Assembly: GCA_016792805.1 (NCBI GenBank) | Contig: JAEUHX010000076.1 | Span: 29,541 to 93,540, forward strand | Origin: Planctomycetota bacterium | Lineage (GTDB): Bacteria > Planctomycetota > UBA1135 > JACQFD01 | Length of the DNA: 64,000 bases | Reading direction: 5' to 3' | Part shown: one piece after another, positions 1 to 64,000 of the stretch | Numbering within the stretch: the first letter of the stretch is position 1 | How the letters are laid out: each line of letters starts with the position of its first letter | The notes under the pieces: generated by a model | Database searches by the model: none | Told to the model about the DNA's origin: nothing | The model's input: only the letters and a program-made list of their open reading frames with translations | Position numbers and translations under genes: made by a program

Positions 1-132
1 CTCGCCTGCGAGGGCGACTTTCGGCAGTGTCGTCGCCATGGCGACGGCGCCGACGCTGTGGATTCCGACGCCTTGGAGGAAGCGGCGCCGCGAAAGCGGC
101 TGCGGCTCCTTGGATTCGTCCTGGGATTTCAT
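1..132 (-). CDS. 5' end of a Tat-exported protein; the gene runs off the left edge
   Basis: The reverse strand from CAT 130-132 reads MKSQDESKEPQPLSRRRFLQGVGIHSVGAVAMATTLPKVALAGE. This has an S-R-R-x-F-L twin-arginine motif followed by a hydrophobic stretch. Only 44 codons lie in the window, so it is absent from the ORF track. Confidence 0.45.
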   Translation of the reverse strand, partial: MKSQDESKEPQPLSRRRFLQGVGIHSVGAVAMATTLPKVALAGE

Positions 133-309
133 GGGACGGCTCGGGGGCAGGGTATTGGCGGGCGGTGTAACGGTGCCGCATCGCGCATCCGATCGGGGGC
201 GCGATTGGGAGACGAGGATACGCCTGTGTACGCGGGGAGGCGAGCCGCTCATGAGCTTTGCTGGCGACACCTCTCCAACGTGGCTTGGTTCGTGGCAGAT
301 CAATCGGAT

Positions 310-333
310 GGAACCCGCACCACGCCGGGCGTC
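310..333 (+). promoter_or_regulatory. Candidate ECF-sigma-type promoter (GGAAC-N16-GTC)
   Basis: GGAAC lies at 310-314, followed by a 16-nt spacer and GTC at 331-333 (CGTC at 330-333). It is about 95 nt upstream of ATG 431. It sits in the divergent intergenic region between the Tat-signal gene and protease 1. Confidence 0.3.
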
Positions 334-430
334 CGTCTGCAGTAGGCTTCGATTCCAAGCTGCTTCCCCGCGCCCGCTCGTCCCCGACGCTCACTCGCTC
401 TCGCTTCTGGTGTCTTTCCCGGTGACAGGA

Positions 431-3343
431 ATGCCCCAACCCTCCTCCTCGCTCTCCGCGCTTCTTCTCCTTTCTGCTGTCTCGTTTGCCCAGGAAACTC
501 CTGGACCGCGCCACGGGGTGCTGCCGGAAAACCCGGCGACCCAGCGGTTCTTACTCCAGAGTCATCCGTCATTGCGCGCATTGCGTGCCCACGGGGGAGC
601 CTGGACGGCCCATTTCGATGAGAAGAGCGGCGCACCTCGGCTTGTGACCGGAACCGGACTCGACACGGGGACGGGGCCCATCGCGACGATCGAGGAGGCG
701 CGCGGCGTGGCCGACCGCCTTCTCGCGGAGCTGGCCGATGTGTGGGGAGTGCCGCTTTCGTCGCTCAGCTTCCTGCGGGCCGACAAGGCTGGGCCGATCT
801 ACTTGTTCTCGTGGCAGCAACAATTCCAGGGGCTCGATGTGTTCGGCGCCACGGTGCAGCTCCAGATCCATGAGGCGGGGCGGCTTGCGGCTCTGTCGAA
901 TACCACAGTTGCGATTCCCGATGGATTCACGCGCTCGCCGAAGCTGACGCCGGCGCAGGCGGCCGCGGCCGTGGCGGCCAACAAGCTGCTCGCGACCGGA
1001 GATTCGGTCGATGCTGTCGATTTTGTGGTTTTCCCCAAGGCGGAGAACCGCACCGCCACGCCCAAGCTGGCGTTCGAAGTGGTCGTGGAGCAGGCATCCC
1101 AAGAGGTCTTCGAGATCGTGTTCGTCGATGCGAACGACGGCTCGATCCTCGAGGTCCGTCCAGGACGTTACCATTTCGACGTGAAGGGAAAAGTGACCGG
1201 CACGGCGAACTCGGCGCTGAGCGGGCTCGCGGCTCCCGTTCCTGGAGTGCCGCTGCCGGGCGTGACCGTATCGGTGTCCGGCGTGGGGACGGCGATCACT
1301 GACGAAAATGGCGACTACACCGTCGTCACGGCCCAGCCGGGGCCTTTCACCGTTTCGGCGACGCTCAATGGGCCGACGTTCAATGTGAATAATGCTGCCG
1401 GCAGCGACATGACGGCGTCGACCACGAGCGTCGCAGGTCCCGGTTTTCAGGTCGCCGACTTGGCGTTCAATCCGTCGCCGACGGAATTTGGGACGGCGCA
1501 GACGACAGCAGCCTATCACCATGATGTGGTATTCGATTGGATCCAGTCGAAGCTTCCGACCTATGCGGGATTTGCTTCGCAAGTCACCAATGTGAATGTG
1601 AATGCGACCTGCAATGCGAGCTTCGACCCGAACTCGAACGCGATGAACTTCTATCGCGCAGGCGGAAGCTGTTCCAACACGGCCTTCAGCACGATCATTT
1701 ATCACGAGTTCGGCCACGGCGTGGATGACTACTTTACCGGCATCGACGACGGCGGACTCTCCGAAGGCTACGGCGATATTGTTGCTATGTACCTGACGGG
1801 ACAGGCCCTCGTCGGCACCGGGTTCTCGACTTCCGGGAGCGGGATTCGGACCGGAGAGAACAATACGACGTGGCCCGCTTCGGGCTGCAGCGGGCAAGTG
1901 CATTGCCTCGGCGAGACCTGGATGGGCTACGCCTGGCAGCTCCGCAAGCGATTGGTGACTTCGATGGGGAGCGTCGCGGGGCCGCTGCAGGCGGAGACCG
2001 TGGTGATCGGCACCTTCCTCGTGAATAACTTGTCGATCCCTGCCGCGGTCACGCAGACCTTCATTTTCGATGACAACGACGGGAATGTCAGCAACGGCAC
2101 ACCTCACTATTCCGATCTCGCAGCCGCCGCCGCACAGAAGGGGTTTACTCCTCCCGAGGTCGTGACGATGACGGCCTCCCACGTGCCGCATCCCGACACC
2201 TTCAATCAGACGCAGCCCTATGTGATTGAGGTAACGGTGGCTCCGGTTGGCGCCGCCAGCGTCGCAAGTGTCACCCTCGACTGGAAGATCGATGGCGGAC
2301 TCTTCTACCTGCCGGTGGGCATGACGCCGACGGGCGAGCCGAATCGGTACCGCGCAGAAATCCCGGCGGTCGTTGGGCCGGCCGTTGTCTGCTACCGATT
2401 CCGGGCCACGGATGGAAGTTCGAATCTGCTTACAGTTCCGAAGGGCGACGATTCATACAAATTCGCGGTCGGCAAGCGGTCGAACCTGTTTATCGACAAC
2501 CTCGAGTCGGGCGCTCCGGGCTGGGTCCATGCTCAGATCTCGCAGCAAGATGACTGGAACCTCGGCGATCCGCAGACGCTCGGGACCAATCAGTACGACC
2601 CGCTGACGCCCTACTCGGGCATCCGATGCTGGGGCAACGACCTGCAGATCACGTCCACCAATCAGAATGGGCTCTACCAGCCGAATGCACACAACTATCT
2701 CGAGACGCCGAACATCAATGCCTCGGGAAAGACGGGTGTGCGCCTGCGATATCGCCGCTGGCTGACGATCGAAAAGAGCCAATTCGACATTGGCACGATC
2801 ACGGTCAATGGTGCGCAAGTGTACAAGAATCCGACCTCGGTCGATCTCATCGACGATGCGTGGACGCTCCAGGATCATCCGATGTCGATGGCCAATAATA
2901 ACGCTGCATTCAAGGTGCGCTGGACGCTCGATGCCGACGGCGGACTCCAATACGGCGGCTGGACGCTCGACGACGTGGAGGTCTACGCACTGGAGGCGAC
3001 ACCCGTGCTGAATCTCAATATTACTCCCAGCAGCGCGACGCCGCTCATTGGCAACGTTCTGACGTTCAGCTTCAACGGGACCCCGGGGGCCGGCTGGGAG
3101 CTGTACGTTTCCACCGGCGATGGTCCGGAGCCGCTGCCGGGCGTCGGCATGGTCTCCCTCGACTTGGCCAACGCCGCCTTCTTCGCGGCGGCGGTGCTGC
3201 CGGGCTCGGGCACCGATTCCCTCCCACTTCCGATTCCCTATGAGCCGGCGCTGATCGGCCTCACCTTCTACTGGCAGGGCGCCGCCACCATGGCGGGCGC
3301 GCTGCCGCAGATCAGCAACGGGTTCCAGACCACCTTCCAATGA
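431..3343 (+). CDS. Secreted multidomain zinc metalloprotease (thermolysin/fungalysin-like gluzincin), paralog 1
   Basis: A signal peptide MPQPSSSLSALLLLSAVSFAQE starts at ATG 431; the track start at 38 is an Arg-rich upstream extension. An FTP/PepSY-like propeptide block is present (WQQQFQGLDVFGATVQLQIHEAGRL). The zinc motif is HEFGHGVDD...GLSEGYGDI. There is a CarboxypepD_reg-like unit (VTVSVSGVGTAITDENGDYTV) and a jelly-roll MAM/LamG-like region (FIDNLESGAPGWVH...WTLDDVEVY). The protein ends in a recurrent C-terminal domain. Confidence 0.85.
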   Translation: MPQPSSSLSALLLLSAVSFAQETPGPRHGVLPENPATQRFLLQSHPSLRALRAHGGAWTAHFDEKSGAPRLVTGTGLDTGTGPIATIEEARGVADRLLAELADVWGVPLSSLSFLRADKAGPIYLFSWQQQFQGLDVFGATVQLQIHEAGRLAALSNTTVAIPDGFTRSPKLTPAQAAAAVAANKLLATGDSVDAVDFVVFPKAENRTATPKLAFEVVVEQASQEVFEIVFVDANDGSILEVRPGRYHFDVKGKVTGTANSALSGLAAPVPGVPLPGVTVSVSGVGTAITDENGDYTVVTAQPGPFTVSATLNGPTFNVNNAAGSDMTASTTSVAGPGFQVADLAFNPSPTEFGTAQTTAAYHHDVVFDWIQSKLPTYAGFASQVTNVNVNATCNASFDPNSNAMNFYRAGGSCSNTAFSTIIYHEFGHGVDDYFTGIDDGGLSEGYGDIVAMYLTGQALVGTGFSTSGSGIRTGENNTTWPASGCSGQVHCLGETWMGYAWQLRKRLVTSMGSVAGPLQAETVVIGTFLVNNLSIPAAVTQTFIFDDNDGNVSNGTPHYSDLAAAAAQKGFTPPEVVTMTASHVPHPDTFNQTQPYVIEVTVAPVGAASVASVTLDWKIDGGLFYLPVGMTPTGEPNRYRAEIPAVVGPAVVCYRFRATDGSSNLLTVPKGDDSYKFAVGKRSNLFIDNLESGAPGWVHAQISQQDDWNLGDPQTLGTNQYDPLTPYSGIRCWGNDLQITSTNQNGLYQPNAHNYLETPNINASGKTGVRLRYRRWLTIEKSQFDIGTITVNGAQVYKNPTSVDLIDDAWTLQDHPMSMANNNAAFKVRWTLDADGGLQYGGWTLDDVEVYALEATPVLNLNITPSSATPLIGNVLTFSFNGTPGAGWELYVSTGDGPEPLPGVGMVSLDLANAAFFAAAVLPGSGTDSLPLPIPYEPALIGLTFYWQGAATMAGALPQISNGFQTTFQ

Positions 3344-3372
3344 GCCGCTAGAACCCAGCCTGGAATCGACCC

Positions 3373-3411
3373 GGCATGAGCGCGGAGACCCCGCGCTCAT
3401 GCCATTTTCTC
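3373..3411 (+). terminator. Rho-independent terminator between the two protease paralogs
   Basis: A perfect 13-bp stem ggcatgagcgcgg/ccgcgctcatgcc (3373-3385 and 3391-3403) encloses the loop agacc and is followed by attttctc. The hairpin overlaps the ATG the ORF track used at 3376, which argues against that start. Confidence 0.7.
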
Positions 3412-3489
3412 GGGCGGTTCGTCGGGCTGCGGATGAAAGGGGTATCGTCGGACGCAGCTGACCCGATCGCGCCACTCTGGGCATTGCCC

Positions 3490-6345
3490 ATGGTTCGCTC
3501 CTCCGTGATTGTTCCCCTTTTCGTCGCGTTGCTGTCGGTGCCCTCGGGCCCGTGGGCCCATGGGCTCGATCCCGCTGGGCGCAATGGGGCGGAGAGGCGC
3601 GTCGACGCGATCTCGAAGCGCAGTGGCGGTGGCTGGAGGATCCGTTGGGACGGCGGACGGCCTGCCTTCGCCAGCGGCGGAAGCTGGCTTTTGGCGCCTG
3701 GGGGTATCGGGAGCGAGTCCGAAGCGCTCGCAATTGCGGCGTCGCTACTCCAAGAAGTGCCCGAGCTGTGCGCATGCGGTGCGGCGCTTCTCGATGGACC
3801 GCGCATCGTGGGGACCGGGCCGCTCTATGTGCTCGAGTTCGGGGAGCGCTGGGCCGGTCTCGAAGTTGTCGGCGCGCGTCTCCAGCTTCAGCTCCACCGC
3901 TCGGGGCGGCTCGTGGCATGGAGCGACACGACGCTGGCGATTCCCGAGGGATTCCCGCGGCGGCCCTCGCTCACGCCGGCCGAGGCGCAGGAGGCGGCAC
4001 AACAGTTAGCAGGCGGCGGCCAGGCCGAAGTGCGCGATTTCGTCGTCGGCGCGGCGATCGAGCGTGGAATCGCAGAGCCGCGCCTCGCTTATGTGACAGC
4101 CGTTTCCGGAGTTGCCGGAGGCGAGCGCGAGATTTGGACGATCGACGCGTGCAGCGGCGCACGATTGAGCGCCGCACCCGAGGACTTTCACGCGGCCGAC
4201 ATCCGCGGAACGGTGACCGGAACGCTCAACCCCGCGTTGAGCGGCGCGGCGCCGCCCGTCCCCAATATTCCGATCTCGGGCGTGACCGTTTCCGTCGCGG
4301 GGATCGGCTCGGCGATCACCGATTTCGACGGGAACTTCATAATTCCAACGGCGGTGCAGCAGCCGCAATTCGTGAAGGTCACGCTCGACGGCCCAAGCTT
4401 CGATATCGACTCCGCCACGGGCGACTTCACGGCATCGAAGCAGTCGACGCCGAGCGGCACCGACCAGGTGGTGCTGCTCGAACTCAATAAAATCCCGCAA
4501 GACTTGGTGACGCCGCAGCTCAACGCCGCAGTCCTCCATCGCGTGGCCGATGAATATGTGCGCTCCCGAATCGGAGGATTTGTGGGTTTTCCGGCGCAGG
4601 TCGTGGCCGTCAACCTGCCGATCGGGTGCCTCGCGTCCTACAACCCCTCGAGCAAGTCGCTTCAGTTCGGCGGCGAGCTGTCGGGATGTGTGAATTTCGC
4701 CTTCTCGACGATCCTGTTCCACGAGTTCGGCCACAGCGTCGATGATTTCTACGGCGGAATCCAAGCGCCCGAGCTGTCGGAGGCTCTGGGGGATGTCCTA
4801 GCCACTTATCTCACTCATCAGCCGGTGATCGGCGAGGGCGCTTCGGGCTCTCCGGGCGGGCTGCGGAGCGTCGAGAACGCGGCCCAGTGGCCCGGTGCGA
4901 GCTGCGGAGGTGATCCTTACTGTTTGAGTCAGCCCTTCGCAGGCTTTGCATGGGAGGTGCGCAAGCGGGCGGTGGCATCGCTCGGCGACGCAGCGGGGGT
5001 CGCGCTCGCGGAGAGGCTGCTGCTCGGCACATTCCCGGCGAACAACACGGCGATTCCGGACGCGCTCGTTCAAGTTTTCCTGCTGGACGATGACGACGGG
5101 ATTCTGTCCAACGGCACGCCCCATTATGCACTCTTGTCGGCGGCGGCGTCAGCGAAGGGATTCGCACCGCCTCCGATTGCTACAGTAAGTGTCAGCCATT
5201 TGCCGCATCCGGACACCTGGAATCAGACTCAGCCGTTCACGATTCTCGCGAATGTGGGTTCCTTGACGGGCTCTGCACCGACGTCGGTCTCTCTCGAATG
5301 GTGGGCCGACGGAATCCCGTTTCCGGCGCTCACGGCGATGCTCCCGGACGCGAATGGTACTTATCGAGCGCAGATCCCGGCACTGCAGGCTCCGATCGTG
5401 GTGAGCTATCGGTTTCGAATTGTGGATTCACTGGGGTTGGCCTGGGAGATTCCTCCCGCGGGGAATGCGTATTCGTTTGCCGTCGGAAAGAAGACAATCG
5501 TTCTGCAGAGCGATTTCGAGAGCGGTCCCGCCGGTTGGCAGCATGCGGCACTCGTCGGCAACGATTCTTGGCAGCTCGGCACGCCGCTCGGCGGCTCGCA
5601 GCTCGATCCGACGTTCGCGGCGGAGGGAGCCGCGTGCTTCGGCAATGACCTCGGCGCCGGCGCGAGCGGCGATGGGCTGTATGATTCGGGCGAAGTGAGC
5701 TATCTCGAGTCGCCGCCTTTCTCGGCGGGCTCAAGCAGCAATCTTCGTGTTCGGTTCCGGCGCTGGCTCACGGTGGAAAAGGGCTCGAAAGACCAGGCGA
5801 CGCTTTCCGTCGGCGGCGCGACGCTCTTTATGAATCCGTCGGCGAATGACATTCTGGACACGGAGTGGACTTATCAGGATCTGGCGCTGCCCTCGGGCCT
5901 TCCGCCGCAAGCGCGGCTGCGATTCACGCTGGCGGCCGATGGAGACGGACAGCTCGGCGGCTGGAACATTGACGACGTGGAGGTCTATCGCCTGGAGCCG
6001 ATTCCACAGATCGCGATTCACGTCGGCTCCGCGACCACGGCTCCGCCGCTCAATTCGGTTGTCACGGTCGATCTCACAGGAACGTTGGGCGCGTCTTGGA
6101 ATCTGTATGCTTCGGCGACGTACGGCGCGGTCTCGCTGCCGGGGTTCGGAGTGGTGGAGGTGGGGGAGCCGGTGGCGCCGGTCGGCGGCGGTCAGATCCC
6201 GGCAACGGGCGGGTCGCAATTCGCGTTTTTTGTACCGTTTCATCCAGCGCTGATCGGTCTGAAGACATGGTGGGTGGCCGGAGCCGTGACGACCGGCGCC
6301 TCGCTCCCGCAGATCAGTAATGTGCTGGAGCTGACGTTCCAGTAG
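3490..6345 (+). CDS. Secreted multidomain zinc metalloprotease, paralog 2
   Basis: It aligns by eye with 431..3343 along its whole length. A signal peptide MVRSSVIVPLFVALLSVPSG starts at ATG 3490. The zinc motif is HEFGHSVDD...ELSEALGDV. It has the same jelly-roll region and the same C-terminal tail (..PALIGLKTWWVAGAVTTGASLPQISNVLELTFQ). Confidence 0.85.
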   Translation: MVRSSVIVPLFVALLSVPSGPWAHGLDPAGRNGAERRVDAISKRSGGGWRIRWDGGRPAFASGGSWLLAPGGIGSESEALAIAASLLQEVPELCACGAALLDGPRIVGTGPLYVLEFGERWAGLEVVGARLQLQLHRSGRLVAWSDTTLAIPEGFPRRPSLTPAEAQEAAQQLAGGGQAEVRDFVVGAAIERGIAEPRLAYVTAVSGVAGGEREIWTIDACSGARLSAAPEDFHAADIRGTVTGTLNPALSGAAPPVPNIPISGVTVSVAGIGSAITDFDGNFIIPTAVQQPQFVKVTLDGPSFDIDSATGDFTASKQSTPSGTDQVVLLELNKIPQDLVTPQLNAAVLHRVADEYVRSRIGGFVGFPAQVVAVNLPIGCLASYNPSSKSLQFGGELSGCVNFAFSTILFHEFGHSVDDFYGGIQAPELSEALGDVLATYLTHQPVIGEGASGSPGGLRSVENAAQWPGASCGGDPYCLSQPFAGFAWEVRKRAVASLGDAAGVALAERLLLGTFPANNTAIPDALVQVFLLDDDDGILSNGTPHYALLSAAASAKGFAPPPIATVSVSHLPHPDTWNQTQPFTILANVGSLTGSAPTSVSLEWWADGIPFPALTAMLPDANGTYRAQIPALQAPIVVSYRFRIVDSLGLAWEIPPAGNAYSFAVGKKTIVLQSDFESGPAGWQHAALVGNDSWQLGTPLGGSQLDPTFAAEGAACFGNDLGAGASGDGLYDSGEVSYLESPPFSAGSSSNLRVRFRRWLTVEKGSKDQATLSVGGATLFMNPSANDILDTEWTYQDLALPSGLPPQARLRFTLAADGDGQLGGWNIDDVEVYRLEPIPQIAIHVGSATTAPPLNSVVTVDLTGTLGASWNLYASATYGAVSLPGFGVVEVGEPVAPVGGGQIPATGGSQFAFFVPFHPALIGLKTWWVAGAVTTGASLPQISNVLELTFQ

Positions 6346-6376
6346 AGAGACGCACGCGGACGAACCCGCAGCAATA

Positions 6377-6440
6377 GATAAGTGGGGTTAGCGCGTGCGA
6401 CTTCTTCTTGGCGGATAAGTGGGGTCGGCGCGTGCGCCGA
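6377..6440. repeat. Two direct copies of a short repeat at 37-bp period (gataagtggggtNNgcgcgtgcg)
   Basis: The copies are gataagtggggttagcgcgtgcga (6377-6400) and gataagtggggtcggcgcgtgcgccga (6414-6440). The reverse complement of the same unit recurs at 49396-49563. Confidence 0.7.
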
Positions 6441-6468
6441 CCGGTGTGAGCGCGCGTGCGCGCGTGGC

Positions 6469-6918
6469 TAGCGAGTTGTGACTCGGGAAGAATGGGGCGT
6501 GGTCCGTCTTGGCGCGGCAGCGAACAGTCCAAGAGGCCATTCCAGGACTCCTCCGAGCTGCGCGCGGGACTCGGCGCCCAGCGCGGCGTTGCGCGGCCTC
6601 GGCGTAGCTTCTCGCTACGCCTGCGGCGCGCGCTTTGCGCTGAGCGCCGACTCCTCGCGCTCGCTCTGCGGAGGAATCCTGTCATGGCCTCCCGACGCTC
6701 GGCGGCCCAGTGGCTGCGCAGAATCCGACCGGCGCTTCGCGCCCGTCGGATTCTGCGCGCGCCATGGCCTCGCGTCTGCGGAACTCGCCGCGCCAAGACC
6801 GACCCACGCCCCATTCCAAGCCGTCCCTCATTGGTGAAGCCGAAAGTGTAAGTTCCTCCGTAGGGCGCGGGCATCGCCCGCGACGATCGCGCGCGCGCTT
6901 GCGCGCGCGGATGAAGAA
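6469..6918. repeat. MITE-like nested-palindrome intergenic repeat, copy 1
   Basis: Three blocks recur at 48921-49329. Block 6481-6543 matches 48933-48995 with 2 mismatches in 63 bp. Block 6693-6827 matches 49067-49201 with 2 mismatches in 135 bp. Block 6858-6918 matches 49269-49329 with 1 mismatch in 61 bp. There are inverted repeats of about 30 bp (6490-6518 versus 6787-6816). A central near-perfect 43-bp palindrome lies at 6716-6758 (gcgcagaatccgaccggcgc ttc gcgcccgtcggattctgcgc). Confidence 0.8.
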
Positions 6919-6986
6919 AGGAGTGGGGGAGCGGCGCAAAGCGTTTGAGTTCCCGCGCGGCTCGCCTGATGTGGGAGGCCAACTCC

Positions 6987-8087
6987 TTATAGAAATTCTC
7001 CGCCCACGCGTGTGGCGAACCAGAGGACGCCGGCAAGTGCAATGATCGCGGAGCCGCCGAGAACGGCGAATCGCCGGTAGGTTGACGCGGAGCGCGCGCG
7101 CCAGGCAAGGAGCAAAGGCATGGCAATGGCGATTGCAATCGCCTGGGCGGCCTCGACGCCAAGATTGAAAGATGCCAAACAAATCGCGCGCGCTCCGGCG
7201 GGAAGGCCGGATTCGGCGAGGGCGCCCGCGAATCCGAGCCCATGGATCAGCCCGAAGCCCGCAGCCGTCCACACGCGGCCAACGGACTCTTTGCGCACAC
7301 AATTTTCGATCCCCACATAAACCACGCTGGCGGCAATGGCGGGTTCGACCATAGAGGCGGGGAGCGAAATCCAGCCGAGCGCAGCGAGAGCGAGCGTGAT
7401 GGAGTGGGCCGCGGTGAAGCCCGTGGAGATGAGGAGCGCTTCCCGGACGCGGCGCGCAGCCAGGAGGAGCGCCGCGAGAAACAACAGATGGTCATACCCC
7501 GTGAAGACGTGCTCCATCCCAAGCAGCCCATAATCGAACGCCGAACGGATGAGCGATTCGGCTCCCGGTTCGAGCTCGCGATCGAAAACGGAGTCTGCCC
7601 GGAACAGGAAGGGATCGTCCACGGCACCATAGCGAATACGCCCCAAGCCCTGGTGGCGGGGGTCGTGCTGTCGCAGCGGGCGATATGTGATGCGCAGCCG
7701 CTTGGGCGGTTCCGGCGCCGTCCAGCTCAATCGCAGCACGAGGTCCTCGGGAAACTCCGCGGTGGAGGGCGCCGTTTCGAATGCTTCGAGAGAGGAATCG
7801 AGGGAGCGCCCGTCGGCCTCCACAGAGATCCCGGGGAGAAAGAGCGATTCCAATCCGAAGCGCTGACTCAACACATCTTCGTGGCGCGGGCGCGGCCTCG
7901 GCGATCCGGGCTCAAGATCACGCAGCGCGTAGAAATCAACAAATCCTACGAGGTCGGAGACCTTCATCCGCGTCTCAAGGCGAATGGCGGTCTCCGAAAT
8001 GGTGAAGACGGGATACGAGATCGTATCGGTGTGCGCTGGCGCGTGGATCGCCACGAGCGCGAGCAACGCCAAGGTGAGCAGAGCCAC
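6987..8087 (-). CDS. HupE/UreJ-family membrane protein
   Basis: The signal peptide is MALLTLALLALVAIHAPAHT. The motif GYDHLLFLAALLL and multi-TM C-terminal half (GLIHGLGFAGALAESG) are typical of the HupE/UreJ_2 family. It starts 7 nt downstream of the FG-GAP gene stop. Confidence 0.75.
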   Translation of the reverse strand: MALLTLALLALVAIHAPAHTDTISYPVFTISETAIRLETRMKVSDLVGFVDFYALRDLEPGSPRPRPRHEDVLSQRFGLESLFLPGISVEADGRSLDSSLEAFETAPSTAEFPEDLVLRLSWTAPEPPKRLRITYRPLRQHDPRHQGLGRIRYGAVDDPFLFRADSVFDRELEPGAESLIRSAFDYGLLGMEHVFTGYDHLLFLAALLLAARRVREALLISTGFTAAHSITLALAALGWISLPASMVEPAIAASVVYVGIENCVRKESVGRVWTAAGFGLIHGLGFAGALAESGLPAGARAICLASFNLGVEAAQAIAIAIAMPLLLAWRARSASTYRRFAVLGGSAIIALAGVLWFATRVGGEFL

Positions 8088-8094
8088 TGAGACG

Positions 8095-9582
8095 CTACAG
8101 AACTCTTACGCGAAGCGCCCGCGAACTGCTCAAATGGAACGGGCTTGGCATGCACAGACCCGCCGTTGGCCAGGCAGAGATCAGTTGAATGAAGAATGCC
8201 TGTCCGGAGAGTGCGGGCTGCGGCGGAATCCCCAAGCTCACGAATGCTGAGGCCTCCGAGTCAGCTCGCGCGTCCAACACCAGAATCTGTGAGGAAGCAC
8301 TCAGGTCGATGTGGAGGAGCACGCCGGCTCCGAAGAGGTCGGAGCCGGCCGCGTCGACGGCGTCGCCGACCAGCAGCAGCGCGAGGGATCGAAAAGGAAC
8401 ATTTGTGATTGTGATACCGAAGCTGTTGTTTCCAACTATCGGAATGGAACTCGCGGCGATCCCCTGGACTCCGAGACAGCCCGCCGTGCCAGAGCCGATG
8501 GGCACGGTTGCGGGCGCCGAAGGCGTCAAATTCTGCATCGCAACGACAGATTGTGGAGCCGGGACTGCTGCAGCGAGATCTATGGATCCGTCAGCGCTGA
8601 AGTCGATTGCGGCGAGGCCGACTCCGCTCGCAATCCCCGCGATCACCACAGGCGCGGCGAATCCCATCGCTCCATCGCCCGACGCGAAATACACACCGCC
8701 GGAATCGAGCCGCGTGAAGACGACATCCGGCTTCCCGTCGCGCTGAAGGTCACAAATGCGGACTGAGAAGCACTGGCCTCTGGAGAGAATCGGCACGGGG
8801 GGCCCAAGGCCGCCCGCTCCATCGCCCTTCAGAGCTGAAACCCCGCTGCCACCCGCGGCGACATCGAGATGGCCGTCGATGTCGAGATCACCAACTGCGG
8901 CGACGAACGCGGAAACGGGAATCGAGAAGGGCGCCGAAGCAAAAGTGCCCCCCGTGTTTCTGTGAATCACGAGCTTCGAGTTCGACGCGGCCACGATGTC
9001 CGGGAGCCCATCGTCCGTCATATCGGCGAGGAGCACGGAGAATTGTGCTGAGAAACCATACAGGTCGCCAACTGGCTGAAGTGATCCCGCCCCGTCTCCC
9101 TTCAAGAGTCCGACTCCAGTAAAAAAGTAACCTCCGACGGCATCGAGATCGCCGTCGCCGTCCCAATCTCCTGCGGCGACGGAGTTGACGTCGTCGATGA
9201 GAAACAAGTTTTGTGTATTCACATAGCTTCCGCTTCCGATGCCGAGCAGCACCTGGAGGTAGGGTCCGAACGCTGCGTTGGCAATCAGGATGTCGGAAAG
9301 CCCATCCTCATTCAGATCGCCCGCCGCGATGTCATAGGCGGCGCCTGTCGTGGCGCTGAACTGTTGTGTGCCGAATCCGCCGACGCCATCTCCGAGCAGC
9401 GCCACGACCCCGTGGGACGAGCCTTGCCTCGCGCTCGCCACAAGGTCGCCGAGGCCGTCGCCGCTGGCGTCGAGCGCCACAACCTTCGGGAACTCGACGG
9501 GAGCTGGAATCGCTTGGGCGCTGAACGGGGGGGATCCTTGAGCGAAGCTTGTCCAGAGGACCGCAAGCGTCATCGGATTCAT
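8095..9582 (-). CDS. Secreted FG-GAP/VCBS-repeat protein with the recurrent C-terminal domain
   Basis: I place the start at ATG 9582 (MNPMTLAVLWTSFAQG); the track start at 10077 is an Arg-rich extension that overlaps the sigma gene. Calcium-type loops repeat (DLNEDGLSDI, GDWDGDGDLD, DMTDDGLPDI, DLDIDGHLDV, DLQRDGKPDV, DFSADGSIDL). The tail is ...GIPPQPALSGQAFFIQLI.... Confidence 0.8.
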   Translation of the reverse strand: MNPMTLAVLWTSFAQGSPPFSAQAIPAPVEFPKVVALDASGDGLGDLVASARQGSSHGVVALLGDGVGGFGTQQFSATTGAAYDIAAGDLNEDGLSDILIANAAFGPYLQVLLGIGSGSYVNTQNLFLIDDVNSVAAGDWDGDGDLDAVGGYFFTGVGLLKGDGAGSLQPVGDLYGFSAQFSVLLADMTDDGLPDIVAASNSKLVIHRNTGGTFASAPFSIPVSAFVAAVGDLDIDGHLDVAAGGSGVSALKGDGAGGLGPPVPILSRGQCFSVRICDLQRDGKPDVVFTRLDSGGVYFASGDGAMGFAAPVVIAGIASGVGLAAIDFSADGSIDLAAAVPAPQSVVAMQNLTPSAPATVPIGSGTAGCLGVQGIAASSIPIVGNNSFGITITNVPFRSLALLLVGDAVDAAGSDLFGAGVLLHIDLSASSQILVLDARADSEASAFVSLGIPPQPALSGQAFFIQLISAWPTAGLCMPSPFHLSSSRALRVRVL

Positions 9583-9718
9583 TCCAGCGAGGCTACCCAC
9601 AGCTCCGGAGCGCACGGGCGAAAAACCTGTCGCAGAGCCCGCGCGGGAGTTCGTACTAGCCGCATGTGCGCGCCCTGGCTCTGCGAATCGAGGCTCCCGT
9701 CCGCCTCCCGGCGGCGTG

Positions 9719-9743
9719 GGAACGCGTCGGCCGGGTGCTCGTT
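9719..9743 (+). promoter_or_regulatory. Candidate autoregulated ECF-type promoter (GGAAC-N17-GTT)
   Basis: GGAAC lies at 9719-9723, followed by a 17-nt spacer and GTT at 9741-9743 (CGTT at 9740-9743). It is about 120 nt upstream of the sigma start at 9864. Confidence 0.3.
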
Positions 9744-9863
9744 TCGCCAGCCGTGACACCGACGTCGCGCCCCGCCGGAGGGAAGTCTCGCAAGCTCCTC
9801 GCGCCTCGGTCGGACAGAATTGGCGCACCGGTGAACCGAACGCCCCAGCAGCCGCTTGGGAGC

Positions 9864-10511
9864 ATGACTCCCGAGGAGACCGCCATGGTGCGCGCCGCCA
9901 TGAAGGGCGACGCCGCGGCGTTCGAGCGGATCGTCCGCCAGTACCAGGAGCCCGTGTTGGCAGCGATCTATCGGCTGCTCGGCCCGCGCTCCGTCGAGGA
10001 CGCCGAAGACGCCGCCCAGGAGGTCTTCGCCAAGCTCGCGAGGGCGATTTCCACATTTGATTTCGCACGGCGCACACGATTCTCGACTTGGCTCTTTACA
10101 TTTGTTCGGAATCACTGTTTTGACGTGATGCGCCGACGGCGGGCGCCCATGCTGCCACTCGGCCGTCGCGGCGACCCCGACGAGGCCGAATCGCTGCCGG
10201 CGAGTGACGAGCCGCCGCCTGCGCGAAGTCTCCAATCCTCCGAGGCGCGGCGATTATTGGCCCACGCCATCGCCCAGCTTCCGGAGCCTGAGCGCGAAGT
10301 ATTTGTCAGGCGCGAGATCCAGGGGCTCTCGATTCTCGAGATCGCCAGCGAGATGGACACGCCCGCACCGACGATTCGAAGTCGGTTGCACCGCGCGAAG
10401 CTTGAGCTGCGGGCCAAGCTCGAGCCCTACCTCCGCGACGGCTCTGCGCCCTTCCTCCGTCCGCAGGCGGCGCACCCGGAGCCGCCCCCCGTACAATCCC
10501 ATTCCGCGTAG
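9864..10511 (+). CDS. ECF (sigma-70 family) RNA polymerase sigma factor
   Basis: Region 2 is present (DAEDAAQEVFAKL...FSTWLFTFVRNHCFDVMRRRR), as is region 4 (LPEPEREVFVRREIQGLSILEIASEMDTPAPTIRSRLHRAKLELR). I place the start at ATG 9864 (MTPEETAMVRAAMKGD). Confidence 0.9.
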   Translation: MTPEETAMVRAAMKGDAAAFERIVRQYQEPVLAAIYRLLGPRSVEDAEDAAQEVFAKLARAISTFDFARRTRFSTWLFTFVRNHCFDVMRRRRAPMLPLGRRGDPDEAESLPASDEPPPARSLQSSEARRLLAHAIAQLPEPEREVFVRREIQGLSILEIASEMDTPAPTIRSRLHRAKLELRAKLEPYLRDGSAPFLRPQAAHPEPPPVQSHSA

Positions 10512-10523
10512 CAAACAAATAAA

Positions 10524-11054
10524 GTGACAATTTCCAGGCAGAACCCAGATCCGGCGCAGGAGTGCGCCAGGCTTCGTCCGTTGCTCCCGGCGATTCTCGA
10601 CGCCGAGGACCCCGACATTTCCACAGTCCGCGCCCACGTCGCGGATTGTGTAGAGTGTGCACAGATCGCCGCAGATCTCGTGCGGCTCGAGGCGTGGGTC
10701 TCGGCAGACCGTGCGCCCGCACCTTCGACTCATTTCGCCTCTGCGACGGCGGCGCGCATGGTTCGCGAGCTGGAGTCCTCGCGCCGGCCGAGAAGGCTCC
10801 TTCTGCCGCTGACGTCGCTTGCGGCGGTTCTGCTTCTCGGCATCGGAACTGTGATATGGCAATCGTCGGGGCCTGAGACGGTGAATGCTCCCATGCGGGC
10901 CGGCGATCGCATGAAGCTTGAGCGCGCTCTGCGCAGATCCGGTCGTTTCTTTACATCGGCGGCGACGGCCGATCTGGCGCTTCCATTTGTGCCTACGGAC
11001 TCGCTTGCCGAAGTTCACCGATGGCAGGCAGCGGCGAGAAGGGCGAGCCGGTAA
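10524..11054 (+). CDS. Anti-sigma factor (zf-HC2 type), single-pass membrane protein
   Basis: HVADCVEC matches the H-x3-C-x2-C motif. There is one TM helix (LLLPLTSLAAVLLLGIGTVIW). It lies 12 nt after the sigma gene, and its TAA overlaps the next ATG (TAATG at 11052-11056). Confidence 0.8.
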   Translation: MTISRQNPDPAQECARLRPLLPAILDAEDPDISTVRAHVADCVECAQIAADLVRLEAWVSADRAPAPSTHFASATAARMVRELESSRRPRRLLLPLTSLAAVLLLGIGTVIWQSSGPETVNAPMRAGDRMKLERALRRSGRFFTSAATADLALPFVPTDSLAEVHRWQAAARRASR

Positions 11055-12604
11055 TGGGTGTCCTGACGGCAGGCATCCTCTGGGTGCTCGCGGCCACCGC
11101 TTTCGGCGGCGTTCACGAGCCCATCGCTCCGCTGCTGCCGGCGCCGCTGCCAAGCGGGGTGCGCAGCCAGGGACCGCTCTCCAAACCGGCGTCGAGCCCG
11201 GCTGTCGACGTTCCCGCGGACATTCTTGCAAAGATCACCGATCTCGACCGCGCGCTTGTCGCCGATGACCGAAAGGCGCTGCTGGCTCTCTCTGCCGGAG
11301 CTCCCTGCAATGATTCGTTGTGCTGGCTTCGAAGAGCGGAAGCGCTTCTCGAGTGGTTCGACGTCACGGAGCAGCGCACGGAGCCGCACCATGTCGCGAC
11401 GATTGGCGATGCTACTGCCGTTTATGTGAAAGTTTACCAATCGCGACGATGCCGCGGCGGCAAGAACTCCGCTGAAGAGACTGCCGTGGAGCCGCGCGTG
11501 CTGATGTTCCGCCGCACGCAGCAGGGGCTTGTGCTCGTACGTGTGGAGTCGTGGTCCGGCGGACATCTGAAGTGGATCTCCGGGGAGAGAATCGCCTGCT
11601 CGCCCTGCGGGTGGCAAATGAAGCGCCCCGAAGGCTGGTTCGTCGTTCCCCATACGGCGGCGGCCGGGGGCGCCTTCGACTCCGTTTCTTTTGTGCATTC
11701 GGATCTGTCGGTTTCCCTCGACGTAGATTGTCTGGTGGTTCCCAAGACGGAATCCCCGCTCGAGACGGCGACGCGCGACGAGGAGATGGCCGCCAGCGCG
11801 GAAGGCGCAAGCCATGCGGCGGCGGTGAAGCAGATTCGCCGAGAGGAGTCCGTCGAGAAGCTTACAGGCGCATCGGTCGATGGGCTTCGCGCAACACTCA
11901 TCTCCGACGTCGCGACTCAGGAGGGCGGGTCCGCTCGTCACTGGCGGGTCTACCGAGCCTTTCCTCCGTTCCTTTTTGTGCAAGTGGCCCACGGCCCCTC
12001 GAAGGACGTGGCGCAGCTTGAGCCGCAGATTCAGCTTCTTCTCGATTCTCTGGCATTGGACGGGCGGATCGTCGGCAGCCGAGATCAGGCGTTGAAGGTG
12101 GCTTCAGCCCATATGAGGGATTCCGAAGTAGGGAACGGCGAGCTGCGCTGCAAGTCACAGAAATTTGCGGTGAACGTTCCTGAGGGGTGGCACGCGCTGC
12201 CGCGCCCGGGAGTCGGCCGGTTTTGTTGGACTTTCCAGCACCCCGATCATGCCGATGTCTCGATCACGATCGTGGCTCGCGAAACGGAGGGCGCGGACTG
12301 GACGGAACCCGATGTGCGATCGTTTCTCGATGCCCGACGCGAGTCGATCGCCGCGTGGGCCAAGGCTGAGCCGAAGGTTCTCCGCGACACCAGGCGGAAG
12401 CACGAGAAGTCGGGAGAGCTTCTGTACGAAGTGGAGTCGGAGTGGAAGGAAGGCGGCACCGCGGGCGTGGTGCGCGAGCGCATCCACCTGATTCCCGTTG
12501 GCTCCATGTTGCTCTGTATTGTGATTCGCGCGCCTCAGGCGAAATTCTCGGCGCACGTTGAGACTCTGGAGCGGATCGTCGCGTCCTACCATAGAAACAA
12601 ATAG
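11054..12604 (+). CDS. Secreted hypothetical protein with two PsbP/DcrB-like modules (tentative)
   Basis: The signal peptide is MGVLTAGILWVLAATAFGG. Two blocks follow the 'P-E-G-W + beta strands' pattern (MKRPEGWFVVPH..., VNVPEGWHALPR...). It is translationally coupled to the anti-sigma gene. Confidence 0.6.
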   Translation: MGVLTAGILWVLAATAFGGVHEPIAPLLPAPLPSGVRSQGPLSKPASSPAVDVPADILAKITDLDRALVADDRKALLALSAGAPCNDSLCWLRRAEALLEWFDVTEQRTEPHHVATIGDATAVYVKVYQSRRCRGGKNSAEETAVEPRVLMFRRTQQGLVLVRVESWSGGHLKWISGERIACSPCGWQMKRPEGWFVVPHTAAAGGAFDSVSFVHSDLSVSLDVDCLVVPKTESPLETATRDEEMAASAEGASHAAAVKQIRREESVEKLTGASVDGLRATLISDVATQEGGSARHWRVYRAFPPFLFVQVAHGPSKDVAQLEPQIQLLLDSLALDGRIVGSRDQALKVASAHMRDSEVGNGELRCKSQKFAVNVPEGWHALPRPGVGRFCWTFQHPDHADVSITIVARETEGADWTEPDVRSFLDARRESIAAWAKAEPKVLRDTRRKHEKSGELLYEVESEWKEGGTAGVVRERIHLIPVGSMLLCIVIRAPQAKFSAHVETLERIVASYHRNK

Positions 12605-12663
12605 ACCGCCGCCGCGCCTCGGCGCGAAGACTGCGTTCACCCCGTGACTCGGATCGCTTATCG

Positions 12664-15600
12664 GTGCGTACCTATTCTCTGACCTCGGCGGCGCTTTCTC
12701 TCACACTTCTGTCTGCATGCGCTTCGCGGGAGGCACCGGCCAGCTCTGGGCCCGCAGCCGCGCGAACTGAGACCGCGGCGCGGGCGAGCGGCTTCACTCG
12801 CACCTCCACCAGCGAAGAAGTGTTGTCCTTTCTGAGGGATCTCGCGAAGCAATCCTCCAGGGTACACATCGGTGAGATCGGCAGGTCTTCCGAGGGCCGC
12901 GAGATTCCGCTTGTGGTACTTGCGGACCCGCCCGTGGCCGCAGCGGAGGACGCAAAGAGGAGCGGCAAGCTCATCGTGGCCCTGCTCGGGAACATCCATG
13001 GCGGAGAGGTGGATGGAAAGGAGGCTCTCCTCGAGCTGACTCAAAGCCTCGCGAATGCCGCGACGGGAGACATTCTCAAGAATGTGATTCTATGTGTGAT
13101 TCCAAATTATAACCCCGATGGCAATGACCGGTTTTCGGCGCAGAACCGGCGGGAGCAGGGCGGACCCCATCCCGTCGGTGCCCGGGAGAACGCCGCCGGC
13201 CTGGATCTAAATCGCGACTTCGTCAAGGCGGAGGCCCCGGAGACGCGGGCGCTTCTGCGATTTCTCCGTACTTGGGATCCCGCCGTTCTTGTCGATGCGC
13301 ACACAACCAACGGATCCCTGCACCGAAACCTCATTACCTATGCCGGTCCGAAGCACCCGGCGGGAGATCGTCGCGTTATTCAGTTTGTGCGCGAGCGGAT
13401 GCTCCCCGGTCTCCAAAGCACCATGGCCTCCGTCCACGGGATCTCCACCGGTCCCTACGGGTTCTTCTCCAATGGGCGGACTCAGTGGGTCACGTTTCCC
13501 GACGAGCCCCGATTCGGAACCAATTATGTCGGGCTTCGCAATCGAATCTCGATCCTCTGCGAATCGTACAGCTATGCGAGCTTTGAAGATCGCGTGCGAG
13601 GTTCGCGGGCGTTCCTGCAGGAATGTGTGAATTTCGCAGGCGCGCACGCTGCGGAGATCAGAGGCCTCGTCGCTGAGGCCGATGCTACGACGGCAGGCGC
13701 GGCGAGCGCTGGCGGCTCCGTGGCGCTTCGAACCGTGGTGCGCCCCTTCGAGCCGAAGATTACGATTCCGGGGTTTCGGGAAGGCGACGGTCCCGACCGG
13801 GGCGAGCCGCGCGATCTCGAAGTCTCCTTCGTCGATGACTTTGTGCCGGTGAAGTCGTCGGTATTGCCCCGGGCGTATCTATTGCCGTCGGACTCGAAAG
13901 CCGCAGTGGAACTCCTGCAGCGCCACGGCATCCCTGTTGAGATTCTTCGGGAAGATTTGGATCTCACCATCGAACGCTCGATCGTTGAGAAGTGCGTTCA
14001 GTCGGCGCAGGAGTTCCAGAAGCACAAGCTGCTTCAGCTGGAGACTTCCCGGAAGGCCGAGGTGCGCCTTGCCCGAGCGGGGTCCTTTGTGGTGCGCACG
14101 GGCCACTCCCTCGGAGTGCTCGCGAGCTATCTCCTCGAGCCCGAGTCGGAGGACGGGCTCCATGCATGGGGACTCCTCGGAGAGCGATTCGAAGCCGGTA
14201 CGGATCTCCCCATATGGAGAGTGCCGAATGCAACAGCCATGCTCACGACGGCCTATCGGCCTCTCGAGGAGGACCGCACTCTGCGAAAGCGGATCACCTT
14301 CGAGCTTCTGTATGAGAGGCCCGATCCTCCGCAGTTCCAGGGCGGTGCACACGGAATCGAAGGCTGGTGCGAAGACGGCGAGCACTTCTTACAGAGAAAG
14401 GAAGGGCGGATGTGGAAAGTGAATGCTGCAAGCGGCGCCGCCGAACTCTTCGGAGGCGATGCCGCGGAGATGGCGCGCGCGCTGGAGAAAGTTTCGCCGG
14501 CAGCGGCAAAGGCGCTGCGCGACTCGGGCGGAGCAACTGCTGTGTGGAGCAGCTCTCGCGAAGCTGTTTTCTTCGACTACGCAAACGATCTGTATTACTG
14601 CCGCACCGACGGGAAGGGGGCAGCGCGGCTCACTCAGACGCCCGACGCGGAGGAGGAGGTCGCGAGCTTCAGCCCCGATGGGAAGCTCATCGCCTTCGTC
14701 CGGGCAAATAATCTATTTGTTGTAGACGTTCTGACGCAGAAGGAGAAATCGCTCACGACGGGCGGACATGACCGGCTCCGGTTCGGGAAGGCCGACTGGG
14801 TCTACTTCGAGGAGCTCTTCAACCGCAGCTGGAAGGCCTATTGGTGGAGTCCGGATTCGAAGCGTCTCGCGTGGCTTCGCTCCGACTCGGCGGATGTTCC
14901 CACGTATACGCTCGTGAATGACGTGGGGCCGAAGCTCGAACTCCAGGCGGTCGCCTACCCTCGCGTCGGAGAGCCCAACCCCGTCGTCGACGTTCAGGTC
15001 GGAGATGTGGATTCCGGCGCCGTACGGACGCTCGATCTCTTGCCGTACCCGGCGAAGGATCGGCTCGTCACAGCCGTCGGCTGGTGGCACGACGGAGCTG
15101 CGTTGTTCACTTGCGTTCAGAATCGCGAGCAGACATGGCTCGATTTCATGGCGTTCGGCGCGGATCAGACCGCCGGAACGAAGCTGCTCCGCGATTCGAC
15201 GCAAGCCTGGATCGAATCGCCTCAGGTGAAGTTCCTGGAGGACGGCAGCTTCCTGCTGAGCAGTGAACGCACAGGCTGGCAGCATCTATACCGTTACTCG
15301 CGCGATGGCATCCTGCGCCACGCCGTGACGAGCGGGGAGTGGGAGGTTCAGTCGATCGAGCGAGTCGACGAGAAGGGAGGATTTGTGTATTTCGTCGGCA
15401 CGAAGGACGACCCTCTCGCGCCCAATCTGTATCGAGCCCGCCTCGACGGCTCCGGCGTCGAGCGGCTCACCCAGGAAGCCGGCGCGCACACGATCCGATT
15501 CAGCCCCCGCGGGCCCTGGATCATGGACACGGTCTCGCGGCGAGACGCGACTCCGCGCACGGTGCTTCTCTCTCTCGACGGCACTCCCGTCCGCACTCTC

Positions 15601-16401
15601 GACGCCAATCCCGTTTATGTGCTCGAAGAGTATGAGTTCGGAACTGAGCGATCGATTGAGATTCCGTGCTCCGACGGCGGCGTGATTCCCGCCACGCTCC
15701 TACTTCCCGCCGATTTCGATCCGACGCGGAAGTACCCCGTCTGGTTCAAGACCTACGGCGGCCCCCATGCGCCGACGATCGCGCAGCGATGGGACGCGGC
15801 TCGTCCGCTCGAGGAGGCACTGGTCAACAGCGGCATTTTGGTGTTTCGCGCAGATCCGCGGAGCGCGAGCGGACGCGGCGCAGTGTCCGCATGGAGATGC
15901 TATAAAAAGCTTGGCGTCTCCGAACTCGCCGATGTCGAGATCGCCATCCGATGGCTCATCGCGCATCACCCCTTCGTGGATGCGAGCCGCATTGGTATGG
16001 AAGGCCACAGCTTCGGCGGCTTCCTTACCGCCTATGCGCTCACCCATAGTGATCTTTTCGCCGCAGGCATCGCCGGTGCTCCCGTCACCGACTGGCGGCT
16101 TTACGATTCGATTTATACCGAGCGTTATATGCTGACTCCACAGACCAACGCGCAGGGGTATGAATCTACTTCTGTTCTCTCCGCCGCAAAGCAGCTCCGA
16201 GGCAGACTTCTCCTCCTGCATGGACTGCTCGACGACAACGTACATCCGCAGAACTCCACGCAACTGATCCAGGCACTTCAGACGGCCGGGAAGCAGTTCG
16301 AGTTCATGGCCTATCCGCAGGCTCGGCATGGCATTCGCGGGAAGCACTACCAGCGGCTCAAGTGGGATTTTATCCAGCGTTCGCTGCGCGCTGCGGGCTA
16401 G
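12664..16401 (+). CDS. Lipoprotein fusion: M14 zinc carboxypeptidase domain plus DPP-IV-type S9 serine peptidase (beta-propeller and alpha/beta hydrolase)
   Basis: The lipobox is LTLLSA-C after a GTG start. M14 motifs are NIHGGEVDG (His codon 12997-12999, Glu codon 13006-13008), NPDGNDRF and DAHTTNG. The S9 triad context is GHSFGG (Ser codon 16009-16011), LLHGLLDDNVH and YPQARHGI. There is no stop or frame change between the halves. Confidence 0.85.
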   Translation: MRTYSLTSAALSLTLLSACASREAPASSGPAAARTETAARASGFTRTSTSEEVLSFLRDLAKQSSRVHIGEIGRSSEGREIPLVVLADPPVAAAEDAKRSGKLIVALLGNIHGGEVDGKEALLELTQSLANAATGDILKNVILCVIPNYNPDGNDRFSAQNRREQGGPHPVGARENAAGLDLNRDFVKAEAPETRALLRFLRTWDPAVLVDAHTTNGSLHRNLITYAGPKHPAGDRRVIQFVRERMLPGLQSTMASVHGISTGPYGFFSNGRTQWVTFPDEPRFGTNYVGLRNRISILCESYSYASFEDRVRGSRAFLQECVNFAGAHAAEIRGLVAEADATTAGAASAGGSVALRTVVRPFEPKITIPGFREGDGPDRGEPRDLEVSFVDDFVPVKSSVLPRAYLLPSDSKAAVELLQRHGIPVEILREDLDLTIERSIVEKCVQSAQEFQKHKLLQLETSRKAEVRLARAGSFVVRTGHSLGVLASYLLEPESEDGLHAWGLLGERFEAGTDLPIWRVPNATAMLTTAYRPLEEDRTLRKRITFELLYERPDPPQFQGGAHGIEGWCEDGEHFLQRKEGRMWKVNAASGAAELFGGDAAEMARALEKVSPAAAKALRDSGGATAVWSSSREAVFFDYANDLYYCRTDGKGAARLTQTPDAEEEVASFSPDGKLIAFVRANNLFVVDVLTQKEKSLTTGGHDRLRFGKADWVYFEELFNRSWKAYWWSPDSKRLAWLRSDSADVPTYTLVNDVGPKLELQAVAYPRVGEPNPVVDVQVGDVDSGAVRTLDLLPYPAKDRLVTAVGWWHDGAALFTCVQNREQTWLDFMAFGADQTAGTKLLRDSTQAWIESPQVKFLEDGSFLLSSERTGWQHLYRYSRDGILRHAVTSGEWEVQSIERVDEKGGFVYFVGTKDDPLAPNLYRARLDGSGVERLTQEAGAHTIRFSPRGPWIMDTVSRRDATPRTVLLSLDGTPVRTLDANPVYVLEEYEFGTERSIEIPCSDGGVIPATLLLPADFDPTRKYPVWFKTYGGPHAPTIAQRWDAARPLEEALVNSGILVFRADPRSASGRGAVSAWRCYKKLGVSELADVEIAIRWLIAHHPFVDASRIGMEGHSFGGFLTAYALTHSDLFAAGIAGAPVTDWRLYDSIYTERYMLTPQTNAQGYESTSVLSAAKQLRGRLLLLHGLLDDNVHPQNSTQLIQALQTAGKQFEFMAYPQARHGIRGKHYQRLKWDFIQRSLRAAG

Positions 16402-16567
16402 CTGCCAAGCCCTTTCGCGTTCCGGCAGGCGAGCGTACGATCGAGGGCGCGTCGAGCCGCTTCGGACGAGTCAAGGCGTCGTCCCCTGTGATCCCTCGAG
16501 GCTCGGCGTCTCGCGGCGCGAGGCCTTTTCTCGCTCCCGAGCCCGTTCTCATGCCTCCACCCCGAGC

Positions 16568-18817
16568 ATGCGCATCGCCGCTCTCGGCGGCTTCGCCGCC
16601 GCGTTCTTTTGTTTCGTTGCACCGGCATCGGCACAACTGCTTTCAGTGTCCACCGATGTCCCAAAGGCGATCCCCGACAATAACCCGGCTGGGATCCAGT
16701 CGTCTCTGACGGTCGGCGCGCCCGGCGCCTTCATCGGCGCGATCTACGTCGAAGTAGACATCACGCACACTTATCAGGGAGATCTTGGAGTTCAACTCGT
16801 GCACCCCGACGGGACGGTGGTTGCGCTGCACTCCAACACCGGCGGAAGCGCGGACAACGTGCAAGAGGTGTTCAAGGTGACCTCTCTGTCGGGGAAGCCC
16901 GCCTCCGGTGCTTGGACGCTTCGTGTGCAGGACACTGCCAACATTGACATCGGCACGCTCAACGCATGGTCCCTTGCATTTGTCGGTTCGGTTACCGAGG
17001 TCTCATCGACCGACGTGCCGAAGTCGATACCTGACAATAATCCGACGGGAGCGACGTCGCTCACGACGATCAATCTCCCCGCGCAGCAGCTTGCTGCCGT
17101 CTACTGCCGAGTCGATATCACCCATACCTACATCGGCGATCTTAATATTACGCTCACCCATCCGGGAGGCCCTGTCGCGAGTCTGTGGGCCAATCAGGGT
17201 GGGGGTGTGGACAATCTGCACAAGATTTTCGACGTAACGTCGCAATTCGGCGCGCTGAGTGCGAACGGAACGTGGTCGCTCTCTGTGATCGACAGCGCAA
17301 ACATCGACATCGGAACGATCGACAACTGGACGCTGATTTTCCTCTACTCGGCGACGGTCGAACTCGGTCCGCCGCAATATGTGAGCGTCGGTGACGGGCC
17401 CACCTCGGTGGCCGCAGGCGATATCAATCATGACGGTCTCCTCGACCTCGTGACGGCTAACACGATCAGCAACACCGTGTCGGTGTCTTTCCAGGGGCCG
17501 GCTGGCGTCTTCGCCGCGGGCGGCGCCGGAGTTCCCGTCGGTGCGTCGCCGCGCTCGGCGCTGACGGCCGATTTCACCTCCGACACGTTCGGCGAAATTG
17601 TGGTCGTCTCCTCCGATGCCCACAGTGCCACCGTGCTGCAATCGGTGGGTCCGTTCTTTCTTCCGACGACGGTGCTGCTCGGAGCGGGCACAGCGCCCTT
17701 CGATGTCGTGGCGGCGGACTTCAATCTCGACGGGAACCTTGATTTCGCATCCGCCAACAAGAATACGGGCACAATCACACGAGTCTTCGGCGGCGGCGCC
17801 GCCCATACCTATTCGCCGCAGCCGCAGATCGGTGCCGGCGGCTCGGGCACGGTCGATCTCTCCGTCGGAGACCTGAACCTCGACGGCGCGCCCGACCTCG
17901 TGGCCGCGAATTTCTCGGGCGTGTCGATCGGCGCGTTGCTGAACTCGGGCACAGGCGCGTTTGCTCCTGCAGTTTCTGTGAGCACTTCCACTCCGGGGCC
18001 GAGCAGCGTAGAGGCTGCCGACATGAATGGAGACTCGCTGCTGGATCTCGTGACAATGAATGGAGGCATTCCGACCATTCATTTCGGAGCAGGCGCGACG
18101 GCCTTCGGCCCGGCGACCACAGTTCCAACCACGGCGAGCGGATTCAAGTGTGGTGCCGTCGATCTCAATGGCGACGGCTACCTTGATATGCCCATCGTCG
18201 ATCCGCTTGGCACAGTAAACGTGCTTATGGGCGTCGGCGGCGCGGTGTTCACTTCGGGCACCCAGATCCTGACTGGCGGGCTGGTCTCGGACGTGCTCGC
18301 CGCGGACCTCAACAGCGATGGGTTCATTGATATCGCTCTGGCGCAGCCGATGGGCGGTGGCAACGATCGCGTTTCAATTGCGCTTAATCAAACTGTTGCA
18401 ACCCGCGTGGGCGATTTCGGCACCGGCTCGTTCGGCTGCGGAGGCATGCTGGGCTTCGGCAGCAATTCCATCCCGGCAGTGGGAAACGGCGCCCTGAAAT
18501 TCGTGGCAACGAACGCTCCTGCGAACTCCCTCGGCGTCTGTATCATCACGGACGCTGCGGATATCCCCGGCAGCGACCAGCTTTTCTTGAACTTGCTGCT
18601 GCACGTCAATCTGTTTGCTTCGACGTCGATCTACGCGTTTGACATGCCGAGCGATCGCAACGGCACGGCAATCGTTCCGGTGCCGCTGCCGAGCGATCCG
18701 CTGCTCATCAACGCGCTGTTCTTTGGGCAGGCGATCTTCGTGGAGCCCGCCGCCTGCAGCGGCGCGCTTGTTGGATTGGTGAGCACGCGCGGCGGATCGA
18801 TTGTGATCCAGCCGTAG
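16568..18817 (+). CDS. Secreted protein with two proprotein-convertase P domains, FG-GAP repeats and the recurrent C-terminal domain
   Basis: The signal peptide MRIAALGGFAAAFFCFVAPASAQ starts at ATG 16568. Two P-domain blocks are present (VDITHTYQGDLGVQLVHPDGTVVAL; VDITHTYIGDLNITLTHPGGPVASL). FG-GAP loops include GDINHDGLLDL, DFNLDGNLDF, DLNLDGAPDL, DMNGDSLLDL, DLNGDGYLDM and DLNSDGFIDI. The tail is ...VPLPSDPLLINALFFGQAIF.... Confidence 0.85.
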   Translation: MRIAALGGFAAAFFCFVAPASAQLLSVSTDVPKAIPDNNPAGIQSSLTVGAPGAFIGAIYVEVDITHTYQGDLGVQLVHPDGTVVALHSNTGGSADNVQEVFKVTSLSGKPASGAWTLRVQDTANIDIGTLNAWSLAFVGSVTEVSSTDVPKSIPDNNPTGATSLTTINLPAQQLAAVYCRVDITHTYIGDLNITLTHPGGPVASLWANQGGGVDNLHKIFDVTSQFGALSANGTWSLSVIDSANIDIGTIDNWTLIFLYSATVELGPPQYVSVGDGPTSVAAGDINHDGLLDLVTANTISNTVSVSFQGPAGVFAAGGAGVPVGASPRSALTADFTSDTFGEIVVVSSDAHSATVLQSVGPFFLPTTVLLGAGTAPFDVVAADFNLDGNLDFASANKNTGTITRVFGGGAAHTYSPQPQIGAGGSGTVDLSVGDLNLDGAPDLVAANFSGVSIGALLNSGTGAFAPAVSVSTSTPGPSSVEAADMNGDSLLDLVTMNGGIPTIHFGAGATAFGPATTVPTTASGFKCGAVDLNGDGYLDMPIVDPLGTVNVLMGVGGAVFTSGTQILTGGLVSDVLAADLNSDGFIDIALAQPMGGGNDRVSIALNQTVATRVGDFGTGSFGCGGMLGFGSNSIPAVGNGALKFVATNAPANSLGVCIITDAADIPGSDQLFLNLLLHVNLFASTSIYAFDMPSDRNGTAIVPVPLPSDPLLINALFFGQAIFVEPAACSGALVGLVSTRGGSIVIQP

Positions 18818-18843
18818 CGCTGAGGGCGTGAGCTGTAGCGAGG

Positions 18844-18870
18844 GACGTCCGTGCGAGGAGCGCGGACGTC
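18844..18870. terminator. GC-rich hairpin between convergent genes (possible bidirectional terminator)
   Basis: An 8-bp stem gacgtccg/cggacgtc (18844-18851 and 18863-18870) encloses an 11-nt loop. It has no clear U tract, hence the low confidence. Confidence 0.3.
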
Positions 18871-18908
18871 TCTCGCGACGCCGCTTTCGCTCCTCGGGTG
18901 AGGCCTCG

Positions 18909-19823
18909 CTACCCGAGGCCCTGCCCGAGCCCCGAAGGCGCGCGGCGCTTGCCGACAAAAAGCGCCAGCACCGCCAAAGAGAGAACATAGGGAAGCGCGC
19001 GAAACGCCTCTGGCGCCACGTTCCAGCCTGCGGCCGCAAAGCCGTACTGTGCCGCGAGGGCGCCGCCGAAGAGCAGGGCCGCAGAGCCCACCCACCCGGG
19101 CCGGTGATTTCCAAAGATCACCAATGCCAATGCTAAGAAACCGCGGCCGGCCGTCATTCCTTCTACGAAAGTCCGAGTGTCGGCAATCGAGAGGCATGCG
19201 CCGCCTGCGCCCGCGAGTGCCCCACAAATTCCGAGCGCGCGCGCTCGGACGGAGATCGTAGCAATTCCGAGCGACGCCGCCGCGAGCGGTGACTCGCCGG
19301 CAGCACGCCAACGAAGCCCTGCTGACGTGCGGAAAAGGAAGATCCCCGCAGCCGGAACGACCAGGATCAGCGCATATGTGATCGCGTGGTGTTGGAAGAG
19401 TACAGTCCCGAGGAAAGGAATCTCACTCAGCAGCGGAACCGTCAGCGGCTCAAGGCCGGGAGCCCGCACATCGCCTCCAGCCCGGGAGAGCGCTGCCCGC
19501 CAGGCGACCGCGGTCCCGCCCGCAGCCAGCAGGTTCATCGCGGTCCCGGCAATCACATCGTCGGCTCGAAGCTTGAGAGTCAAGAATGCGAATAGAAGCG
19601 CGAAAATTGACCCTGCGGCGATACCACAGAAAACTCCCACAGCAGCCGAGCCCGAAGCGTGGGCGCCAAGCACCGCGCCGAGGGCGCCGACCAGCATGGC
19701 TCCCTCGAGCCCGAGAAAGAGAACGCCGGTCGACTCCACAATGGTCTCCCCGACGGCGGCAAGCGCGATCGGCGTCGCCAGCGCCACCGCCAAGTGCGCG
19801 GGCTGCTCGAGCGGGAGGCTCAT
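18909..19823 (-). CDS. ABC transporter permease (BMP/nucleoside-sugar type)
   Basis: The product is polytopic and hydrophobic. An ATGA start/stop overlap with the upstream permease lies at 19820-19823. It is the last gene of a binding protein-ATPase-permease-permease operon. Confidence 0.8.
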   Translation of the reverse strand: MSLPLEQPAHLAVALATPIALAAVGETIVESTGVLFLGLEGAMLVGALGAVLGAHASGSAAVGVFCGIAAGSIFALLFAFLTLKLRADDVIAGTAMNLLAAGGTAVAWRAALSRAGGDVRAPGLEPLTVPLLSEIPFLGTVLFQHHAITYALILVVPAAGIFLFRTSAGLRWRAAGESPLAAASLGIATISVRARALGICGALAGAGGACLSIADTRTFVEGMTAGRGFLALALVIFGNHRPGWVGSAALLFGGALAAQYGFAAAGWNVAPEAFRALPYVLSLAVLALFVGKRRAPSGLGQGLG

Positions 19824-20881
19824 GCGGGCTCCTCCGCGGCACTCTCTGCCGTGGCGCCGCTGCGGCTCGCGCGCTTGGCCGCGAAGTCAGCCGCCAGCAA
19901 GCCCATGAGCGCTGTGGCTTCAATGACCTGCGCCACCGCGGCAGAGACGCCCGCGGAGCGCTGCATCTCCGCCGCCGAGGACTCCAGTGCGCCGAAGACG
20001 ATCGCCGCGGCCACGATTCCGAGGGGATGGAGGCGCCCGAGTAGCGCCACGGCGATCGCAACATATCCGATTCCCCCCGAGAGATCGCCGTAGAGCCTTC
20101 CCGTGAGGCCTGCAACTTCGACGCCTCCCGCCGTGCCCGCAAGGGCGCCCGACATCGACGTGGCGAAGAAGGCTACTTTTGCCGGCTCGAACCCCGCGAA
20201 CCGAGCGGCTTGGACCCCGAGCCCGACCGCGCGCAGCCGCAGCCCGAGCGCCGTTCGGAAAAGTAATAGATAGCAGCACCCCGCGGCCGCGAGGGCCAAC
20301 AGAAATCCTGCGTGAAGGCGCGTCGGAGGCGCGAGCTGCGGCAGCATGGCTTCGGCAGCAATGCGGTCGCTCTGAGGATAGGCGCGTGCGGCCTCCTGCA
20401 GCGGGCCGCGGACGAGCCAGGATGAAAGATTCAGCAATACGAAGTTCAACAAAATTGTCGAGAGGACCTCGGGCACTGAGCGTCGGTAGCGCAGCCACGC
20501 GGCCACGGACGCCGCGGCAGCGCCGCCGCAGGCGGCAGCCGCGAGCGTCGCCGCCGCTGCGATCGGAGCCGGGACGCCGCCCATGTGCAGTCCAACGGCG
20601 ACGGCTGCTGCAGCGCCCGCCATGATCTGACCCTCGGCGCCAATATTGAGGACTCCGGCGCGGAACCCGAGCGCCACCGCCAGCCCCGCGAGGAGCAGCG
20701 GAGTCGCTCGCGTCAGGGTTTCCCCGACTGCATATAGATCGCCGAAAGCGCCGCGCACGACGGCGGCGAGCACATCGCCGGGGTCGGCGCCAGCGGCAAA
20801 GAGCACAGAGGATCCCGCCGCCACAGCCGCCAGAAGAGCGGCGACAGCCGTCCATCCGGGCTGGAGTTGAGTGATCTTCAC
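19820..20881 (-). CDS. ABC transporter permease (BMP/nucleoside-sugar type)
   Basis: I place the start at GTG 20881 (VKITQLQPGWTAVAALLAAVAAG), which overlaps the ATPase TGA (GTGA). The track start at 21286 is an Arg-rich extension inside the ATPase gene. The product is polytopic. Confidence 0.8.
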   Translation of the reverse strand: MKITQLQPGWTAVAALLAAVAAGSSVLFAAGADPGDVLAAVVRGAFGDLYAVGETLTRATPLLLAGLAVALGFRAGVLNIGAEGQIMAGAAAAVAVGLHMGGVPAPIAAAATLAAAACGGAAAASVAAWLRYRRSVPEVLSTILLNFVLLNLSSWLVRGPLQEAARAYPQSDRIAAEAMLPQLAPPTRLHAGFLLALAAAGCCYLLLFRTALGLRLRAVGLGVQAARFAGFEPAKVAFFATSMSGALAGTAGGVEVAGLTGRLYGDLSGGIGYVAIAVALLGRLHPLGIVAAAIVFGALESSAAEMQRSAGVSAAVAQVIEATALMGLLAADFAAKRASRSGATAESAAEEPA

Positions 20882-22347
20882 TCGAACTCTCCGCCCGCCA
20901 TGGCGGTGCCGATGGCCGCGATCGCCCTTTCGTCGAGGGGAGCCTCGAACGGGCCGCGGGCCTTCCCTCGGCTCAGCACGAAGACCCGGTGGGCAAGGGC
21001 CGCAATTTCGTCCAAGTCGGGCGACACGAGGACGACGCCACCGCCGTTGCCGGCGAATTGTAGGATCTCCCGATGGACCGATGCCGCAGCGTCGACGTCG
21101 AGCCCGCGCGTCGGGTTCGCTGCGATGAGCACCGAGGGCTGCCTTGCGAGGGCGCGCGCGATCACGATTTTTTGTTGGTTCCCGCCGGAAAGCTCCCGCG
21201 CAGCTGCGTCGGGCCCGGGGGCTCGGATCGCGAATCTTGAGATCGCCGCAGCCGCCGCATCGCGGAGGGCGCTCGGGGGAAGCCATCCGCGCGGTGCAGC
21301 CCTGTCGAGAAGGATGCGGTCGAGGTGGAGATTCTCACCCATCGAGAAGCCGGCCAGTAGCCCTTCGGCGCGCCGGTCGGGAGGAATGGCGGCTACCCCA
21401 TGCGTGCGATCGCATCGAACGGAGCCCGCGAAGCTGCGCAGGCCTACGAGGGCCTCCACGAGCTCCTGCTGTCCGTTGCCGTCAACGCCACAGAAGCCGA
21501 CGATCTCGCCGCTGCAGACATGAAATGTCATGGAGTCGAGTGGCACCCCGGCGCCCTCCCGGGCCGTGGTGAGCTGTTGCACCTCCAACAGCACCTTTCG
21601 TTGGGCAGGTGCCGGTGGGCGCTTTGGTGACTCGACGGCGTGGCCAACCATGGCGCGGGAGAGCTCGGCTGGATCGGCACCTTCTGTGATGAGTTCCTTG
21701 ACGAGCCGGCCACGGCGCAGCACGGCCACGCGTGTGCACGCTTCGATCACCTCGTGGAGCTTGTGATCAACAAGCACCACGGCGACTCCCGACTCGCGCA
21801 GCCGGCGCACAACCGCCAGCAAATCGCTCACTTCGGCAGGTGTCAGCACCGCCGTCGGCTCATCCAGAAGTAAGCATCGCGTGGGGCGGGAGAGAGCTTT
21901 CAGAATCTCGACCCGCTGGCGAGTGCCGACGCTCAATGATTCGCATGGCGCGTCGGGATCTCCGGGGTCGAGCCCAAGCTCCGCCGCCAAAGCGCAGACG
22001 CGCGCACGCATCTCTGCGCGCCGGGGAAAGGCCGGCAGCCCCGACGCCAACGCAACATTTTCCGCCACCGTGAATCGCCCGATCAGGGAGTCGTGCTGCG
22101 GGACCACTCGGATCCCGAGCGCGGCGGCGTCGCGCGGCTTGCGAATGTGTACGTTCTTCCCTTCCCACTCCAACGTGCCTCCGTCGGGCTGTACAGTTCC
22201 CGAGAGGATCCCGACGAGCGTCGACTTGCCGGCGCCGTTCTCGCCGATCAGCCCCAGCGACGTTCCCGCTTCGAGCGAGAAGGAGACGTCTGCCAGCGCG
22301 GCCCTTCCGTTGTAGGCCTTTCGGAGCGACTGTGCGCGAAGCAGCAT
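20878..22347 (-). CDS. ABC transporter ATP-binding protein with duplicated ATPase domains
   Basis: The Walker A motif is GENGAGKST. Signature motifs are LSVGTRQRVEILKAL and LSGGNQQKIVIARAL. Walker B motifs are LLLDEPT and LIAANPTRGLDV. Confidence 0.9.
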   Translation of the reverse strand: MLLRAQSLRKAYNGRAALADVSFSLEAGTSLGLIGENGAGKSTLVGILSGTVQPDGGTLEWEGKNVHIRKPRDAAALGIRVVPQHDSLIGRFTVAENVALASGLPAFPRRAEMRARVCALAAELGLDPGDPDAPCESLSVGTRQRVEILKALSRPTRCLLLDEPTAVLTPAEVSDLLAVVRRLRESGVAVVLVDHKLHEVIEACTRVAVLRRGRLVKELITEGADPAELSRAMVGHAVESPKRPPAPAQRKVLLEVQQLTTAREGAGVPLDSMTFHVCSGEIVGFCGVDGNGQQELVEALVGLRSFAGSVRCDRTHGVAAIPPDRRAEGLLAGFSMGENLHLDRILLDRAAPRGWLPPSALRDAAAAAISRFAIRAPGPDAAARELSGGNQQKIVIARALARQPSVLIAANPTRGLDVDAAASVHREILQFAGNGGGVVLVSPDLDEIAALAHRVFVLSRGKARGPFEAPLDERAIAAIGTAMAGGEFE

Positions 22348-22420
22348 CTCGTGGGTTCCGGGACGCGTCCGCAGCTTCTGCGCGGCCTGCTGCGGCGCCG
22401 GGGGTAGGGCTCAGCCGCTG

Positions 22421-23416
22421 CTATTGTGCGGAGTAAGGAATCTTCAAGGATCCGGATGCGATCTTCGAATCGAGCTCCTCGACCTGCTTCAGGACCTCCG
22501 CGGGAACCCTCGCCTTCATCGCCGGATTCCAAACAATTCCCACCATGCCTTCCTTGCGGGTCCATTCGATGCGGCGCCCGCGGAATCGCCCTTCCTGGAT
22601 CTCGCGGGCGATTTCCACAAAAGACTTGGGCACGTCGGTGACTGCGCTCGCGACGACGGCTTTGGGAGCCGAACTCGATTGATCTTTGGTGCAGCCGAAG
22701 GCGAAGACACCTTTCTGCTCCGCGGCCTCCAACATCCCGAGGCCGGCGGCGTCGGCGTCGTGGAAAAGAACGTCACAGCCGGCCTCGATGAGCGAGAGAG
22801 TTTGGGCGCGGGCGGCACCGATGTCGTGCCAGTTGCCAACGTAAACCTGGCGAACCTCAAAATTCGGGTTCCCGAGCTTGGCTCCCTGCTCGAATGCATT
22901 AAAAGCGCTTCGAACCGGCGGAATGTCTTCCCCGCCGACGCACCCGGCCTTCCCGGTCTTCGAGAGCGACGCAGCGATCCGGCCGCACAAATACGCGGCA
23001 TCCTCGACGCGCCAGACCATCGACGCAACGTTCTCGGAGTGCACGCCCGGCGCACCGGCGCTCACGAGGAATTTCGTTCCAGGAAACTCTTTGCCGACCT
23101 TCAGCGCCGCGTCGCCGAATTCGAATCCGTGGCCGAAGATGAGCGTGGCGCCCGCCCGAGCGTTGGATCGGTAGCCTTCCTCGAACTCCGACGGATTCTT
23201 GACCTGCTGCTGCGATTTCTTGGCGCCGAGTTCCTTCTCGATCCGCAGAAGCCCTTCATAGGCGCTCGCATTCCAGCCGTTGTCATTAACCGGTCCGGGG
23301 GAGAGCAGCGCCACGTGGAGCTTCGCGGGCGAGTTCGGCGACGAGCCACCGGAGCAGCTCGCCGCCAGCAGGAGCCCGATGCACGCAAGGAAGCGGAAGG
23401 GAGCCATGCGGCGCAT
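22421..23416 (-). CDS. BMP-family (PnrA/Med-like) ABC substrate-binding lipoprotein
   Basis: The lipoprotein signal is MRRMAPFRFLACIGLLLAAS-C. LLSPGPVNDNGWNASAYEGL is typical of Bmp/PnrA proteins. The start could be 23416 or 23407; the track start at 23515 is an extension. Confidence 0.8.
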   Translation of the reverse strand: MRRMAPFRFLACIGLLLAASCSGGSSPNSPAKLHVALLSPGPVNDNGWNASAYEGLLRIEKELGAKKSQQQVKNPSEFEEGYRSNARAGATLIFGHGFEFGDAALKVGKEFPGTKFLVSAGAPGVHSENVASMVWRVEDAAYLCGRIAASLSKTGKAGCVGGEDIPPVRSAFNAFEQGAKLGNPNFEVRQVYVGNWHDIGAARAQTLSLIEAGCDVLFHDADAAGLGMLEAAEQKGVFAFGCTKDQSSSAPKAVVASAVTDVPKSFVEIAREIQEGRFRGRRIEWTRKEGMVGIVWNPAMKARVPAEVLKQVEELDSKIASGSLKIPYSAQ

Positions 23417-23525
23417 GGTAGCGCGGAGTGGGGTGGTTCCCTCATCCTCGCCCGCACACGCCCTCGGAAGCGCCCGCAGAAGCGGCGCGACACGCGCCCT
23501 CCGTCCGTAGGTCACGCTGCGATCG

Positions 23526-24086
23526 TTACTGCACGAGGCCGACAGTCTTGAACTTCAGAGTCATGTTGTCGTCGGTCACCGTGCTCGAGAGGTACAGAGT
23601 GCCCGTCACTTTCGTCGGATTGAACGTGCCCTTGGCGAATGTGGTCTTCGAGACTGCACACATCCGAGCCATCGGATCGGTGTAGGGCGCCTGCGGCATG
23701 AAGCTGTAGGTGCCGAACATGATGCTATTCCCGATCGAGTCCACCTGTCCCGTGAGCTGCATGCCGCCGACGCCGTTCGGATTATCAGCAATAATCCACA
23801 GCTCGCGGCTTACATAGATGAGATAGAAGCTCCCAGTCTGGCTCGGGTCGATATTGAGAAAGTTGCCAACGAAATCGTCTTTCACTCCTCGCAGGATCTC
23901 GGACACGATCTTGTCATTAAACTTTCCCGAGATCGGCTTCACACCCGGATTTAACAGAACTCCCGCCTGCACATTTGTACCCGTGACCGACAGGCGAAAC
24001 ACAGGAGCGCCGCGCAGGCTTGCGCGGGCCGAAGGAAGAAGTGAAAGAAACGCGAGTAGTGCGGTTGCTTTGTAGAGGCTTTTCAC
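23526..24086 (-). CDS. Small secreted hypothetical protein (lower-GC orphan)
   Basis: The signal peptide is MKSLYKATALLAFLSLLPSARA. The rest is beta-rich with no motif I recognise. Lines 23761-23880 count about 48-53% G+C against a much higher background. Confidence 0.6.
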   Translation of the reverse strand: MKSLYKATALLAFLSLLPSARASLRGAPVFRLSVTGTNVQAGVLLNPGVKPISGKFNDKIVSEILRGVKDDFVGNFLNIDPSQTGSFYLIYVSRELWIIADNPNGVGGMQLTGQVDSIGNSIMFGTYSFMPQAPYTDPMARMCAVSKTTFAKGTFNPTKVTGTLYLSSTVTDDNMTLKFKTVGLVQ

Positions 24087-24145
24087 GGTGAGTTCTCCGA
24101 ACAGAGGAGCGAAGCCTCGACGCTATCCGAAGCGTTTTGGCGGCG

Positions 24146-25123
24146 CTACCTCGCCGCGCGGCGCAGGCGATCAGCGACGCCTTCCCAGCGCGCATCCGCT
24201 GGCGGCCGTTCCACCCAGATCTCCGCGGCACCCGCTCGATCGAGACTCCGCAGCACGGCGAAGAGCTCCCGTGCCGCCGCATCCGGGTCCGACGGCATCG
24301 GGCGCCACCGCGCGGGATCCGCCTCGATCGCGAACGGCATCCGTGCGTAGACCGCCACCGACGGTGGGATCGCGTTCTGTTCCCAGGCGCGCCGAAGCGC
24401 GTCCGACTCCATCAGACGTACGCGCGCCCGCGGCGCGTAGTGCGACTCCAGAGTGCCGGGCGCCCGTGGAGCGCCTTCGCCAACCGTGGCGAGCGGTTCT
24501 CCGGCAGCCTCCTCCAGCCGACCGCGATCGATGGTGCCGGGGCGGAGCAGCTGCAGACGCTCCCCGCTGCAGTCCACGATCGCCGACTCGATTCCGACAG
24601 GACAGGGCCCGCCATCGAGCACTGCTAGATCGTCGCCGAGCTCGTCCCGCACGTCGCTCGCCGCCGTCGGACTGATGCGTCCGAAGCGGTTGGCGCTTGG
24701 CGCGGCAATTCCCGGAACTCCAAGGGAGGCCGCCTGAATCAGCAGCGCCCGCGCCACCGGGTGCGCGGGCGATCGAAGGCCGATGGTGCTCTGTCCCGCC
24801 GCCGCGGCATCCGCGACGCCCGGCCTTCTTCGGAGAATCAGCGTCACGGGGCCGGGCCAAGTGTGCCGCACGAGGTTGCGCGCTGCGGGCGGCATCGGCT
24901 GCGCAAAGAACTCGGCGCTCGCCTCATCGAGCACATGCACGATGAGAGGGTGGTCGGCCGGGCGTTTCTTGAGGTCAAAGATCTTTCGGACGGCGCCGTC
25001 CCGATCGGCGCGGGCGCCCAGCCCATAGACCGTCTCCGTGGGGAATGCCACGAGCTCGCCGGAGGCGATGAGCTCTGCCGCTGCTCGGATTGCGGCGGGG
25101 TCGGATCCGGGGAGAGTTGCCAC
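24146..25123 (-). CDS. tsaC: L-threonylcarbamoyladenylate synthase (Sua5/YwlC type, t6A biosynthesis)
   Basis: YrdC-domain motifs are present (LVAFPTETVYGLGA, KKRPADHPLIVHV, SANRFG), together with a C-terminal Sua5 domain. Confidence 0.9.
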   Translation of the reverse strand: MATLPGSDPAAIRAAAELIASGELVAFPTETVYGLGARADRDGAVRKIFDLKKRPADHPLIVHVLDEASAEFFAQPMPPAARNLVRHTWPGPVTLILRRRPGVADAAAAGQSTIGLRSPAHPVARALLIQAASLGVPGIAAPSANRFGRISPTAASDVRDELGDDLAVLDGGPCPVGIESAIVDCSGERLQLLRPGTIDRGRLEEAAGEPLATVGEGAPRAPGTLESHYAPRARVRLMESDALRRAWEQNAIPPSVAVYARMPFAIEADPARWRPMPSDPDAAARELFAVLRSLDRAGAAEIWVERPPADARWEGVADRLRRAAR

Positions 25124-25159
25124 AGAAGTGCGCCACGATCGATCGCAGCGCCATACAAG

Positions 25160-28100
25160 TTACATCAGCTCGCGGACCTGCGCTGGCTTGGGGGATCGCA
25201 TGGCATGCGCCATGGCCCGAGCCAGATCGTGAACGCGATAGGGCTTCTTCAGCAGCGCCAGCGCGCCGCGGGCGAGCAGCGCGTCGGCGGCATTGCCGGC
25301 GGCGTAGCCCGTGGTAATCACAATTCGCGTGCCCGGGTCGCTCGCCTGCATTGCGGAGAACACCTCCTCGCCCGACATCCCCGGCATGGTCAGATCCAAC
25401 AGAACGACGTCGACCGCCGAGCCCTGGGCTCGCAGCACCTCGAGTGCCTCCCGGCCGCCCGGCACCGCAATCGGCTCATAGCCGAGCGTCGCGAGCATGT
25501 CGCTCGTGACGCGCCGGAGCGTCGGCTCGTCCTCCACGACGAGCACGGTGCCCGTCCCGCGCAGCAACTCCATCGGCTCTGGGATCTTTTTCGGCTCCTG
25601 CGCTCGCTCCGCGCTCGGGAAGGAGAGGCGGAATTGTGTTCCTTCGCCCGGCCGCGAGCGGCAATCAATCGTGCCCCCGTGGGCACGCACCGTGGCGAAG
25701 ACGATCGCGCACCCGAGCCCGGTGCCCTTTCCTTGGGGTTTCGTCGTGAAGAACGGTTCATACAGGCGACGCAACACTTCGGGCGGCATGCCGACCCCGG
25801 TGTCGGCCACTTCCACGACGACCCGCGGGCGGTCGCCGTCGACGGCCTCGATCGAGGTCGTCAGAGTGATCTTGCCGCCGCGAGGCATCGCGTCGCGCGC
25901 ATTGGTTGCGAGGTTCAGCAGCGCCTGGCGAATGGCCGTCTCGTCTCCCACGAAGTAGCAGGCGGACGGCGCGAGGTGAACCACGATCTCGATCGACGGG
26001 TCGAAGGTGTGCCGGAGCACATCGACGATGCCCGAGACGATCGAATTCAATTCTGTAACGACGCGAACCCCGGGAGCTGTGCGGCCGAGCACCAGGAGGC
26101 GGCGGGCCAGCTCGGCCGCCTGCTCCGCCACCGTCTCGATGCCGGCGATGTGCTCCACGAGCGGCGAGTCGGCAGGAAGTTTGGATCGAAGGAGCGTGGC
26201 CAAGCCCACGATGCTTCCGAGGTGATTGTTGAAATCGTGGGCGAGGCCCGCGGCAAGCTTCCCAAGGCTGTCGACCGTCTTCGCCTGCAGCGCCCGCGCC
26301 TCGAGCTGGCGCCGTTCTGTGACATCAGAAACGATAGCCACAATTTCGTTTGAGCCCGCAACTCGAGAAAGCGCCGCCGCGGCATCGAAGCTATCGGCCC
26401 CGCGCCGCCCTTTGAGGAAGCCCACCCAGTGGCCCGAACTGCGCACTGCGGAGAGCGCCGAGGAGATCGTTTCGGCTTCCGACGGGTCGAAAAGCAACGC
26501 AATGGATCCGCGCTCGTGAATCGCACTATTCCCAGCGAACATTGAATAGGTGCCTTCGTTGGCGTAGCCGATCGAGCCGTCGGCAGATAGCGAGAACACA
26601 GCTTCGCGCATCGCTTCCACGAGGGCCGAGCGCAGCCGAACTGCCTCGAAGAGCCGCACTTGCACAATGGCTGCGGCGGCGAGCCCGCCGAATCGCTCCA
26701 GCAGCTCGAGGTCGCGCTGCTGGAAGGGGAGATGGGGCGCAAGCTGCCCGACGGTCAGCACGCCGACTGTGACGCCTCCCGCAGTGATCGGCACCGCCAG
26801 CACCCCAAAGGGCACCGGGTCGGGGCCCTTTGCGCGCCGCAGCCGTTCGGCTGCCGCGGGAAGCATGTTCAGATCCTCCCGCATCTCCTCCGGAGTCAAT
26901 AGATGGCCACGCTGCGACCGGAAGACTTGTCCGAGATATGTGGTTGCAATAGGCACGCGAAATGCCTGCGGATTCGCCTCAGCCGGGAATCCGCGCTCGA
27001 AGCGGGATACCAAATATCCTCCCTCCTCGAAAAATAGCACGCCCGAGTCGGCATTCGGGAAGAGGTCCACGGCGCGCTGGACCACATCTTGTAACAGCTC
27101 ATCGGGCTCGCGCAGCGCCGTGAGGTCGCGCGTGGCGTCAAGAAGCGCCGCGAGCTCCGCCGCGCGCCGCTCCAGCGCGCGTTCGGCCCGCTGGCGGTCG
27201 AGATCGGTCGCGAGGAACTCGCCAATAATCTTCAGCGATTCCACCTCGTGCGTCGTGAAACCCGTCGGCGAGTCCGACAGAGCCACCAGCACGCCGAGCG
27301 GCGTGTGGTCCGGCGCCAGCAGTGGCACGCTCACAAATCCCTGAATGTCGAGAGCCGCGAGTTCGGCCGCGTGCGCGAGCGTGGGATCTTTGGGAATCCC
27401 CTGGATGAGAACTCGCCGCTCGTCGAGAGCCGCATCCCAAGGATAGGGAGGCGCGAGGCGGGCTAGCGCATCGAGGCGATGCACCGCAGAGCCGGCGGCG
27501 AGCTCGAACCGCGTCGCGGCGCGGCCCTTCACGGCGGGTTCGACCGGGACGCCCACGCCGACGAGGCGCAGGTCGAGCGCTTCGGCCGTTTCCGCCAGTA
27601 GGCGGTCGGCGCGGATGGTCGTTCCGGTCTCGGGAAGAATCGTGATCGTCAATTTGCCGACGATCTCGCGCGCCGCCTCGCCGCTCGACAGCTCACGCAT
27701 GTGGCAGAGAAACGCCTCGTGGTCGCCGAGCCGCGCATGAGTGAGGATCACGAATGCGGGAGCGCGAGCGCCGTCGGGGCGGAGCACGCTGTATACGGCG
27801 GCGAGTGTGGGGAGCTGGCGCGCCTGTTCGAAATGCCGCCGAAAGCGGGGCCGGCTGCGCGGCTCAAGAATCTCGGCGAAGGCAAGCCCGACGACGTCGC
27901 GCGGGTCGCGGCCGGTGATCGAGCGGATCGCCGAGTCACAGGATTTTACAAATCCGTCGCCGCTCAGCGTCAGAACGGCCCGAGCCAGGTGCCGCCGCAG
28001 CGCATTCGGCTCGCCGTCGGTCTCCGCCACAGCCGCGGCCCGAACGAGCACCGCCGCGGAGAGGAGCCGGCCGCGGGCGCGCTCGAAAGCGTCGTCGCGC

Positions 28101-28435
28101 GACAGCACGGCGCAGGCGAGGGGAGGCTTCTTCGGTTCATCGCCAATTCTTACAAATGCGATGCCGCTGCCGCGGCCGGCTCTTGCCAGTGCGGTGGCTG
28201 CGAAGAATCCGGTGGCATTCGCGGTAACCGTGGTGCACCGGTCAAAGGTCGTCGCCTCGAGCCCCTCCTTCAATAATCGCTCGGCGTCGAAATTTGTTTC
28301 AATGCCGTAGCTCGAATACGCGGCTGCATCCTCCGACTCGAAGAGGATCAGGCCGGGAACGTTGGCGAGCCGCGCCAGCAACCTGGCGAGGTCCGGCTCG
28401 CCGCGGCTCTCGGAGCCGGCGGCATGCTGCCACAC
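25160..28435 (-). CDS. Cytoplasmic hybrid sensor histidine kinase/response regulator (GAF/PAS modules)
   Basis: The H box is LAHDFNNHLGSIVG. ATPase boxes are LLNLATNARDAM, DTGVGM and GTGLGCAIV. The C-terminal receiver reads VLVVEDEPTLR...VVLLDLTMPGMSGEE...LKKP. I see no TM segment. Confidence 0.9.
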   Translation of the reverse strand: MWQHAAGSESRGEPDLARLLARLANVPGLILFESEDAAAYSSYGIETNFDAERLLKEGLEATTFDRCTTVTANATGFFAATALARAGRGSGIAFVRIGDEPKKPPLACAVLSRDDAFERARGRLLSAAVLVRAAAVAETDGEPNALRRHLARAVLTLSGDGFVKSCDSAIRSITGRDPRDVVGLAFAEILEPRSRPRFRRHFEQARQLPTLAAVYSVLRPDGARAPAFVILTHARLGDHEAFLCHMRELSSGEAAREIVGKLTITILPETGTTIRADRLLAETAEALDLRLVGVGVPVEPAVKGRAATRFELAAGSAVHRLDALARLAPPYPWDAALDERRVLIQGIPKDPTLAHAAELAALDIQGFVSVPLLAPDHTPLGVLVALSDSPTGFTTHEVESLKIIGEFLATDLDRQRAERALERRAAELAALLDATRDLTALREPDELLQDVVQRAVDLFPNADSGVLFFEEGGYLVSRFERGFPAEANPQAFRVPIATTYLGQVFRSQRGHLLTPEEMREDLNMLPAAAERLRRAKGPDPVPFGVLAVPITAGGVTVGVLTVGQLAPHLPFQQRDLELLERFGGLAAAAIVQVRLFEAVRLRSALVEAMREAVFSLSADGSIGYANEGTYSMFAGNSAIHERGSIALLFDPSEAETISSALSAVRSSGHWVGFLKGRRGADSFDAAAALSRVAGSNEIVAIVSDVTERRQLEARALQAKTVDSLGKLAAGLAHDFNNHLGSIVGLATLLRSKLPADSPLVEHIAGIETVAEQAAELARRLLVLGRTAPGVRVVTELNSIVSGIVDVLRHTFDPSIEIVVHLAPSACYFVGDETAIRQALLNLATNARDAMPRGGKITLTTSIEAVDGDRPRVVVEVADTGVGMPPEVLRRLYEPFFTTKPQGKGTGLGCAIVFATVRAHGGTIDCRSRPGEGTQFRLSFPSAERAQEPKKIPEPMELLRGTGTVLVVEDEPTLRRVTSDMLATLGYEPIAVPGGREALEVLRAQGSAVDVVLLDLTMPGMSGEEVFSAMQASDPGTRIVITTGYAAGNAADALLARGALALLKKPYRVHDLARAMAHAMRSPKPAQVRELM

Positions 28436-28442
28436 CGCGCGC

Positions 28443-30005
28443 CTACACCTTGCGCGAGACGGACTTCGCTTGGAGGAACAGCCCCAAATAATCGCGGCCG
28501 CCCGCCTTCGAGTCGGTGCCGCTCATATTGAATCCGCCGAAGGGGTGGGCGCCCACGAGGGCACCTGTGCACTTGCGGTTCAAGTAAAGATTTCCCACAA
28601 AAAACTCGTCGCGGGCGCGGGCGAGCTTTTTCTCGTCGCGAGTGAACACCGCGCCGGTGAGGCCGAACTCGGTGCCGTTGGCGATTCGGAGCGCGTCGCC
28701 GAAATCCTTGGCGCGGATGACGGCGAGCACCGGGCCGAAGATCTCCTCTTGGGCGATCTTCCCCGTGTCGGGAACGTCGATGATGACCGTCGGCTGGAGG
28801 AACCAGCCGGCGCCCGGCGCGACACCTCCGCCCGTCAGCAGCTTCCCTTCGCGCTTGCCCGCCTCGATGAACTCAAGAATCTTGCGGCGCGCGCCTTCAT
28901 TGATCACCGGGCCCATGCTCGGGTTGCGCTCGGCGGGGCCGACGGTGATCGCCTCGACCTCTTTCTTGAGCTTCGGAATGAACTCGTCGTAGACCGCCGT
29001 GTCGACGATGGCGCGCGAGCAGGCGGAGCATTTTTGACCTTGGTAGCCGAAGGCGCTCGCTGCGACGGCCTTGGCGGCGACGTCGAGGTCGCAGTCGCGG
29101 TCAACGATGATGGCATCCTTTCCGCCCATCTCGAGAATGGTGCGCTTCAGCCACAATTGTCCAGGGTGAACCTTCGCGGCGCGCTCGTGGATCTGGATGC
29201 CGACTTCTTTGGAGCCGGTGAATGCCACAAATCGAACCTTGGCGCTCTCGACGAGGCGGTTGCCGATGGTGGAGCCGCCGCCGGTCACGAAGTTCAACAC
29301 TCCGGCCGGGATGCCGACCTCGCGCAGCAAGCTCACTAAATCGGCGGCGATGGCGGCCGAGTCGGAGGCGGGCTTCAGGATCACCGTGTTGCCGGTGACG
29401 AGCGCCGCCGTCGTCATGCCCGTGAGGATCGCCAGCGGGAAGTTCCAAGGAGGAATCACGGCGCCGACGCCGAGCGGAAGATACAACAGCTCGTTGCGCT
29501 CACCCGCAATCGGGGTCACGCGGCTCGGATCGGGGCCGCCATAGCGCAGCGCCTCGAGGGCGTAGAACTCAAGAAAATCGATCGCCTCCGCGGTGTCGCC
29601 GTCGGCCTCCGCCCAATTCTTGCCGACTTCATACACCATGCGCGCGGAAAAGTGATGCTTGCGCGCGCGCATGAGCTTGGCTGCGTCGAGCAGGTATTGC
29701 GCGCGCCGCTCCCAGGAGACCTTCGACCACTGCGGGAACGTGCGGTAGGCGGCCTCGATGGCGCGGTCGGCGTCGGCGATCGTGCCGAGCGGGAAGCGGC
29801 CGAGGATGTGCGTCGGCTCCGACGGATCGATCGACTCGAAGAGCGGGCGATCGACGACCTCCTCGCCGTCGATCCACATCGGGTGCGTCTTCCCGCTGCG
29901 CGCGCGCACGTCCTTGAGCGCCTGCTCAAACGCGCGGCGATTCTCGGGTGTCCACTCGGTGAACGGCTCGTTGGTGAAGGTGCGGGCTTGGAGATTGACC
30001 GGCAT
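28443..30005 (-). CDS. pruA: 1-pyrroline-5-carboxylate (L-glutamate gamma-semialdehyde) dehydrogenase
   Basis: ALDH motifs are FTGSKEVG, LEMGGKDAIIV and GQKCSACSR. The N-terminus and length match PruA/RocA-type enzymes. Confidence 0.85.
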   Translation of the reverse strand: MPVNLQARTFTNEPFTEWTPENRRAFEQALKDVRARSGKTHPMWIDGEEVVDRPLFESIDPSEPTHILGRFPLGTIADADRAIEAAYRTFPQWSKVSWERRAQYLLDAAKLMRARKHHFSARMVYEVGKNWAEADGDTAEAIDFLEFYALEALRYGGPDPSRVTPIAGERNELLYLPLGVGAVIPPWNFPLAILTGMTTAALVTGNTVILKPASDSAAIAADLVSLLREVGIPAGVLNFVTGGGSTIGNRLVESAKVRFVAFTGSKEVGIQIHERAAKVHPGQLWLKRTILEMGGKDAIIVDRDCDLDVAAKAVAASAFGYQGQKCSACSRAIVDTAVYDEFIPKLKKEVEAITVGPAERNPSMGPVINEGARRKILEFIEAGKREGKLLTGGGVAPGAGWFLQPTVIIDVPDTGKIAQEEIFGPVLAVIRAKDFGDALRIANGTEFGLTGAVFTRDEKKLARARDEFFVGNLYLNRKCTGALVGAHPFGGFNMSGTDSKAGGRDYLGLFLQAKSVSRKV

Positions 30006-30066
30006 GGCGCGGGCTAGGAAAGGGGGGCGAGCATTCTAGCTGGCGAGTAGGCTGGCGCGGACTCCC

Positions 30067-31797
30067 ATGGAGCGATCGTCGAAGCAGGGTGTGGCGTCCG
30101 ATCCCGCGCGCGCCGGGGTGAGTCGGCGGCATTTGTGGTCTTCCACCGCCGTTCGCGCCGCGATCTTGGTGCTTGGGATTGCGGGAGTCGTCGCTCTAGC
30201 TTGGGTCACCCGGCCGGATTTGGAGGAGGGCGCGGACCCGTTTTGGGCGCCGCCTGAGCTCGGCAGCCACGGTCCGAAGTCGGAGCCGGCTGTGGCACAA
30301 GGGCTTAGCGATTCGGAACGCCGAGCCGCGAGCGCGACGGCGGAAGACGACAGCGTCCGAGTGCCTAGCGCGCCTCTCCACTCTCGGCCGCCGATGCGGC
30401 TCTCGATTCGCGTCCAAGGGCTCGATGGGCAGCCGCTCGCCGGGGCTGCGGTGCGTGTCTCAAACCGGTTTGCCTTCTTCGTCAAGGAGGCTGATCGCAT
30501 CTGGGAAGCAACAAGCAACGACAATGGGCTAGCCGTTCTGGAAGATTGGCCAAGCGGAGTGCCCGCGATCGTATCTGTCACATCTCCTGGTCTTGTCTTC
30601 TTTGAACGAGAGTTCTCCATATCGCCACTCCAATACGATCAGGAGGTGGTGCAGAAAGCCATATCCCAAGCGGGAACGATTCGCGGCCGCCTCATCCGGC
30701 GATCAACGATGCGCGCAGTGGCAGGCAGCGTCGATGCGAGCTTCGGGGGATCAATCGAGAGCGGTGATTTCCATGACTCGAGCAGTGGAATCGAGGCAGC
30801 ATCCGATAAGGATGGACAATTCATCATGTATGGTCTTTCAGCCGGGAAATGGACTGCATTCGTTCGGTCGAGTTCTACAAGAGATCGGGTCATGGAATTC
30901 ACGCTTGTCTCGGGCGAGGACCGAGACCTCGGCGACATATTCTTGGAGGAACGACTCACATTGGAAGGTCATCTGAGGAATACCAATGGATCCCCGCGAG
31001 TCGGGGTCCGAGTCTCAACGCGTGAGGCTGCGTGGCGCTCGGACTTTGGCGAACATGATGATATCACAGATGCCGTCGGCCGCTTTCGAGTCCAAGCCGC
31101 GTCGTGCATGAATGGTGTGCAATTGTGGGGGTGGGAAGCAGGGAGTTCGGATTCCGTTGTGAGGCTGCTTGGGAGTTTCGACAAGCCCATGAGTGACCTC
31201 TCCCTTTCCTGGGAGCAATTCGGAAACCTCGACGTCGTAGTGCCGAGTTCGGGGGGAATGCGTCCGGGTACACGGGTGATCGTCGAGCTTGAACCGATTC
31301 AGGCGCGCGTTCACACACGGGCACTTCGTCGAATCGGCAAGGCCGGGGGCGACGCCATCCAGTTTCGTTCGCTGCCTCCGGGAGAGTACGCGATCATAGC
31401 CTTCGGATCTGAAGCGTCACGATTTCGACAGAGAGGATTCATCACAATCCCAGAGAGTGCAGATCTCACCCGCCACACATGCATTCTCGAGGAGGAGCGA
31501 ACAGGTCCACGCATTCGAATTGTCGACACAAGCGGAGTTCCGATAAGTTGCGTTCGAGTGGTATGTTATCAGGGTGTTGGTCAAACTGATTACTTCAACG
31601 CGACTATCCGAACAACGGACTTTGATGGGTATGCAGTGCTTGAGGGAGCAGCTGGGAAGATCCGGCTCAACGTAAGAGGGGCAGGCTTGAAATCCTGGTC
31701 GAAGAAGTTCGACCTCCCCGACGTCGCAGCCGACATCGACCTCGGGACCTTTCAGCTCGAGCGTCTCACAGATCCGCAACGCGCGAAGAAGCGTTGA
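30067..31797 (+). CDS. Single-pass membrane protein with CarboxypepD_reg-like beta-sandwich repeats (family member A)
   Basis: The N-terminal TM is AVRAAILVLGIAGVVALAWV. It is a paralog of 32868..34574 (LAVLEDWPSGVPAIVSVTSPGLVF versus LVMFEDWPSGIPFRIVVTAEAHVY; GTIRGRLIRRS versus GGVRGRLVSRS). Part of the gene counts 45-52% G+C (31501-31620). Confidence 0.7.
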   Translation: MERSSKQGVASDPARAGVSRRHLWSSTAVRAAILVLGIAGVVALAWVTRPDLEEGADPFWAPPELGSHGPKSEPAVAQGLSDSERRAASATAEDDSVRVPSAPLHSRPPMRLSIRVQGLDGQPLAGAAVRVSNRFAFFVKEADRIWEATSNDNGLAVLEDWPSGVPAIVSVTSPGLVFFEREFSISPLQYDQEVVQKAISQAGTIRGRLIRRSTMRAVAGSVDASFGGSIESGDFHDSSSGIEAASDKDGQFIMYGLSAGKWTAFVRSSSTRDRVMEFTLVSGEDRDLGDIFLEERLTLEGHLRNTNGSPRVGVRVSTREAAWRSDFGEHDDITDAVGRFRVQAASCMNGVQLWGWEAGSSDSVVRLLGSFDKPMSDLSLSWEQFGNLDVVVPSSGGMRPGTRVIVELEPIQARVHTRALRRIGKAGGDAIQFRSLPPGEYAIIAFGSEASRFRQRGFITIPESADLTRHTCILEEERTGPRIRIVDTSGVPISCVRVVCYQGVGQTDYFNATIRTTDFDGYAVLEGAAGKIRLNVRGAGLKSWSKKFDLPDVAADIDLGTFQLERLTDPQRAKKR

Positions 31798-31871
31798 TCG
31801 CGCCAATCGCAGCGCTTGGATTGAAGCGCTTTGCGAATCACACGCAGGCGCATACCCCTTCCTCACTACGG

Positions 31872-32861
31872 ATGATCCTCCTCGCGCTCCTGTTGCAGTC
31901 GGCTCCAGCACTCGAGCTAGACGACATTCTCCGGGCCCAGCGCGCGGCGGCAACGCAGCTGCGGCAGGGAATTGTGGTTTGTAAGTTTCGGTCCTATCTC
32001 CATACCCTGGGCACAAAACCGTACTCGACCGAAGGCCGGCTCTATTTCGGCTTCGACGGAGAGCGATTGAGAGTGGAATCCGCTTTGTGGGGATTCCAGC
32101 CGGGCGCCGCGGAGCCGACGTTGTTCGAATCCGTTGAGGTCGTTCACGAGTCGGGGGCGTTTCAGCTACAGAAGAGCGGAGCCTGGGAGCCATTTCGTCC
32201 CCAAGATGTGCGCTTGGTGGTCGACCCTCGGACGCTCGGGCGATCCTGGACCTCGCCGCAACAGGGGCTCGCGGAGAGCCTTGCGTCTCTTGGTTTTGCG
32301 CCTCCCGAGGTTCGCGAGCTGCATCCAGGCGTCCTTCGGCTCGAGGCGAGCAAGCAAGGCGATTCGATCCCGCCTGCACAGCGTGCCAGTTTTGTTGCAG
32401 ACCTCCATCGGCAGAAAGGATTTGTATTTCAGCGCGCTGTCATGCTTAGGGAGAACGGGCAGCCCTTTCGACAGATAGCGATCTCGGACTGGGCTGAGTC
32501 TCGAGATTCTTGGCTTCCGGTGCGTGCTACGCAGAAGAGCTTCACTTCTTCGGGCCAATCCTTGTCCGAGCTCGACATGGCACTTCGGTGGAGCGGAGTG
32601 AACGCGGCGCCGGTGAATGTGGATTGGTTCTCAAAGGAGAATCGAGCGACGTCGGGCGAGCCATTGAAATGGTCCTTCGGTGATCTTGATCAGCTCGCGG
32701 CCGTCGCGGGGCCGTTGACTCTCGATCCCGCGTCGGGGGCGAGCCACGGACCGGAGCCGACGGTTCGAATCCTCAAAAGTGCAGCGGCTCTGCTCGGTGT
32801 CGCCTCGCTCTTGGGGCTTTTCATCATCCTGCTCGTTCGTCGAAGCAAAGCCCGGCATTAG
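31872..32861 (+). CDS. Secreted hypothetical protein with a C-terminal TM anchor and basic tail
   Basis: The signal peptide MILLALLLQSAPA starts at ATG 31872. An alternative is TTG 31794, which overlaps the upstream TGA. The C-terminus is ...GPEPTVRILKSAAALLGVASLLGLFIILLVRRSKARH. The body is beta-rich, and a LolA-like fold is only a guess. Confidence 0.6.
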   Translation: MILLALLLQSAPALELDDILRAQRAAATQLRQGIVVCKFRSYLHTLGTKPYSTEGRLYFGFDGERLRVESALWGFQPGAAEPTLFESVEVVHESGAFQLQKSGAWEPFRPQDVRLVVDPRTLGRSWTSPQQGLAESLASLGFAPPEVRELHPGVLRLEASKQGDSIPPAQRASFVADLHRQKGFVFQRAVMLRENGQPFRQIAISDWAESRDSWLPVRATQKSFTSSGQSLSELDMALRWSGVNAAPVNVDWFSKENRATSGEPLKWSFGDLDQLAAVAGPLTLDPASGASHGPEPTVRILKSAAALLGVASLLGLFIILLVRRSKARH

Positions 32862-32867
32862 CCATCC

Positions 32868-34574
32868 ATGAGCCAATCCCAAAGTCGTTGGGCGTGGGCC
32901 TTCGCGAGCCTGGCCGTCCTTTGCCTCCTGGCATGGATCGCGCTGGATCGCATCTCGCGCAGCGCGGAAATAACAGTTCAGAACTCGATGCGAGAGCACG
33001 CACACAATTTCCTCGCGGCCGAATCGGCAAACGACATTGCCGCCGCTTCGCCCTCAACGGCTCGGCGGCTCTCCGAATCGGCGCCCGCATCCGTCGGCGA
33101 GTCGGCGCCTCCGGCAAGCTCGCCCCTCTGGACGCCGAGACGGCCGCCCACGTGCCTGCGCGTACGCGTCTTCGGGCAGGGCGATGCGGTTATCGCAGGA
33201 GCACTTGTGGTAGTTTCTCCGGAGTGCAGCCCTGATTTCTACTATCAAGGCAAGCGCCTCGCGGAGAAGACCGACGCCGCCGGACTTGTGATGTTCGAGG
33301 ATTGGCCGAGCGGCATTCCGTTTCGAATTGTGGTAACTGCAGAAGCCCACGTCTACCGCGAGCGGGTCATTCATCCTCCGCCCGATCGAAAGGACTTCGA
33401 CATCGAGGTGCGTCCGGAGTTCGGCTTAGGAGGCGTCCGGGGGCGCCTCGTCTCTCGCTCGTCGGGCGCTGGAGTCTCGGGCGCCCTCGACGTGGAGCCT
33501 AATCGCCCGATGGATCCCGTTCGCGACGCGCGGACGGGTTATGCCCGCTCGACCGTCACTGACGCGGAGGGGCGATTTCAATTTGCGGGGCTCACGCCGG
33601 GCACATGGAAGCTCTTCGCCGGATCGCACGCGACATCCGTTGCAACAATTCCTGTGACGGTGACCGAATCCACAATCGTGGAGCTCGGAGACGTGCTCCT
33701 GGAGGATCCGGTGTACCTCGAGGGCGTGTTGCTCGACGAGGATGGGAACCCCATGCCGGGGATTCAATTAAGCAGCTCCGCGTTTCCAGCGCATCGGATG
33801 ACAACTCAATACAATACCAAGGGGGTTCCCTGGGTGCGGAAAACGGAGAAGGACGGCAGCTTCCGCCTGCAGGCCCAATATGCCGGCGCCATCACCAGGA
33901 TCATGGGAAACGACTATCGATCTCCCGCGCACCATGGATTCGATCGGATCTTCGGCCCATTCACCGCACCTGCCCGCGACTTGCGGCTTGTCTGGAAACG
34001 CTACGCCGATTTGGTGGTTCGCGCTCGGCTCAAGGAGAGCGGGCGACCCGCAACGCAAGCTCTCGGCTCGCTTGTCACTACCGACCCGAAGAACAATCAG
34101 TCGATTGGAACCGTCAATGTGGACGCCGATCCGGTCACCGGCGAACTCCGATTTGTGGGTGCGCCTCCGGGGCAATACTCGATACGCGTCTTGACTCATG
34201 ACGGCAGCGGGGCGGCGGTATCGATAGAAGTCTTGGTTCCTGAAGTTCAATCAACACACTATTTCACGGTTGAGCTGCCGGAGCCAAAGGGGAAGATTCG
34301 GGCTCGGTTCATCGATTCTCGGAGCTCCCCCATTAGCCTCCTGCCTGTTCGTGCATTCTGGGGGCGTTCCACAAGCGGCCACCCCTGCATCCTTCGAAGA
34401 GAGACTCGGTTCTCCGGTGACATTCAATTCTATGGAATCGTCGGTTCGATTCGACTCGAAGTCAACGATCCGGAGTTCGAGCCCTGGTCTAGAGAGATCG
34501 ACGCGCCGAATGGTGATTTCGACGTCGGCACCGTCGTGCTCTCGCGCCTTCCCGAATATTGCGTTACAAAATGA
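32868..34574 (+). CDS. Single-pass membrane protein with CarboxypepD_reg-like beta-sandwich repeats (family member C)
   Basis: The N-terminal TM is WAFASLAVLCLLAWIAL. It is a paralog of 30067..31797 over its whole length and starts 6 nt after the preceding stop. Confidence 0.7.
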   Translation: MSQSQSRWAWAFASLAVLCLLAWIALDRISRSAEITVQNSMREHAHNFLAAESANDIAAASPSTARRLSESAPASVGESAPPASSPLWTPRRPPTCLRVRVFGQGDAVIAGALVVVSPECSPDFYYQGKRLAEKTDAAGLVMFEDWPSGIPFRIVVTAEAHVYRERVIHPPPDRKDFDIEVRPEFGLGGVRGRLVSRSSGAGVSGALDVEPNRPMDPVRDARTGYARSTVTDAEGRFQFAGLTPGTWKLFAGSHATSVATIPVTVTESTIVELGDVLLEDPVYLEGVLLDEDGNPMPGIQLSSSAFPAHRMTTQYNTKGVPWVRKTEKDGSFRLQAQYAGAITRIMGNDYRSPAHHGFDRIFGPFTAPARDLRLVWKRYADLVVRARLKESGRPATQALGSLVTTDPKNNQSIGTVNVDADPVTGELRFVGAPPGQYSIRVLTHDGSGAAVSIEVLVPEVQSTHYFTVELPEPKGKIRARFIDSRSSPISLLPVRAFWGRSTSGHPCILRRETRFSGDIQFYGIVGSIRLEVNDPEFEPWSREIDAPNGDFDVGTVVLSRLPEYCVTK

Positions 34575-34607
34575 GCGCTGGCCACCGCGGAGACGTGAAT
34601 GACACAG

Positions 34608-36542
34608 CTACTTAGGCTGCGCTTCGACGGAGATGGAGTGGATCGCCGAGGCGGGGGAGGCAAGGGCGAGCGCTTCAACGCGAAGCCACGTGGCTCCGGC
34701 GGGCACATCGAGCCAAGCATCCGGCGGGACGGGGGAGCGATGGATCTTTCCGTCTTTGCGCCACGTGAGGAGCGGTGGCGCCGACTGTTTTGTACCATCA
34801 GGCCACAGAACGAGCCCCTCGACATGGACGCGCACGCGGCCGACGCCGGAGAGGTCGAGGACCGGCAGCGCCACTTGCTCTCCCTGCCGTTCGCCCACGC
34901 GCTTCGCTGCGGGATGCAGAGTCTCCGCGGCCTGCGGAAACTGTAACGGGAACGGCTCCCGATCGGCGGGGAGGGAAAAGACCAACGATTCGCCCGCTTG
35001 GAGCCGCCGCGCCGGAGCGGGATTGCTCCAATCGACGAGCTGCTTGCTCTCCCAATCCATCCGGAAGAGCGCATCCACGTCGAACACCGCCGAATAGAGC
35101 GCCGTCGGCTCGAGGTCGCGGCGGCCAGCGAGCGCCGGTAGGGCGAACTCGAGCTCGCTCTGCACCCCTTCAATCAAATCTGGAAGTCCATAGATCGCGA
35201 TCTGTGACTTCTGCGGCAGCTTTGCCAGCTCCGCGCTGCTCGCCTGCGCGGCGACCTCAATCGCCTGCGCCGCGCGCCGGTAGGCGCCGAGGTTCCATTG
35301 CCCGATACCGAGGCTCGCCGCCAGCGCGGCCGCGGGAATCGCCCAGCGAAGGCGTCCTGCACCAGCGAAAGCCCATAAAAGCGACAGCCCGATACCGGGA
35401 GCATACAGATGCCGCACATGGGTCAGATAGGGGTCGAGCGGGAACTTCGGAAGCGTCGTCGCGAGAAGCAGCAAGAAGACGGCGCCTCCGACCACTAACC
35501 CTCTCCGCGCCGCCGCGCGCGCCGGCAGAAAAGCCAGCGCGGCCACGGGGAGCGCGCTCGCGATTCCTTCCACCCAGGGTCCGACGCCCGGGCGCACCGG
35601 CAGCCAGCTCCGCGCCGGGAGGTCGGTCGCGAAGGCTTCGGCCGCAGTCGCGAGCGTTTCTGCGGAGAGCATCTTTTTCCCGGTGATCGGATCCACATAT
35701 CCGCCGAACCCGCCGAGGAAGGCCCATCTCGCCACAAATCCAGAGCCCACCACCGCTGCGAACGGCATCGCCGCCCGCACCCCCGCACGCCAGCGGCCAA
35801 GGCGCCCGCGGCATCCGGCCAGAAATGCCACACCTACGATGGGATAAATGGTCTCCTTCGAGAGCACGGAGAGCGCGCAGAGCGCGGCGGCGCCCGCCAC
35901 GCGTCCCGCGCTCGCGCCGCGCGGGGGAATGCACAAAAGAGCCGCCCACGCAAAACCCGTCGAGAGCAGCAGCTCGGCATTGGTGATCCACGCCGCCGTG
36001 TCGAGCCCCGACGGGTGCGCCGCAAAGAGGAGCGCGCCCGCGAACGAGAGGCCGCGCGGCGCCCCGAGCCTGCGCAGCACCGGGCCCGCCAGCGCGGCGT
36101 TGGCCGCGAAAAGTATTGTGCACAAAATGTGCCCCGCGGCGGCGTCCGTCGGCGCAAAGCGTCCGAGGAACCACCACAAAACCCACACCACCGGGCGAAA
36201 CCACATCTCGCCCTTCGAAGGATTGAGCAACGCGTCGAACGGGTGGGGGCGCAGGCCGTGGAATCGCAGGTGCGCCCAATCGTCCGAAAAGTAAGGAAAG
36301 GCCAGCGTGGGCGCGGCCGCAAGCGCCGCCACCAGCGCCGGAGCGCCGAGCAGAATCCAACGGCTGCGCGGCGAGCGCAGATCGCATACGCGTCCGCGCC
36401 CGCGGGCGAGGAACGCCGCTGCGAGCGCGAGCGCCGCGATATGGCATCCATTGACGCCCGCCGGGCCGAGCAGGGCCAGCGCGGGGTTCACCGCCAGCAG
36501 TGCAGCCAGGGCGGCGAGGAGGGCTCGAACCGCTCGATCCAC
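34608..36542 (-). CDS. Polytopic membrane protein, putative GT-C-fold glycosyltransferase (PMT/TMTC/ArnT-like)
   Basis: There are at least 10 hydrophobic segments in the N-terminal roughly 400 aa. An acidic motif in the first loop (FPYFSDDWAHLRF...MWFRPVVW) resembles the GT-C DD/DE loop. The soluble C-terminal domain is about 230 aa. Confidence 0.5.
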   Translation of the reverse strand: MDRAVRALLAALAALLAVNPALALLGPAGVNGCHIAALALAAAFLARGRGRVCDLRSPRSRWILLGAPALVAALAAAPTLAFPYFSDDWAHLRFHGLRPHPFDALLNPSKGEMWFRPVVWVLWWFLGRFAPTDAAAGHILCTILFAANAALAGPVLRRLGAPRGLSFAGALLFAAHPSGLDTAAWITNAELLLSTGFAWAALLCIPPRGASAGRVAGAAALCALSVLSKETIYPIVGVAFLAGCRGRLGRWRAGVRAAMPFAAVVGSGFVARWAFLGGFGGYVDPITGKKMLSAETLATAAEAFATDLPARSWLPVRPGVGPWVEGIASALPVAALAFLPARAAARRGLVVGGAVFLLLLATTLPKFPLDPYLTHVRHLYAPGIGLSLLWAFAGAGRLRWAIPAAALAASLGIGQWNLGAYRRAAQAIEVAAQASSAELAKLPQKSQIAIYGLPDLIEGVQSELEFALPALAGRRDLEPTALYSAVFDVDALFRMDWESKQLVDWSNPAPARRLQAGESLVFSLPADREPFPLQFPQAAETLHPAAKRVGERQGEQVALPVLDLSGVGRVRVHVEGLVLWPDGTKQSAPPLLTWRKDGKIHRSPVPPDAWLDVPAGATWLRVEALALASPASAIHSISVEAQPK

Positions 36543-36563
36543 GGTGCGCCCGTCGTCTCCCCG

Positions 36564-37427
36564 CTACTCCAAAAGCCTTTTATACACTTCGCGAGTCGCC
36601 GTGCTGCGGTTCAGCGTGTAAAAGTGAACTCCAGGCGCGCCGCGGTCGAGCAGCTCGCGCGCCTGCGCCGTCGCGTGGTCGCAGCCGACGCGGAATACCT
36701 CCACCGGATCGCCCGCACACCGCTCGAGCCGTTTCAGCAGCGGCTCCGGCAGCTTCGCTCCGCACATTTTTGTGAATCGCTGGATCTGCTCCAGGTTCGT
36801 CACCGGCATCAACCCGGGCACGATCGGCACCGTGATTCCTGCCGCGCGCGCGGAATCCACAAATCGGAAATAATCGGCGTTGTCGAAGAAAAGTTGCGTC
36901 ACCAAGAAATCGACGCCGGCGTCGACCTTTATCTTCAAATGGGCGAGGTCGAGCGCGTGGTCGCGGCATTCCACATGCGTCTCGGGGTAGCAGGCGCCGC
37001 CGACGCAGAAATCAAAATTCTCCTCGAGGAATCCGACGAGCTCGCTGGCGTAGCGGAAGCCGCCCTCGACTGCGCGAAAGGCGCTCTCGCCCTTCGGCGG
37101 GTCGCCGCGAAGCGCCAGCACGTTGCGCACTCCCGCGTCGTGGAGCGTCTGCGCGACGGCGGCGAGCTCCTCCTTCGTGTGCCCGACGCAGGTGAGGTGC
37201 GCCATCGCAGTAAGCCCAATTTCGCGCTGAATGCGCGACACGAGCGCAATGGTGCGATCGCGCGTCGAGCCGCCCGCGCCGTAGGTCACCGACACGAAGT
37301 CGGGCCGCAGGCGCCGCAGCTCCTGAATCCGGCCAAAAAGCGCGTCCACCCCGGAGTCGTCCTTCGGCGGAAAGAACTCGAAGGAGAAGACGGGGCGGCC
37401 GAGGTCGAACAGGTCGCGGATGCGCAC
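36564..37427 (-). CDS. metF: 5,10-methylenetetrahydrofolate reductase
   Basis: Motifs are FSFEFFPPK, VTYGAGGSTRDRT, ALRGDPPKG and TQLFFD. I place the start at GTG 37427 (VRIRDLFDL). The remainder of the 500-aa track ORF is an Arg/Gly-rich extension. Confidence 0.9.
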   Translation of the reverse strand: MRIRDLFDLGRPVFSFEFFPPKDDSGVDALFGRIQELRRLRPDFVSVTYGAGGSTRDRTIALVSRIQREIGLTAMAHLTCVGHTKEELAAVAQTLHDAGVRNVLALRGDPPKGESAFRAVEGGFRYASELVGFLEENFDFCVGGACYPETHVECRDHALDLAHLKIKVDAGVDFLVTQLFFDNADYFRFVDSARAAGITVPIVPGLMPVTNLEQIQRFTKMCGAKLPEPLLKRLERCAGDPVEVFRVGCDHATAQARELLDRGAPGVHFYTLNRSTATREVYKRLLE

Positions 37428-37486
37428 GGTGGCCAGAATATCGGCCGAAACCTCGATCCCGCCGTGGCGCGTCGCGGGCGTGGCGG

Positions 37487-39523
37487 TCAGCGCCCACGCG
37501 ACAGGGCCGGATGGCGCGCCAGCTCCTCCGCGGCCAGCGCCGCGCGCGCCGCGTGAGCGGCCGCCCGCGGCAGCCAGCCGCCGGAGTGGAAATCCAGGTC
37601 GCGAGTCGTGGCGCGCCCCGTGTTGAGGAGCGGAGCGGGGGAGATCGCCGCGACGAGCGCCGCCGTCTCGTTCCAACGGGCGACCGCGAGGTGCACGCCC
37701 GCCGATGCGCCCTGGCCGGCTCCGGTGTGGAGGAGCACCGGCACGGCTCCCGTGCCGCGGATGAGATCGCAGAGCGTGCGCAGGTTGCGGCCCAGCGCGA
37801 GACGGCTCGGCTCCGTGATCGTGGGCTCGTCGGGAAGCGGGCGCTGCGCGCTCCGCACCGCGCGCAACGGAACGCCGCAGCGCGATGGGTCGCGCCCCAC
37901 CCGCGGCGGCACCCGATCCCAAGGGAACTGCTCCCCGATCTCGAACGGCTTTCGCGCGTGGGATCCGTCCGTTCGGAACCCAGGCGTCAGGATCGGCAGG
38001 CTGTCCTCGAGGTCGTGGGCGAGGATCACCATGTCGGGCCGAACACTCTCGGCGCGAAGGTGCCACGCGGCGAGCGACTCGGCCGTCGTGTAGCCGGGAA
38101 ATGCAAAGTTCACGACTTCGGCGCCGGCGATGCCCCGGCTGCGAAGCTCCGCTTCGAGGCGCCGCGGGAAGCTCTCCGGCTCAGTGCACAAAAGCCCATA
38201 AGCAGAGGATCCTCCGAGCACCACAATTCGAGGTGCCGCCTTTTCCGCGGCAGGAAGCGGCCCGCGGCCGCCAAGCGAGTTGTGCGGGCCGAGCGTGCCG
38301 GCGGCTGGGCCCGACCGCGGACCATACAAAAGGAACGGGAGCGGTTCGACGGCGGCGCCGCTGCGGAGCGCCTCGGTTTCCACGCACTCCGGCGCCGCAT
38401 CCACAATTGGATCATTCACCCGATCGGGAACGCGAAAGCGCGCGGGCTCCGCGGGCGCGGGCCGCTCGAGAAGTTTCTTTTCCACACACGCTTTTGCGAG
38501 CAGCTCGGCGAACCGCGCCGCGCCCTCGGAAGTGTGGTGAACGGGATCGTCGCCAAAGAAGCTACCCGCCGACGGAAACGATCGGGAAATATCCACCATC
38601 GGTACCTGGTGCGCCTGCGCGAAGCGGCGCGTGCGATCGTTCATCGCCTCCATCTTCTCCTGCCAAGCTTGGCTCAGCGGCCGATAGGTGTGCGGCACGA
38701 GCAGGAGGGCAATTCCACGATAAGTTGCAATGGAATGAACCCCGGTCAGCGCGCGCTCCCACGGGGACGACCCGCCCGAAACCGGCCGGCTCACGGGGCG
38801 CGATGCGGGCCCCGAGAGGCCGCGGTTTCGCTGCGTCCAGTACGACAGGGCCGAGCGGCCCGGCGGAACCAAAAGCGAATCTTGAAGGACTTCCACAAAA
38901 AAGCTCTTTCTGAGCAATCGCTGCGGCGTTGACCACTCGCACTCTTCCTCGGTCCAAACTCTCCGCAGCTCGAGCGGCGAGCTGGCAAGGTGCTCCGCCG
39001 TCAGATCATTGGCGCCGTGGTAGACCACGAGCAAGTCGGGCTCATGGTCGAGCACCTTCAACAAAAGCTGAAAGAACGTCTCCGTGCCCGTGTAGCCCGG
39101 CACACCAAAATTGAGAACCTCAACATTCTTATCCGGCCGCATAGCGCGCAGCCAATCCTCAAGCTGTACCGGATAAGTTTCTTCCTCGCCGAGTGAGGTT
39201 CCAAACGTCGTCGAGCCGCCGAGGCATGCGATGCGAAACACCCCAGCCGGCTTCGCAATGGGGCGATCAAGCCCGCGAAGCCCCATGCGGGACACGCGCT
39301 CTCCCGTGCCCTTTTGTGTATTCGGCGCGAGCTCCCAGACGAGGTAGGGATGGGGGCGGTAGATCGACGGCTTCTCGAGCGCTCCCAGCTCGGCGCCGGC
39401 CCGCCAAGCAATCGCGCGCAGCAGCCCTTCCGCGAGCAGGACGGCGAGCGCGCAGCCGAGAGCCAGCGCGCGCAGGCGCGCAGAGACCCGATGCGTGGGA
39501 ACCCGATGCGTGGGCGTGCCCAT
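37487..39523 (-). CDS. Membrane-anchored protein with two tandem SGNH/GDSL-hydrolase-like domains
   Basis: The N-terminal TM is [19 protein letters not shown]. Block I-like motifs occur twice ([13 protein letters not shown]; [12 protein letters not shown]). A DxxH-like block follows the first domain (GDDPVHHT). Confidence 0.7.
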
Positions 39524-39607
39524 GGGAACCTGTCGGCGCCGTCCCGGTGCGGTGGGTGCGGCGCTCGTGCGCGGAAGATACTCGCGGGTCGGCTCGCCCG
39601 CCCGTGG

Positions 39608-39811
39608 CTACGCCAGCAGATCCAGCAACGTGCCGAGAGTCCGATCGGCCACCTTCACGACGGCGGCGCCGGTCTCCACTTCGAGTTCCGCCACGCGCAG
39701 TTCCACGATCGGCTCGGGCTCGATCTCGCCCGCGGCAAGGCGCTCGGCGGCGCGCGTCATGCGCGTCTCGCCCGCCTGCATCATCGAAAGGCCGATTCCC
39801 GCGATCTCCAT
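39608..39811 (-). CDS. Small hypothetical protein (67 aa), weak YjfB/'putative motility protein'-like pattern
   Basis: The product is [26 protein letters not shown]...[19 protein letters not shown]. Third codon positions are strongly G/C as in neighbouring genes. It lies 84 nt upstream of the SGNH gene on the same strand. I recognise the family by pattern only. Confidence 0.4.
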
Positions 39812-39945
39812 GCTGCCGTTCTCGGCCGGCGTGCGCCGCCGCCGGAGCGGCCGGGCGATCTTTTCCGCAAGCCCTGCGCGCGCTGCGCGGGCTTTCCGAG
39901 CGCCCGGAGCAGTTTCGCCACCGGCTCCTATACTCCGCGCCCCCT

Positions 39946-41493
39946 ATGACGCAGTCGCCCCACGAACGCCTTCAGCACATGCGCCGCGAGTCCGAGATGG
40001 GCGGCGGCCCCGAGCGCATCGAGCAGCAGCACAAGAAAGGGAAGCTGACGGCGCGCGAGCGCGTCGCGTTTCTCTTGGACGACGGCTCGTTCCTCGAGAG
40101 CGACCGATTTGTGACCCACCGCTGCACCGACTTCGGCCTCGACCAGCAGAAGTTCCTCGGCGACGGCGTCGTCACCGGGCACGGCCGCATCGATGGGCGC
40201 CCGGTGTTCGTCTTCGCGCAGGATTTCACCGTGTTCGGCGGCAGCCTCTCGGAGGCCCACGCGGCGAAAATCTGTAAGATTCTCGACCAGGCGATGAAAG
40301 TTGGGGTTCCGGTGATCGGGCTCTGCGATTCCGGCGGCGCGCGCATCCAAGAGGGCGTCGTCTCCCTGGGCGGCTACGCCGACATCTTCCTGCGCAACAC
40401 GCTGGCGTCGGGAGTGGTGCCGCAGATCTCTGCGATCCTCGGGCCTTGCGCGGGCGGCGCCGTCTACTCCCCGGCGCTGACCGATTTCGTGTTCATGGTG
40501 GAGGGCACTTCCTATCTGCACATCACCGGCCCCGACGTGGTGAAGGCGGTGACCCACGAAGATGTAACCTCCGAGCAGCTCGGCGGCTCATCGGTGCACA
40601 TGCAGAAATCGGGCGTGGCTCATTTCGCCGCGCGCGACGACCGGGAGTGCTTGACACAAATCCGAGAGTTGATGTCGTACCTTCCGCTCAATAATGCGGA
40701 GGATCCGCCGGTCATTCCCTGCGAAGACGATCCGCTGCGGCGCGACGCGAAGCTCGATTCGATCGTGCCGGCCGATCCGCAGAAGCCCTACGACATGAAG
40801 GACGTGATCAAGCTCGTCGTCGATCACGGGAAGTTCCTCGAGGTGCAGCGCGATTTCGCGCGCAACATGATTGTCGGATTCGCGCGGCTCGGTGGGCGCT
40901 CCGTTGGGATTATTGCCAATCAGCCCGCCCACCTGGCCGGCTGCCTCGATATCGACGCATCGGTCAAGGGCGGCCGCTTCATCCGCTTCTGTGATGCGTT
41001 CAATATTCCGATCCTGACGTTCGAGGACGTCCCCGGGTTCCTCCCGGGCACACACCAAGAATACGGCGGCATCATCCGGCACGGCGCGAAGCTTCTATAT
41101 GCTTATTGTGAAGCCACCGTTCCGAAGCTCACGGTCATCACGCGCAAAGCCTATGGCGGCGCCTACGACGTGATGGCAAGCAAACACATCCGCGCCGATT
41201 TGAACCTCGCGTGGCCCGGCGCCGAGATCGCCGTCATGGGAGCGGAAGGTGCGGCGAAAATTATCTTTCGCCGGGAGATCCAGTCGGCGTCCGATCCGAA
41301 GGCCGAGGAGGCGCGCAAGATTGCGGAGTACCGCGAGAAGTTCGCCCATCCCTATCACGCGGCCTCGCGCGGCTACATCGACGACGTGATCGAGCCGAGC
41401 GAGACGCGATCGAGGCTCATCGCCGCGCTCGAATTGTTGCGCACGAAGCGCGACCGCAACCCGCCGCGCAAGCACGGGAACATCCCGCTGTAG
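39946..41493 (+). CDS. pccB: Acyl-CoA carboxylase carboxyltransferase subunit (propionyl-CoA carboxylase beta / methylmalonyl-CoA carboxyltransferase-like)
   Basis: I place the start at ATG 39946 ([15 protein letters not shown]). Motifs are [35 protein letters not shown] and [10 protein letters not shown]. The track start at 39193 is an extension. Confidence 0.9.
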
Positions 41494-41521
41494 TGCCGGC
41501 TTTTGTGGTTTCTTTGCGGCG

Positions 41522-42211
41522 ATGTCCGGTATGCCTCGAGCGGCTTGGTGGGCTGCGGCGATCGCAGCGCTGGTGCTCGCGGCGATCTCGCTTTTCGTTT
41601 GGCTCTCGTGGCCGCATCTCCCCGATCCGCTCTCGGCCTCTGAAAGAGCTCGAGAGCTCGGCCGAAACCGGCTGCGCGCGCTGCTGCGGGCCCACGGAGC
41701 CGACGCCAGCGCTTCGGTTTGGCGGGAGACGGAATCGCTGCGGGCGGTTGTTCTGGAGGATGAGTGGAGCCGTAAGCAGCTCTCGGGGGCTCAACTCGTG
41801 CTCTGGCCCGCCTCCGATCGCCTCGTCCTGGGCTCGACCGATACGTTGGCCTTTGAACTTCGCTCCCTCCGCTACCTGGCGTCGCTGCCGTTCAAATTCG
41901 CGGACCCCGGGGTGGTCGTTGCCGAGATGGAGCCGGAGCCTGCCACGGGATATCCGCGGCTGCTGATTGGCTTCGAGCCGAGACCCGGCGCTCCCGAGGG
42001 CGACCGCTATGCCGCCATGATCCACCCGGAGACGGGGCGGCTCGCGGCGCTGGAATACCGCCCCACGGAGGTCTTCTGGCCCGCCGGCGTACGCGTGCGC
42101 TACCGATGGATCGAGGGTCCGCGCGGCCTGCTGCTCCCCGAGTCGATCGTGGCCTACACCGTGCCCTTCGGCCTCAGAACCCACTCGATCCGTCTCCGGA
42201 GCTGGAGGTAA
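41522..42211 (+). CDS. Membrane-anchored hypothetical protein
   Basis: The N-terminal TM is AAWWAAAIAALVLAAISLFVWL, followed by a beta-rich periplasmic part. I recognise no motif. Confidence 0.55.
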   Translation: MSGMPRAAWWAAAIAALVLAAISLFVWLSWPHLPDPLSASERARELGRNRLRALLRAHGADASASVWRETESLRAVVLEDEWSRKQLSGAQLVLWPASDRLVLGSTDTLAFELRSLRYLASLPFKFADPGVVVAEMEPEPATGYPRLLIGFEPRPGAPEGDRYAAMIHPETGRLAALEYRPTEVFWPAGVRVRYRWIEGPRGLLLPESIVAYTVPFGLRTHSIRLRSWR

Positions 42212-42348
42212 CCACCCTCTGGACGGGAGCGCTCCGACGCAGCAGACTTTCCCCTTGCCAGATCGGCGATTCCCGTTGGAGACACCGGGGCGCCCTGGCA
42301 ATCCCCGACCGCCGGCTTTCTCCCGTCGGCAGCCCCCGAACACGAAGG

Positions 42349-45300
42349 ATGGGAAATCACGTGGCACGAGACGCAGCGATCCAGGATCTCGAGCACCAAT
42401 TTTGGGCTTGGCGTTTTGTGGTATTTGGGGCGAAGCTCGGAAAGACTCCGGAGGTGCGTCCCGAAGAGAGCGCCGAGGTTCTCGCGGAGAGATGGTTCAT
42501 CTTGGGGCAGAGCCTGCTCATGGGGCTGGCGCAGTTCATCATTCGCGATGAGCATCTCGCGGAAGAGGCGGTGGCGGATGCGCTGAGGAAGTCCAAGGAA
42601 GCTGCCGAAGGGTTCGACGGCCGGTGTCCTGTCTATTGGTGGCTTCGGAAAATTGTTCGGCGTGCTTCGATCCACCAGGCCAACAAACGGAGCCGTCGAC
42701 AGGACGCGATTCCGTTCGCCGACGCGCCGGTCGAGATCATTGCTGCTGACCGCGATCGATCCTTGGTGAGCGCGGCAGATCTCGAAGCGGCCATTGAGGC
42801 CATTATTGCGAGTCTGCCCGAGAAGCAGGCCACTGCCATTCATCTCCTGCTCTTTCAGGAGATGACCATTTCCGAGATTGCACAATTGCTTGGCGATAAG
42901 TACGATGCGGTCCACTCTCGCGTGTACGAAGCGAAGCTCAAGCTTCGAGATGAGCTCAGGCGCAAGGGGTTTTCGCTTGCGGTGCTTGGGGAGGTTCCGC
43001 TCTTGGCGAATGCGATGCGATCCGTCAAGCCGAGCAGCGAAGCGACTGCGCGGATCGCGGCTTTGGCGCGCGCGCCGATGCGAAGAGGTGTCATCCGTCA
43101 GCCCTGGTTCATGGGCTCCATGGCGGCGGCGTCGGCTGCGGCTCTGCTGGCATCGATCAGTGTGCATGCATGGGCGATCGATGCTTCGGGCGGGTCACAG
43201 AGCATCCGTGGCGACGTATCCCACGAGAATGGAAATCAGCCCACAAATCCAAGTGTCGCAACGATGCCTGGCGTCGGCGGCAAGACGAGCCCGGCGCAGG
43301 CCGTCGCATCCAGCGGCGGCTACGGGGTTTCGGGGCGGATCCTGATGCCGCAATCACAAAACGGAGTGCCCGTGCCGGTCGCGGCCGGAGAAGTCCGCTA
43401 TCGCGACAACGACGGCAATGAACGGCTCCTGGCGGCCATTGTGAACGGCGAGATCGTGTCCGTTTCGGACTTGCCGAAGGGCCTGAAACCGGGGCGGATC
43501 ATTTTCATCGATAGCGCGAAGAGCGCGGCGCGCGTCGAATTTGTAAGGGCGCCAGGCCCCAATACTGAGATTTCACTTTTTCCGGGATGGAATGATCTCG
43601 GCGTGCTGACGCTCGATCCCATTGCTTGGGTGAGTGCAAGTGTGATGTATTCCAATGGCACTCCTGCGCCGGGAATGTACATTGCATTCTCCTCGGATCT
43701 GAAATCTCCCGCGGCGGGGCGTTTCAACGGTACCGTGCGTACAGATGGCGATGGGCACGCACGGTTTGCCGTTCCGGCCGGTGTTCAGACGAAGATTCGC
43801 GTCTACGCAGCCGATTACACCTCTGAGCCTCAGATCATGACTCTGGCTCAGGGCCAAGAAGTGGGAGCGGCTCCGTTCACTCTTCCCGATCTCGTGAAGG
43901 CGAAGTACCGATTCGTGACTCCCGCGGGCGGAAGCATTCATGCGCCGATGCTGCGGAAGAAGTCGGACGGCCTCGTGACGGCGAATCTCCAGGTACAGCC
44001 AAGCTCCGATCCGGAGGTGGTGGAGGTGTTGCGCAAGCCGAATGTCCCGCTTGCGATCGATCTCTGGTTGACGCCGAAGGACTTCGTTGCTGTGACTTTG
44101 CCTCCGCTTTCGGAATCGGTCTCCGAGCCGATTCCCATCGCCGTTGCCGCGGACACTTGGACTGCGAGAATTGCGCGCCCCACGGCTGTGAGCGAAGGCG
44201 AGCTCGTTACAGTTGTTATCCCGGGCGCAGCGCGGCCGATCTTTGAGAAGGAGGTTCCATTCGGAGCTTTCCTCGATCTCTCACTGCCTCGTCCGGAGTC
44301 CGCAAACAGCCCGCTCACGGTCTGGGTCCTCAAGGACGGCCACCCCGTTGGGATCTGGAATTGGACTGTCGCACAAAAAACATGGGCCGAGGGACAGGCC
44401 CCCGCAGAGCTCTCAAAGCCCGAAGTCACCTGGGCGCCTCAGGTTCTCGACGCGGAGGGATCGCCGATTCCCGGCGCGACCGTCGGCGCTCGATTGGGCG
44501 ATCGGACGGTCTATGCGGAGGTCACCAATACCGAAGGACGAGCAACGCTCTCGGCGATTCCGTCGAGCGAGCTCACCTTCTATGTCGTTGCTCCCCAGTA
44601 TGCGCCGTGGATTCTGGAGCCGCCTCATGCGGGATCGAGCCTTCCGGCGACCGTTCCGCTCGCCCGGGTATCGTGGCTCGAGCTGCGACAGCTGAGTGAA
44701 GACCACGGATCGGAAAAGTGGTCTTTCACTCCGCCGGAGGAGATTCTTGAAGGGAATCGGGCGAACGACCGTGGAACGAGGATCTTCCGCGTGCCTACCG
44801 GTGCCGTTGTCAGAATTCCTATTTGGGTTACGGGAGGCCGGTTCGGTCGGGCGCGCCAGTCCGGTCCCCTCGATACCTCGGTGGTCGACTCGATCGATCT
44901 CGCCTTCGTACCGGGGGAGACCATCACGCTCGATCTCACCCAGGGGCTAACGGATGGGGTGGCTTCGATGGTGGCCAGCACGGGCGGGCTCTCTCCCGCC
45001 AATTTGGCGTGGGGCGCATTGTCCACGGACGACAAATTCCTGGCCGTCGGGCGAATTCAGAATGACGGTTCTTTCGACATTCGTGGGTTCGTGGACGGGG
45101 CCGTGGTGGATGTCTTTCCGATGGCTATGGGCGCGCTGAGCCCCGGCTCGAATCCCGAGGAGGTCAGGCGACGCATTGAAGCTCTCCGCGCGAACCCGCT
45201 GACTCGGGAATCCGTTGCCACGATCAAGATCCGAGCGGGAAGGTCGGGACAGTCCGCCGGGAATCCGGTGGGTGTCGATTTCTCGTCCATTGCCGCAACA

Positions 45301-45582
45301 GTTGCACTCCGCCCGGACGCGCTTCTTCCCGGAGAAAGTTTGGATCTGCGCGTCGTGCCCAATGTTTTCTCCTCCGTGAATGAATCGTTCCGAGCTCGTT
45401 ACGAGTTACAAAATGGTGATGAGGTGCAATTGGCGGCGGGCGCTTATGTGGTGAGACTGCGGCTGCAATCGCCACGGGCGATTCCGGGATACACCCTCGT
45501 GTCCCAGCCCGGATTGGCAGGCTCGGCAGTCTTCGAAAGATCGATGGAGGTGAAGCCCGGCGAGCGAATCGAGCTGCCTTAG
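42349..45582 (+). CDS. ECF sigma-factor domain fused to a TM helix and a large extracytoplasmic beta-sandwich repeat region
   Basis: Sigma region 2 is present (DEHLAEEAVADAL...PVYWWLRKIVRRASIHQANKRSRRQ), as is region 4 (LPEKQATAIHLLLFQEMTISEIAQLLGDKYDAVHSRVYEAKLKLRDEL). A hydrophobic helix WFMGSMAAASAAALLASISVHAWA lies at about nt 43104-43172. About 800 aa follow with CarboxypepD_reg-like units (VLDAEGSPIPGATVGARLGDRTVYAEVTNTEGRATL). I place the start at ATG 42349. Confidence 0.7.
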   Translation: MGNHVARDAAIQDLEHQFWAWRFVVFGAKLGKTPEVRPEESAEVLAERWFILGQSLLMGLAQFIIRDEHLAEEAVADALRKSKEAAEGFDGRCPVYWWLRKIVRRASIHQANKRSRRQDAIPFADAPVEIIAADRDRSLVSAADLEAAIEAIIASLPEKQATAIHLLLFQEMTISEIAQLLGDKYDAVHSRVYEAKLKLRDELRRKGFSLAVLGEVPLLANAMRSVKPSSEATARIAALARAPMRRGVIRQPWFMGSMAAASAAALLASISVHAWAIDASGGSQSIRGDVSHENGNQPTNPSVATMPGVGGKTSPAQAVASSGGYGVSGRILMPQSQNGVPVPVAAGEVRYRDNDGNERLLAAIVNGEIVSVSDLPKGLKPGRIIFIDSAKSAARVEFVRAPGPNTEISLFPGWNDLGVLTLDPIAWVSASVMYSNGTPAPGMYIAFSSDLKSPAAGRFNGTVRTDGDGHARFAVPAGVQTKIRVYAADYTSEPQIMTLAQGQEVGAAPFTLPDLVKAKYRFVTPAGGSIHAPMLRKKSDGLVTANLQVQPSSDPEVVEVLRKPNVPLAIDLWLTPKDFVAVTLPPLSESVSEPIPIAVAADTWTARIARPTAVSEGELVTVVIPGAARPIFEKEVPFGAFLDLSLPRPESANSPLTVWVLKDGHPVGIWNWTVAQKTWAEGQAPAELSKPEVTWAPQVLDAEGSPIPGATVGARLGDRTVYAEVTNTEGRATLSAIPSSELTFYVVAPQYAPWILEPPHAGSSLPATVPLARVSWLELRQLSEDHGSEKWSFTPPEEILEGNRANDRGTRIFRVPTGAVVRIPIWVTGGRFGRARQSGPLDTSVVDSIDLAFVPGETITLDLTQGLTDGVASMVASTGGLSPANLAWGALSTDDKFLAVGRIQNDGSFDIRGFVDGAVVDVFPMAMGALSPGSNPEEVRRRIEALRANPLTRESVATIKIRAGRSGQSAGNPVGVDFSSIAATVALRPDALLPGESLDLRVVPNVFSSVNESFRARYELQNGDEVQLAAGAYVVRLRLQSPRAIPGYTLVSQPGLAGSAVFERSMEVKPGERIELP

Positions 45583-45915
45583 CAGAAGCCTTTGGCAAGT
45601 GTCATTCGAGCTGCGCACGCGGGCTTTTTGGCGATCTCATCGTTGGACCGCCTCGCCGAACTCGATGCTGCCTTTCGCGCGCATCGTTGCGATGTCGCGA
45701 TCGAAGAACCTCGAAGCGCTTGATTGCAGTCTGTCCGCAGCCCTCCCCCCACTGAAAGGGGCGGCGATCCAGCCCATCGCCGATCGCCGGTGACGGGACG
45801 CGTTTGGTCTTGGTGTCACGGGCGCCCCGAAGGCACGTGACCTCCCGCGCAGACGAATCCTTCCGATGCGCGTGGAGTTCCCGCACACCGATTCCTCGCA
45901 CATGGAGTTATTGCT

Positions 45916-46461
45916 ATGTCTTCGGTGGTCACTCTTCTCGGCTCGGTCTCTCCGGCAACGGCGAGCGCGATGATCGACGGGCTCGCTCCCAAGCTCGGAT
46001 GGTCAACAAAACCGGAGGATATCCTGGGCGCCAAGCTCTGCCTCGACGAAGCCTCGTTTGTAACCATTTTTTCGGTATTTCCCGTTGCGAACGCGGGCGA
46101 GTTTCCCTCGGTCCTGGCGATCAGCGACTTCGGCCAGATCTATAAGTTCGTCGTTACAGGTGCGAGCGCGTCTCTTCCAACGGGAGAGACTGCAACGATC
46201 GTCTCGGCGAGCTATGGAGTCTCGAAGAAGACCAAACATGTGATCTTTCGCCTGACCACACTGGCGGCCTCTGACGGATCCACGAAGGAGGTCAAGGTGT
46301 GCAAGTGTAAGGATGGGGCGGCGGAGGCGTTGCTCGACGGCGATCCGGTTCTCTGCTACGTGGAATGGGTCTGGGTTCCCTTTCCTCGGCCCCTCTGCCT
46401 CAACGACGAGTGCCCCATCGAATGTCGCTTCCAGGAGTCCATCTGCTCTTGTTCCCAATAA
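45916..46461 (+). CDS. Orphan hypothetical protein with a Cys-rich C-terminus
   Basis: A GGAG lies 8 nt upstream of the ATG. No signal peptide is evident. There are 8 Cys in the last 53 aa (CKCKDG...LCYVEW...PLCLNDECPIECRFQESICSCSQ). The antisense ORF 46003..46554 is Arg-rich and unlikely to be real. Confidence 0.55.
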   Translation: MSSVVTLLGSVSPATASAMIDGLAPKLGWSTKPEDILGAKLCLDEASFVTIFSVFPVANAGEFPSVLAISDFGQIYKFVVTGASASLPTGETATIVSASYGVSKKTKHVIFRLTTLAASDGSTKEVKVCKCKDGAAEALLDGDPVLCYVEWVWVPFPRPLCLNDECPIECRFQESICSCSQ

Positions 46462-46846
46462 TCGTGGCTTCCTAGGTTCCAGGGGCTTCGATCGGGTCTC
46501 GTTGTTCTTCGAGCACGTGGTTGGAGAACCGCTCTCCAGCGGTTCGAAGTTCACTTTTCGCGAGATTGAGGAGAGACGCGTGAGGCGTAGCCAAGGAGTT
46601 TCGTCGATCGCGGCTCGACGGTGAGATTGCGAAGAGGGGACGAGAAGCGCCGGAATGAGTCCTTCAGCGGCCTGCCCGGAATCCGCGAAGGAATCCGTTC
46701 TTGCGTTGGCGGCGAGACGCCATTCGCCGAGCGTCAGCTTCGGCGCCGACGAGACGAGCGAACACTTATCGGACGGCGTCCGGCTTCGAACCGCGGCGCT
46801 TTCCCTTCGAGCGCCAGCTCGGTACGGTCATGGGGAACTGCGCCCC

Positions 46847-48331
46847 ATGTTCCGCAAGGTCCTCATCGCCAATCGCGGCGAAATCGCGCTCCGCGTCATC
46901 CGCACCTGCCGCGAGCTCGGAATTCCCACCGTTGCCGTCTATAGCGACGTCGACCGCAACGCCCTCCACGTCCGCATGGCCGAAGAGGCCGTGCGGATCG
47001 GCGCGGCGCCGCCGAGTCAATCGTATTTGAAGGTGGAGGCGATTCTCGATGCGGCGCGCTCCACCGGTGCGCAGGCGATCCACCCCGGCTACGGCTTTCT
47101 GAGCGAGAAGGCACATTTCGCTGAAGCCGTTGAGCAGGCCGGGCTCACGTTTATCGGGCCGCCATCGACGGCAATGCGGCGCATGGGAGACAAGTTGTCG
47201 TCCCGCACCGCCATGGTGAAGGCTGGCGTTCCGGTCGTTCCCGGGCTCACGGAGCCGGTGGCCGACCTGGACGCTGCCGTTCGGGAGGCGGCCAAGATCG
47301 GCTACCCCGTGGCGCTGAAGGCGGCCGGCGGCGGCGGTGGAAAGGGGATTCGCCGCTGCGCGGATCCGAAGGATCTCCCGTCGGCTTTCCGCACGGCGAG
47401 CGGCGAAGCGCTCTCTGCCTTTGGCGACGGCAGGATCTACATCGAGCGCTATCTCGATCGCCCTCGGCACATCGAGGTGCAGATCGTCGGCGACAAGCAC
47501 GGCAATGTTGTGGCCGTCGGCGAGCGCGAGTGCACGATTCAGCGGCGCCACCAGAAGCTGCTCGAGGAGGCGCCGTCGGTCATTCTCGATGGCGCGTCAC
47601 GCCAGGCGATTCGCGAAGCGGCGGTGAAGGCGGCCAAGGCCGTCGGATACCACAATGCCGGAACTGTGGAATTTCTCTGGAGCGGGGGTCAGTTCTTCTT
47701 CCTTGAGATGAACTGCCGCCTCCAGGTGGAGCACCCGGTGACGGAGATGGTCTACAGCGTCGACCTCGTGCGTGAGCAGCTCCGCGTGGCCGCCGGAGAG
47801 AAGCTCACACTTCGCGACGGCATGGAGCCGCGCGGGCATGCGATCGAAGTGCGCGTGAACGCGGAGGATCCCGACAAAGGATTCCTGCCCTCCATCGGCA
47901 AAGTTGCCAATATTCGGCTGCCCGGAGGACCGTGGGTGCGCGTCGACTCGGGGCTCTACCGCGGATATGAGGTCACGCCCTACTACGACTCGCTTCTCGC
48001 AAAAGTGATCGCTTGGGGAGCTGACCGCGCCCAGGCGATCGCGCGTATGGAGCGGGCGCTGGCGGAGCTGCACGTCGGCGGCGTGAAGACGACGGCGCCG
48101 CTGGCGCTTCGCGTGCTGCGCGATCCGAGCTTTCGCGCGGGAGATTTTGACACTCACTTTTTGGAGACTTTCACACCCCCGCGAAACGCGGAGCGCGAGG
48201 AGGTGGCGGCGCTGGTGGCGGCGGTTCACAGACACCTCGGCACGTCGCGGCAGGCGCTGAAGGCGCGCAGCCAGGGGGCAGCGAGCGGCGGATTGTCGCC
48301 TTGGGTCGCGTCGTGGAGGGTGGGCCGATGA
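46847..48331 (+). CDS. accC: Biotin carboxylase subunit of acetyl/propionyl-CoA carboxylase
   Basis: The start is MFRKVLIANRGEIALRVIRTCRELGI at ATG 46847. Motifs are GGGGKGIR and FLEMNCRLQVEHPVTE. Confidence 0.92.
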   Translation: MFRKVLIANRGEIALRVIRTCRELGIPTVAVYSDVDRNALHVRMAEEAVRIGAAPPSQSYLKVEAILDAARSTGAQAIHPGYGFLSEKAHFAEAVEQAGLTFIGPPSTAMRRMGDKLSSRTAMVKAGVPVVPGLTEPVADLDAAVREAAKIGYPVALKAAGGGGGKGIRRCADPKDLPSAFRTASGEALSAFGDGRIYIERYLDRPRHIEVQIVGDKHGNVVAVGERECTIQRRHQKLLEEAPSVILDGASRQAIREAAVKAAKAVGYHNAGTVEFLWSGGQFFFLEMNCRLQVEHPVTEMVYSVDLVREQLRVAAGEKLTLRDGMEPRGHAIEVRVNAEDPDKGFLPSIGKVANIRLPGGPWVRVDSGLYRGYEVTPYYDSLLAKVIAWGADRAQAIARMERALAELHVGGVKTTAPLALRVLRDPSFRAGDFDTHFLETFTPPRNAEREEVAALVAAVHRHLGTSRQALKARSQGAASGGLSPWVASWRVGR

Positions 48332-48867
48332 AGTATTTTGTGAACGTTGCCGGGCGCGATCTGGAAGTGGTGTTCGAGCAGCGCGGCGACGACGTGTACG
48401 CCCGCGTGGGCGATCGTGAGCACCGCGTCTCGTACTCGGAGGTCGATGGCCTCGGGCAGTACTCGATCCTGGTGGATGGGAAGTCGTGGGCCGCGTCGAT
48501 CGAGGCACCGAAGGGTTCCCACGGGAAGTCCTTGGAAGGGGAGTTCTCGGTCGGGCTCGCGGGTGAGGTTTTTCCGGTGCTCATTGAGAACGAGCGCGAG
48601 CGTGCGGCGCACGCCGCAGAGCGCGGAGGCGGCCGCGGCCCTCGGACGGTTCAAGCGGCGATGCCTGGAATTGTGGTGTCGCTGCTGGTGAAGGAGGGCG
48701 ACGTGGTGGAGGAGGGGGCAGCGCTGCTCGTGCTGGAAGCGATGAAGATGCAGAACGAGGTCCGTGCGGAGGCGGCCGGCCGCGTGGAGAAGATCCATGC
48801 AGAAGCCGGAAAGACGGTGTCGGCCGGGCAGAACCTGGTGACGCTCGGGCCGGTGCCGGAGAAGTAA
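48328..48867 (+). CDS. Biotin carboxyl carrier protein (biotinyl/lipoyl domain)
   Basis: An ATGA overlap with accC lies at 48328-48331. The biotinylation motif is LVLEAMKMQNEV. Confidence 0.85.
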   Translation: MKYFVNVAGRDLEVVFEQRGDDVYARVGDREHRVSYSEVDGLGQYSILVDGKSWAASIEAPKGSHGKSLEGEFSVGLAGEVFPVLIENERERAAHAAERGGGRGPRTVQAAMPGIVVSLLVKEGDVVEEGAALLVLEAMKMQNEVRAEAAGRVEKIHAEAGKTVSAGQNLVTLGPVPEK

Positions 48868-48920
48868 CGAACGCTCGATTGTTGAGAATTTGGCGTGGCC
48901 GACCATGGCGCGCCCGCGGA

Positions 48921-49329
48921 TAGCGAGTCATCACTCGGGAAGAATGGGGCGTGGTCGGTCTTGGCGCGGCAGCGGACAGTCCAAGAGGCCATTCCGGGAT
49001 AAGTTTGATTTGAGCACTCGGGAAGAAAGGGGCGTGGTCGGTCTTGGCGCGACAGCGGACAGTCCTCGACGCTCGGCGGCCCATCGGCTGCGCAGAATCC
49101 GACCGGCGCTTCGCGCCCGTCGGATTCTGCGCGCGCCATGGCCTCGCGTCTGCGGAACTCGCCGCGCCAAGACCGACCCACGCCCCATTCCAAGCCGTCC
49201 CGCATCTGTGAAGCGGATGGGGGGTGCGACCTGGCGCGGCAACATCCCCACAGATTCCTTCGTTGTCGCCGTAGGGCGCGGGCATCGCCCGCGACGATCT
49301 CGCGCGCGCTTGCGCGCGCGGATGAAGAA
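48921..49329. repeat. MITE-like nested-palindrome intergenic repeat, copy 2 (with a duplicated left arm)
   Basis: It has the same blocks as 6469-6918. The left arm is present twice (48933-48995 and 49016-49066). It lacks the hairpin-rich segment of about 145 bp found at 6548-6692 in copy 1. Confidence 0.8.
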
Positions 49330-49395
49330 CCCAGCCACGGCCTCAAGTTCCACAGCCCGATCGCCACCGCGCGGGGCGCGCCCCGCGGAGACTGG

Positions 49396-49563
49396 TCGGC
49401 GCACGCGCCGACTCCACTTCAATAAAATCCTCCTGCGCACGCGCCGACCCCACTTCTACAAAATCGTCGATTCCGCGCGTTGAACTCAGTTCAACAAAGT
49501 CGTCCAGCACACGCGCCTATACCACTTCTTCAAAGTAGTTCAGCGCGTGCGCAGACCCTACGG
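49396..49563. repeat. Degenerate tandem array, period about 36-38 bp (gcgcacgcgccgaccccacttc...), the reverse complement of the 6377-6440 repeat
   Basis: The units are tcggcgcacgcgccgactccacttcaat (49396-49423), ctgcgcacgcgccgaccccacttctac (49434-49460), cagcacacgcgcctataccacttcttc (49505-49531) and a degenerate cagcgcgtgcgcagaccctacgg (49541-49563). A palindrome ttgaactcagttcaa lies at 49480-49494. Confidence 0.7.
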
Positions 49564-49618
49564 ATCGATTGGGAAACGCTCTCGCCGCGGCTTTTATTGC
49601 AACCCCGGCAGCGGTCCG

Positions 49619-50176
49619 CTAGCTGAGGGGTTTCGAGCGGACCCAGTCGCGGAGCTTTGGGAGCGAGCGATCGGTGTATTCGGGTGAGAGTCGCTCGAGG
49701 AGAAAGGTTCGGAAGACTCCGTCGAGCGCCGTCGAGATCTGCTCGTAAGCGGTGACGGTCTCAAGCGCGCGCACATGGGCCTCTTCTTCCTCGCTCTCGG
49801 GGACGGAGCAGGAGCGAAGGGAGAAGGTCTCGGCATCAAAAGTGGTATTCCACTCGCGGTCGGCGTCGGCCACGATGAGCCGCGCGCGCACGAGCCGCTT
49901 GCCGCGCTTCAGGGCCGCTGCGGCCTCCACTCCGGAAAGCGGCCGGCCGTGGCGCAGCGACTGTTCGGGGCGCTTGCCCTCCTCGTCCTCGCGCCGATCG
50001 CGCAGGACGAGCGGGCCGTCGAGCGCGATGCCAACGGATCGCCCGCCGCCGAGGTCGTACTCCGACTCGCCGGCCTCAAAGCGCCACCAAAGCCACGTCA
50101 GGAACTCCTCGCCGAGAAACGCGCGCTCGTCGCGCGCCACCTGCGGCTCGGACTCTTTTGCGGATTTCGGACTCAC
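49619..50176 (-). CDS. RdgC-like protein, C-terminal-half homolog
   Basis: AFLGEEFLTWLWW...KRGKRLVRARLIV...FDAETFSLRS...ALDGVFRTFLLERL aligns by eye with the C-terminal half of RdgC (LTLTEWV...AGKVVTKLAL...RFDADFILM...LIQNLIEGL). The GTG start overlaps the upstream TGA (GTGA at 50173-50176). Confidence 0.55.
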   Translation of the reverse strand: MSPKSAKESEPQVARDERAFLGEEFLTWLWWRFEAGESEYDLGGGRSVGIALDGPLVLRDRREDEEGKRPEQSLRHGRPLSGVEAAAALKRGKRLVRARLIVADADREWNTTFDAETFSLRSCSVPESEEEEAHVRALETVTAYEQISTALDGVFRTFLLERLSPEYTDRSLPKLRDWVRSKPLS

Positions 50177-50823
50177 GCCTCCACCTCCTGCGCGCGGGCC
50201 GATGCCGCGCGCGAACTCCCGACGAGATCGGCCGGGCTGATGTGCGACATTACTTTTCGAAGCGGATCGGGCAGCTTCAATCGCTCGGCGACGATCGACG
50301 GCGTCGCTGGCGCAAGCGACCGCCGGAAGCTCTCGCGGAAATGCCGCGCGACGCGCTCGAGCGTCGCTCCACCTGTTGCAAAAACATACAGAACACCGCG
50401 CCGCGGATTCCAGATGCAGTCGGTGATCGACACCGAGGGCAGCGCGCGCGCCATGAGTTTGCGCTTGGTCTCCTCGAGGATCTCCTTCTTCTGCGCGCGG
50501 CCAAGCGGCTTGCCGCCCGATGCGGCCGCGCGCAGATCGGCCGAGGCGTGAATCCGAAGCAGCGTCGCCGGAACCTTCTTTCGGTCGATGCGCAGCGCGA
50601 AGACGAGGAAGTGCTCCGCGATCACATCTTCCGGCTCGAATCGGGCGCCGCTCAGGTCACCCCGTGTGACCCAGCCGACCGATTCATCGTCGGTGGCGCT
50701 CCCCTCGATCGGCTTGAACCGCTCGCGCTCAAGCGCTTTCAGAAGCGACAAATCGGAGACGTCGGCGGGCTCGCCCTCGACGAAGAAGCGCACAAAGGAG
50801 CCCGAGCGCCGGAATCGATGCAT
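50173..50823 (-). CDS. RdgC-like protein, N-terminal-half homolog
   Basis: RFKPIEGSATDDESVGWV...LVFALRIDRKKVPATLL...KKEILEETKRKLMARALPS...CIWNPRRGVLYVFA...LERVARHFRESF aligns by eye with the RdgC N-terminal half (FTPCG..MGWVPP..VICARKEEKILPSPV..LLPRAF..MMWIDTVNGLIMVD..LALLRKSLG). Confidence 0.6.
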   Translation of the reverse strand: MHRFRRSGSFVRFFVEGEPADVSDLSLLKALERERFKPIEGSATDDESVGWVTRGDLSGARFEPEDVIAEHFLVFALRIDRKKVPATLLRIHASADLRAAASGGKPLGRAQKKEILEETKRKLMARALPSVSITDCIWNPRRGVLYVFATGGATLERVARHFRESFRRSLAPATPSIVAERLKLPDPLRKVMSHISPADLVGSSRAASARAQEVEA

Positions 50824-50928
50824 GGGATGCCGCGGAGTGGAATGACCCTTCGAGCTCGCCTCGAGGGCGTGGCGTTGTACCGCACCGCGGTGGGCGCGCC
50901 AGCCCCCCGGAGAATGGTGACAAATCGG

Positions 50929-51804
50929 TCACCGGCTTGCGCCAGAGGACGCGCCGCGCCAGCGGCCGAGCGACTGTGCGAGACGCAGAAGCGGAGCGAG
51001 CTGCGGGGGGCTGCCGGCGAGGTCGCGCGCCGTGAGCCGTGCTGCTCGCGCGAGCGCGCCGAGGAAGCTGCGCGGACGGCGAATTCCGAAGAGCTGCGCC
51101 TCGATGACGGCGTCGTCGCGGTGGCGCGCGAAATCCCGCGCGAGCCCGCTCTCATGGGAATGGGCAACGACGGCATCGGCGGCGAAGGCGATCCCGTGGC
51201 CCGCTTCGAGCGCGCGCTTTCCCCAGTCGAGATCTTCACCAAAAGGAAGATTACGAAAAGGAAGTTCACGAAAGACGCTCGCTCGGATCGCGGAGGCCAC
51301 ATTATTGAAGTGACAGAAAATCCTCCGGTCCGCGGCGTTCCAAGAGGCGAAGTCGGGATGGTCGGCGAGGCGTTTCACGAGGCGCGCTCGGCCCGCCACG
51401 AGGTCGCGCTCCACGTCGCGGCGCACGAGAGTCGTGGCGTTCTCGTGGGGAACCACGCGGGCGTAGGCGCCGGCGATCGTCGGATCGGCGAGCGGCGCGA
51501 GCAGCGAAGCAACAAATCGATCGCCGACCGGAAGCGCGTCCTGCACCAGAAAAACAACAGCCGTTGCTGTCGTTCCCTCCGCTGCGCGCGTCCGTGTGGC
51601 GCCATGATTGAACTCCGACTTGGCGATGGAGATCACCTGTGCTCCCTCCCGCGCCGCTAGCTCGGGCGTGCCGTCGCTCGACGCCGAATCGATCACCACG
51701 ATCTCGCGAACGATCCCCGCCGGCTGCTGAGCCCGCAGGCGCGCGAGGAGCTCGGCGAGCTGCGCGCCAGCGTTCCAGGTGGGGAGGACGACGCGGGCAT
51801 CCAT
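50929..51804 (-). CDS. Family 2 glycosyltransferase
   Basis: GT-A motifs are VVLPTWNAG...VVIDSASSDGT...FLVQDALP. I place the start at ATG 51804 (MDARVVLP); the track start at 51891 is an alternative. Confidence 0.8.
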   Translation of the reverse strand: MDARVVLPTWNAGAQLAELLARLRAQQPAGIVREIVVIDSASSDGTPELAAREGAQVISIAKSEFNHGATRTRAAEGTTATAVVFLVQDALPVGDRFVASLLAPLADPTIAGAYARVVPHENATTLVRRDVERDLVAGRARLVKRLADHPDFASWNAADRRIFCHFNNVASAIRASVFRELPFRNLPFGEDLDWGKRALEAGHGIAFAADAVVAHSHESGLARDFARHRDDAVIEAQLFGIRRPRSFLGALARAARLTARDLAGSPPQLAPLLRLAQSLGRWRGASSGASR

Positions 51805-51896
51805 CGGCGGCGGTTCTACCCGATCGGGACGGCGCGCCGACGCTCTGTAACCGCCGACCGCTGGGCGCGCGTACGAGGCCATACTCCCCACGCCGC

Positions 51897-52382
51897 GTGG
51901 ACCCCACTCAACGCTTCGAGCAGCTCGCGGAGCTTGCCGGCCCGGTGCTTTCGGCCGTCATACGCCGCTTCGTGCGCGACTCGGGCGCCGCCGAGGAGGT
52001 TCTCCAGGATGTGCTCCTCGAGGTGTGGCGGAGGCTCGACGACCTCGACCCCAAGCGCGACCCCATGCCCTACCTCCGTAAGCTCGCTGTGAGCCGCTCC
52101 ATCGACTGGCTTCGGCGCCGGCCGGGGTTTGCTCTCGATGGCGCGAGCGCCGCCGAGGAACTCGCGGCGCCGGTTCCAGCGGCGACGCGCCTCGAGGCCG
52201 ACCTGAGCGCGCTGCCCGACCACGAGAGGGCCGCGATTTTATTGTATTATCAGGAACAGCACTCGGTCGCCGAGATCGCAACGATTCTGCAGGCGTCGGT
52301 CTCGGCTGTGAAAGTGTGGCTTTTCCGCGCTCGGGCGAAGCTTCGCCCGCAATTCGAGCGCGAGGCGCGAGGATCGAAATGA
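51897..52382 (+). CDS. ECF sigma factor (compact, 161 aa)
   Basis: The start is GTG 51897. Region 2 is present (AEEVLQDVLLEVWRR...YLRKLAVSRSIDWLRRR), as is region 4 (LPDHERAAILLYYQEQHSVAEIATILQASVSAVKVWLFRARAKLR). Confidence 0.85.
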   Translation: MDPTQRFEQLAELAGPVLSAVIRRFVRDSGAAEEVLQDVLLEVWRRLDDLDPKRDPMPYLRKLAVSRSIDWLRRRPGFALDGASAAEELAAPVPAATRLEADLSALPDHERAAILLYYQEQHSVAEIATILQASVSAVKVWLFRARAKLRPQFEREARGSK

Positions 52383-52852
52383 GCGAACTCGGCTCCTCTG
52401 ACTGCGCCCACTGGGCCGCCCTGCTCCGAGGAGAGGGCGAGGACGCCCGCCTCGGATCGGAGGCGGCCGCGGCCCTCAGCGCCCATCTATTGCATTGTGA
52501 GTTTTGTGCTCGAGAACTCGAGGCCGACCGACATCTGTCGCGGGAACTGGCGTCGATCACCATCGAGCCCCTCGACCGTGAGCTCGTTCGCCTCGTCGCG
52601 CGTCGCGTTGCACGCGCTCAGCGCGGGAGCCGGTGGCGGCTCGGGCTCACCCTGGCCGCCGCCGCGCTGGCAATGTCCGTGGCGCTTGATCGCAGCCTTG
52701 CGCCGCGCCGTGAAGCCCTGCCGGTGCGGCCAGCCTCGCCCGCCGTGAAGACAGCCTTCGAGGAGCGCGTGGTGCGCGCCGGCTCCGCGGGTCTGCGCTC
52801 GACTCTCTCTATGTCACGCCGAACTCGTTACTCATCGGGAGTTCAAAGATGA
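52379..52852 (+). CDS. Anti-sigma factor (zf-HC2 type)
   Basis: An ATGA overlap links it to the sigma gene. HLLHCEFC matches H-x3-C-x2-C. There is one TM helix (WRLGLTLAAAALAMSVAL). Confidence 0.8.
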   Translation: MSELGSSDCAHWAALLRGEGEDARLGSEAAAALSAHLLHCEFCARELEADRHLSRELASITIEPLDRELVRLVARRVARAQRGSRWRLGLTLAAAALAMSVALDRSLAPRREALPVRPASPAVKTAFEERVVRAGSAGLRSTLSMSRRTRYSSGVQR

Positions 52853-54207
52853 AAGCTTTCGGATATATGATTCTCGCAGCTTCCGCATTCTCGGCCGTCG
52901 CGGTCGCGCAGGATGCGCAGAATGCGCCTGTGGGATTCTCTGGGACCGGGCAACGGCAGGCGGCGCCAGCTCCCACCCTCCCTCAGTCCGCCGTCGTAGC
53001 CCGTTACAGAATGCCCTATGGCGATCTGAAGCGGTTCGACCCTCCGGCGCTCGGGCGTGAGAGCGTGAAATCGGCGGCGGTGCCGCGTCTTGCGGCGAGC
53101 TCCGCCGCGGCGCCCGAGCGCCTCACGCTGTTCGAGTCGGTGCTGGCGAATCGGATTCTTGAACTTCCCCGCGTGCGCGCCGTGGTCTTCGGCCGAGAAT
53201 CGACCGTGCGTCGCGGCGTGCTCACGGCTCCCTCGGACGCAGCGCCCATCGCCTCGGAGACCTCGGATCAGCCATTTCTCGAGGTGCGCGCCGACGACCG
53301 TGAGTTCGAGCCGCAAGTGCAGCGGATCTTGAATGAGTATCAATCTTTGGCATCGCAGCGATTCGATCTGGAGACGATCTTCGTAACGAGTTCGGCGCCT
53401 TCGCTCGCGATCGATGGCGCCGCGGTGTCCTACGTCTCCGATTCCGAGTTCGAGCAGGTGCGAGCCGCTGACTCGAAGGAGCCCCGGGACCTCCTCTCCG
53501 CTCCCCGGCTTACGCTCTCTCAGGGGAGCGTCGGGAATATTGCAGCTCTCAATCAGCGGGCATTTGTTACGGGCTATGACAAGCAATCGATCGGCTCGTC
53601 GACGATTCTCGATCCGGTGGTGGAAGTGTTGCAGACTGGCCTCGTTCTCGAGGCATCCGTCGTGCAAATTCCGGGTGCGAACGGCGGAGTGTGCCAGGTG
53701 GCCTTGACTCTCGCCGACGTCCTCGACCCCGTGCCGACGGCGGAACTCAAGGTCGCTCCGAGCCTTGCGCCGGTGACGATCCAGCTTCCCGAGGAGAATC
53801 GCACGACCTGGAAGTCCGAACCGTTGCACTTCAATGATGCCAGGCACGCATTCCGCGTGACCGGGATTCGTTACCTTGGACGCAAGGCCGCCGCCGCGCC
53901 CATGGGCAGCGATGCCACAGAAGCTCATGAGTACAAATCGCTCGAATTCTACTTTCGCGTGATGCCGGCTTCGGCGCAGTCCGGAGCCGGCGAATGGGGC
54001 CGGGTGCTGCTTCTCGACGGGGACCGGCGCCGAGTCGTGGTCCGACGCTCGGAGAGCTCGGCCGGCGCTGCCAGCGACCGCGCCACGACTGTCACGGAGA
54101 CGGGGCGCCCGCCTTCCGTGCTCGAGCTGGAGACCGACTCCGGCGCGATCCTGATCTATCGCGTGGTCGAGGGGCCGATGCCGCGCGTCGACGATCCCGT
54201 GCGATAG
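52849..54207 (+). CDS. Secreted protein with a divergent secretin-like core (tentative)
   Basis: An ATGA overlap links it to the anti-sigma gene. The signal peptide is MKAFGYMILAASAFSAVAVAQ. The segment LLSAPRLTLSQGSVGNIAALNQRAFVTGYD...VEVLQTGLVLEASVVQIPGANGGV...PVTIQLPEENRTTWKSEPLHFNDARHAFRVTGI...KSLEFYFRVMPA follows the GspD/PilQ/CpaC secretin-domain pattern. Confidence 0.45.
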   Translation: MKAFGYMILAASAFSAVAVAQDAQNAPVGFSGTGQRQAAPAPTLPQSAVVARYRMPYGDLKRFDPPALGRESVKSAAVPRLAASSAAAPERLTLFESVLANRILELPRVRAVVFGRESTVRRGVLTAPSDAAPIASETSDQPFLEVRADDREFEPQVQRILNEYQSLASQRFDLETIFVTSSAPSLAIDGAAVSYVSDSEFEQVRAADSKEPRDLLSAPRLTLSQGSVGNIAALNQRAFVTGYDKQSIGSSTILDPVVEVLQTGLVLEASVVQIPGANGGVCQVALTLADVLDPVPTAELKVAPSLAPVTIQLPEENRTTWKSEPLHFNDARHAFRVTGIRYLGRKAAAAPMGSDATEAHEYKSLEFYFRVMPASAQSGAGEWGRVLLLDGDRRRVVVRRSESSAGAASDRATTVTETGRPPSVLELETDSGAILIYRVVEGPMPRVDDPVR

Positions 54208-54238
54208 AGCCTGCGCGTGGCACTATGGGGTTCGCTCC

Positions 54239-55546
54239 ATGCGCCACGCGTTTGTGATCCATCAGTTCCTGCCGCGTCACCACACCGGCACGGAGCAATA
54301 TGTGCGCGCGCTCGCGCTCGAAGCGCGCCGCCGCGGCGAGGAGGCGCGCGTGCTCACGCGCGAGCCGTCGCTCGCGCCGACCACGTCCGTGCGCGCCGTC
54401 ATCGACGACGAGGTGGAGGGGATCGCGGTGCGCCGCCTAGCCCTCGGTGGCGATGTGGAGCCGAACCCCGTGCTCGCGTCCCACGACTCGCCGATCGCGG
54501 CGGTCGAGCTCTCGCGCTTTCTCGCCGAATTCCGCCCCGACGTCGTACATCTGTTTCATTCCATGGGTTTCGGTGTGGCCGCCCTTCATGCGGCGCTTGC
54601 CCACGGCGCTCCGGTATTTGTTCACGCCACGGATTTTTTTGCAGTCTGTCCGATTGCAACTCTCACGCTTCCGGACGGCTCCGCGTGCGCCGGCCCGCCC
54701 GACAGCGGCTTCGGCTGCTTTCAGTGTATTCATACAGAAGTGGGAGCTGTGCTGCGGCGCGAGGCGCTCCTCGACGCAGCGCGCACGGTCCATCAGCTTG
54801 CGGGGCCGCTCCACGGACACCGCCGCATGTTCCCCGCATGGGCCCTCTCGCTCGCTGGGCGCAGGGAGCGGCTGCTGGAGGCGTTCGGGCGCGCGCGCGC
54901 GATCGTGGCGCCCTCGCGGTTCCTGCGGGATGAGCTGATCCGACAGGGGGCTGATGCGAGGCGCGTGGCGCTTGTTCCTTACGGGCTCGACCTCGGCCGA
55001 CTCGAAGGGCTCGCGCCCGCCGGTGAACGGCCTGTGACTTTTGGATTCTTCGGAACGGTCGCTCCCCACAAAGGTGCACTCGTGCTGGCTCGGGCGTTCT
55101 CACAAATCACGGAAGATGTGCGCCTCGTGATCCGCGGGAGGATCGGTGAGTTTCCCGAGTATAGTGCACAAATCGAAGCGGCCGCTGCCGCCGACCCGCG
55201 CATCCGGCTCGGCGGACCGTTCGCGCCGCGCGAGCTCGGCCGCGCGCTGAGCGAGATCGACGTGCTGGTCGTCCCGTCGCTTTGGCACGAGAACACGCCG
55301 TTTGCAGCCCTCGAGGCGCTCGCCGCCGGGCGCCCGGTGATTGCGTCGGATGGAGGCGGCCTCGCGGAGGCGGTCGTCCCCGGTCGCGGCGGACGGCGCG
55401 TGAAAGCGGGAGATGTGGGGGCGCTCGCCGCTGCGCTCCGCGCCTGGAGCGAGCGCAGCGCCTTGGCGCGCGCGCAGCGCGAGATTCCGCCTCCCCGCTC
55501 GGCGGCCGCCGCCTTCGACGACCTCCGAACCCTCGCCGTCGCGTAG
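54239..55546 (+). CDS. Family 4 (GT-B) glycosyltransferase
   Basis: The motif HENTPFAALEALAAGRPVIASDGGGLAEAV (E-x7-E type) is present. A Cys cluster CPIATLTLPDGSAC...GCFQC is inserted in the N-terminal half. Confidence 0.85.
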   Translation: MRHAFVIHQFLPRHHTGTEQYVRALALEARRRGEEARVLTREPSLAPTTSVRAVIDDEVEGIAVRRLALGGDVEPNPVLASHDSPIAAVELSRFLAEFRPDVVHLFHSMGFGVAALHAALAHGAPVFVHATDFFAVCPIATLTLPDGSACAGPPDSGFGCFQCIHTEVGAVLRREALLDAARTVHQLAGPLHGHRRMFPAWALSLAGRRERLLEAFGRARAIVAPSRFLRDELIRQGADARRVALVPYGLDLGRLEGLAPAGERPVTFGFFGTVAPHKGALVLARAFSQITEDVRLVIRGRIGEFPEYSAQIEAAAAADPRIRLGGPFAPRELGRALSEIDVLVVPSLWHENTPFAALEALAAGRPVIASDGGGLAEAVVPGRGGRRVKAGDVGALAAALRAWSERSALARAQREIPPPRSAAAAFDDLRTLAVA

Positions 55547-55557
55547 CATCGGAAGCC

Positions 55558-55776
55558 GTGAGCCAAGACGCCGTCGCCGCCGCCCTTCGCGACCTCCAGG
55601 CCTCCGTCGATCGCCTGCGCGCCGACCTGCAGGCGAAGGACGCTGAGATCGCGCGGCTTCGCGAGGCGCTGGCCGATCGGGATAGCCGCATCCGCGCCCT
55701 CGGCGAGCAGGCACTCCATCTGATGGACCTCCTTCACGAGGCGCGGGCGGCGGTTCCACCTTCGGCTCCCCGCTGA
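55558..55776 (+). CDS. Small coiled-coil protein (72 aa)
   Basis: GTG 55558 is preceded by GGAAG. Heptad-like sequence is present (LRDLQASVDRLRADLQAKDAEIARLREALADRDSRIRALGEQAL). G/C is high at third codon positions. It lies between the GT4 stop (55546) and the next start (55797). Confidence 0.5.
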   Translation: MSQDAVAAALRDLQASVDRLRADLQAKDAEIARLREALADRDSRIRALGEQALHLMDLLHEARAAVPPSAPR

Positions 55777-55796
55777 CCGATCTCGGGGGTGAACCC

Positions 55797-58502
55797 GTGC
55801 CCACCACCGCGCATCCGCCGCTTCCCGTCGACCGCACGCCGAGCGTGACGATCGCGCTCTTCGACGGCGACCGCGGAAACCTTCAAGCGCGCCTGCTGGA
55901 GGCGGCGGCCCAGGACTACGCCGGGCCGCTGCAGACCGTCGTGGTCGCTTCGGCCCATCGCGACGCGCTCGCACCGAAGCTTGCGGCAGCGCCGTGGGCG
56001 ATTTGCGCACCGCGAGCGGGGCGCGGAGCCGATGCGCTCGAGGCGGCACTCGAGTGCGCCGCCAGCGACTGGATCGCGCTTCTCCCCGGAGAAGCCCATC
56101 CCCATCCGCTATGGGTGGACGAGCTAGTCGCCCTCGCCGTGGGACGGCCCGATGTCTTTGCAGTCGCGCCGTCGCTGCGTCGCGGAACCGGGGCGCTGCT
56201 GGGAGCCGGAGCGCGCGTGCGCGAAGACGGCGGCTGGGAAGGGAGCCTGGATGAGCCGGCGGAACCTTCGTCCGAGATCGCCTGCGCGCTCGGCGACGGA
56301 CTGCTCGTACACGCGCCCGCGCTCCGCGAATTGTTGCCTCTCGAAGCGGGGCTCGACCTTCGCGCGCTCGGAGTCGAGATCACTCTTCGCGCGAGGGCGC
56401 GCGGGTTGCGCATCGTGTATGCGCCTCGGAGCCGCGTCGTGGTGGCCGCTCGAGCTCAACAAAAAGGGGAGAAGCGTCTCACGATCGATGAGCAGGCGGA
56501 ATTGTTGCTTGTGGCTCGCCATCAGCCGCAGTCGCTCGCGCGCGCTCTCGGGCGCATGGCGATCGTCTCCGACCGCAACGACGCCGCCGAGGAGGTGCTT
56601 CGCGAGGCGATGCGCCGCGCAGGCATCGACTCGCCGCAGGCGCTTCCGAAACTTTTGTTGGAAGGGGTCGCCGGCTGGGCACGGCGCGCCTTCGATGCGG
56701 AGTCACAAATCGTCGAGCTGCGCGATCGGCTCGCTGCGATCGAGCACGAGCACCACGAGACCCTCGTGACTCTCCACCGCGAGATGTCATGGGCGCACAC
56801 GCTCAATCAGAAGGTGGCTGACATGACGTCGGCCGGCGAGCGCGAGCGGGCGAAGGCGGCCGCCGATCTGGAGAAGGCGCGCCAGGATGCCGATCGCGAG
56901 AAGGAGGCGGTGGTTCGCGCGCTGGCGGAGGCGGAGCGCAAGCTCGGCGTCGCGCTGCGGGAGCAGGAGCTCATTGCCGCGGAGCGCGCGGGGCTCGTTG
57001 CAACAGAAACGCGGGTCGCGTCGCTGGAGGCCCGGTGGCGCGATGCCGAGCAGAGGCGCGAGACGGCCGAGCGCGAGGGTGCGGTCGCGGCCGAGCGGGC
57101 GCGGCTCCTCGAGGAGGCGCGCGCGATGCTCGAACAGGCGAGGCGCGAAGCCGAGGAGGCTCGGCGCGCGGAGGCGGAGCGACGCGCGCAGGCGGAGCTC
57201 GAGCTGCGCACATCCCAGGACCGCGCGCGCGCCAGCGCCGAGGAAGTCGATGTGTTGCGTCGCGACGCAAAGGCCGCGGCCGCCGAGAGGGTCGAACTGG
57301 GAGCGCGCCTCGCGGCAGCGGAGGAGGCGTTTCGCGGCGCTTCGGGTGCGCTGGCAGCAAGCCAGTTGGAAGCATCACGCCTCGCAGAGCGGCTCGCCGA
57401 GACGGAGCAGCGCCGTGAGAAGGCGGAGCGAGCGCTGGCGGACCAGCAGGTGGAGACGCAGGCGCTTCGCGATTCGCTCGCCGCGCGTGCGACCGCCCTT
57501 ACAGAAGAGCTCACTGCGGAGCGGCGCGCCCGCGAGGAGAGCTCGGCGTTGGCCGAAAGCACTGCGGAGAGGCTTGTTGCGCTCGAGGCCGATCTCGAGG
57601 TGGCGGTGTCGGCGCGCACGGTGCTGGAGCGCGTGGCGAGCGAGCAGCGCGTACAGCTCGATCAGTCGCGTGCGCGCGCCGAAGGGCAGGATCAGCGGAT
57701 TCGTGAGCTTTCGAGTGCGCTCGAGGGGCTGCGGCGCGATCTGGCCTCGGCGGAGTCGGCCTACGCTGGCGAGCGGACGGAGCGGCTTCGGCTTGCGGAA
57801 GAGGTGGCGGCGCTGCGCGTTCAGTGGAACGACTCGGTGGAGCGCGAGGAGCGCGTCATGGCGGAGCTGGTGCAGCTCCAGGCCGATTCCGAGGCGGCGG
57901 CGCGCGCCCATCGCGAGACGCTGGAGCGCTGGGAGCGGGAATGGACGGAGCATCGCACGGACCTCCAGAGGCAGCTTGCGAGCGAGAGGCTCGAGCGGAG
58001 TTCGCTGGAGCAGCACCGCGGGCATCTGGAGACTCTTCTTACAGAAACGCGCGGGCGCGCGGCGGAGCTCGAGGCGGCGCATGCGCAGACGCGCGAGGAG
58101 CTCGAGCGATTCCGGATGGAGATGACGGCCTATGCGCAGCGCCTCGAGGCGGAGCTGAACATGGTGCGCGCGGAGAATGGTGAACTTCATCAATCTCTCC
58201 ATGCCGAACAAGTCCATGCGGCGATGCTCCATGAGAATCTGCGCGGCGCGTGGGCGACGATCGAGTCGCTGCGCCGCTCGCTCGATGAGACGCACGCACG
58301 CCTCGCCGAGCGCCAGGGGGACCTGGCGCGGCTGCGTGCACAGATGCTCGCCGATGCGGACAAGATGGCGGAGCGGCTGGTTCGATATCTGGAAGAGATT
58401 CAGAAGCCGCGCTGGATGGGGCGCAAGCTCTCCCGCGACGAGCGCGCGTGGCTCGTGGGCCCCGGCGCTCGATATGTGACTTCAAAGATCGGGCCTGGGT
58501 AG
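55797..58502 (+). CDS. Degenerate GT2-like N-terminal domain fused to a coiled coil of about 600 aa
   Basis: The N-terminal roughly 230 aa follow GT-A spacing (SVTIALFDGD...TVVVASAHRD...SDWIALLPGEAHP). The usual Asp positions are replaced. From about nt 56700 to 58400 the sequence is continuous E/R/A/L-rich heptad repeat (AERRAQAELELR..., LEADLEVAVSAR...). Confidence 0.7.
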   Translation: MPTTAHPPLPVDRTPSVTIALFDGDRGNLQARLLEAAAQDYAGPLQTVVVASAHRDALAPKLAAAPWAICAPRAGRGADALEAALECAASDWIALLPGEAHPHPLWVDELVALAVGRPDVFAVAPSLRRGTGALLGAGARVREDGGWEGSLDEPAEPSSEIACALGDGLLVHAPALRELLPLEAGLDLRALGVEITLRARARGLRIVYAPRSRVVVAARAQQKGEKRLTIDEQAELLLVARHQPQSLARALGRMAIVSDRNDAAEEVLREAMRRAGIDSPQALPKLLLEGVAGWARRAFDAESQIVELRDRLAAIEHEHHETLVTLHREMSWAHTLNQKVADMTSAGERERAKAAADLEKARQDADREKEAVVRALAEAERKLGVALREQELIAAERAGLVATETRVASLEARWRDAEQRRETAEREGAVAAERARLLEEARAMLEQARREAEEARRAEAERRAQAELELRTSQDRARASAEEVDVLRRDAKAAAAERVELGARLAAAEEAFRGASGALAASQLEASRLAERLAETEQRREKAERALADQQVETQALRDSLAARATALTEELTAERRAREESSALAESTAERLVALEADLEVAVSARTVLERVASEQRVQLDQSRARAEGQDQRIRELSSALEGLRRDLASAESAYAGERTERLRLAEEVAALRVQWNDSVEREERVMAELVQLQADSEAAARAHRETLERWEREWTEHRTDLQRQLASERLERSSLEQHRGHLETLLTETRGRAAELEAAHAQTREELERFRMEMTAYAQRLEAELNMVRAENGELHQSLHAEQVHAAMLHENLRGAWATIESLRRSLDETHARLAERQGDLARLRAQMLADADKMAERLVRYLEEIQKPRWMGRKLSRDERAWLVGPGARYVTSKIGPG

Positions 58503-58529
58503 CTCCCGCCGCCGGCATCCGCGGAGAAC

Positions 58530-58562
58530 AAAAAAAGACCCGCCGAAGCCGGGTCTTTTTTG
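58530..58562. terminator. Bidirectional rho-independent terminator
   Basis: The sequence is aaaaaaa-gacccg-ccgaagc-cgggtc-ttttttt. The stem (58537-58542 and 58550-55) is flanked by an A run and a T run. It lies between the convergent stops at 58502 (+) and 58578 (-). Confidence 0.8.
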
Positions 58563-58577
58563 TGGCATCCGAACTAC

Positions 58578-59837
58578 TTACTTCTTCGCGCCGTCTGCCG
58601 GTGCGCTGGCCGGTGCGCCCGCCGGCGCACTCGCTGGCACACCCTTCGGCTTGCGCGGGAGCTGCGGGGGCACGAACGGCTCGTAGGCCGGGTCGAGCAC
58701 TTCCACCTGCATGCCGCGAATCAGCGCCTGGATCTGCCCCTGGGCCTGCTCGAACGGAACGCCGAAATTGTAACCAAGCAGGATGCGCCGAATCGTGACT
58801 TTTGCCGCCGTCGGATCGTTGGGATTCTCCTGAAGCGCCTCCAGCTTCAGGATCTCAACACCCTGAATCGTTGCAATCGGCCCAGAGATGTCGCCCGGCT
58901 TCATCTCCTGGATCGCCGCGCGCTCAAAATCATTGAGGATCATCGGATTCGCTTCGAAGCGTCCGCCGAAGGCCTTCGTCGACGGGTCGTCCGACACGTT
59001 CGACGCCAAGTCCTCAAACGTCTTCTGCCCGGAGATCACCTGCGAGCGCAGGTCGTTCGCGCGCTTGAAGAGTGCGGGAATCTGCGGCCCCGTCGATTTC
59101 AGCACTGCGGCGCGCGGCAACAGCGCCTGATTCAGCACAAATTGCGCGAGCGACTCATCGCGGGCGTCTTTCATGTAGCGACGGCGCGCCGAAACCATCT
59201 TCTCGAGGTCTCCCCGGAAGACCGGCTCGCCGTGCACAGCGGCGATCTGATTCGCCGCCTTCTCGGGATCGAACGGCGGGAGCGTCGGACCCGCCGGCTG
59301 GGAAGCCGTCGGGGCCGCCGAACTCGAAACTGCCAGATCCCGCCGAAGCTCCGGCGATGGCTTGAAGCCCGCCGTGGCGTCGATTCCACGCGCACCAAAG
59401 AGCCGCTTCGTCGTCTCGCCGGCAACCATCGTCTCGATGCCCATGGCGCGCCGTTGGATCTCGATCGCGATGTTCGAGACCTCCGTGCGGATCGCCTCAA
59501 TCTCCGGCTTGGGCGGCTCGGCCTCCGGCGGCTTCGCATTCTCCGTCCCCGACATCCGCCGCAGCGTTTGAACACGCGTCGCCAACGTCGTCAGGCGTGA
59601 CGAGAGCCGCTCCGCCTTTTGTTCAATCGTGAGCGGCGTCGGTGGCGGGAGCTGCTGCGGCGCTGTGCCCGTGAGCGCTGTACCCGGATTCGGCCCGCCA
59701 GGAGCCGGGATGGCGCCCCCCTGGGGACCGGGAATCGGAAGGGGGGACTGCGGAAGCGCGAGGAGGCTAAAAGCGAGGAGAAGCATCGGAGCGGCCGTCG
59801 GGTTGTGGGCGAGCAGAGTATCGGACTCGCCGGGCAT
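58578..59837 (-). CDS. Periplasmic parvulin-type peptidyl-prolyl isomerase (SurA/PpiD-like)
   Basis: The PPIC-type rotamase block is QKTFEDLASNVSDDPSTKAFGGRFE...FERAAIQEMKPGDISGPIATIQGVEILKLE. The start is ATG 59837, or ATG 59786 (MLLLAFSLLALPQSP). Confidence 0.75.
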   Translation of the reverse strand: MPGESDTLLAHNPTAAPMLLLAFSLLALPQSPLPIPGPQGGAIPAPGGPNPGTALTGTAPQQLPPPTPLTIEQKAERLSSRLTTLATRVQTLRRMSGTENAKPPEAEPPKPEIEAIRTEVSNIAIEIQRRAMGIETMVAGETTKRLFGARGIDATAGFKPSPELRRDLAVSSSAAPTASQPAGPTLPPFDPEKAANQIAAVHGEPVFRGDLEKMVSARRRYMKDARDESLAQFVLNQALLPRAAVLKSTGPQIPALFKRANDLRSQVISGQKTFEDLASNVSDDPSTKAFGGRFEANPMILNDFERAAIQEMKPGDISGPIATIQGVEILKLEALQENPNDPTAAKVTIRRILLGYNFGVPFEQAQGQIQALIRGMQVEVLDPAYEPFVPPQLPRKPKGVPASAPAGAPASAPADGAKK

Positions 59838-59896
59838 CCACTACGAGCCCAACCCGGCCTACGCTGGCGCGCCGCGCGCCGCCGCGTGGGGGGCAT

Positions 59897-60937
59897 TCAG
59901 AACTGCACGACCCAGAGCGCCATGATTCCGACGTCGGGGCGCTCCCGCGGATCCTCGAGAAAGGGGAGGTTCCCTGGAACGAGGAACAGATCGACGCCGC
60001 TTCCGAAGACGAGCGAGAGGGTCGAAAGGCGCCCGAGCGAACGCTGAAGCTGGAGGCGCGCGCGAACGCTCGATTCCTCGTAGTCGAGCGTCGCGCCGGC
60101 CTGGAGGCGCCAGGGACCGAGCTTCTGTTGCACTTTTGCGTTCGTCGTGGCGCCTCCAATGCGCACGTCGAGCGGGCCCGTCTCATAAGTGATCCCCACC
60201 AGATCCCCGGGGTTGCGCCACGCGCGCGGAAAGCCGCGGAGCCCGAGATCGCCGAGGTCGAGCGGATCGCGGGCAGAGGTGGAATCGCCGAGCAGGGTGC
60301 GGGCACCTTGGCCGAAGAGCCCCGTCTCGCCGTCGAATTCGCGCTTCAGACGGTCGAGGATTTGTGTCTCCCCGAGGGCATCGTTGGCGAGGCCGGTGAT
60401 CGGCGAGCGCGCCCTCCGCTCGAGGAGCGCGTTATTGTAAGCATAGTCGACGGGGCGCAGCCGCGGCCGGTCCCGCAGCGGGTCGACGGAGATCGGCGGC
60501 AACGTCCAGGCGCGCTGAAGCGCGATCTGGAATTGAATGTCGTCGACGAGTTGGAATCGCTCCCAAAAACCGCGCCCGAGCTCCGTCAAGAACGCATCGG
60601 GCTTCTTCGCGCGCAGTCGCCGGGCGAGCGCGTCGTCGAGGGGCGCATTGGCTTGGGGCGCGGTCGCGTTCTGGGCGCCGTTCTCGTCGGTCGGCTCCTG
60701 CGAATGGCCCATCGCAAACGCCCGAGGCCGCGCGGGCCGGTTCGGCGCGACGGCGGCAGCCGGTTCGTCGCGCGCCTGCGGCTCGTCCCACAGGCGAGTG
60801 CGATCAAATCGGATGGGCTCCGGAGGAGCCGCCCGACGGGCGATCGGCGCGGGCTCGGGATCGGGCGTCGCAGCGGCAATGGGCTCGCCCGCCGTCTGGA
60901 TCGACAGCGCCCAGCAGATCGAGGTGAGCGAACCCAT
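59897..60937 (-). CDS. Hypothetical outer-membrane protein (beta-barrel-type C-terminus)
   Basis: I place the start at ATG 60937 (MGSLTSICWALSIQTAG). The C-terminal half alternates beta-like segments and ends ...GIMALWVVQF, with a terminal aromatic residue. The track start at 61348 overlaps the upstream gene. Confidence 0.5.
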   Translation of the reverse strand: MGSLTSICWALSIQTAGEPIAAATPDPEPAPIARRAAPPEPIRFDRTRLWDEPQARDEPAAAVAPNRPARPRAFAMGHSQEPTDENGAQNATAPQANAPLDDALARRLRAKKPDAFLTELGRGFWERFQLVDDIQFQIALQRAWTLPPISVDPLRDRPRLRPVDYAYNNALLERRARSPITGLANDALGETQILDRLKREFDGETGLFGQGARTLLGDSTSARDPLDLGDLGLRGFPRAWRNPGDLVGITYETGPLDVRIGGATTNAKVQQKLGPWRLQAGATLDYEESSVRARLQLQRSLGRLSTLSLVFGSGVDLFLVPGNLPFLEDPRERPDVGIMALWVVQF

Positions 60938-61005
60938 GGCTGCGCAAAGAGCAATCGGCGAGCCGCCCCTGTGTCTAAACCGACCTCGGACTCTTGCGAG
61001 GGCTG

Positions 61006-62712
61006 CTATCGGGCGCGCCAGCGCACGGCGACAGCATCGATCAGGTCGCGGTCGGTGGATTGGGCTGCTTCGAGCGCATCGCGGAAGCGGCGATAGAGCC
61101 GGCGCATCGCCAGGCGAGCGGATGGGCCAAGGTGGCCGCCTTCCGCCTCTCCCATCGCGCGTGCCAGGATCGTTCCCATCAGAAAGAGGTGGGTCGCGGC
61201 ATCGGCGAGCGGCGCGAGCGCGAGCTGTTCGTCGATCACTTTGCTCCGGTGCCGGCGGACGAGTTCCTCTGCGGCGGCGCCAAGTGCGCGGGCGCTCTCT
61301 GCGGCGAGAAGCGCTTCCGAGCGCAGCTCCGGCGGCACGCCGGTCCACTTGGGTGGCGCCAGCGTGCGCCGAACCCGCTTGCCAGCAAAGCGGCCGAGCA
61401 CCGAGGCGCCGGCAATCGGGTGCTTGAGCGCGTTGCCGACCTCCTTCAGCTCCTCGCCGGGGCTGCGCAGCCCCTGGAGTGCAAGAAACAGCCGGAGGAT
61501 TTGATTGGTACCCTCAAAAATGAGATTCACGCGGGCGTCGCGGACGCGGCGCTCGTGCGCATACTCGCGCATGAACCCCGATCCGCCGGCGACCTGAAGG
61601 CAGTCATTCACAATTCGCCAGAGCGATTCGGTCGCGAAAATCTTACAGGCGGCCGACTCGAGGGCGACGTCGCGGGCTCCCGCGTCGAGCTTCCCCGCGA
61701 CCCAGTAGCAGCCCGACTCCATGGCATATAGATCGGCTTCGGCGTTCGCGAGGAGTTCGGCGACGAGGGCGAACTCCACGATCGGTTTCCCGAATTGTTG
61801 CCTTGTTCGTGCGTGGGCGACGGCCTCGTCGAGGGCCGCGCGGCCGAGGCCGAGGCAGCCGGCGGCAAGCCCGTGGCGGCCGCCGTTCAGCACTTCGACG
61901 GCGATCTTGAAGCCTCGCCCTACCTCGCCGACGCGGTCTTCGTCGCGCACGATTACGTCTTCGAAGTAGACGGCCGTCGTGGAGGAGCCCTTCAGCCCCA
62001 TCTTGTCCTCCTCCTTGCCGATGGAAACTCCAGGCGCATCGCGCGGCACGAGGAAGCAGGTCAACTTTCGCTCGCCGGGGCTCTGCGGGTCGGGCGTTTT
62101 CGCGAAGACGGTGAACAGCCCCGCGATGCCGCCGTTAGTAATCCACAATTTCGAACCGCGGAGGCGCCAGGAGCCGTCGGGGAGCGGGTCGGCAAGGGTT
62201 GCAATCGCCTGCACGTCGCTCCCGGCTCCGGGCTCCGTCAGCGCGAACGCGGCGAGCTGTTCGCCCGATGCCAGCTTGGGGAGCCACCGGGATTTCTGCG
62301 CGTTAGTTCCGAAAAGTAGGATTGCTTTGAGGCCGATTGATTGGTGAGCTCCCACAGTTGCGGCCGACGCGGTGCAATGGCCAGCCAGCGCCTGCAGCAC
62401 GCGGCAGTAGGCCGTGTGGGTGAGACCGAGACCGCCGTGCTCGGCAGGCACGAGCATTCCAAAGAGGCCGAGCTCGGCAAGCCCATTGAGAACGGCGCGC
62501 GGAATCTCGGCGCGGCGATCGATCTCGCGCGCGTCGATGTGCTCGCGCGCAAACGAGGTGACTGCTTCCACCATCGCGTCGGTCGAATCGCGCTCGTCGG
62601 CCGGGCGCGCCGGATAGGGAACCAGCAGCTCGGCCCGAAGTTCACCGAGGAAGAGAGATCGCAGAAAGCTCTCGGGCGCGGCAGCTGCCGAACGGGAGCG
62701 GGTGGGAGACAT
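61006..62712 (-). CDS. Acyl-CoA dehydrogenase (long, FadE-like, with a C-terminal extension)
   Basis: ACAD blocks are present (GAFALTEPGAGSD, WITNGG, ...CLQVAGGSGFMREY..ERRVRDARVNLIFEGTNQI). Confidence 0.88.
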   Translation of the reverse strand: MSPTRSRSAAAAPESFLRSLFLGELRAELLVPYPARPADERDSTDAMVEAVTSFAREHIDAREIDRRAEIPRAVLNGLAELGLFGMLVPAEHGGLGLTHTAYCRVLQALAGHCTASAATVGAHQSIGLKAILLFGTNAQKSRWLPKLASGEQLAAFALTEPGAGSDVQAIATLADPLPDGSWRLRGSKLWITNGGIAGLFTVFAKTPDPQSPGERKLTCFLVPRDAPGVSIGKEEDKMGLKGSSTTAVYFEDVIVRDEDRVGEVGRGFKIAVEVLNGGRHGLAAGCLGLGRAALDEAVAHARTRQQFGKPIVEFALVAELLANAEADLYAMESGCYWVAGKLDAGARDVALESAACKIFATESLWRIVNDCLQVAGGSGFMREYAHERRVRDARVNLIFEGTNQILRLFLALQGLRSPGEELKEVGNALKHPIAGASVLGRFAGKRVRRTLAPPKWTGVPPELRSEALLAAESARALGAAAEELVRRHRSKVIDEQLALAPLADAATHLFLMGTILARAMGEAEGGHLGPSARLAMRRLYRRFRDALEAAQSTDRDLIDAVAVRWRAR

Positions 62713-63090
62713 GGCACTTCACGGCGTTTTTTTTGCGCCGTTCCATTGCGGACAACCGCGGCTCGAGCGTAGCGTTTTCGGCGCTCAATGAGCGAAACCC
62801 AGAACGCGACCGACTCCCGCCTGCGAGCCGTGGCAGACACCGAGGCGAGCTCGGCGCCACCACAGCCGGGCGCCCCTTCGAAGGATTCTCCCGCGCGCCA
62901 CCACGCAACGCGCGCCTCCGAGCCCCGAGCGCCGCTTCCCGACGGAAGCGGATTGGCGGGCGCGGCGGCGCGCACGGGTTCTCTGGGCGCCGCCTCGACA
63001 AGCGCTGGCTCTCTGCTCTCATCCGGCGAAAATCTCACAATTCGCACTTCCGACCGCCCCTCGTCACTTCCCCGAACCAAACTTCGATCG

Positions 63091-64000
63091 ATGGCGCACG
63101 CCGAAATTCGTGATTCGACCCGCGGCTGGACCTCGCGCGACGCGGCCGAGCTCTACAATGTTCACTCTTGGGGCGCGCCCTATTTTGGAGTGAACGAGGC
63201 GGGGCACGTCGTAGTGCATCCCAACGGGAACGAGGGGTTCCAGATGGATCTGTATGAACTCGTGTCCGACTTGCGTCGGCGCGGGTTCAGCCCGCCGCTG
63301 CTGATTCGATTCAGCGACATTTTGAAGGCGCGCGTCGACGAGCTCTGCGGCGCGTTCCAAATGGCCATCAAGGATTCGGAGTACCAGGGCGCTTACCGAG
63401 GCGTCTATCCGATCAAGGTGAACCAGCAACGGCACGTGGTGGAGGAGCTGGCGGAGTACGGCCGGCCGCACCACCTCGGGCTCGAGGCCGGCAGCAAGCC
63501 CGAACTGCTCGTGGCGGTGGCGCTCCTCGATGACCCCGAGGCGCTGATCATTTGTAATGGCTACAAGGACAAGGCCTACATCGAGACAGCGCTTCTCTCG
63601 CAGAAGCTCGGCCGCAGGACAATCATCGTGGTCGACCGCTATCGCGAGATCGATACGATCCTGCAAGTGAGCAAGGAACTCGGGATCCGGCCGAATATTG
63701 GTGTTCGCGCGCGCCTCACGACGAAGGGCGCCGGCAAGTGGGTCGAGTCGACGGGCGACCGCTCGAAGTTCGGCCTCACGACGACGGAAATTGTGGAGGT
63801 CGTGGAGCGGCTCAAGAAAGAGGACATGCTCGACTGTCTGCAGCTCTTGCATTACCACATCGGCAGCCAGATCACGGCGATCCGCGCGCACAAGGATGCC
63901 CTGCGCGAGGCCTGCCGCATCCTGACCGAGCTGTACAAGATGGGAGCCAGCATGCGCTACATCGATTGCGGCGGCGGCCTCGGCGTCGATTACGACGGCA
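63091..64000 (+). CDS. speA: Biosynthetic arginine decarboxylase, 5' part (runs off the right edge)
   Basis: My translation from ATG 63091 reads MAHAEIRDSTRGWTSRDAAELYNVHSWGAPYFGVNEAGHVVV...YPIKVNQQRHVVEEL...GLEAGSKPELL...HYHIGSQI...IDCGGGLGVDYDG. It is not in the ORF track because there is no stop within the window. The track ORF 63064..63891 (-) is its antisense. Confidence 0.88.
   Translation, partial: MAHAEIRDSTRGWTSRDAAELYNVHSWGAPYFGVNEAGHVVVHPNGNEGFQMDLYELVSDLRRRGFSPPLLIRFSDILKARVDELCGAFQMAIKDSEYQGAYRGVYPIKVNQQRHVVEELAEYGRPHHLGLEAGSKPELLVAVALLDDPEALIICNGYKDKAYIETALLSQKLGRRTIIVVDRYREIDTILQVSKELGIRPNIGVRARLTTKGAGKWVESTGDRSKFGLTTTEIVEVVERLKKEDMLDCLQLLHYHIGSQITAIRAHKDALREACRILTELYKMGASMRYIDCGGGLGVDYDG

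Follow-up and report, generated by a model that had tools for sequence, protein, structure and literature searches.

Two intergenic repeat loci of an uncultured Planctomycetota-like bacterium are probably BIME-like mosaics of extragenic palindromic repeats

Two repeat mosaics between convergent genes

The window analysed in our study, by which we mean the whole stretch of 64,000 nucleotides, has a G+C content of about 65%, and several metagenome runs, SRR12425356 among them, have yielded public contigs that match it with 100% identity. The gene content of the window ORFs with Pfam data is housekeeping, and the 185-aa protein encoded next to the second of the two loci described here has its closest named relatives, about 50% identical, in MAGs named 'Planctomycetes bacterium'. 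Two intergenic regions of the window, locus 1 and locus 2, carry clusters of structured repeats between convergent genes (Table 1); the flanking ORFs are supported by Pfam, and the same calls have been made independently in public assemblies. The original prediction noted that both copies lie between convergent gene ends; this placement does not extend beyond the window, where a third locus, on the contig L032, sits between co-directional genes. It had also noted the absence of a transposase: zero transposase domains were found in the window ORFs that were Pfam-scanned or that have precomputed Pfam calls on matching contigs, and neither the window nor the ~100 kb of fetched related DNA showed a RAYT or any other transposase.

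Table 1. Flanking genes and repeat modules at the two loci, in window coordinates
Feature	Position	Strand	Details
Flanking gene, locus 1 left	3376-6345	+ (implied by convergence)	stop codon upstream of the Z unit
Degenerate 36/37-nt Z unit	6376-6412	+	AAGTGGGGTTAGCGCGTGCG at 6380-6399; lies past the stop codon of gene 3376-6345
Z1, REP-like double hairpin	6413-6468	+	GTGG tag 6419-6422; 7-nt linker
Z1 hairpin 1	6423-6442	+	GGTCGGCGC-GT-GCGCCGACC
Z1 hairpin 2	6450-6463	+	GCGCGC-GT-GCGCGC
X, full-length with Y	6481-6846	+	TIR-L 6490-6518, TIR-R 6787-6816
X right flank, conserved	to ~6839	+	AGCCGTCCC.CAT..GTGAAG
Y, imperfect inner palindrome of ~150 nt	6533-6691	+	ends GAGGCCAT...ATGGCCTC; right junction recurs in P0052
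Y centre	6601-6621	+	GGCGTAGC-TTCTC-GCTACGCC
X central 43-nt palindrome	6716-6758	.	19/20 pairs, loop TTC
C1, REP-like double hairpin	6858-6918	+	GTAG tag 6860-6863; hairpin 2 6890-6909; tail GGATGAAGAA
C1 hairpin 1	6864-6884	+	GGCGCGGGC-ATC-GCCCGCGAC
Flanking gene, locus 1 right	6987-8087	-	HupE_UreJ_2 (Pfam)
Flanking genes, locus 2 left	46655-48331, 48301-48867	+	biotin carboxylase, BCCP (Pfam scan)
Decayed Z unit and double-hairpin remnant	48868-48932	+	directly 3' of the BCCP stop codon
Solo X left arm	48933-48999	+	TIR 48942-48970; Y-left junction stub GAGGCCATTCC at 48985-48995
X without Y	49016-49217	+	TIR-L 49025-49053 (2 mismatches), palindrome 49090-49132, TIR-R 49161-49190
'Extra' module	49218-49268	+	degenerate TIR-like stretch GGATGGGGGGTGCGACCTGGCGCGGCAAC; none at locus 1; twice in L032
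C2, REP-like double hairpin	49269-49329	+	GTAG tag 49271-49274; hairpin 2 49301-49320; 98% identical to C1
Z2, REP-like double hairpin	49366-49422	-	GTGG then AGTCGGCGC-GT-GCGCCGACC (perfect part 49395-49412); 6-nt linker
Z2 hairpin 2	49370-49387	-	CGCGGGGCG/CGCCCCGCG
Z array, about four degenerate units of 36 nt	49423-49566	-	downstream of gene 49619-50176
Decayed GTAG-tagged hairpin inside the Z array	49539-49561	-	
Flanking gene, locus 2 right	49619-50176	-	185-aa ORF, conserved RdgC partner

Comparison of the two loci bears out that the same repeat is present at both. The regions 6458-6918 and 48910-49329 have three blocks in common with 90-98% identity, namely 6458-6547 and 48910-48999 (90%), 6693-6843 and 49067-49217 (96%), and 6858-6918 and 49269-49329 (98%), and the longest exact run common to both is 116 nt (6712-6827 = 49086-49201). 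The features that had been read from the sequence are present in both copies: terminal inverted repeats (TIRs) of about 30 nt (6490-6518 / 6787-6816 at locus 1 and 48942-48970 / 49161-49190 at locus 2), a central 43-nt palindrome with 19 of 20 pairs and a 3-nt loop, and the GC hairpin CGCGCGCGCTTGCGCGCGCG, which forms hairpin 2 of C1 and C2. The paired TIR arms differ by one 1-nt indel and zero or one mismatch, and the TIR pattern GGGGCGTGGN{2,4}GTCTTGGCGCG has five matches in the window against 0.00 expected. A second repeat family, AAGTGGGGTnnGCGCGTGCG, adjoins the long element, which we call X, at both loci (six matches against 0.17 expected). The order of modules is also the same, running from the stop codon through one or more Z units and X to the C double hairpin, and the homology between the loci reaches left to just past the stop codons by way of the decayed unit 48868-48932, which aligns to 6361-6480 but has suffered deletions within its hairpin arms; on the far side, locus 2 alone has a further Z double hairpin and array, in inverted orientation. 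X is one module of a mosaic and not the whole repeat, and the modules occur complete, partial, duplicated and inverted, in agreement with the modular, REP/BIME-like character that had been suggested.

The element X measures 202 nt without the inner palindrome Y and 366 nt with it, has TIRs of 29 and 30 nt and shows no coding signal; its mutated TIR positions (6505, and two in 49025-49053) are without compensation. The additional 145-nt segment of copy 1 (6548-6692) and the doubled left arm of copy 2 (48933-48999 and 49016-49066) are both as first described. The reading of this segment as an insert in copy 1 is not supported, because the form containing Y is the commoner one: the left junction of Y is also present at locus 2 (48985-48999), a spurious ORF from another assembly (P0052, see below) starts exactly at the right junction, and three Y junctions therefore stand against one Y-less joint, which makes Y more likely an integral part of X and the Y-less copy a deletion. 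Y thus probably belongs to full-length X, with copy 2 as its deletion derivative, and loss by deletion is a plausible fate for a hairpin.

When the RNA was folded, as had been proposed as a check, both regions proved far stronger than shuffled sequences (z = -10.7 and -7.2), and X alone, folded as DNA, gave z = -10.8 and -8.4 against its shuffles. The regions are non-coding, as anticipated, and a coding reading is excluded by Arg-rich ORFs, by the lack of Pfam matches and by indels of 145 and 83 nt, neither of which is divisible by three; gene calling from GC3 gave no useful information. A search of the window against Rfam 15 at gathering score gave 0 matches, and those below threshold were miRNA-precursor-like only, with 21-31 bits against cut-offs of 60-168. 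Neither a canonical U-tract terminator nor a promoter-like site was found at the two loci. Elsewhere in the window, a canonical bidirectional terminator (A-tract, GC hairpin, T-tract) lies at 58533-58562, between the convergent genes 55797-58502 and 58578-59837, and it is conserved in a related species (L029, 1616-1647); the organism thus relies on standard terminators at sites that have no repeat cluster, so that a terminator role for the repeats is not needed.

Tagged double hairpins

At least four tagged double hairpins, together with arrays of 36-nt units, are present at the two loci. The Z repeat is made of tandem units of about 36 nt that end in a perfect hairpin, the one given for Z1 hairpin 1 in Table 1, with GTGG just before it. 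We compared ten double hairpins from the window, from the related species (L029) and from the third locus (L032), and they have a common architecture: a tag, a 9-bp GC-rich hairpin with a loop of 2-3 nt, a linker of 4-7 nt and a second hairpin of 6-9 bp, often ended by a GATGA tail. The tag is GTAG in six of them, GTGG in three and GTTG in one. Hairpin 1 keeps its 9-bp stem and 2-3-nt loop in all ten, with 0-2 of the nine positions not Watson-Crick (two only in L029Z), and it exists in six sequence versions in which both-sided changes at pairs 3, 4, 5 and 7 leave the pairing intact; pairing amounts to 93% for a hairpin's own arms versus 71% for arms exchanged between versions. A GTAG or GTGG tag is carried by just 5 of 540 loosely defined hairpins in the window, four of the five being within the two loci.

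These hairpins have three of the features by which REPs are recognised. First, REPs are imperfect palindromes of 20-40 nt with a stem of 6-13 bp and a short loop, and hairpin 1 falls within these bounds. Second, REPs bear an unpaired GTAG, or degenerate GTRG, tag at one end, as nine of the ten units do. Third, they lie in extragenic clusters downstream of ORFs at all three loci (two convergent, one co-directional); in the window the clusters start at most 20 nt from a stop codon, whereas in L032 the start falls within the upstream ORF, in its called 3' end. It has been reported that GTAG-tagged REPs, with 6-13-bp stems and 2-3-nt loops and arranged as dimers or clusters downstream of genes, occur in Planctomycetes, and that most GTAG-20 elements of Opitutus terrae, a member of the PVC superphylum, carry a GTGG tag (PMC3733652).

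There is covariation between the tag's third base and the 3' foot of hairpin 1. Units with GTAG have a foot ending in ...(G/A)AC, which leaves a G.A mismatch at pair 2, and those with GTGG or GTTG have a foot ending in ...(A/T)CC, which makes a G-C pair there. The units compared are 6860-6884, 49271-49295, 49539-49561 (minus strand), 6419-6442 and 49394-49417 (minus strand) in the window, and 10838-10868, 10950-10975 (minus strand) and 11200-11225 (minus strand) in L032. This covariation, drawn from few independent lineages, could be the trace of recognition by a protein.

Copies outside the window and structural instability

We searched 1.8 billion representative proteins, without a profile, with the 197-aa ORF that happens to span locus 2 as the query, and two ORFs that read through other copies came back. 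The first, P0052 (MBL8695913.1, locus tag JNJ88_17595), belongs to an NCBI Planctomycetes MAG and covers an X::Y copy whose right flank is different. The second, P0053, lies on L032, a JGI contig of 131 kb, where the third mosaic (10681-11400) is placed between co-directional genes unrelated to those of the window. Copies beyond the window do exist, as had been expected, and in different contexts and combinations; with L032 and P0052, the original prediction's own reservation that there might be only these two copies no longer applies. The L032 mosaic comprises a solo X right arm, 94-95% identical and joined to the upstream ORF at its end, three units of about 22 nt (GATTCC..GTGGGG) with a final perfect hairpin, and two minus-strand GTAG double hairpins with a Z-type stem. 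A unit of about 250 nt, made of partial TIR-R, 'extra' module, C and reversed double hairpins, occurs there twice, with 90% and 86% identity to 49167-49331, and the locus as a whole has three X right arms and zero left arms. The called ORF of P0053 (L032 10001-10897, CarboxypepD_reg-type) extends about 70 codons into the repeat cluster, so the gene may have lost its original 3' end and stop codon to the repeat.

Three loci are known as DNA and one more as protein. A high copy number is indicated indirectly, by 3-4 loci within about 100 kb sampled from three related assemblies and by the assembly breaks described below. Scans with the TIR pattern gave 6 and 10 matches in genome and metagenome contig collections, all of them chance matches of about 24 nt, and scans of viral contigs gave chance matches only. 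It is important to consider that L032 has the TIR pattern yet is absent from the metagenome scan, so that these negatives reflect incomplete collections and not rarity. Two six-frame composite protein searches (one for X, Y and C, the other for the Z arrays) returned nothing; this is a weak negative, since the 8000 candidates considered were probably taken up by low-complexity words. The distant relatives L031 and L099-L101 (52-57% protein identity) are without any module.

Public assemblies provide a further indication of copies elsewhere. We mapped the contig ends of k=31 assemblies (Logan) that are 100% identical to the window, and they fall at 6442 (four assemblies), 6859 (four), 49363 (three) and 48962 (one contig recurring in ten samples). 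The only 31-mers repeated inside the window are those of 6712-6827 / 49086-49201 and 6858-6888 / 49269-49299; the 31-mer common to locus 1 and locus 2 predicts the break at exactly 6859, and the breaks at 6442, 48962 and 49363, which have no 31-mer repeat in the window, need copies or variants outside it. These three breaks coincide with module edges: the tag and hairpin of Z1 make up precisely the last 30 nt before the break at 6442, and 48962 - 29 = 48933, the left edge of X as set by its internal duplicate. Strain variants could produce identical breaks, so the assembly ends support outside copies without proving them. Not every assembly break marks a repeat element, as is seen from a public contig of 15,387 nt that starts at 6859 and ends at 22245, in an ABC-transporter ATPase gene near the conserved signature motif; this second break is probably a 31-mer in common with a paralogue or another organism.

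The clusters are also unstable. In the species with 88% DNA identity (L029), which is represented in the runs SRR12808458 and SRR9903539, the orthologous Z array is shorter by exactly 72 nt, which is two units, and the 36-nt Z units (window 49423-49542 compared with L029 10600-10700) behave as a variable-number tandem repeat. Duplications of 83 nt at locus 2 and about 250 nt in L032, along with deletions of hairpin arms, show frequent slippage and recombination. We also compared the region 48868-49618 with three relatives (L031 10556-14042, L099 10571-16496 and L101 3327-8857), in all of which cytochrome-c-like and HEAT-repeat genes, plus others, separate the 185-aa gene from the BCCP gene. 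The window lacks these cytochrome-c and HEAT genes and has the repeat mosaic in their place, as would follow from a deletion or rearrangement at the locus 2 cluster.

Interpretation, competing explanations and flanking genes

We consider it probable that the two loci are BIME-like mosaics of lineage-specific extragenic palindromic repeats in an uncultured Planctomycetota-like bacterium. A new REP/BIME-like family with an embedded MITE-like long palindrome, an ordinary kind of element, is the best-supported description. The modules recur at non-orthologous loci and in relatives, combine in a modular way, keep the complementarity of their stems, and have been duplicated and deleted. Two building blocks would make up the mosaics, namely REP-type double hairpins tagged with GTAG or GTGG and the TIR-bounded palindrome X, of about 200 nt without Y and about 360 nt with it. 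Their spread and reshuffling would take place at the DNA level, as single-stranded hairpins, and the family resemblance suggests mobilisation by a RAYT-type HUH tyrosine transposase that would recognise the GTRG tag and act in trans, with replication slippage and recombination between hairpins operating alongside it. Since the clusters begin so close to stop codons, they would be transcribed as 3' UTRs, and their very stable hairpins may impede 3'-5' exonucleases as well as read-through between neighbouring genes; this protective and barrier role at the RNA level is suggested by position and predicted stability.

The closest known systems are the GTAG-tagged REPs and their clusters, such as the BIMEs of Escherichia coli and the REPINs, which have GC-rich hairpins with stems of 6-10 bp, loops of 0-3 nt and an unpaired 5' GTAG (PMC3733652). 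Further points of likeness are the GTGG tag that some copies share with most GTAG-20 elements of O. terrae, the complementary stem variants, the pairs and clusters mixed with other conserved motifs, the position just downstream of convergent or co-directional genes, and the tandem reiteration together with bits of flanking DNA. Unlike those repeats, the ones described here form fixed modules in which a linker joins two unlike hairpins and GATGA forms the tail, and they are accompanied by a TIR-bounded palindrome of 200-360 nt. The likeness to the published GTAG families (Di Nocera et al. 2013, PMC3733652) is one of described architecture and tag. A second comparison is with the TIR repeats that flank the RAYT-like 'TIRYT' genes and have the common motif GGGGWSAS (PMC3733652): these are also non-self-complementary units of about 30 nt, found as inverted dimers or clusters, moderately abundant, present alongside REPs and led by a GGGG motif. 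The X TIR does not fit GGGGWSAS, as GGGGCGTG agrees at two of the four variable positions, and among Z units GGGGTCGG or GGGGTTAG do not fit it either, the only fit being GGGGTCAG in L029.

The original prediction called the long element MITE-like, and this label stands for its TIRs, its size below 500 nt and its lack of an ORF; in the strict sense it is not supported, because target-site duplications are lacking, many arms occur alone or incomplete, and no matching IS was seen in the window or in plasmid and phage collections. Taken further, X would be a classical MITE, the deletion derivative of an IS with a DDE transposase, moved by cut-and-paste through its TIRs, and the neighbouring hairpins would be unrelated to it. 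We regard this as unlikely, although several copies of 200-360 nt with TIRs of 29-30 nt and no coding capacity are what a MITE would give, and the nested palindrome resembles nested MITEs. X likewise resembles the bacterial families ERIC/IRU, Correia/NEMIS, RUP and Nezha in its length (100-400 nt in those families), in TIRs of about 30 nt without an ORF, in its predicted folding into a long hairpin in mRNA and in its intergenic, presumably co-transcribed positions, and it resembles ERIC in having size variants produced by internal insertions and deletions at fixed points. However, no direct repeat flanks any X copy at any candidate boundary (flanks GAGTTGTG/CCGAAAGTG and GATTTGAG/CGGATGGGG), and the similarity between the loci runs past the TIRs on both sides; the whole order Z-X-C being common to both window loci, they look more like copies of a composite than like X inserted cleanly on two occasions. 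Complete units are fewer than solo and truncated arms, and no IS ending in GAATGGGGCGTGG was found in the window or in plasmid or phage collections, where the BLASTN searches were empty. In contrast to those MITE families, X has no parent IS in view and lies embedded among tagged REP-like hairpins.

A somewhat more doubtful proposal takes the whole Z-X(Y)-C composite of about 500 nt as a REP-bounded, non-autonomous single-strand transposon, HUH/RAYT-like or IS200/IS605-like, whose cargo would be a large structured RNA with a three-way junction; it would then be a mobile unit and not a mere neighbourhood of independent repeats. The composite does carry a tagged hairpin at each end, both oriented alike, and lacks a target duplication, as in PATEs of the IS200/IS605 type; this combination is what single-strand transposition by HUH enzymes would be expected to leave. 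Unlike in PATEs, the arrangement in L032 breaks the Z-X-C unit; TnpA and TnpB were not found, and there were no Rfam matches of the HEARO/omega-RNA type.

It is improbable, and to a slightly greater degree, that a single segmental duplication or gene conversion of a spacer gave rise to the window copies, in which case the repeat would be immobile and the remaining similarity would reflect a few old loci of shared ancestry. The same module order from the stop codon through GGATGAAGAA at both loci speaks for such an event, as do the unrelated flanking genes, which would mean that only the spacer was copied; within the mosaic reading, too, these two loci could go back to one duplication of a composite. 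Against a single event as the whole explanation, L032 and P0052 present other orders, other gene contexts and partial forms, locus 2 has a further inverted double hairpin and array on its other side, and three of the four assembly breakpoints call for sequences beyond the window.

Very improbable is the proposal that X, with Y, is a large structured ncRNA gene or a cis-regulatory RNA of the upstream genes with a conserved fold: the predicted structure is very stable, it lies directly downstream of genes and the X right arm is 94-95% identical between the window and L032, but there is no Rfam family beyond the sub-threshold miRNA-hairpin matches and no promoter-like site, both strands of a palindrome fold equally well, the arm mutations are uncompensated, and copies are truncated, duplicated or fused into an ORF. 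Other known classes were also considered and rejected. A type III toxin-antitoxin system, with the Z arrays as ToxI-like 36-nt repeats, does not agree with units that are 67-83% alike and have no toxin gene after them; CRISPR arrays are discarded as there are no spacers, and retrons and attC sites as there is no reverse transcriptase or integrase.

Read as BIME-like mosaics, the loci bring an uncultured Planctomycetota lineage into the range of tagged REP/BIME-type repeats, here in the unusual form of a fixed two-hairpin module associated with a long palindrome, and they account for the breaks that short-read assemblies of the organism show between these genes. The clusters mark sites of structural change. 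If a cognate RAYT is found, the GTAG and GTGG variants with their co-varying hairpin feet would offer a natural test set for how the substrate is read. The consequences are modest and no long-standing question is opened.

Two features of the genes flanking the loci deserve mention. At locus 2, rdgC (49619-50823, minus strand) looks split: a 216-aa ORF covers just profile positions 14-158 of 298, and the overlapping 185-aa ORF has no Pfam match, some of its homologues being named RdgC by JGI; this two-gene arrangement is kept in all the relatives fetched. At locus 1, the 32-nt gap that separates two paralogous genes of about 1000 aa contains a perfect hairpin with a 13-bp stem, GGCATGAGCGCGG-AGACC-CCGCGCTCATGCC (3373-3403), and the ATG of gene 3376-6345 lies inside it, so that the hairpin may occlude the start codon or serve as an inter-cistronic processing site.

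Follow-up and report, generated by a model that had tools for sequence, protein, structure and literature searches.

Carboxypeptidase D (gp180) is a single membrane-bound chain in which three M14 domains stand in tandem, and is a precedent for multiple exopeptidase units in a single membrane-tethered polypeptide. It repeats one family, whereas the protein described here joins two mechanistically unrelated families acting on opposite peptide ends. This protein is encoded in a 64,000-nucleotide stretch of planctomycete DNA, referred to below as the window. Full-text and targeted literature searches found no published description of an M14-S9B fusion.

The known M14 enzymes compared were carboxypeptidase D domain II (1qmu/1h8l), carboxypeptidases N, M and T, and the CCP-like structures 4b6z, 3k2k, 3l2n and 4a37. 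They share with the window protein the overall α/β fold, the zinc motif HxxE...H and the motifs NPDG and DLNR, at 13-21% identity and with a sequence similarity that stops past the third zinc ligand. The window protein has a β-rich C-terminal domain of ~180 aa where M14B enzymes have a transthyretin-like domain of ~80 aa, and it lacks the N-terminal β-sandwich of the CCPs and a pro-domain. Nearer in sequence are stand-alone M14 family metallopeptidases of ~540 aa from Planctomycetota and other bacteria, such as MCH8808201.1 (P0271), P0122 and P0125, which are uncharacterised. These match ORF aa ~47-521 at 37-49% identity and have the catalytic domain, the β-domain and the invariant residues in common with it. 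Their chains stop about 5 residues past the β-domain, whereas the window protein runs on into a complete dipeptidyl-peptidase IV (DPP4).

Over its full length, the C-terminal part of ~705 aa aligns with PmDAP IV of Pseudoxanthomonas mexicana (PDB 5yp1-5yp4) and with the DPP IV of Stenotrophomonas maltophilia (2ecf), at about 32% identity by Foldseek and a TM of 0.89-0.90. Common to both sides are the triad, the double-Glu motif, the S1 proline pocket, the Asn691 equivalent and a long insertion between blades 1 and 2. The two described enzymes are periplasmic, ~720 aa long, and have a signal peptide alone before the propeller, where the window protein has an M14 enzyme of ~500 aa. The roles of the catalytic, double-Glu and S1 residues were taken from the work on PmDAP IV (PMC5807507). 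According to the same source, the double-Glu motif in propeller blade 4 anchors the substrate N-terminus in DPP4 (PMC5807507). Arg106 of PmDAP IV (Arg125 in human DPP4) contacts the substrate backbone.

The window gene has a GTG start and 1245 codons plus a stop, with zero internal stops. Reading of the sequence located HGGE at aa 112-115, NPDGND at aa 150-155, DAHTTNG at aa 211-217, GHSFGG at aa 1114-1119, DDNVH at aa 1190-1194 and RHG at aa 1221-1223. Three Pfam families matched above their curated cut-offs: Peptidase_M14 (PF00246; aa 54-188, 72 bits), DPPIV_N (aa 661-961, 266 bits) and Peptidase_S9 (aa 1053-1236, 156 bits). The original prediction of one uninterrupted 1245-codon frame that combines an M14 with a DPP-IV-type S9 unit thus agreed with the ORF, the motifs and Pfam, and every M14 and S9 motif quoted in it was present at its place. 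The features are as follows.

12664..16401, plus strand: fused M14 carboxypeptidase/DPP4 pre-protein of 1245 aa; complete gene, stop codon included
12664..12720, plus strand: signal peptide with lipobox L16-S17-A18-C19, aa 1-19, from the sequence; Cys19 is the predicted lipidated mature N-terminus
12721..12798, plus strand: low-complexity tether rich in Ala, Ser, Pro and Thr, aa 20-45; unconserved and gapped in the family alignment
12799..13701, plus strand: M14 metallocarboxypeptidase catalytic domain, aa 46-346, from Pfam PF00246, alignments, Foldseek and invariance
13702..14232, plus strand: β-rich domain that closes the M14 module, aa 347-523, from the model, conserved patches and stand-alone relatives
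14233..14283, plus strand: true connector between the modules, about aa 524-540, from the ends of stand-alone M14s and the starts of stand-alone DPP4s
14284..15618, plus strand: DPP4 N-terminal segment and eight-bladed β-propeller, about aa 541-985, from Pfam DPPIV_N, alignment and Foldseek; 3' boundary approximate
15619..16398, plus strand: S9 α/β-hydrolase catalytic domain, about aa 986-1245, from Pfam Peptidase_S9, alignment to 5yp1/2ecf and invariance
16508..16534, plus strand: terminator-like GC hairpin with a T-rich tail, a consensus match only, 107 nt past the stop and before the next gene (16568)

The N-terminus had the layout of a lipoprotein signal, with a positive n-region M/V-R-T-Y-S, a hydrophobic h-region LTSAALSLTLL and the lipobox L-S-A-C19, which fits the pattern [LVI][ASTVI][GAS]C. 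A homologue of 87% identity (P0001) had LTAC at the equivalent place. The window protein is therefore probably secreted and lipid-anchored, with the tether leading from the lipid anchor to the first folded domain. A lipobox-like motif was present in 24 of 121 family members (~20%), and the majority had ordinary signal peptides. The window copy thus has the predicted lipoprotein signal, but this count did not support lipid anchoring as a trait of the family.

The stretch that separates the catalytic units had been described as a linker of about 200 aa. Searched by itself against Pfam, it gave no significant match. In the structural model it had long β-strands and a pLDDT mostly >90, and it carried the conserved motifs LQRHGI..E.LRED and LLEP.SEDGL..W. 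The same domain also ends the stand-alone M14 proteins. Since the N-terminal 500 aa had mostly such stand-alone proteins as their best relatives (98 of the 150 best representative clusters, median 542 aa), this folded domain was assigned to the M14 part, and the linker description was abandoned. The stand-alone M14 relatives stop at about model residue 476-481 (ORF aa 521-526), and stand-alone DPP4 relatives start to align at model residue 493-497 (ORF aa 538-542). This left a connector of only ~15-20 residues, so the gene joins, head to tail, two complete secreted exopeptidases, each of which is also found as a separate protein.

The combination had been thought unfamiliar, its parts normally being separate proteins. 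It occurs, however, in hundreds of database entries from Planctomycetota and Verrucomicrobiota, and so is not rare. A homology search with a cut-off of E<=1e-10 gave 721 homologues, of which the best 120 were all full length with an identical domain set. More than 120 full-length homologues, at 46-51% identity, came from Planctomycetota and some Verrucomicrobiota; the copies were in Phycisphaerae, Gemmataceae, Isosphaeraceae, Pirellulaceae, Planctomycetaceae and Verrucomicrobiota genomes. By these sequence matches the fusion is not a one-off oddity; the family it belongs to is large, unstudied and common among Planctomycetota. The mean pairwise identity was 58.6% for the M14 module and 58.5% for the DPP4 module, and the divergences of the two were correlated (r=0.84). 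This equal conservation and correlated divergence indicated that the fusion arose once, long ago, and that selection acts on both halves.

We consider it likely that the product of this gene, from an uncultured planctomycete, is a secreted exopeptidase made of two fused enzymes, anchored and trimming both ends of peptides. The parts would be a two-domain M14 zinc carboxypeptidase of ~500 aa (a catalytic and a family-specific β-domain) and a DPP4 of ~700 aa of the SmDAP IV/PmDAP IV type (a β-propeller and an α/β-hydrolase). Upon export, the signal peptide would be cut at the lipobox and Cys19 lipidated, so that the enzyme would face the periplasm on a flexible membrane tether of ~25 residues. 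E716 and E717 of the DPP4 module would fix the free N-terminus of an oligopeptide, and S1116, D1190 and H1222 would then free Xaa-Pro (or Xaa-Ala) dipeptides. At the other end, R162, N183 and R184 of the M14 module would bind the free C-terminal carboxylate, and the zinc site H112/E115/H213 with E300 would take off C-terminal residues. The joint outcome would be the conversion of oligopeptides, including proline-containing peptides that resist ordinary aminopeptidases, to importable amino acids and dipeptides. Such a dual-end activity can reasonably be inferred from the conservation of the two sets of residues.

The strongest competitor to this two-enzyme exopeptidase is a reading in which both modules are active but independent. 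The fusion would then provide only co-export, co-localisation and a 1:1 stoichiometry of two general peptide-scavenging enzymes, which would neither attack one peptide from both ends nor channel it. Both modules are known as complete stand-alone proteins. The M14 module is also joined to unrelated partners (Sortilin-Vps10 and DUF885), and triple S9-M14-S9 versions exist, which resembles an opportunistic concatenation of secreted hydrolases. Gene context was also in line with independence, in that a conserved operon partner was missing. When all ORFs of >=150 aa from 33 fusion loci were clustered, no conserved neighbour such as a transporter or prolidase was found, and no neighbour was common to more than 6 of the 33 loci; a nutritional role thus had no support from gene context. 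Likewise, no M14 gene adjoining a stand-alone DPP4 gene was found in Acidobacteriota, so adjacency gave no independent sign of functional coupling. On the other hand, the fusion has been kept phylum-wide with correlated module divergences. The AlphaFold2 model of the mature protein (pLDDT 92.3) had a pTM of 0.87. Such a high value over 1200 residues and several domains suggests that the domains are packed in a fixed, defined arrangement and are not strung together like beads. We consider the independence of the modules a serious but lesser possibility.

The same packing could be taken further. The modules might be rigidly packed via the β-domain into one two-ended machine, in which a peptide would be trimmed from both termini at once or passed between the sites. 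The M14 module would also be an uncharacterised subfamily with its own specificity and a 'plug-in' that Planctomycetota add to other secreted hydrolases (a second S9B, DUF885 or Sortilin-Vps10 propellers). Four invariant basic residues near its active-site segments, K188, H220, R283 and R310, might point to a preference for acidic C-termini. We regard this reading as rather unlikely.

The catalytic residues of the M14 module were mapped by alignment to carboxypeptidases D, N and M, which gave the equivalents of H69, E72, R127, N144, R145 and H196 of carboxypeptidase A. The zinc ligands were H112, E115 and H213. H112-G-G-E115 aligned with the HGNE motif of the three enzymes, and H213 aligned, in a weak second segment, with the His of 'ANLH' in carboxypeptidase N. 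The carboxylate-binding residues were R162, N183 and R184, where QNR162 and DLN183-R184-DF matched the NR and DLNR motifs. These residues and E300 were invariant in 83/83 aligned fused sequences, and also in the stand-alone relatives. E300 is the proposed general base; in the model it lies on the β-strand preceding the C-terminal helices, like Glu270 of carboxypeptidase A. The invariant Y265 is a candidate for Tyr248. Both of these proposals rest on invariance and predicted topology. Mapping of E270 and Y248 with a single sequence, with an N-half profile and with a profile enriched in stand-alone proteins gave alignments that stopped at or before the third zinc ligand. Foldseek, on the other hand, matched whole M14 domains over 300-345 columns (E about 1e-14, target TM 0.5-0.67) among carboxypeptidases D, T, A and B and CCP-like structures.

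These results bear on whether the M14 module could be a pseudo-peptidase that helps the DPP4 to bind substrate, regulates it or assists its folding. The Pfam M14 profile matched over positions 2-135 of 286 only, all sequence profiles covered just the first half of the domain, and the second half was too divergent to align by sequence. Two Pirellulales relatives had only a partial β-domain and the DPP4, which suggested that the DPP4 can dispense with the M14 part. Pseudo-enzymes normally lose catalytic residues. Here the mapped residues were invariant, a complete catalytic fold was predicted, and the M14 module was conserved as much as the DPP4. A pseudo-peptidase is therefore very improbable.

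In the DPP4 module, the triad S1116 (in GHSFGG), D1190 and H1222 aligned with Ser613, Asp689 and His721 of PmDAP IV, and the double-Glu E716-E717 with Glu208-Glu209; all of these were invariant. The original prediction had left the essential residues to be verified by alignment, and the mappable catalytic and substrate-binding residues were intact in both active sites and invariant across the 83 homologues. The S1 pocket was formed by F1117, V1141, W1144, Y1147, Y1151 and V1193, with Tyr1031 at the oxyanion site. V1141, W1144, Y1147, Y1151, N1192 and V1193 aligned with Val639, Trp642, Tyr645, Tyr649, Asn691 and Val692 of PmDAP IV and were conserved. The position of Asn614 differed from PmDAP IV, being Phe in the window protein and Tyr in most homologues; Phe or Tyr in the family is as in the human enzyme. 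K616 aligned with Arg106 in a low-confidence stretch, and no basic residue was invariant across the blade1-blade2 insertion in the family alignment; an equivalent of Arg106 was looked for and not found.

The sequence search gave E=2e-102 for 5yp1, which far exceeded a chance match, and E=2e-98 for 2ecf. Foldseek superposed about 725 columns on 5yp1 with an rmsd of 2.8-3.0 Å (target TM 0.89-0.90). The prolyl tripeptidyl peptidase PTP-A of P. gingivalis was also a strong match (2d5l and 2z3w, E about 1e-82 by sequence, target TM 0.88), and the S9 module could have such an S9B specificity instead. The DPP4s nevertheless scored better. The exact alignment of the invariant E716/E717 with the motif that positions the dipeptide N-terminus in DPP4, and an S1 pocket with the residues of PmDAP IV, also argued for DPP-IV specificity. 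The tripeptidyl alternative has little chance of being correct.

The idea that the long ORF was produced by an error of sequencing or assembly merging two adjacent genes drew on some MAG copies broken by frameshifts (L013, L038 and L027), which indicated that errors or pseudogenes occur in this gene family, but it was effectively refuted by the same uninterrupted gene in three independent runs, by the >120 full-length homologues in many assemblies (including contigs of 8.7 Mb and 4.8 Mb), by the conserved junction and by the confident single-chain model. The identical 1245-aa product was called on 6 contigs, of which the three shown were from separate runs (SRR12144677, SRR10547829 and SRR10555726). 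The possibility of a hidden frameshift, raised with the original prediction, was thereby rejected.

Provided that both halves are active, nature would here have built an aminodipeptidase and a carboxypeptidase into one exported chain throughout a phylum. It would offer a simple model for whether fusion speeds the complete degradation of proline-containing oligopeptides, and would bear on the scavenging of protein-derived nitrogen by Planctomycetota and Verrucomicrobiota in soils and waters. By "Rosetta-stone" logic, the fusion ties the uncharacterised M14 family functionally to peptide catabolism. Nothing known about either enzyme family is overturned. Annotation pipelines name the fused proteins only 'dipeptidyl-peptidase 4' or 'DPP IV N-terminal domain-containing protein', and these labels hide the carboxypeptidase half and its large stand-alone M14 family in functional profiles.

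PF26549, which appeared in precomputed domain lists, is Tricorn_N, a propeller-type match beside DPPIV_N, and was rejected as an extra domain. A promoter scan gave nothing useful. Terminator-like sites in the region numbered 11, not above the 7.3 ± 3.4 of shuffled sequences. In the neighbourhood clustering, the larger clusters consisted of antisense or off-frame ORFs within the fusion gene itself.

The fusion gene at 12664-16401 (+) was read as 1245 codons in one frame, with a GTG start and zero internal stops, and its GC content was uniform along its length (0.60-0.64). Every motif quoted in the original prediction was present in this frame: HGGE (aa 112-115), NPDGND (aa 150-155) and DAHTTNG (aa 211-217), and, in the C-terminal half, GHSFGG (aa 1114-1119), DDNVH (aa 1190-1194) and RHG (aa 1221-1223). 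Two peptidase units in a single uninterrupted frame, as proposed there, were recovered by three Pfam families, each above its curated cut-off:

aa 54-188, Peptidase_M14, 72 bits
aa 661-961, DPPIV_N, 266 bits
aa 1053-1236, Peptidase_S9, 156 bits

The identical 1245-aa product was called on six contigs, three of which came from different sequencing runs (SRR12144677, SRR10547829 and SRR10555726). A hidden frameshift or assembly artefact, for which a check had been advised, was ruled out by this identity in three separate runs and by many full-length homologues. The fusion protein is real and conserved, and probably a bifunctional exopeptidase.

A search of 5.8 billion proteins, in which 8000 candidates were scored, gave 721 matches at E<=1e-10. 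The best 120 of these 721 all covered 95-100% of the query with the same domain set. They were 1209-1344 aa long, except three of about 2000 aa, and 46-51% identical to the query, with one at 87%. At least 598 relatives came from a scan in which each species was represented by a single genome. Full-length copies were found in Phycisphaerae, Gemmataceae (including Gemmata sp. IIL30), Isosphaeraceae, Pirellulaceae, Lacipirellulaceae, Planctomycetaceae, Mariniblastus and Verrucomicrobiota. At three loci from MAGs (L013, L038 and L027), the gene was broken across two or three reading frames, which could reflect assembly errors or pseudogenes.

Pipelines labeled the fusion proteins in public data as DPP-IV only. 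No description of an M14-S9B fusion was found in the literature, searched in full text and with reviews on microbial S9B enzymes and on the domain architectures of S9 peptidases among the papers covered. The suspicion that the combination was not a described architecture therefore held for the literature searched, but the fusion itself is common in public data, and each of its two modules is an ordinary member of a well-known peptidase clan. On the literature searched, it is undescribed though common.

Mean pairwise identity within the family was 58.6% for the M14 catalytic domain, 58.5% for the DPP4 module and 50.8% for the β-rich domain between them, and the pairwise divergences of the modules were strongly correlated (r=0.80-0.84). 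This equal conservation and correlated divergence fits one old fusion with purifying selection on both halves. The conservation of the modules also speaks against the idea that the M14 part is decaying or has a structural role only.

From 83 sequences, AlphaFold2 modelled aa 46-1245 with a mean pLDDT of 92.3, a pTM of 0.87 and no disordered segment. When aa 46-550 were modelled separately, the pLDDT was 94.2 and the pTM 0.93. The layout was as follows, with boundaries taken from relatives:

aa 1-19, signal peptide with lipobox
aa 20-45, low-complexity tether
aa 46-346, M14 catalytic domain
aa 347-523, β-rich domain with conserved motifs LQRHGI..E.LRED and LLEP.SEDGL..W
aa ~524-540, short connector
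aa 541-1245, complete DPP4

Alignments to stand-alone DPP4s of Acidobacteriota started at model residues 493-497, corresponding to ORF aa 538-542. The high pTM hinted at a fixed mutual arrangement of the M14 and DPP4 modules in the model.

The segment at aa 347-523 had been taken for a linker of about 200 aa. When aa 46-540 were searched exhaustively against 1.84 billion representative proteins, 628 clusters were obtained at E<=1e-30. Among the best 150 of these, 98 were stand-alone proteins with a median of 542 aa, which ended about 5 residues past the M14/β module; 32 represented the DPP4 fusion, either intact or truncated at contig ends, and about 20 carried extensions of other kinds. One stand-alone relative is named 'M14 family metallopeptidase [Planctomycetota bacterium]' by NCBI. 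Since the stand-alone proteins end just past it, the supposed linker instead belongs to an M14 family that already existed as two-domain proteins, in which it forms the C-terminal domain. The fusion gene is two complete secreted enzymes joined head to tail, and its N-terminal half brings to light a large M14 subfamily that is uncharacterised.

The predicted M14 zinc site was borne out by alignment to carboxypeptidases D, N and M. H112 and E115 corresponded to H69 and E72 of carboxypeptidase A, R162 to R127 and N183-R184 to N144-R145; H213 corresponded to H196 through a weak second alignment segment. These six residues and E300 were invariant in 83 of 83 fused proteins and in 19 stand-alone relatives. 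Pfam and all profiles built left the second half of the domain unmatched. In Foldseek, alignments of 300-345 columns spanned the entire catalytic domains of carboxypeptidases D, T, A and B and of bacterial CCP-like enzymes, at E about 1e-14, a target TM of up to 0.67 and 13-21% identity. Because these matches covered whole catalytic domains and the sequence profiles only the first half, the M14 fold was taken to be complete but divergent. E300 lay on the strand preceding the C-terminal helices of the model, where Glu270 sits in carboxypeptidase A, and we infer that it is the Glu270 equivalent. Y265 is a possible Tyr248 equivalent.

The assignment of the second unit as DPP-IV-type S9 also stood. 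Residues ~613-1242 aligned to Pseudoxanthomonas mexicana DAP IV (PmDAP IV, 5yp1; E=2e-102) and Stenotrophomonas maltophilia DPP IV (2ecf; E=2e-98), and the whole model superposed on 5yp1 with a target TM of 0.89-0.90 and an rmsd of ~3 Å. With residue roles from PmDAP IV (PMC5807507), S1116, D1190 and H1222 corresponded to the triad Ser613/Asp689/His721; V1141, W1144, Y1147, Y1151 and V1193 to the S1 proline pocket; N1192 to Asn691; and D1148 to Asp646. All were invariant or nearly so across the family. An equivalent of PmDAP IV Arg106 was looked for in the family alignment and not identified. Prolyl tripeptidyl peptidase matched less well (E about 1e-82), and dipeptidyl rather than such tripeptidyl specificity is favoured by the double-Glu motif (E716-E717, aligned to Glu208-Glu209), which is conserved. 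No PDB chain among the structure matches spanned both modules.

A canonical lipobox was present in the query (LSAC, aa 16-19) and in its 87%-identical homologue (LTAC), with Cys19 as the predicted lipidation site. The query copy is thus a predicted lipoprotein, as proposed; in the family, a lipobox-like motif was found in only 24 of 121 sequences, and most had ordinary cleavable signal peptides. On this pattern, export is a family trait and lipid anchoring a subgroup trait. After export and lipidation of Cys19, the query enzyme would face the periplasm. There the DPP4 module would cleave Xaa-Pro or Xaa-Ala dipeptides off free N-termini and the M14 module residues off C-termini, so that both might jointly cut oligopeptides down to importable products.

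Other architectures were also seen. Three proteins of ~2000 aa (P0002, P0003 and P0004) carried an extra DPPIV_N and Peptidase_S9 unit N-terminal to the M14 module, in the order S9B - M14/β-domain - DPP4 on a single chain, and P0227 was a fragment across the first S9-M14 junction of this type. The M14 and β-domain stood at the C-terminus after Sortilin-Vps10 repeats in P0203 (1267 aa), DUF885 in P0263 (1033 aa) and a 390-aa region without domain assignment in P0173 (880 aa). With such partners, the module appears to fuse readily, and its association with a second S9B unit, DUF885 or Sortilin-Vps10 suggests opportunistic concatenation.

In two Pirellulales MAGs (L029:5571-8258 and L036:5680-8547), relatives of ~900 aa lacked the M14 catalytic domain, and of the β-domain they retained, ahead of the DPP4, the latter half alone (profile positions ~345-495). 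No M14 remnant of at least 100 aa was found upstream. These may represent secondary loss of the carboxypeptidase, or may be a sign that this β-sub-domain packs on DPP4.

The immediate neighbours of the fusion gene were:

9885-10511 (+), ECF sigma factor, upstream
10581-11054 (+), 157-aa ORF without Pfam family, upstream
11054-12604 (+), 516-aa ORF without Pfam family, upstream, ending 60 nt before the fusion gene
16568-18817 (+), 749-aa P-domain/FG-GAP protein, downstream

The sigma factor and the two ORFs may form a sigma/anti-sigma unit. None of these neighbours was conserved beside the fusion elsewhere; across 33 fusion loci no family recurred in more than six, and no M14 gene adjoined the stand-alone DPP4 genes of Acidobacteriota. 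A terminator-like hairpin lay at 16508-16524, and such sites were not enriched relative to shuffles. The downstream protein had two proprotein-convertase P-domains and no recognisable protease domain. Together with 8095-10077 (-), it makes up a pair of large FG-GAP/VCBS-repeat proteins flanking the locus.

An ABC transporter operon at 18909-23515 (-) encoded two BPD_transp_2 permeases, a duplicated-domain ATPase and a Bmp/PnrA-like substrate-binding protein; the usual ligands of Bmp/PnrA-type systems are nucleosides or similar, not peptides. A proline-catabolic L-glutamate γ-semialdehyde (1-pyrroline-5-carboxylate) dehydrogenase was encoded at 28443-30005 (-), 12 kb from the fusion gene; its closest relatives, in Planctomycetota MAGs, shared 76-78% identity, and the next group ~65%. 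The window comes from an uncultured planctomycete. Given how far apart the dehydrogenase and peptidase genes lie, and that genes on both strands intervene, a functional link between them is speculative. Long ORFs without a Pfam family (E<=1e-5), at 38-3343 (+; 1101 aa), 3376-6345 (+; 989 aa) and 34608-36542 (-; 644 aa), are putative genes. CarboxypepD_reg-like β-sandwich domains occurred in three proteins on the (+) strand (30067-31797, 32868-34574 and 42106-45582), and the 1158-aa one also contained a sigma-70 region 4 segment, an unusual combination.

Follow-up and report, generated by a model that had tools for sequence, protein, structure and literature searches.

We identified three neighbouring genes, here called A, B and C, that encode membrane-anchored envelope proteins of an uncultured planctomycete. 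Their products may be subunits, or alternative subunits, of a non-enzymatic assembly that is anchored in the cytoplasmic membrane and binds or scaffolds in the periplasm, a reading that we favour tentatively and with a little less than even confidence. The module lies on the forward strand at positions 30067-34574 of the window, the stretch of 64,000 nucleotides that was analysed (Planctomycetota bacterium, assembly GCA_016792805.1, contig JAEUHX010000076.1).

Gene A (30067..31797, + strand, 576 aa) encodes a membrane-anchored beta-sandwich array, gene B (31872..32861, + strand, 329 aa) a protein with a signal peptide, a domain of about 270 aa and a C-terminal transmembrane (TM) helix, and gene C (32868..34574, + strand, 568 aa) a protein with an N-terminal TM helix or signal-anchor and five beta-sandwich domains. 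If B begins at the ATG at 31872, as in the public annotation (329 aa), the A-B intergenic region measures 74 nt (31798..31871); an alternative TTG start at 31794 overlaps the stop of A. B and C are separated by 6 nt, which suggests co-transcription, and all of these gaps agree with those given by an earlier, sequence-only reading of this DNA. The module is flanked by a divergent aldehyde dehydrogenase gene and a convergent gene for an unannotated multi-TM protein, and the closest sigma gene lies at a distance of 8 kb. No Rfam family was found in the window.

A Kyte-Doolittle scan found exactly one hydrophobic segment in each protein. All three are membrane-anchored with the bulk of the chain outside the cytoplasm, but the anchoring is opposite, A and C being held by an N-terminal TM helix and B by a C-terminal one. 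Catalysis by A, B or C is unlikely, none of them having matched an enzyme family in Pfam, NCBIfam or PADLOC, and no PADLOC defence-system family was matched. The sequence-only reading had proposed an accessory envelope module, which is supported by the membrane anchoring of all three proteins, the lack of an enzyme match and the very rare architecture of A and C.

A great many planctomycete envelope proteins that consist of CarboxypepD_reg and DUF1573 domains are still uncharacterised, and the envelope itself is unusual and strongly invaginated. The module is at present a well-delimited "conserved hypothetical" and no surprise. The handles gained are a narrowly defined rod family, a family of B partners and a four-gene envelope operon that is conserved in relatives; since one relative carries the same ectodomain on an ECF sigma factor, a binding or sensing role is testable.

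Two paralogous rods and a candidate partner

A and C are paralogues over their full length (BLASTP E=5e-49, 28% identity), with residues 31-569 of A collinear with residues 13-563 of C. Their alignment contains the blocks EDWPSG[VI]P, G..RGRL[IV].RS and D..G.F...GL..G.W..F that had been quoted for the pair, and in both proteins the sole hydrophobic segment is N-terminal and follows a short tail, also as described. The TM helix of A spans residues 29-47 (30151-30207) after a cytoplasmic tail of 28 aa, and the count of five K/R residues in the N-terminal flank against one past the helix indicates that the N-terminus is inside. An acidic linker extends up to about residue 108, and the beta-sandwich array follows. 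In C the TM helix or signal-anchor spans residues 8-26 (32889-32945), the cytoplasmic tail has seven residues and a disordered linker extends to about residue 93; both linkers are rich in Pro, Ala and Ser. A is the most divergent member of the family and has a degenerate FGPF block (LGSFDKP). The same protein as A is annotated as MAG Planctomycetes bacterium JNJ88_19240, and the public annotation of C is "carboxypeptidase regulatory-like domain-containing protein".

The PF13620 CarboxypepD_reg family, which belongs to the transthyretin-like clan, scores 59 bits in A, over three stretches, and 55.5 bits in C, against a Pfam gathering cut-off of 32.3 bits; it has no match in B. The AlphaFold model of C (pLDDT 73) consists of five all-beta domains, predicted on the + strand at residues 94-184 (D1, 33147-33419), 185-280 (D2, 33420-33707), 281-378 (D3, 33708-34001), 379-473 (D4, 34002-34286) and 474-568 (D5, 34287-34571). 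C is thus modelled as a five-domain CarboxypepD_reg beta-sandwich rod, and by its collinear alignment A probably carries the same five domains. The family scores and the model together bear out the beta-sandwich array that had been claimed. Judged by the dimensions of known tandem Ig-fold proteins, such a rod would be roughly 20 nm long. In a Foldseek search with C the best PDB match was Bacillus anthracis TIE (6fwv, E=8e-14), and other matches were Gram-positive pilins, SdrD B repeats and the S-layer stalk SlaB (8qox_B).

B had been described as a signal-peptide protein that ends in a TM helix and RRSKARH. The helix is found at residues 304-322 (32781-32837) and is followed by that basic tail. 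The signal peptide, MILLALLLQSAPA, is short and lacks a basic n-region, and it is assigned mainly on the basis of clearer signal peptides in B homologues. Between signal peptide and helix lie the extracytoplasmic domain of about 270 aa, which has no match in Pfam, NCBIfam or the PDB sequences, and a Pro/Ser/Gly-rich linker. Neither B nor its homologues matched Pfam at E<=1; a B profile likewise found no sequence match in the PDB. On this sequence evidence, B founds a previously unrecognised protein family. A single-sequence AlphaFold model of B (pLDDT 38) was too poor for a fold search. The helix-then-strands pattern of B is a lead towards LolA/RseB-like periplasmic beta-barrel proteins. Assignment of B to the PEP-CTERM/sortase-type proteins was considered, as "GPEPTVRILKS" stands seven residues ahead of its TM helix, and was rejected: NCBIfam gave no match at E<=0.1, and the PEP is missing from both homologues.

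In the assembly that we propose, A and C would be type II proteins whose N-terminal TM helix and flexible linker of about 60 residues carry the rod into the periplasm. The signal peptide of B would be cleaved, and its globular domain of about 270 aa would be held at the membrane by the C-terminal TM helix, where B could act as a binding partner of the A/C rods. An assembly of this kind would bind, space or sense an envelope component, which may be a cell-wall or surface polymer or another protein.

Distribution of the family and its link to sigma factors

We defined the A/C family by an N-terminal TM helix, a linker and five domains that are collinear from end to end, with the blocks EDWPxG, RGRLV and FGPFxAP. 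This architecture is rare: a profile search of 1.84 billion cluster representatives found about six full-length relatives, of which P0005, P0006, P0007 and P0015 matched the profile at full length in a single stretch (E 2e-59 to 9e-32). With 9194 profile hits at E<=1e-3, CarboxypepD_reg arrays as such are very common, and belonging to this domain class is a poor guide to function. Neither A nor B recovered anything except itself in word-index homologue searches, and a further search, with the family profile, returned close strain variants and generic repeat proteins alone. A scan of genome contigs yielded one family locus (L007); scans of metagenome contigs and of viral contigs yielded no family relatives.

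On two distant metagenomic contigs (L008 and L009), B homologues (E=4e-25 and 9e-19) are found two genes upstream of A/C-type genes, in operons with the order DUF1573 lipoprotein, B-type protein, small Cys-rich secreted protein and A/C-type protein, all four of which are envelope proteins. The pairing is kept at 23-31% protein identity, so B and the rod are co-conserved in these two independent contigs. The sequence-only reading had staked the module on A and C being related and on conservation of its genes together elsewhere; A and C are related, and these two contigs pair a B homologue with an A/C-type gene. The DUF1573 lipoprotein and the Cys-rich protein are absent from the window, and a three-gene arrangement containing two paralogues was encountered in this lineage alone. 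At two of the four other family loci, L007 with a sigma fusion and L010 beside NfeD-FloA, there is no B homologue, so B is not an obligate partner of the rod. A conserved downstream neighbour of the A/C-type gene was sought and rejected, a different gene being present at every locus.

The family member at one of these loci, P0007 (E=1.8e-49 to the A+C profile), is composed of ECF sigma regions 2 and 4, a TM helix and an A/C-type ectodomain, and no zinc-finger anti-sigma segment was detected in it. This architecture shows that an A/C-type ectodomain can act as the input domain outside the cytoplasm, and that on at least one occasion it has become the extracytoplasmic sensor of an ECF sigma factor tethered to the membrane. 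Other CarboxypepD_reg proteins (P0155 and P0171) contain sigma-70 region 2 and 4 domains, and a gene of the window itself (42349-45582) encodes sigma-2/sigma-4 domains, a TM helix and a beta-sandwich ectodomain and has a similarly low GC3. Sigma factors with fused transmembrane sensor extensions that are freed by regulated proteolysis are established (IutY, ECF52 SCO4117; PMC8999054). A and C could accordingly be sensors or co-receptors that signal, via B or via TM contacts, to a sigma/anti-sigma system elsewhere, for instance the product of 42349-45582.

We regard such a sigma-accessory role as unlikely. With 28 and 7 residues, the tails of A and C are too short for either protein to signal in the manner of P0007. 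In class I ASD anti-sigma factors a cytoplasmic domain of about 50-90 residues precedes the TM helix, and neither an anti-sigma domain nor zf-HC2 was found in A or C with Pfam and NCBIfam; Pfam found no sigma-70 region 2 or 4 domain in A, B or C. No sigma factor gene adjoins the module or the A/C-type genes of L008, L009 and L010. The sequence-only reading had seen a resemblance between the A/C repeats and the ectodomain of the 42349 fusion, but the resemblance does not go beyond the generic domain class (BLASTP E 0.04-0.12): the family profile matches that ectodomain once, over 68 columns, with an hhalign probability of 7%, and the fusion was rejected as a family member. It lies 8 kb from the module among unrelated metabolic genes. 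P0007 and the fusion were also rejected as orthologues, their match (E=0.012) being limited to the sigma region. Beside the fusion, a 229-aa TM protein (41522-42211) was rejected as B-like (B profile probability 1%), as was a match of a Cys-rich 181-aa protein (45916-46461) to the Cys-rich Z proteins (E of at least 0.2). The suggestion of signalling through a sigma-fused relative therefore holds for P0007, a true fused member, and not for the 42349 fusion, which is outside the family.

Strain divergence and composition

Two contigs of about 94% identity (L004 and L005) preserve the synteny of B, C and the genes downstream, while L006 carries A at 99% identity and L012 at about 98.6% DNA identity; no close relative without the module was found among these four contigs. 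Between the strains of about 94% identity, omega is 0.37 for B and 0.26 for C, and both genes are under purifying selection. The membrane-distal part of C, about residues 390-568 in D4-D5 (34035..34571, + strand), is highly diverged between these strains, more so than any other part of the protein: it has a dS of 0.8-1.6 and a dN of 0.13-0.30, while residues 1-300 have no amino-acid change. Within the family, too, D4-D5 are the least conserved domains, at 13-23% identity compared with 25-38% for D1-D3.

This divergence, together with the fold matches to pilins, SdrD/Cna B repeats and SlaB, could be explained if the rods were surface adhesins or surface-layer anchor stalks, comparable to archaeal SlaB and to Gram-positive pilin and MSCRAMM stalks. 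However, the dN/dS of the stretch is about 0.15-0.2 and the divergent tract extends into the 3' end of the convergent neighbour gene, a pattern typical of a recombination tract and not of diversifying selection. The proteins also have an inner-membrane TM anchor in a diderm phylum, where five domains are unlikely to cross the outer membrane, and they lack LPXTG or any other sorting signal and an adhesive tip domain. A surface stalk is accordingly improbable.

The module had been described as lower in G+C, and this is correct: positions 31501-31620 have 48% G+C (51.7% and 45.0% in the two halves) against 73% at 57001-57060. GC3 is 0.615 in A, 0.673 in B and 0.677 in C, against 0.765 +/- 0.035 in the 30 other genes defined in the window; these are the lowest values among the 33 genes defined there (z of -4.3, -2.65 and -2.5), and A also has the highest codon-bias distance. 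Horizontal acquisition had been called probable. The atypical GC3 favours it, but the synteny in strains of about 94% identity and the absence of mobility signatures do not. There is no tRNA in the 64 kb, no convincing pair of flanking direct repeats around 30000-34600 and no integrase or transposase gene near the module, and mobile-element boundaries around 30000-34600 were thus sought and not found. Family members are lower in GC3 than their neighbour genes in three GC-rich contigs as well (L007, L010 and L008), and weak codon adaptation fits the low GC3 as well as transfer does.

The low GC3 and unusual codon use could also belong to genes that evolve fast, are weakly expressed and specific to the lineage, lie side by side through local duplication alone and form no functional unit. 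The very narrow distribution would agree, as would promoter and terminator scans, which gave signals at chance level, and the structural instability of the locus in relatives, which have the junction of a tandem duplication as well as an inserted repeat; in related strains, dispersed intergenic repeat modules replace about 31815 to 31861 of the A-B region. Against this stand the B-type and A/C-type pairing on two other contigs, the omega values, the 6-nt gap and the finding that the proteins are intact and identical across four independent assemblies, and we doubt that the genes are unconnected.

Comparison with known systems

The CarboxypepD_reg repeat of A and C is common to thousands of multi-domain proteins of the Planctomycetota, Acidobacteriota and Myxococcota, from which A and C are distinguished by their N-terminal TM helix, linker, fixed five-domain set and conserved motifs. 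To our knowledge, no CarboxypepD_reg protein with an A/C-like architecture has a known function. Like IutY of Pseudomonas putida and the ECF48/52/53 proteins such as SCO4117, P0007 and the product of 42349-45582 join a sigma factor to a TM helix and a large extracytoplasmic domain; A and C differ from these sensor fusions in having no sigma or anti-sigma domain. The tandem beta-sandwich stalk of A and C resembles those of BcpA, RrgB, SdrD, Cna and B. anthracis TIE (Foldseek E 1e-8 to 8e-14), but A and C are anchored by an N-terminal TM helix, occur in a diderm host and share 7-13% sequence identity with these proteins. They have neither an LPXTG motif nor a C-terminal hydrophobic segment, and there is no sortase context.

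The A/C family profile also matches NOMO2, a rod of the ER lumen (E=1.3e-9, a match in which no single stretch passes alone). Like A and C, NOMO is a single-pass protein with a rod of consecutive beta-sandwich domains ("beads on a string"). Its partners in the BOS complex are NCLN and TMEM147, and B shows no sign of relatedness to either. NOMO is a type I protein with a C-terminal TM helix and at least eight discernible domains (PMC8327139), whereas A and C have type II topology and five domains. NOMO sets an intermembrane distance, and its closest bacterial structural match is BaTIE (PMC8327139), the protein that heads the fold matches of C as well. It is conceivable, though we consider it very improbable, that the rods and B, with the DUF1573 lipoprotein and Cys-rich protein in relatives, form a Planctomycetota-specific counterpart of NOMO, a periplasm-spanning spacer or mechanosensing complex that would set or monitor how wide the enlarged, invaginated planctomycetal periplasm is, with P0007 as a version reporting the state of the periplasm directly to transcription; if true, this would bear on the upkeep of planctomycetal cell architecture. 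The similarity between A/C and NOMO is at the level of domain class only, and by that comparison NOMO offers an analogy for the way in which the module may operate rather than membership in one family.

Architecture and relatives of the rod genes

The locus consists of three co-directional genes on the forward strand: A (30067-31797, 576 aa), B (31872-32861, 329 aa from its ATG) and C (32868-34574, 568 aa). An alternative TTG start for B at 31794 overlaps the stop of A. The divergent neighbor of A encodes an aldehyde dehydrogenase (28443-30005, reverse strand), and the convergent neighbor of C encodes a 644-aa multi-TM protein (34608-36542, reverse strand). The locus occurs at 100% identity in three Logan assemblies from independent sequencing runs. 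Runs with this strain include SRR10555717, SRR12425368 and SRR12144677. Public annotation of the MAG "Planctomycetes bacterium" (JNJ88_19240 to 19250) calls the identical three proteins, with A and B named "hypothetical" and C named "carboxypeptidase regulatory-like domain-containing protein". The 644-aa protein, which has many hydrophobic segments and is kept in related strains, had no Pfam or NCBIfam match; its early loop contains FPYFSDDWAHL, which may be like the acidic first-loop motif of GT-C glycosyltransferases.

A and C had been described, in a sequence-only reading of this DNA, as paralogous single-pass proteins bracketing a C-terminally anchored one, and this description was borne out. 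The two proteins align over their whole length (BLASTP E=5e-49, 28% identity), and the conserved motifs noticed earlier are present in the alignment. Each has one TM helix (residues 29-47 in A and 8-26 in C), and B has a single strongly hydrophobic segment at residues 304-322, followed by RRSKARH. The N-terminal flank of A has 5 K/R as compared to 1 past the helix, placing the bulk of the protein outside the cytoplasm. The short N-terminus of C is a signal-anchor or signal peptide, and its bulk is likewise outside the cytoplasm.

Both A and C pass the Pfam threshold for CarboxypepD_reg (PF13620). C was modelled with AlphaFold from an alignment of seven family sequences (pLDDT 73). The model has a long helix at the N-terminus and a disordered linker (residues 30-90), after which come five all-beta domains in a row, each of ~90 residues. 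From its collinear alignment to C, we infer a five-domain array in A as well. By fold, C was best matched by rod and stalk proteins, namely BaTIE, Gram-positive pilins, the B repeats of SdrD/Cna and SlaB, an S-layer stalk, and the A/C family profile detected the ER-lumen rod NOMO2 at the sequence level.

A full HMMER search of 1.84 billion cluster representatives with an A+C profile found only a handful of proteins that matched end to end in a single stretch. Besides strain variants of A and C, these were P0005 (570 aa, E=2e-59), P0006 (568 aa, E=1.8e-49), P0007 (807 aa, E=1.8e-49) and P0015 (536 aa, E=9e-32), with the fragment P0050 also in the list. The remaining strong matches were long generic repeat proteins matching domain by domain. 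Members of the family are about equidistant, with pairwise identities of 21-34%, and A is the most divergent. Domain D4 of the rod is the least conserved (13-23% identity to C) and D1-D3 are the best conserved (25-38%). Because A and C are no more similar to one another than to members from other organisms, their duplication is old or one copy came separately. Elsewhere in the window, two adjacent large ORFs on the forward strand (2-3343, more than 1100 aa, and 3352-6345, 998 aa) have a common 84-nt block, 70% identical, close to the 3' end of each (2916-2999 and 5918-6001), which suggests another tandem pair of large paralogous proteins.

Strain variation and base composition

In the ~94%-identical strains represented by contigs L004 and L005, B, C and the downstream genes are in unchanged order. 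Omega is 0.37 for B and 0.26 for C (0.21 for a neighboring gene), so that B and C are real genes under purifying selection. Compared with a ~94%-identical strain, residues 1-300 of C have zero amino-acid changes (dS 0-0.06), while residues ~390-568 have dS up to 0.8-1.6 and dN of 0.13-0.30, with dN/dS ~0.15-0.2 in this divergent stretch. The divergent tract (34035-35100) covers the 3' ends of both C and the convergent gene, and dS reaches 0.4-0.7 in the C-terminal part of the latter. It looks like a recombination tract that came in from a more distant lineage, rather than targeted diversification.

One JGI contig has A at 99% identity. The junction 32527|29890, followed by A, is identical in L006 (JGI 3300003278) and L012 (JGI 3300015615), which are contigs from different samples. 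The first position is inside B, the second lies in the 5' end of the gene for aldehyde dehydrogenase, and the matched segments overlap by about 14 nt. In L005 and L006 the A-B spacer of the window is replaced by a dispersed intergenic repeat directly upstream of B (modules at L005:1-220 and L006:1-225). The simplest fit to all ends of these short contigs would be a 2.6-kb tandem duplication in these related strains, A1-[repeat]-B'|aldh-fragment-A2-B-C, suggesting a second copy of A and a truncated B. The repeat is ~460 nt long and has two copies in the window (6458-6918 and 48910-49329, in blocks 90-98% identical). It holds the near-perfect hairpin GCGCAGAATCCGAC...GTCGGATTCTGCGC and had no Rfam match.

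Between its GDSL lipase and carboxyltransferase genes, L004 also has ~890 extra bases (7305-8194, as compared to 39581-39605 of the window), in which a 202-aa gene is called. The window ORF for the carboxyltransferase, 766 aa from 39193, overlaps the oppositely oriented lipase gene and is probably over-extended at its 5' end, given that the L004 protein is called at 515 aa.

The composition figures reported earlier for the module were correct on recount. GC3 is 0.615 in A, 0.673 in B and 0.677 in C (z = -4.3, -2.65 and -2.5), against 0.765 +/- 0.035 for 30 other window genes defined by ORF and GC3-frame criteria. These three and a sigma fusion gene at 42349-45582 (0.680, as low as the module) have the lowest four values of the 33 defined window genes. 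The suggestion of horizontal acquisition is consistent with the atypical GC3 and codon use, but there are no tRNA genes in the window, no flanking repeats around the module and no mobility gene in its neighborhood, and no viral relatives were found. In three GC-rich contigs, GC3 of the family members is also below that of neighboring genes: 0.84 in L007 against 0.83-0.97 (most >=0.88, among ORFs passing the GC3 filter), 0.82 in L010 against 0.91-0.96, and 0.70-0.78 in the L008 operon against 0.89 for that contig's three housekeeping genes, with several other L008 genes equally low. The operon in the AT-richer L009 is not distinct in GC3. A leaning of the family toward weak codon adaptation, due to low expression or fast evolution, would explain these values at least as well as recent transfer.

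Sigma fusions and a possible link to signaling

The sigma fusion at 42349-45582 (forward strand, 1077 aa) has a start that agrees with the gene call in a related strain. In it, sigma regions 2 and 4 of the ECF type (TIGR02937) are joined through one TM helix to an ~800-aa beta-sandwich ectodomain in which CarboxypepD_reg domains also occur. Upstream is a gene for a 229-aa TM protein (41522-42211) and downstream one for a 181-aa protein with a Cys-rich C-terminus (45916-46461). All three are enclosed by two acyl-CoA carboxylase genes, one for the carboxyltransferase (39193-41493) and one for the biotin carboxylase (46625-48331). In L004 the identity over this stretch is 87.8%, as compared to ~94% from B to the GDSL lipase gene.

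The repeats of A and C had been likened to this ectodomain, and a family link between them had been taken to suggest signaling. We found no specific relation: pairwise BLASTP gave E values of 0.04-0.12, and an eight-sequence A/C profile aligned to a single domain of the ectodomain with an hhalign probability of 7%. The resemblance is one of common membership in the CarboxypepD_reg class, from which the representative library yielded 9194 profile hits at E<=1e-3.

Real support for a signaling connection comes from P0007, and not from the 42349 protein originally cited. P0007 combines Sigma70_r2 and Sigma70_r4_2 domains and a TM helix with a full-length A/C-type ectodomain (its residues 319-806 cover profile positions 106-597), and shows that such an ectodomain can serve as an input domain. 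With this fusion, binding or sensing is favored as a role over mere structure. Known examples of sigma factors that carry a fused transmembrane sensor extension and are freed by regulated proteolysis are IutY and the ECF48/52/53 groups (PMC8999054; for general ECF classification, see PMC7826278). In SCO4117, from one of the ECF48/52/53 groups, a proline-rich segment is followed by a carbohydrate-binding ectodomain (PMC8999054). A and C cannot signal like the sigma fusions, because their tails are 28 and 7 residues long and have no anti-sigma domain. A, B and C might instead be a sensor accessory of an unlinked sigma pathway, to which P0007 lends some plausibility and the short tails do not; we consider this possible but unlikely.

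B-type partners and a proposed membrane-anchored assembly

In the distant metagenomic contigs L008 (7435-11713) and L009 (3777-8005), the A/C-type gene (encoding P0005 and P0006, respectively) is the last of a conserved four-gene envelope operon with the order X, Y, Z, A/C-type. X is a lipoprotein (lipobox LLAC / LVGC) with a DUF1573 Ig-like domain, matched weakly and in L009 only; Y, Z and the rod have no family annotation. Z is a secreted, cysteine-rich protein of 118 or 125 aa with ten or more cysteines. X and Z are each homologous between the two operons (E=3e-28 and 4e-10), and neither has a counterpart in the 64-kb window. Y, of 360 or 375 aa, is homologous to B (BLASTP E=4e-25 and 9e-19). 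Both begin with a signal peptide and a ~270-aa domain and go on to a linker, a C-terminal TM helix and a basic tail; in their alignment, Trp, Gly and Pro positions and a single Cys are invariant.

B homologues are absent from the other two family loci. In L010, P0015 is preceded by NfeD, FloA and a 197-aa membrane protein, and in L007, a contig of the GTDB MAG "uncultured Planctomycetales bacterium", P0007 stands alone between a formate/nitrite transporter gene and a PIN toxin gene. The pairing of B with a rod is thus recurrent, not universal, and the two-rod form was seen in the window's lineage only. That A, B and C make up no functional unit at all is rather improbable given the B-type gene in both four-gene operons.

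Neither B nor its homologues, singly or as a profile, had a match in Pfam (E<=1), NCBIfam, PADLOC or PDB sequences. A single-sequence model of B was unusable (pLDDT 38). The predicted succession of one N-terminal helix and a run of strands suggested a LolA-like fold as a candidate. Assignment of B as a PEP-CTERM protein was rejected: PEP-CTERM models gave no match, and the "PEP" just ahead of the TM helix is not a conserved feature.

A-B-C is a well-delimited, rare, planctomycete-type envelope gene set, and nothing in it is at odds with expectations for Planctomycetota. What had been observed in the sequence was confirmed, and its interpretation is supported in part. To this the module adds a partner family lacking Pfam, NCBIfam and PDB sequence matches, and a true sigma-fused relative of the rods. 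The best-supported reading is that the proteins would form a non-enzymatic assembly outside the cytoplasm with its anchors in the cytoplasmic membrane, in which A and C would be type II anchored five-domain rods and B a globular partner anchored in the opposite sense. A role as surface adhesin or anchor would agree with the pilin and SdrD/Cna matches, and seems quite unlikely.

For the proposed assembly, BaTIE, the pilins, SdrD/Cna, SlaB and NOMO are analogies that imply no family membership, and may model how the A/C rods work, by spacing, by tethering or by holding a binding site away from the membrane. NOMO has been described as a "beads on a string" spacer by which intermembrane distance is set; among bacterial structures it matches BaTIE most closely (PMC8327139), and BaTIE is also the top fold match of C.

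Follow-up and report, generated by a model that had tools for sequence, protein, structure and literature searches.

The genes for an acyl-CoA carboxylase in this Planctomycetota DNA are split by a block of three genes. The block is probably an old, lineage-specific module that was inserted at the junction between the carboxyltransferase (CT) and biotin carboxylase (BC) genes of a contiguous operon and has been inherited since. The positions given below refer to the window, the whole stretch of 64 kb that was analyzed.

Three genes separate CT from BC

All three acyl-CoA carboxylase domains (carboxyltransferase, biotin carboxylase and biotinyl carrier) were found at the locus (Table 1). For CT, we chose the start codon giving 515 amino acids, after the JGI call in the related locus L085, and its TAG stop codon lies at 41491-41493. 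The BC and BCCP genes overlap in an ATGA sequence, seen directly in the DNA, through which they are translationally coupled. The distance from CT to BC is 5353 bp, occupied by unrelated genes, so that the carboxylase genes are not contiguous in the window. A first-pass annotation of this DNA had ended CT at 41493 and begun the ATGA-coupled BC-BCCP pair at 46847, listing between them a TM-anchored gene, a sigma fusion gene, a 333-bp gap, a Cys-rich gene and a 385-bp gap; these coordinates, the overlap and every intervening element were borne out.

Table 1. Features of the interrupted carboxylase locus (positions in the window)
Feature	Coordinates	Strand	Remarks
Carboxyltransferase CT (PccB/MmdA-type)	39946..41493	+	Carboxyl_trans E 5.6e-205; TIGR01117 835 bits
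CT/TMhyp spacer, 28 bp	41494..41521	.	Left edge of divergence island
TMhyp, 229 aa	41522..42211	+	N-terminal TM anchor and beta-rich extracytoplasmic part
ECF sigma/single TM/~800-aa extracytoplasmic beta-sandwich fusion, 1077 aa	42349..45582	+	
Intergenic gap, 333 bp	45583..45915	.	Least conserved part of block
Cys-rich protein, 181 aa	45916..46461	+	MBL8696249.1 / JNJ88_19290
Gap upstream of BC, 385 bp	46462..46846	.	Conserved island and window-specific stretch
BC	46847..48331	+	Biotin_carb_N, CPSase_L_D2 and Biotin_carb_C all matched; conserved right flank
BCCP-like biotinyl carrier	48328..48867	+	Biotin_lipoyl E 1.7e-19; EAMKM motif in translation

The block encodes a membrane-tethered sigma fusion and two small proteins

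The largest gene of the block (NCBI entry MBL8696248.1, called there as 1073 aa) encodes a protein whose N-terminal part matches TIGR02937 at aa 61-203 (52.8 bits; cut-off, 42.9) and Sigma70_r4_2 (32.2; cut-off, 25.7), with Sigma70_r2 at 18.2, under its cut-off of 24. Pfam gave no sigma r3 or r1 match. By its predicted domains, the protein is therefore an ECF (group 4) sigma factor, having sigma2 and sigma4 without sigma3 or sigma1.1. The ECF domain is followed by a linker of ~45 aa, a TM helix at aa 254-277 (the sole hydrophobic segment) and ~800 extracytoplasmic residues, which consist of a further linker and then an Ig-like/CarboxypepD_reg-type array (CarboxypepD_reg match at aa 698-755); the whole extension after sigma4 comes to ~870 aa. 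With a single membrane pass between it and those ~800 extracytoplasmic residues, the sigma domain is predicted to be tethered to the membrane. The sigma domain itself is divergent, with its best match to a plain ECF sigma factor at E 4e-12, and among 1.84e9 representative proteins only one match, P0125, reached beyond it. Profiles from Pfam and NCBIfam identified no anti-sigma domain among the neighboring proteins, and no protease was identified; the two uncharacterized small proteins of the block could fill the anti-sigma role.

The first of these, TMhyp, has one strong N-terminal TM segment (aa 8-30; KD19, 2.39) and zero matches in Pfam, NCBIfam, PADLOC and PHROGs. Apart from its own entry (JNJ88_19280), the sole homolog is the L084-type ortholog, 78% identical to it. 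The second, the Cys-rich protein, appears to be soluble, has neither a TM segment nor a clear signal peptide and is probably metal binding. Eight of its nine cysteines (C129, C131, C147, C161, C166, C170, C177 and C179) are invariant in the orthologs, which are 77-80% identical to it in L084 and L085, and its N-terminal 120 aa are ~95% conserved among them. It had no family match in Pfam or NCBIfam and no match in the PDB. AF2 models of both small proteins were unusable (pLDDT 40-42), the TM helix being the sole confident part of the TMhyp model (pLDDT 40). Comparison of the window with L085 gave dN/dS values of 0.18 for TMhyp, 0.28 for the fusion gene and 0.11 for the Cys-rich gene, and the two fusion alleles, only 58% identical, align over 1077 aa with zero indels. 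The three block genes are real genes under purifying selection (dN/dS 0.11-0.28).

The block interrupts a probably contiguous ancestral operon

Very probably, judging from the gene order in relatives, the block interrupts an ancestrally contiguous CT-BC-BCCP arrangement. CT and BC are 15 bp apart in the outgroup L001, 26-30 bp apart in L088 and L090 and 61 bp apart in L094; the last three, whose BC proteins are 77-79% identical to that of the window, lack the module and have CT-BC-BCCP contiguous. These four loci support the earlier proposal of an insertion into an ancestral carboxylase operon. The synteny comparison that it had called for came out two ways, however: the order is contiguous in these loci but interrupted in the nearest relative, L085, just as it is in the window, and the latter is the result that the annotation had said would tell against its proposal. 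Across phyla, CT and BC were adjacent in 25 of 67 informative loci and 0.6-8.3 kb apart in 11, and an interrupted order is therefore not unusual. Homologs of the three block genes were absent from all 80 CT loci that represented other phyla.

All three genes are, in these searches, restricted to one small lineage. Orthologs of all of them, in identical order and with the 28-bp CT spacer kept, occur in L085, L086, L087 and L084, whose flanking proteins are 94-99.5% identical to those of the window; in L085, CT is 99% identical in amino acids and 96.5% in nucleotides, and BC is 98% and 92% identical, respectively. Outside this group, a homolog of the fusion gene could be detected in L089 alone (E 4e-19, with 23% identity across 550 aa). 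It has the sigma-TM-Ig layout of the window protein and lies 112 bp upstream of BC, on a contig that ends 160 bp upstream of the fusion gene. In a neighbor-joining tree (supports, 76-86%), L089 branches off first within the clade, and on that tree one gain plus one loss is as parsimonious as two independent gains. In L092, the junction is occupied by six unrelated genes (~7.5 kb), and L091 has unrelated genes upstream of its BC.

Composition and surroundings do not mark the block as foreign

The first-pass annotation had described the block as lower in G+C content and as a possible accessory islet. The former description is numerically true (62.15% for the block; mean of 65.25% and sd of 2.15 for windows of the same size), and two lines that it had put at about 52-53% G+C came to 51.7% and 53.3%, but the effect is weak and within the range of the window: 6% of same-size windows are equal or lower, and the lowest 1-kb bin (57.9%, at 31-32 kb) falls outside the block. 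The tetranucleotide distance of the block is within the 10% tail. GC3 is 0.68 in the fusion gene and 0.71 in the Cys-rich gene versus 0.75-0.84 in their neighbors, with TMhyp typical at 0.80; other genes for exported proteins in the window have G+C contents of 0.59-0.62 and GC3 values of 0.62-0.73. The composition of the block is thus inside the normal range of the window and like that of its other exported-protein genes.

The earlier report of no integrase, tRNA or direct repeats at the borders held up. The 64 kb contain no tRNA or tmRNA gene, and there were no Rfam matches. Direct repeats at the borders were short, imperfect and at chance level, and no long ones occur in 41.2-47.1 kb. No mobility genes were found in the block with Pfam or within ~10 kb of it, as judged from the genes and Pfam matches of the syntenic locus L085, and no viral or plasmid relatives of the block were found.

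A recent horizontal acquisition, i.e., a foreign 5.3-kb segment in the operon of this particular strain, would fit a G+C content 3 points under the window mean, the lower GC3 of two of the genes, the absence of the block from the relatives with 77-79% BC identity and the orphan status of the block genes. We regard it as highly improbable, not only because mobility signs are lacking and the composition matches that of exported-protein genes but also because all three orthologs are present, in the same order, in a relative whose nucleotide identity to the window is ~90% across the flanks and 65-79% across the block. Since the block is shared by so diverged a locus as L085, the recent-islet reading is largely refuted.

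The block is a divergence island

Nucleotide identity between the window and L085 falls from ~97% to ~77% at the CT stop codon and recovers at the BC start codon; the flanks are ~90-97% identical, and the block is 65-79% identical. Divergence at fourfold sites is 0.44, 0.54 and 0.54 in the block, 0.10-0.125 in the left flank (CT, 0.10) and 0.16-0.28 in the right flank (BC, 0.25), with Fisher values of 6e-58 and 2e-17; the neutral-site divergence of the block is 2-5 times that of the flanks. The block is thus a divergence island with edges at the CT stop and the BC start, in which conserved flanks enclose homologous but far more divergent content. Within the fusion gene, fourfold-site divergence is 0.33-0.46 in the sigma core and 0.6-0.75 in the extension, and the extracytoplasmic sensor domain is close to saturated at neutral sites. 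L084 and L085, a closer pair, rank block above flank in the same way; their fusion proteins are 99.2% identical in the N-terminal sigma part and 96.6% identical in the C-terminal part.

Either the module evolves several times faster than its neighbors or divergent versions of it are exchanged by homologous recombination via the conserved CT and BC genes. In the second case, the block would be a replacement-type cassette: divergent versions of the module, no module at all or other cargo would be exchanged between related lineages through CT and BC as homology arms, with a surface-exposed sensor as the target of diversifying or balancing selection. The coincidence of the sharp identity steps with gene borders and the extent of the neutral-site divergence are in its favor, as are the other cargo at the L092 junction and the unrelated genes upstream of BC in L091. 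The unequal divergence of the left and right flanks suggests a mosaic history, and the tight junction of L088, L090 and L094 is more readily restored through recombination than through an exact deletion, provided that the module is older than these lineages. On the other hand, just two allele types are known, from different samples; the excess in the L084/L085 block would be explained just as well by a constant rate effect; and divergence is likewise elevated in another pair close by, h157/h398, which lacks an obvious cassette structure. On balance, we think the cassette reading rather unlikely and favor an old, inherited insertion, whichever of the two processes drives its divergence.

We also considered the block as the target of a diversity-generating retroelement. 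Neither the block proteins nor their neighbors contain an RT domain, there is no long direct repeat, and the divergence is spread over all 5.3 kb, intergenic DNA as well as genes; this candidate was rejected.

A conserved element lies upstream of BC

The 333-bp gap is 24-45% identical to that of L085, with large indels, and contains no promoter or terminator signal above chance. The 385-bp gap, by comparison, includes a conserved island (46535-46660) with 86.5% identity to L084 and L085 over 126 nt, in surroundings of 47-76%, and a window-specific stretch of ~130 nt (46657-46790). The island may fold into a long hairpin (predicted; z, -2.1).

This element raises the possibility that the module is functionally integrated, such that the fusion protein would regulate the carboxylase from a sigma-dependent BC-BCCP promoter in the 385-bp gap and the insertion would have placed carboxylase expression under the control of an envelope signal. 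BC-BCCP would be cut off from cotranscription with CT and so need a promoter of its own or read-through, the island is more conserved than the block around it, and L089 likewise has a sigma fusion immediately upstream of BC. However, an ECF-like -35/-10 motif is absent from the island, none is common to the intergenic regions of the block, and the carboxylase genes are kept in relatives without the module; we consider such integration very unlikely. A broader proposal, in which CT|BC would be a fixed exchange site where related Planctomycetota, with CT and BC as homology arms, swap deeply divergent sensor-cassette alleles, lose the cassette or replace it by other cargo, diversifying selection would preserve ancient alleles of the envelope sensor and the 126-nt element would be the new promoter or leader that maintains BC-BCCP expression, seems to us doubtful.

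A model for the module

According to the reading that we prefer, the insertion would have taken place in a small Planctomycetota clade and been inherited later by the lineage of the window. The core of the module would be a transmembrane signaling protein in one polypeptide, whose extracytoplasmic array may sense an envelope or extracellular ligand and whose tethered sigma domain might then be activated, most plausibly by regulated proteolytic release; we infer this mechanism from the domain architecture. TMhyp and the Cys-rich protein, encoded on either side, would be either partners of the signaling protein or its targets, and the carboxylase genes would be neighbors of the module rather than its functional partners.

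An operon split by odd genes thus need not hold a recent islet; here, the intervening genes appear to be an old, inherited and lineage-private signaling module. The fusion offers a clear-cut case of an ECF sigma factor tethered to the membrane, and only two branches of its family could be detected in 1.84 billion representative proteins. The practical value of the locus is limited, but its sharply bounded divergence might be used to mark strains or species, and the block could be a test case for rate acceleration versus recombinational allele exchange in uncultured Planctomycetota.

Comparison with known systems

The locus is like a PccB/AccC/BCCP-type cluster in its three carboxylase genes, their order and strand and the coupling of BC and BCCP and differs from it in the 5.35 kb between CT and BC, which compares with 26-61 bp in the nearest contiguous relatives.

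Flexible or replacement genomic islands are known between core genes, examples being the loci for O-antigen and capsule and, in marine bacteria, the replacement flexible islands. The block resembles them in its conserved flanks, fixed position, divergent-homologous or different content, envelope-related cargo and lack of mobility genes. It is unlike them in its small size (three genes), in the two allele types seen and in carrying signaling rather than glycan synthesis cargo, and exchange by recombination is only proposed here.

The fusion protein, for its part, has sigma2 and sigma4 only, a long C-terminal extension far less conserved than the sigma core and, apparently, no separate anti-sigma gene, unless one of the two small proteins has that role. 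In these features, and in its phylum, it is like the Planctomycete ECF sigma factors with long, poorly conserved C-terminal extensions that have been documented in ECF classification papers (Pinto & da Fonseca 2020, PMC7671368; Casas-Pastor et al. 2021, PMC7826278). The extension groups described in that classification include SnoaL-like, TPR and Cys-rich extensions or 5-7 TM helices. The fusion is unlike those ECFs in having a TM helix and ~800 extracytoplasmic residues, an arrangement that resembles a sigma/anti-sigma fusion.

Gene content of the interrupted carboxylase locus

On re-reading the sequence and domain calls, we found the gene content and coordinates of the first-pass annotation correct throughout. 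The carboxyltransferase (CT) gene of an acyl-CoA carboxylase is separated from the biotin carboxylase (BC) and biotinyl carrier (BCCP) genes by a block of ~5.35 kb (41494-46846) that encodes a membrane-anchored hypothetical protein (TMhyp), a sigma factor fusion and a Cys-rich protein. The two 60-nt lines that had been counted as low in G+C were 51.7% and 53.3% on recount.

Features of the locus, with divergence from the nearest relative, L085 (Nei-Gojobori dS and dN/dS; fourfold sites restricted to codons for an identical amino acid)
Feature	Position	Description	dS	dN/dS	Fourfold-site divergence
Second repeat composite	6377-6918	81-92% identical to composite 3' of BCCP
Peptidase and FG-GAP protein genes	11-18.8 kb	exported, low GC
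Lowest-GC stretch	30067-34574	two CarboxypepD_reg-domain proteins, 355-aa hypothetical; GC3 0.62-0.68
GDSL-lipase	within 36564-39523	678 aa, between MTHFR and CT	0.16	0.197	0.10-0.125 (left flank, 37428-41493)
CT	end 41493 (TAG 41491-41493)	Carboxyl_trans E 5.6e-205; TIGR01117-type, 835 bits	0.14	0.030	0.10-0.125 (left flank)
CT/TMhyp spacer	directly 3' of CT	28 bp
TMhyp	41522-42211	229-aa ORF; single strong N-terminal TM segment; no family match	0.72	0.18	0.44
Sigma fusion	42349-45582	1077-aa ORF; N-terminal ECF-type sigma domain	1.19	0.28	0.54 (C-terminal half up to 0.6-0.75)
Intergenic gap	after fusion	333 bp
Cys-rich	45916-46461	181-aa ORF; then 385-bp gap to BC	1.43	0.11	0.54
Noncoding island	46535-46660	126 nt
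Stretch missing in L085	46657-46790	~130 nt, just 5' of BC
BC	start 46847	biotin carboxylase	0.37	0.025
BCCP	start 48328	overlaps BC by ATGA	0.47	0.029
Noncoding region 3' of BCCP	48868-49618	751 bp, repeat-rich
Plain ECF sigma gene	51897-52382
h157, h398	52379-54207	157 and 398 aa; no Pfam match	0.57, 0.70		0.38-0.39
Right-flank genes	46847-58283				0.16-0.28
Most remaining flank genes			0.2-0.45	0.006-0.18

An upstream ATG at 46655 is in frame with BC in the window, owing to the stretch at 46657-46790, and gives a 558-aa ORF. Because the extension does not share the frame of BC in L085, which carries the other allele type, we rejected it, and BC most likely starts at 46847. An assembly chimera is an unlikely source of the arrangement: four assemblies of the other allele, obtained independently, share the gene order, and four more Logan contigs, the longest 23 kb, carry the window-type fusion. 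The three Logan contigs L081-L083, which come from separate runs, are 100% identical to the window (45614-46830); all begin exactly at 45614, just past the fusion stop codon, and end at 46597-46830, short of BC. Strain-level variation within the samples might account for these breaks at the inner borders of the block.

Gene order among relatives and the age of the block

A CT scan of GTDB species genomes, taken across phyla, returned 80 loci (identity ≤71%), 67 of them informative. BC lies ≤300 bp downstream of CT at 25 of the 67, follows after a gap of 0.6-8.3 kb at 11 and lies upstream at 2; at the other 29 there is no BC in at least 5 kb downstream of CT. None of the 80 CT loci carries homologs of the three block genes, and in the closest, the planctomycete L001 (BC 64%), the CT-BC gap is 15 bp. 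Graded relatives were found via BC homologs and their contigs read. Looking up the exact proteins of the window's BC and of P0001 gave no record.

Gene order in graded relatives (tblastn identities to the window)
Locus	Identity	Arrangement
L085, L086, L087 (three JGI assemblies)	BC 98%, CT 99% (aa)	GDSL-CT-229 aa-fusion-181 aa-BC-BCCP, as in the window
L084 (Logan)	CT C terminus 99%	window order to contig end; contig without BC
L088, L090, L094	BC 77-79%	MTHFR-CT-BC-BCCP, 26-61 bp spacers; block absent
L092	BC 79%, CT C terminus 92%	six unrelated genes, ~7.5 kb, between CT and BC (467-7807: 414 aa, 417 aa, DUF2059, minus-strand methyltransferase, 652 aa, Tricorn/PD40-like 395 aa)
L091	BC 77%	unrelated genes 5' of BC; CT absent within 10 kb
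L089	BC 77%	1053-aa sigma/TM/CarboxypepD_reg fusion 112 bp upstream of BC; contig stops 160 bp further upstream
L095	BC 68%	upstream CT absent

A neighbor-joining tree of BC plus BCCP had the topology (L001,(L095,(L089,((window,L085),(L088,L094,L092,L091,L090))))), with supports of 76-86%. At phylum scale, CT-BC contiguity is very probably ancestral. The first-pass annotation had proposed an insertion into an ancestral carboxylase operon, and the contiguous genes of L001, L088, L090 and L094 support this, pointing to a derived state. The content of the block is lineage-private. Its further idea of an accessory islet, if taken to mean a recent or mobile one, did not hold: the nearest relative has the block, and the composition is ordinary for the genome. 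Relatives with the same interrupted order and orthologs of all intervening genes had been named as evidence against an insertion; the nearest relative is of this kind but the next-nearest are not. Judging from L089, a sigma fusion upstream of BC appears to be old within this clade. Its history could be one gain followed by loss, or two gains; because the protein family of the fusion is unique, a single gain is favored.

The syntenic backbone comprises MTHFR, CT, BC, BCCP, a 185-aa gene, RdgC, GT2 and GT4, with lineage-specific cargo at several junctions. The GDSL-lipase gene is missing from L088, L090 and L094. All three have a HEAT-repeat gene at the BCCP-185-aa junction, joined in L088 and L094 by a multihaem cytochrome gene; in the window this junction contains nothing but repeats. 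Between GDSL-lipase and CT, L085 has an additional ~865 bp (L085 2137-3041) that hold a 202-aa ORF on the minus strand, a segment absent from the window (39524-39957). The CT-BC, MTHFR-CT and BCCP-185-aa junctions thus each appear to have gathered differing lineage-specific cargo.

Composition and mobility signals

The block has a G+C content of 62.15%, against 65.25 ± 2.15% in windows of the same size, 6% of which are equal or lower, so that the expected atypical composition was not found; its tetranucleotide distance is within the 10% tail. GC3 is 0.68 in the fusion and 0.71 in the Cys-rich gene, versus 0.75-0.84 in the neighbors, and is typical in TMhyp (0.80). Other exported-protein genes in the window, those for the peptidases and FG-GAP protein and the CarboxypepD_reg proteins (30.1-34.6 kb), are equal or lower (GC 0.59-0.62, GC3 0.62-0.73), and the lowest 1-kb bin, 31-32 kb (57.9%), lies outside the block. 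Because the block is within the range of these genes, composition gives no evidence for a foreign origin.

Direct repeats at the borders, of which the first reading had seen none, and inverted repeats were searched for, and only chance-level matches were found. We found no tRNA genes or Rfam families, no relatives of the block among viral contigs or plasmids, and no defense-system or phage signal with PADLOC and PHROGs.

A sharply bounded island of divergence

The most noteworthy result was that the block forms a sharply bounded divergence island. In the alignment with L085, nucleotide identity is ~96-100% in CT, drops to ~77% from the CT stop codon on, is 70-83% in TMhyp and the sigma domain, 48-65% in the extracytoplasmic two-thirds of the fusion, 24-45% in the first intergenic gap and ~76% in the Cys-rich gene, and is 86-97% from the BC start on. 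Neutral-site divergence of the block is 2 to 8 times that of its surroundings (Fisher tests, 6e-58 against the left flank and 2e-17 against BC plus BCCP). This ranking recurs in the closer pair L084/L085 (96.9% identical overall), where identity falls from 99.4% in the CT tail through 99.2% in the sigma N terminus, 97.7% in TMhyp and 96.6% in the fusion C terminus to 95.2% in the Cys-rich gene.

Pseudogenization or relaxed constraint was rejected as the source of this divergence; because dN/dS is 0.11-0.28 and the two fusion alleles align over 1077 residues with zero indels, the three block genes are real and under purifying selection. DGR hypermutation was likewise rejected, as neither an RT nor a template repeat is present. 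Two explanations are left, a lastingly higher substitution rate and the recombination of divergent versions via the conserved CT and BC genes. Since the left and right flanks are unequally diverged at fourfold sites, the region beyond the block itself is suggested to have a mosaic (recombination) history.

A second divergence peak covers h157 and h398, directly 3' of the plain ECF sigma gene; here dS is elevated too, amino acid identity to L085 is 75-80%, and fourfold-site divergence exceeds that of the neighbors. Putative anti-sigma or sensor partners may be generally fast-diverging in this genome.

Noncoding DNA

A scan for sigma-70 promoters and terminators gave nothing over shuffled expectation. 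No ECF-type -35/-10 motif or 10-mer is common to the intergenic regions of the block and kept in L085; the single GAAC..GTC match falls in a stretch absent from L085. The noncoding island that follows the Cys-rich gene, upstream of BC, occurs only in the window and L084/L085 lineages and is 86.5% identical to L084/L085, versus 47-76% around it. It can adopt a long, imperfect hairpin fold (MFE, -56.4 kcal/mol; z, -2.1; matched by 6 of 200 shuffles), and the three sequences show no compensatory changes. The island may serve BC-BCCP as promoter or leader, or may encode a small RNA.

The region 3' of BCCP contains a 58-nt direct repeat (48932/49015, 91%) together with an inverted copy around 49161-49190. 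It also holds a palindrome of 29 nt at 49081-49141, and at 49399-49542 a 36-nt unit occurs four times in tandem. With its second copy in the window, and kept in L085 (12197-12736), this composite resembles a repeat element dispersed in intergenic DNA.

The sigma fusion and its possible partners

The N terminus of the fusion scored over the cut-offs of TIGR02937 (52.8 bits) and Sigma70_r4_2. The ECF sigma domain is followed by ~45 residues, a single TM helix (aa 254-277, the sole hydrophobic segment) and ~800 residues outside the membrane, first a low-complexity linker and then a beta-rich array, with a CarboxypepD_reg match. This predicted topology is that of a sigma factor joined to its own transmembrane sensor. 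When 1.84e9 representative proteins were searched exhaustively with HMMER, a single match extended beyond the sigma domain, the L089 fusion (P0125; 550 aa aligned at 23% identity, E 4e-19), in which the position of the TM segment matches. A metagenome scan with the fusion alignment returned one irrelevant sigma-domain match (26%). Paralogy of the C-terminal part with the other CarboxypepD_reg proteins of the window (30-34.6 kb) was rejected, as BLASTP gave no match between them.

TMhyp and the Cys-rich protein had no match in PADLOC, PHROGs or NCBIfam, and sequence searches found no PDB relatives for any of the module proteins. AlphaFold2 pLDDT was 40 for TMhyp, whose low-confidence model has a TM anchor and ~11 predicted strands, and 42 for the Cys-rich protein, which has eight invariant Cys, all in its C-terminal third. 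TMhyp may be a partner or target of the fusion; the cytoplasmic Cys-rich protein may also be a partner or target, or possibly a soluble anti-sigma factor.

The fusion most likely senses a ligand outside the membrane, upon which the tethered sigma domain would be activated, plausibly through proteolytic release. What links the module to the carboxylase is position alone, and nothing functional. Planctomycete ECFs are documented to bear long C-terminal extensions of low conservation, and among ECF regulatory modes C-terminal extensions rank second in frequency (PMC7671368, PMC7826278). Among known ECF sigma factors with a C-terminal extension, the fusion is a lineage-specific member, and the block at the CT-BC junction is another of the variable loci that lie between conserved core genes.
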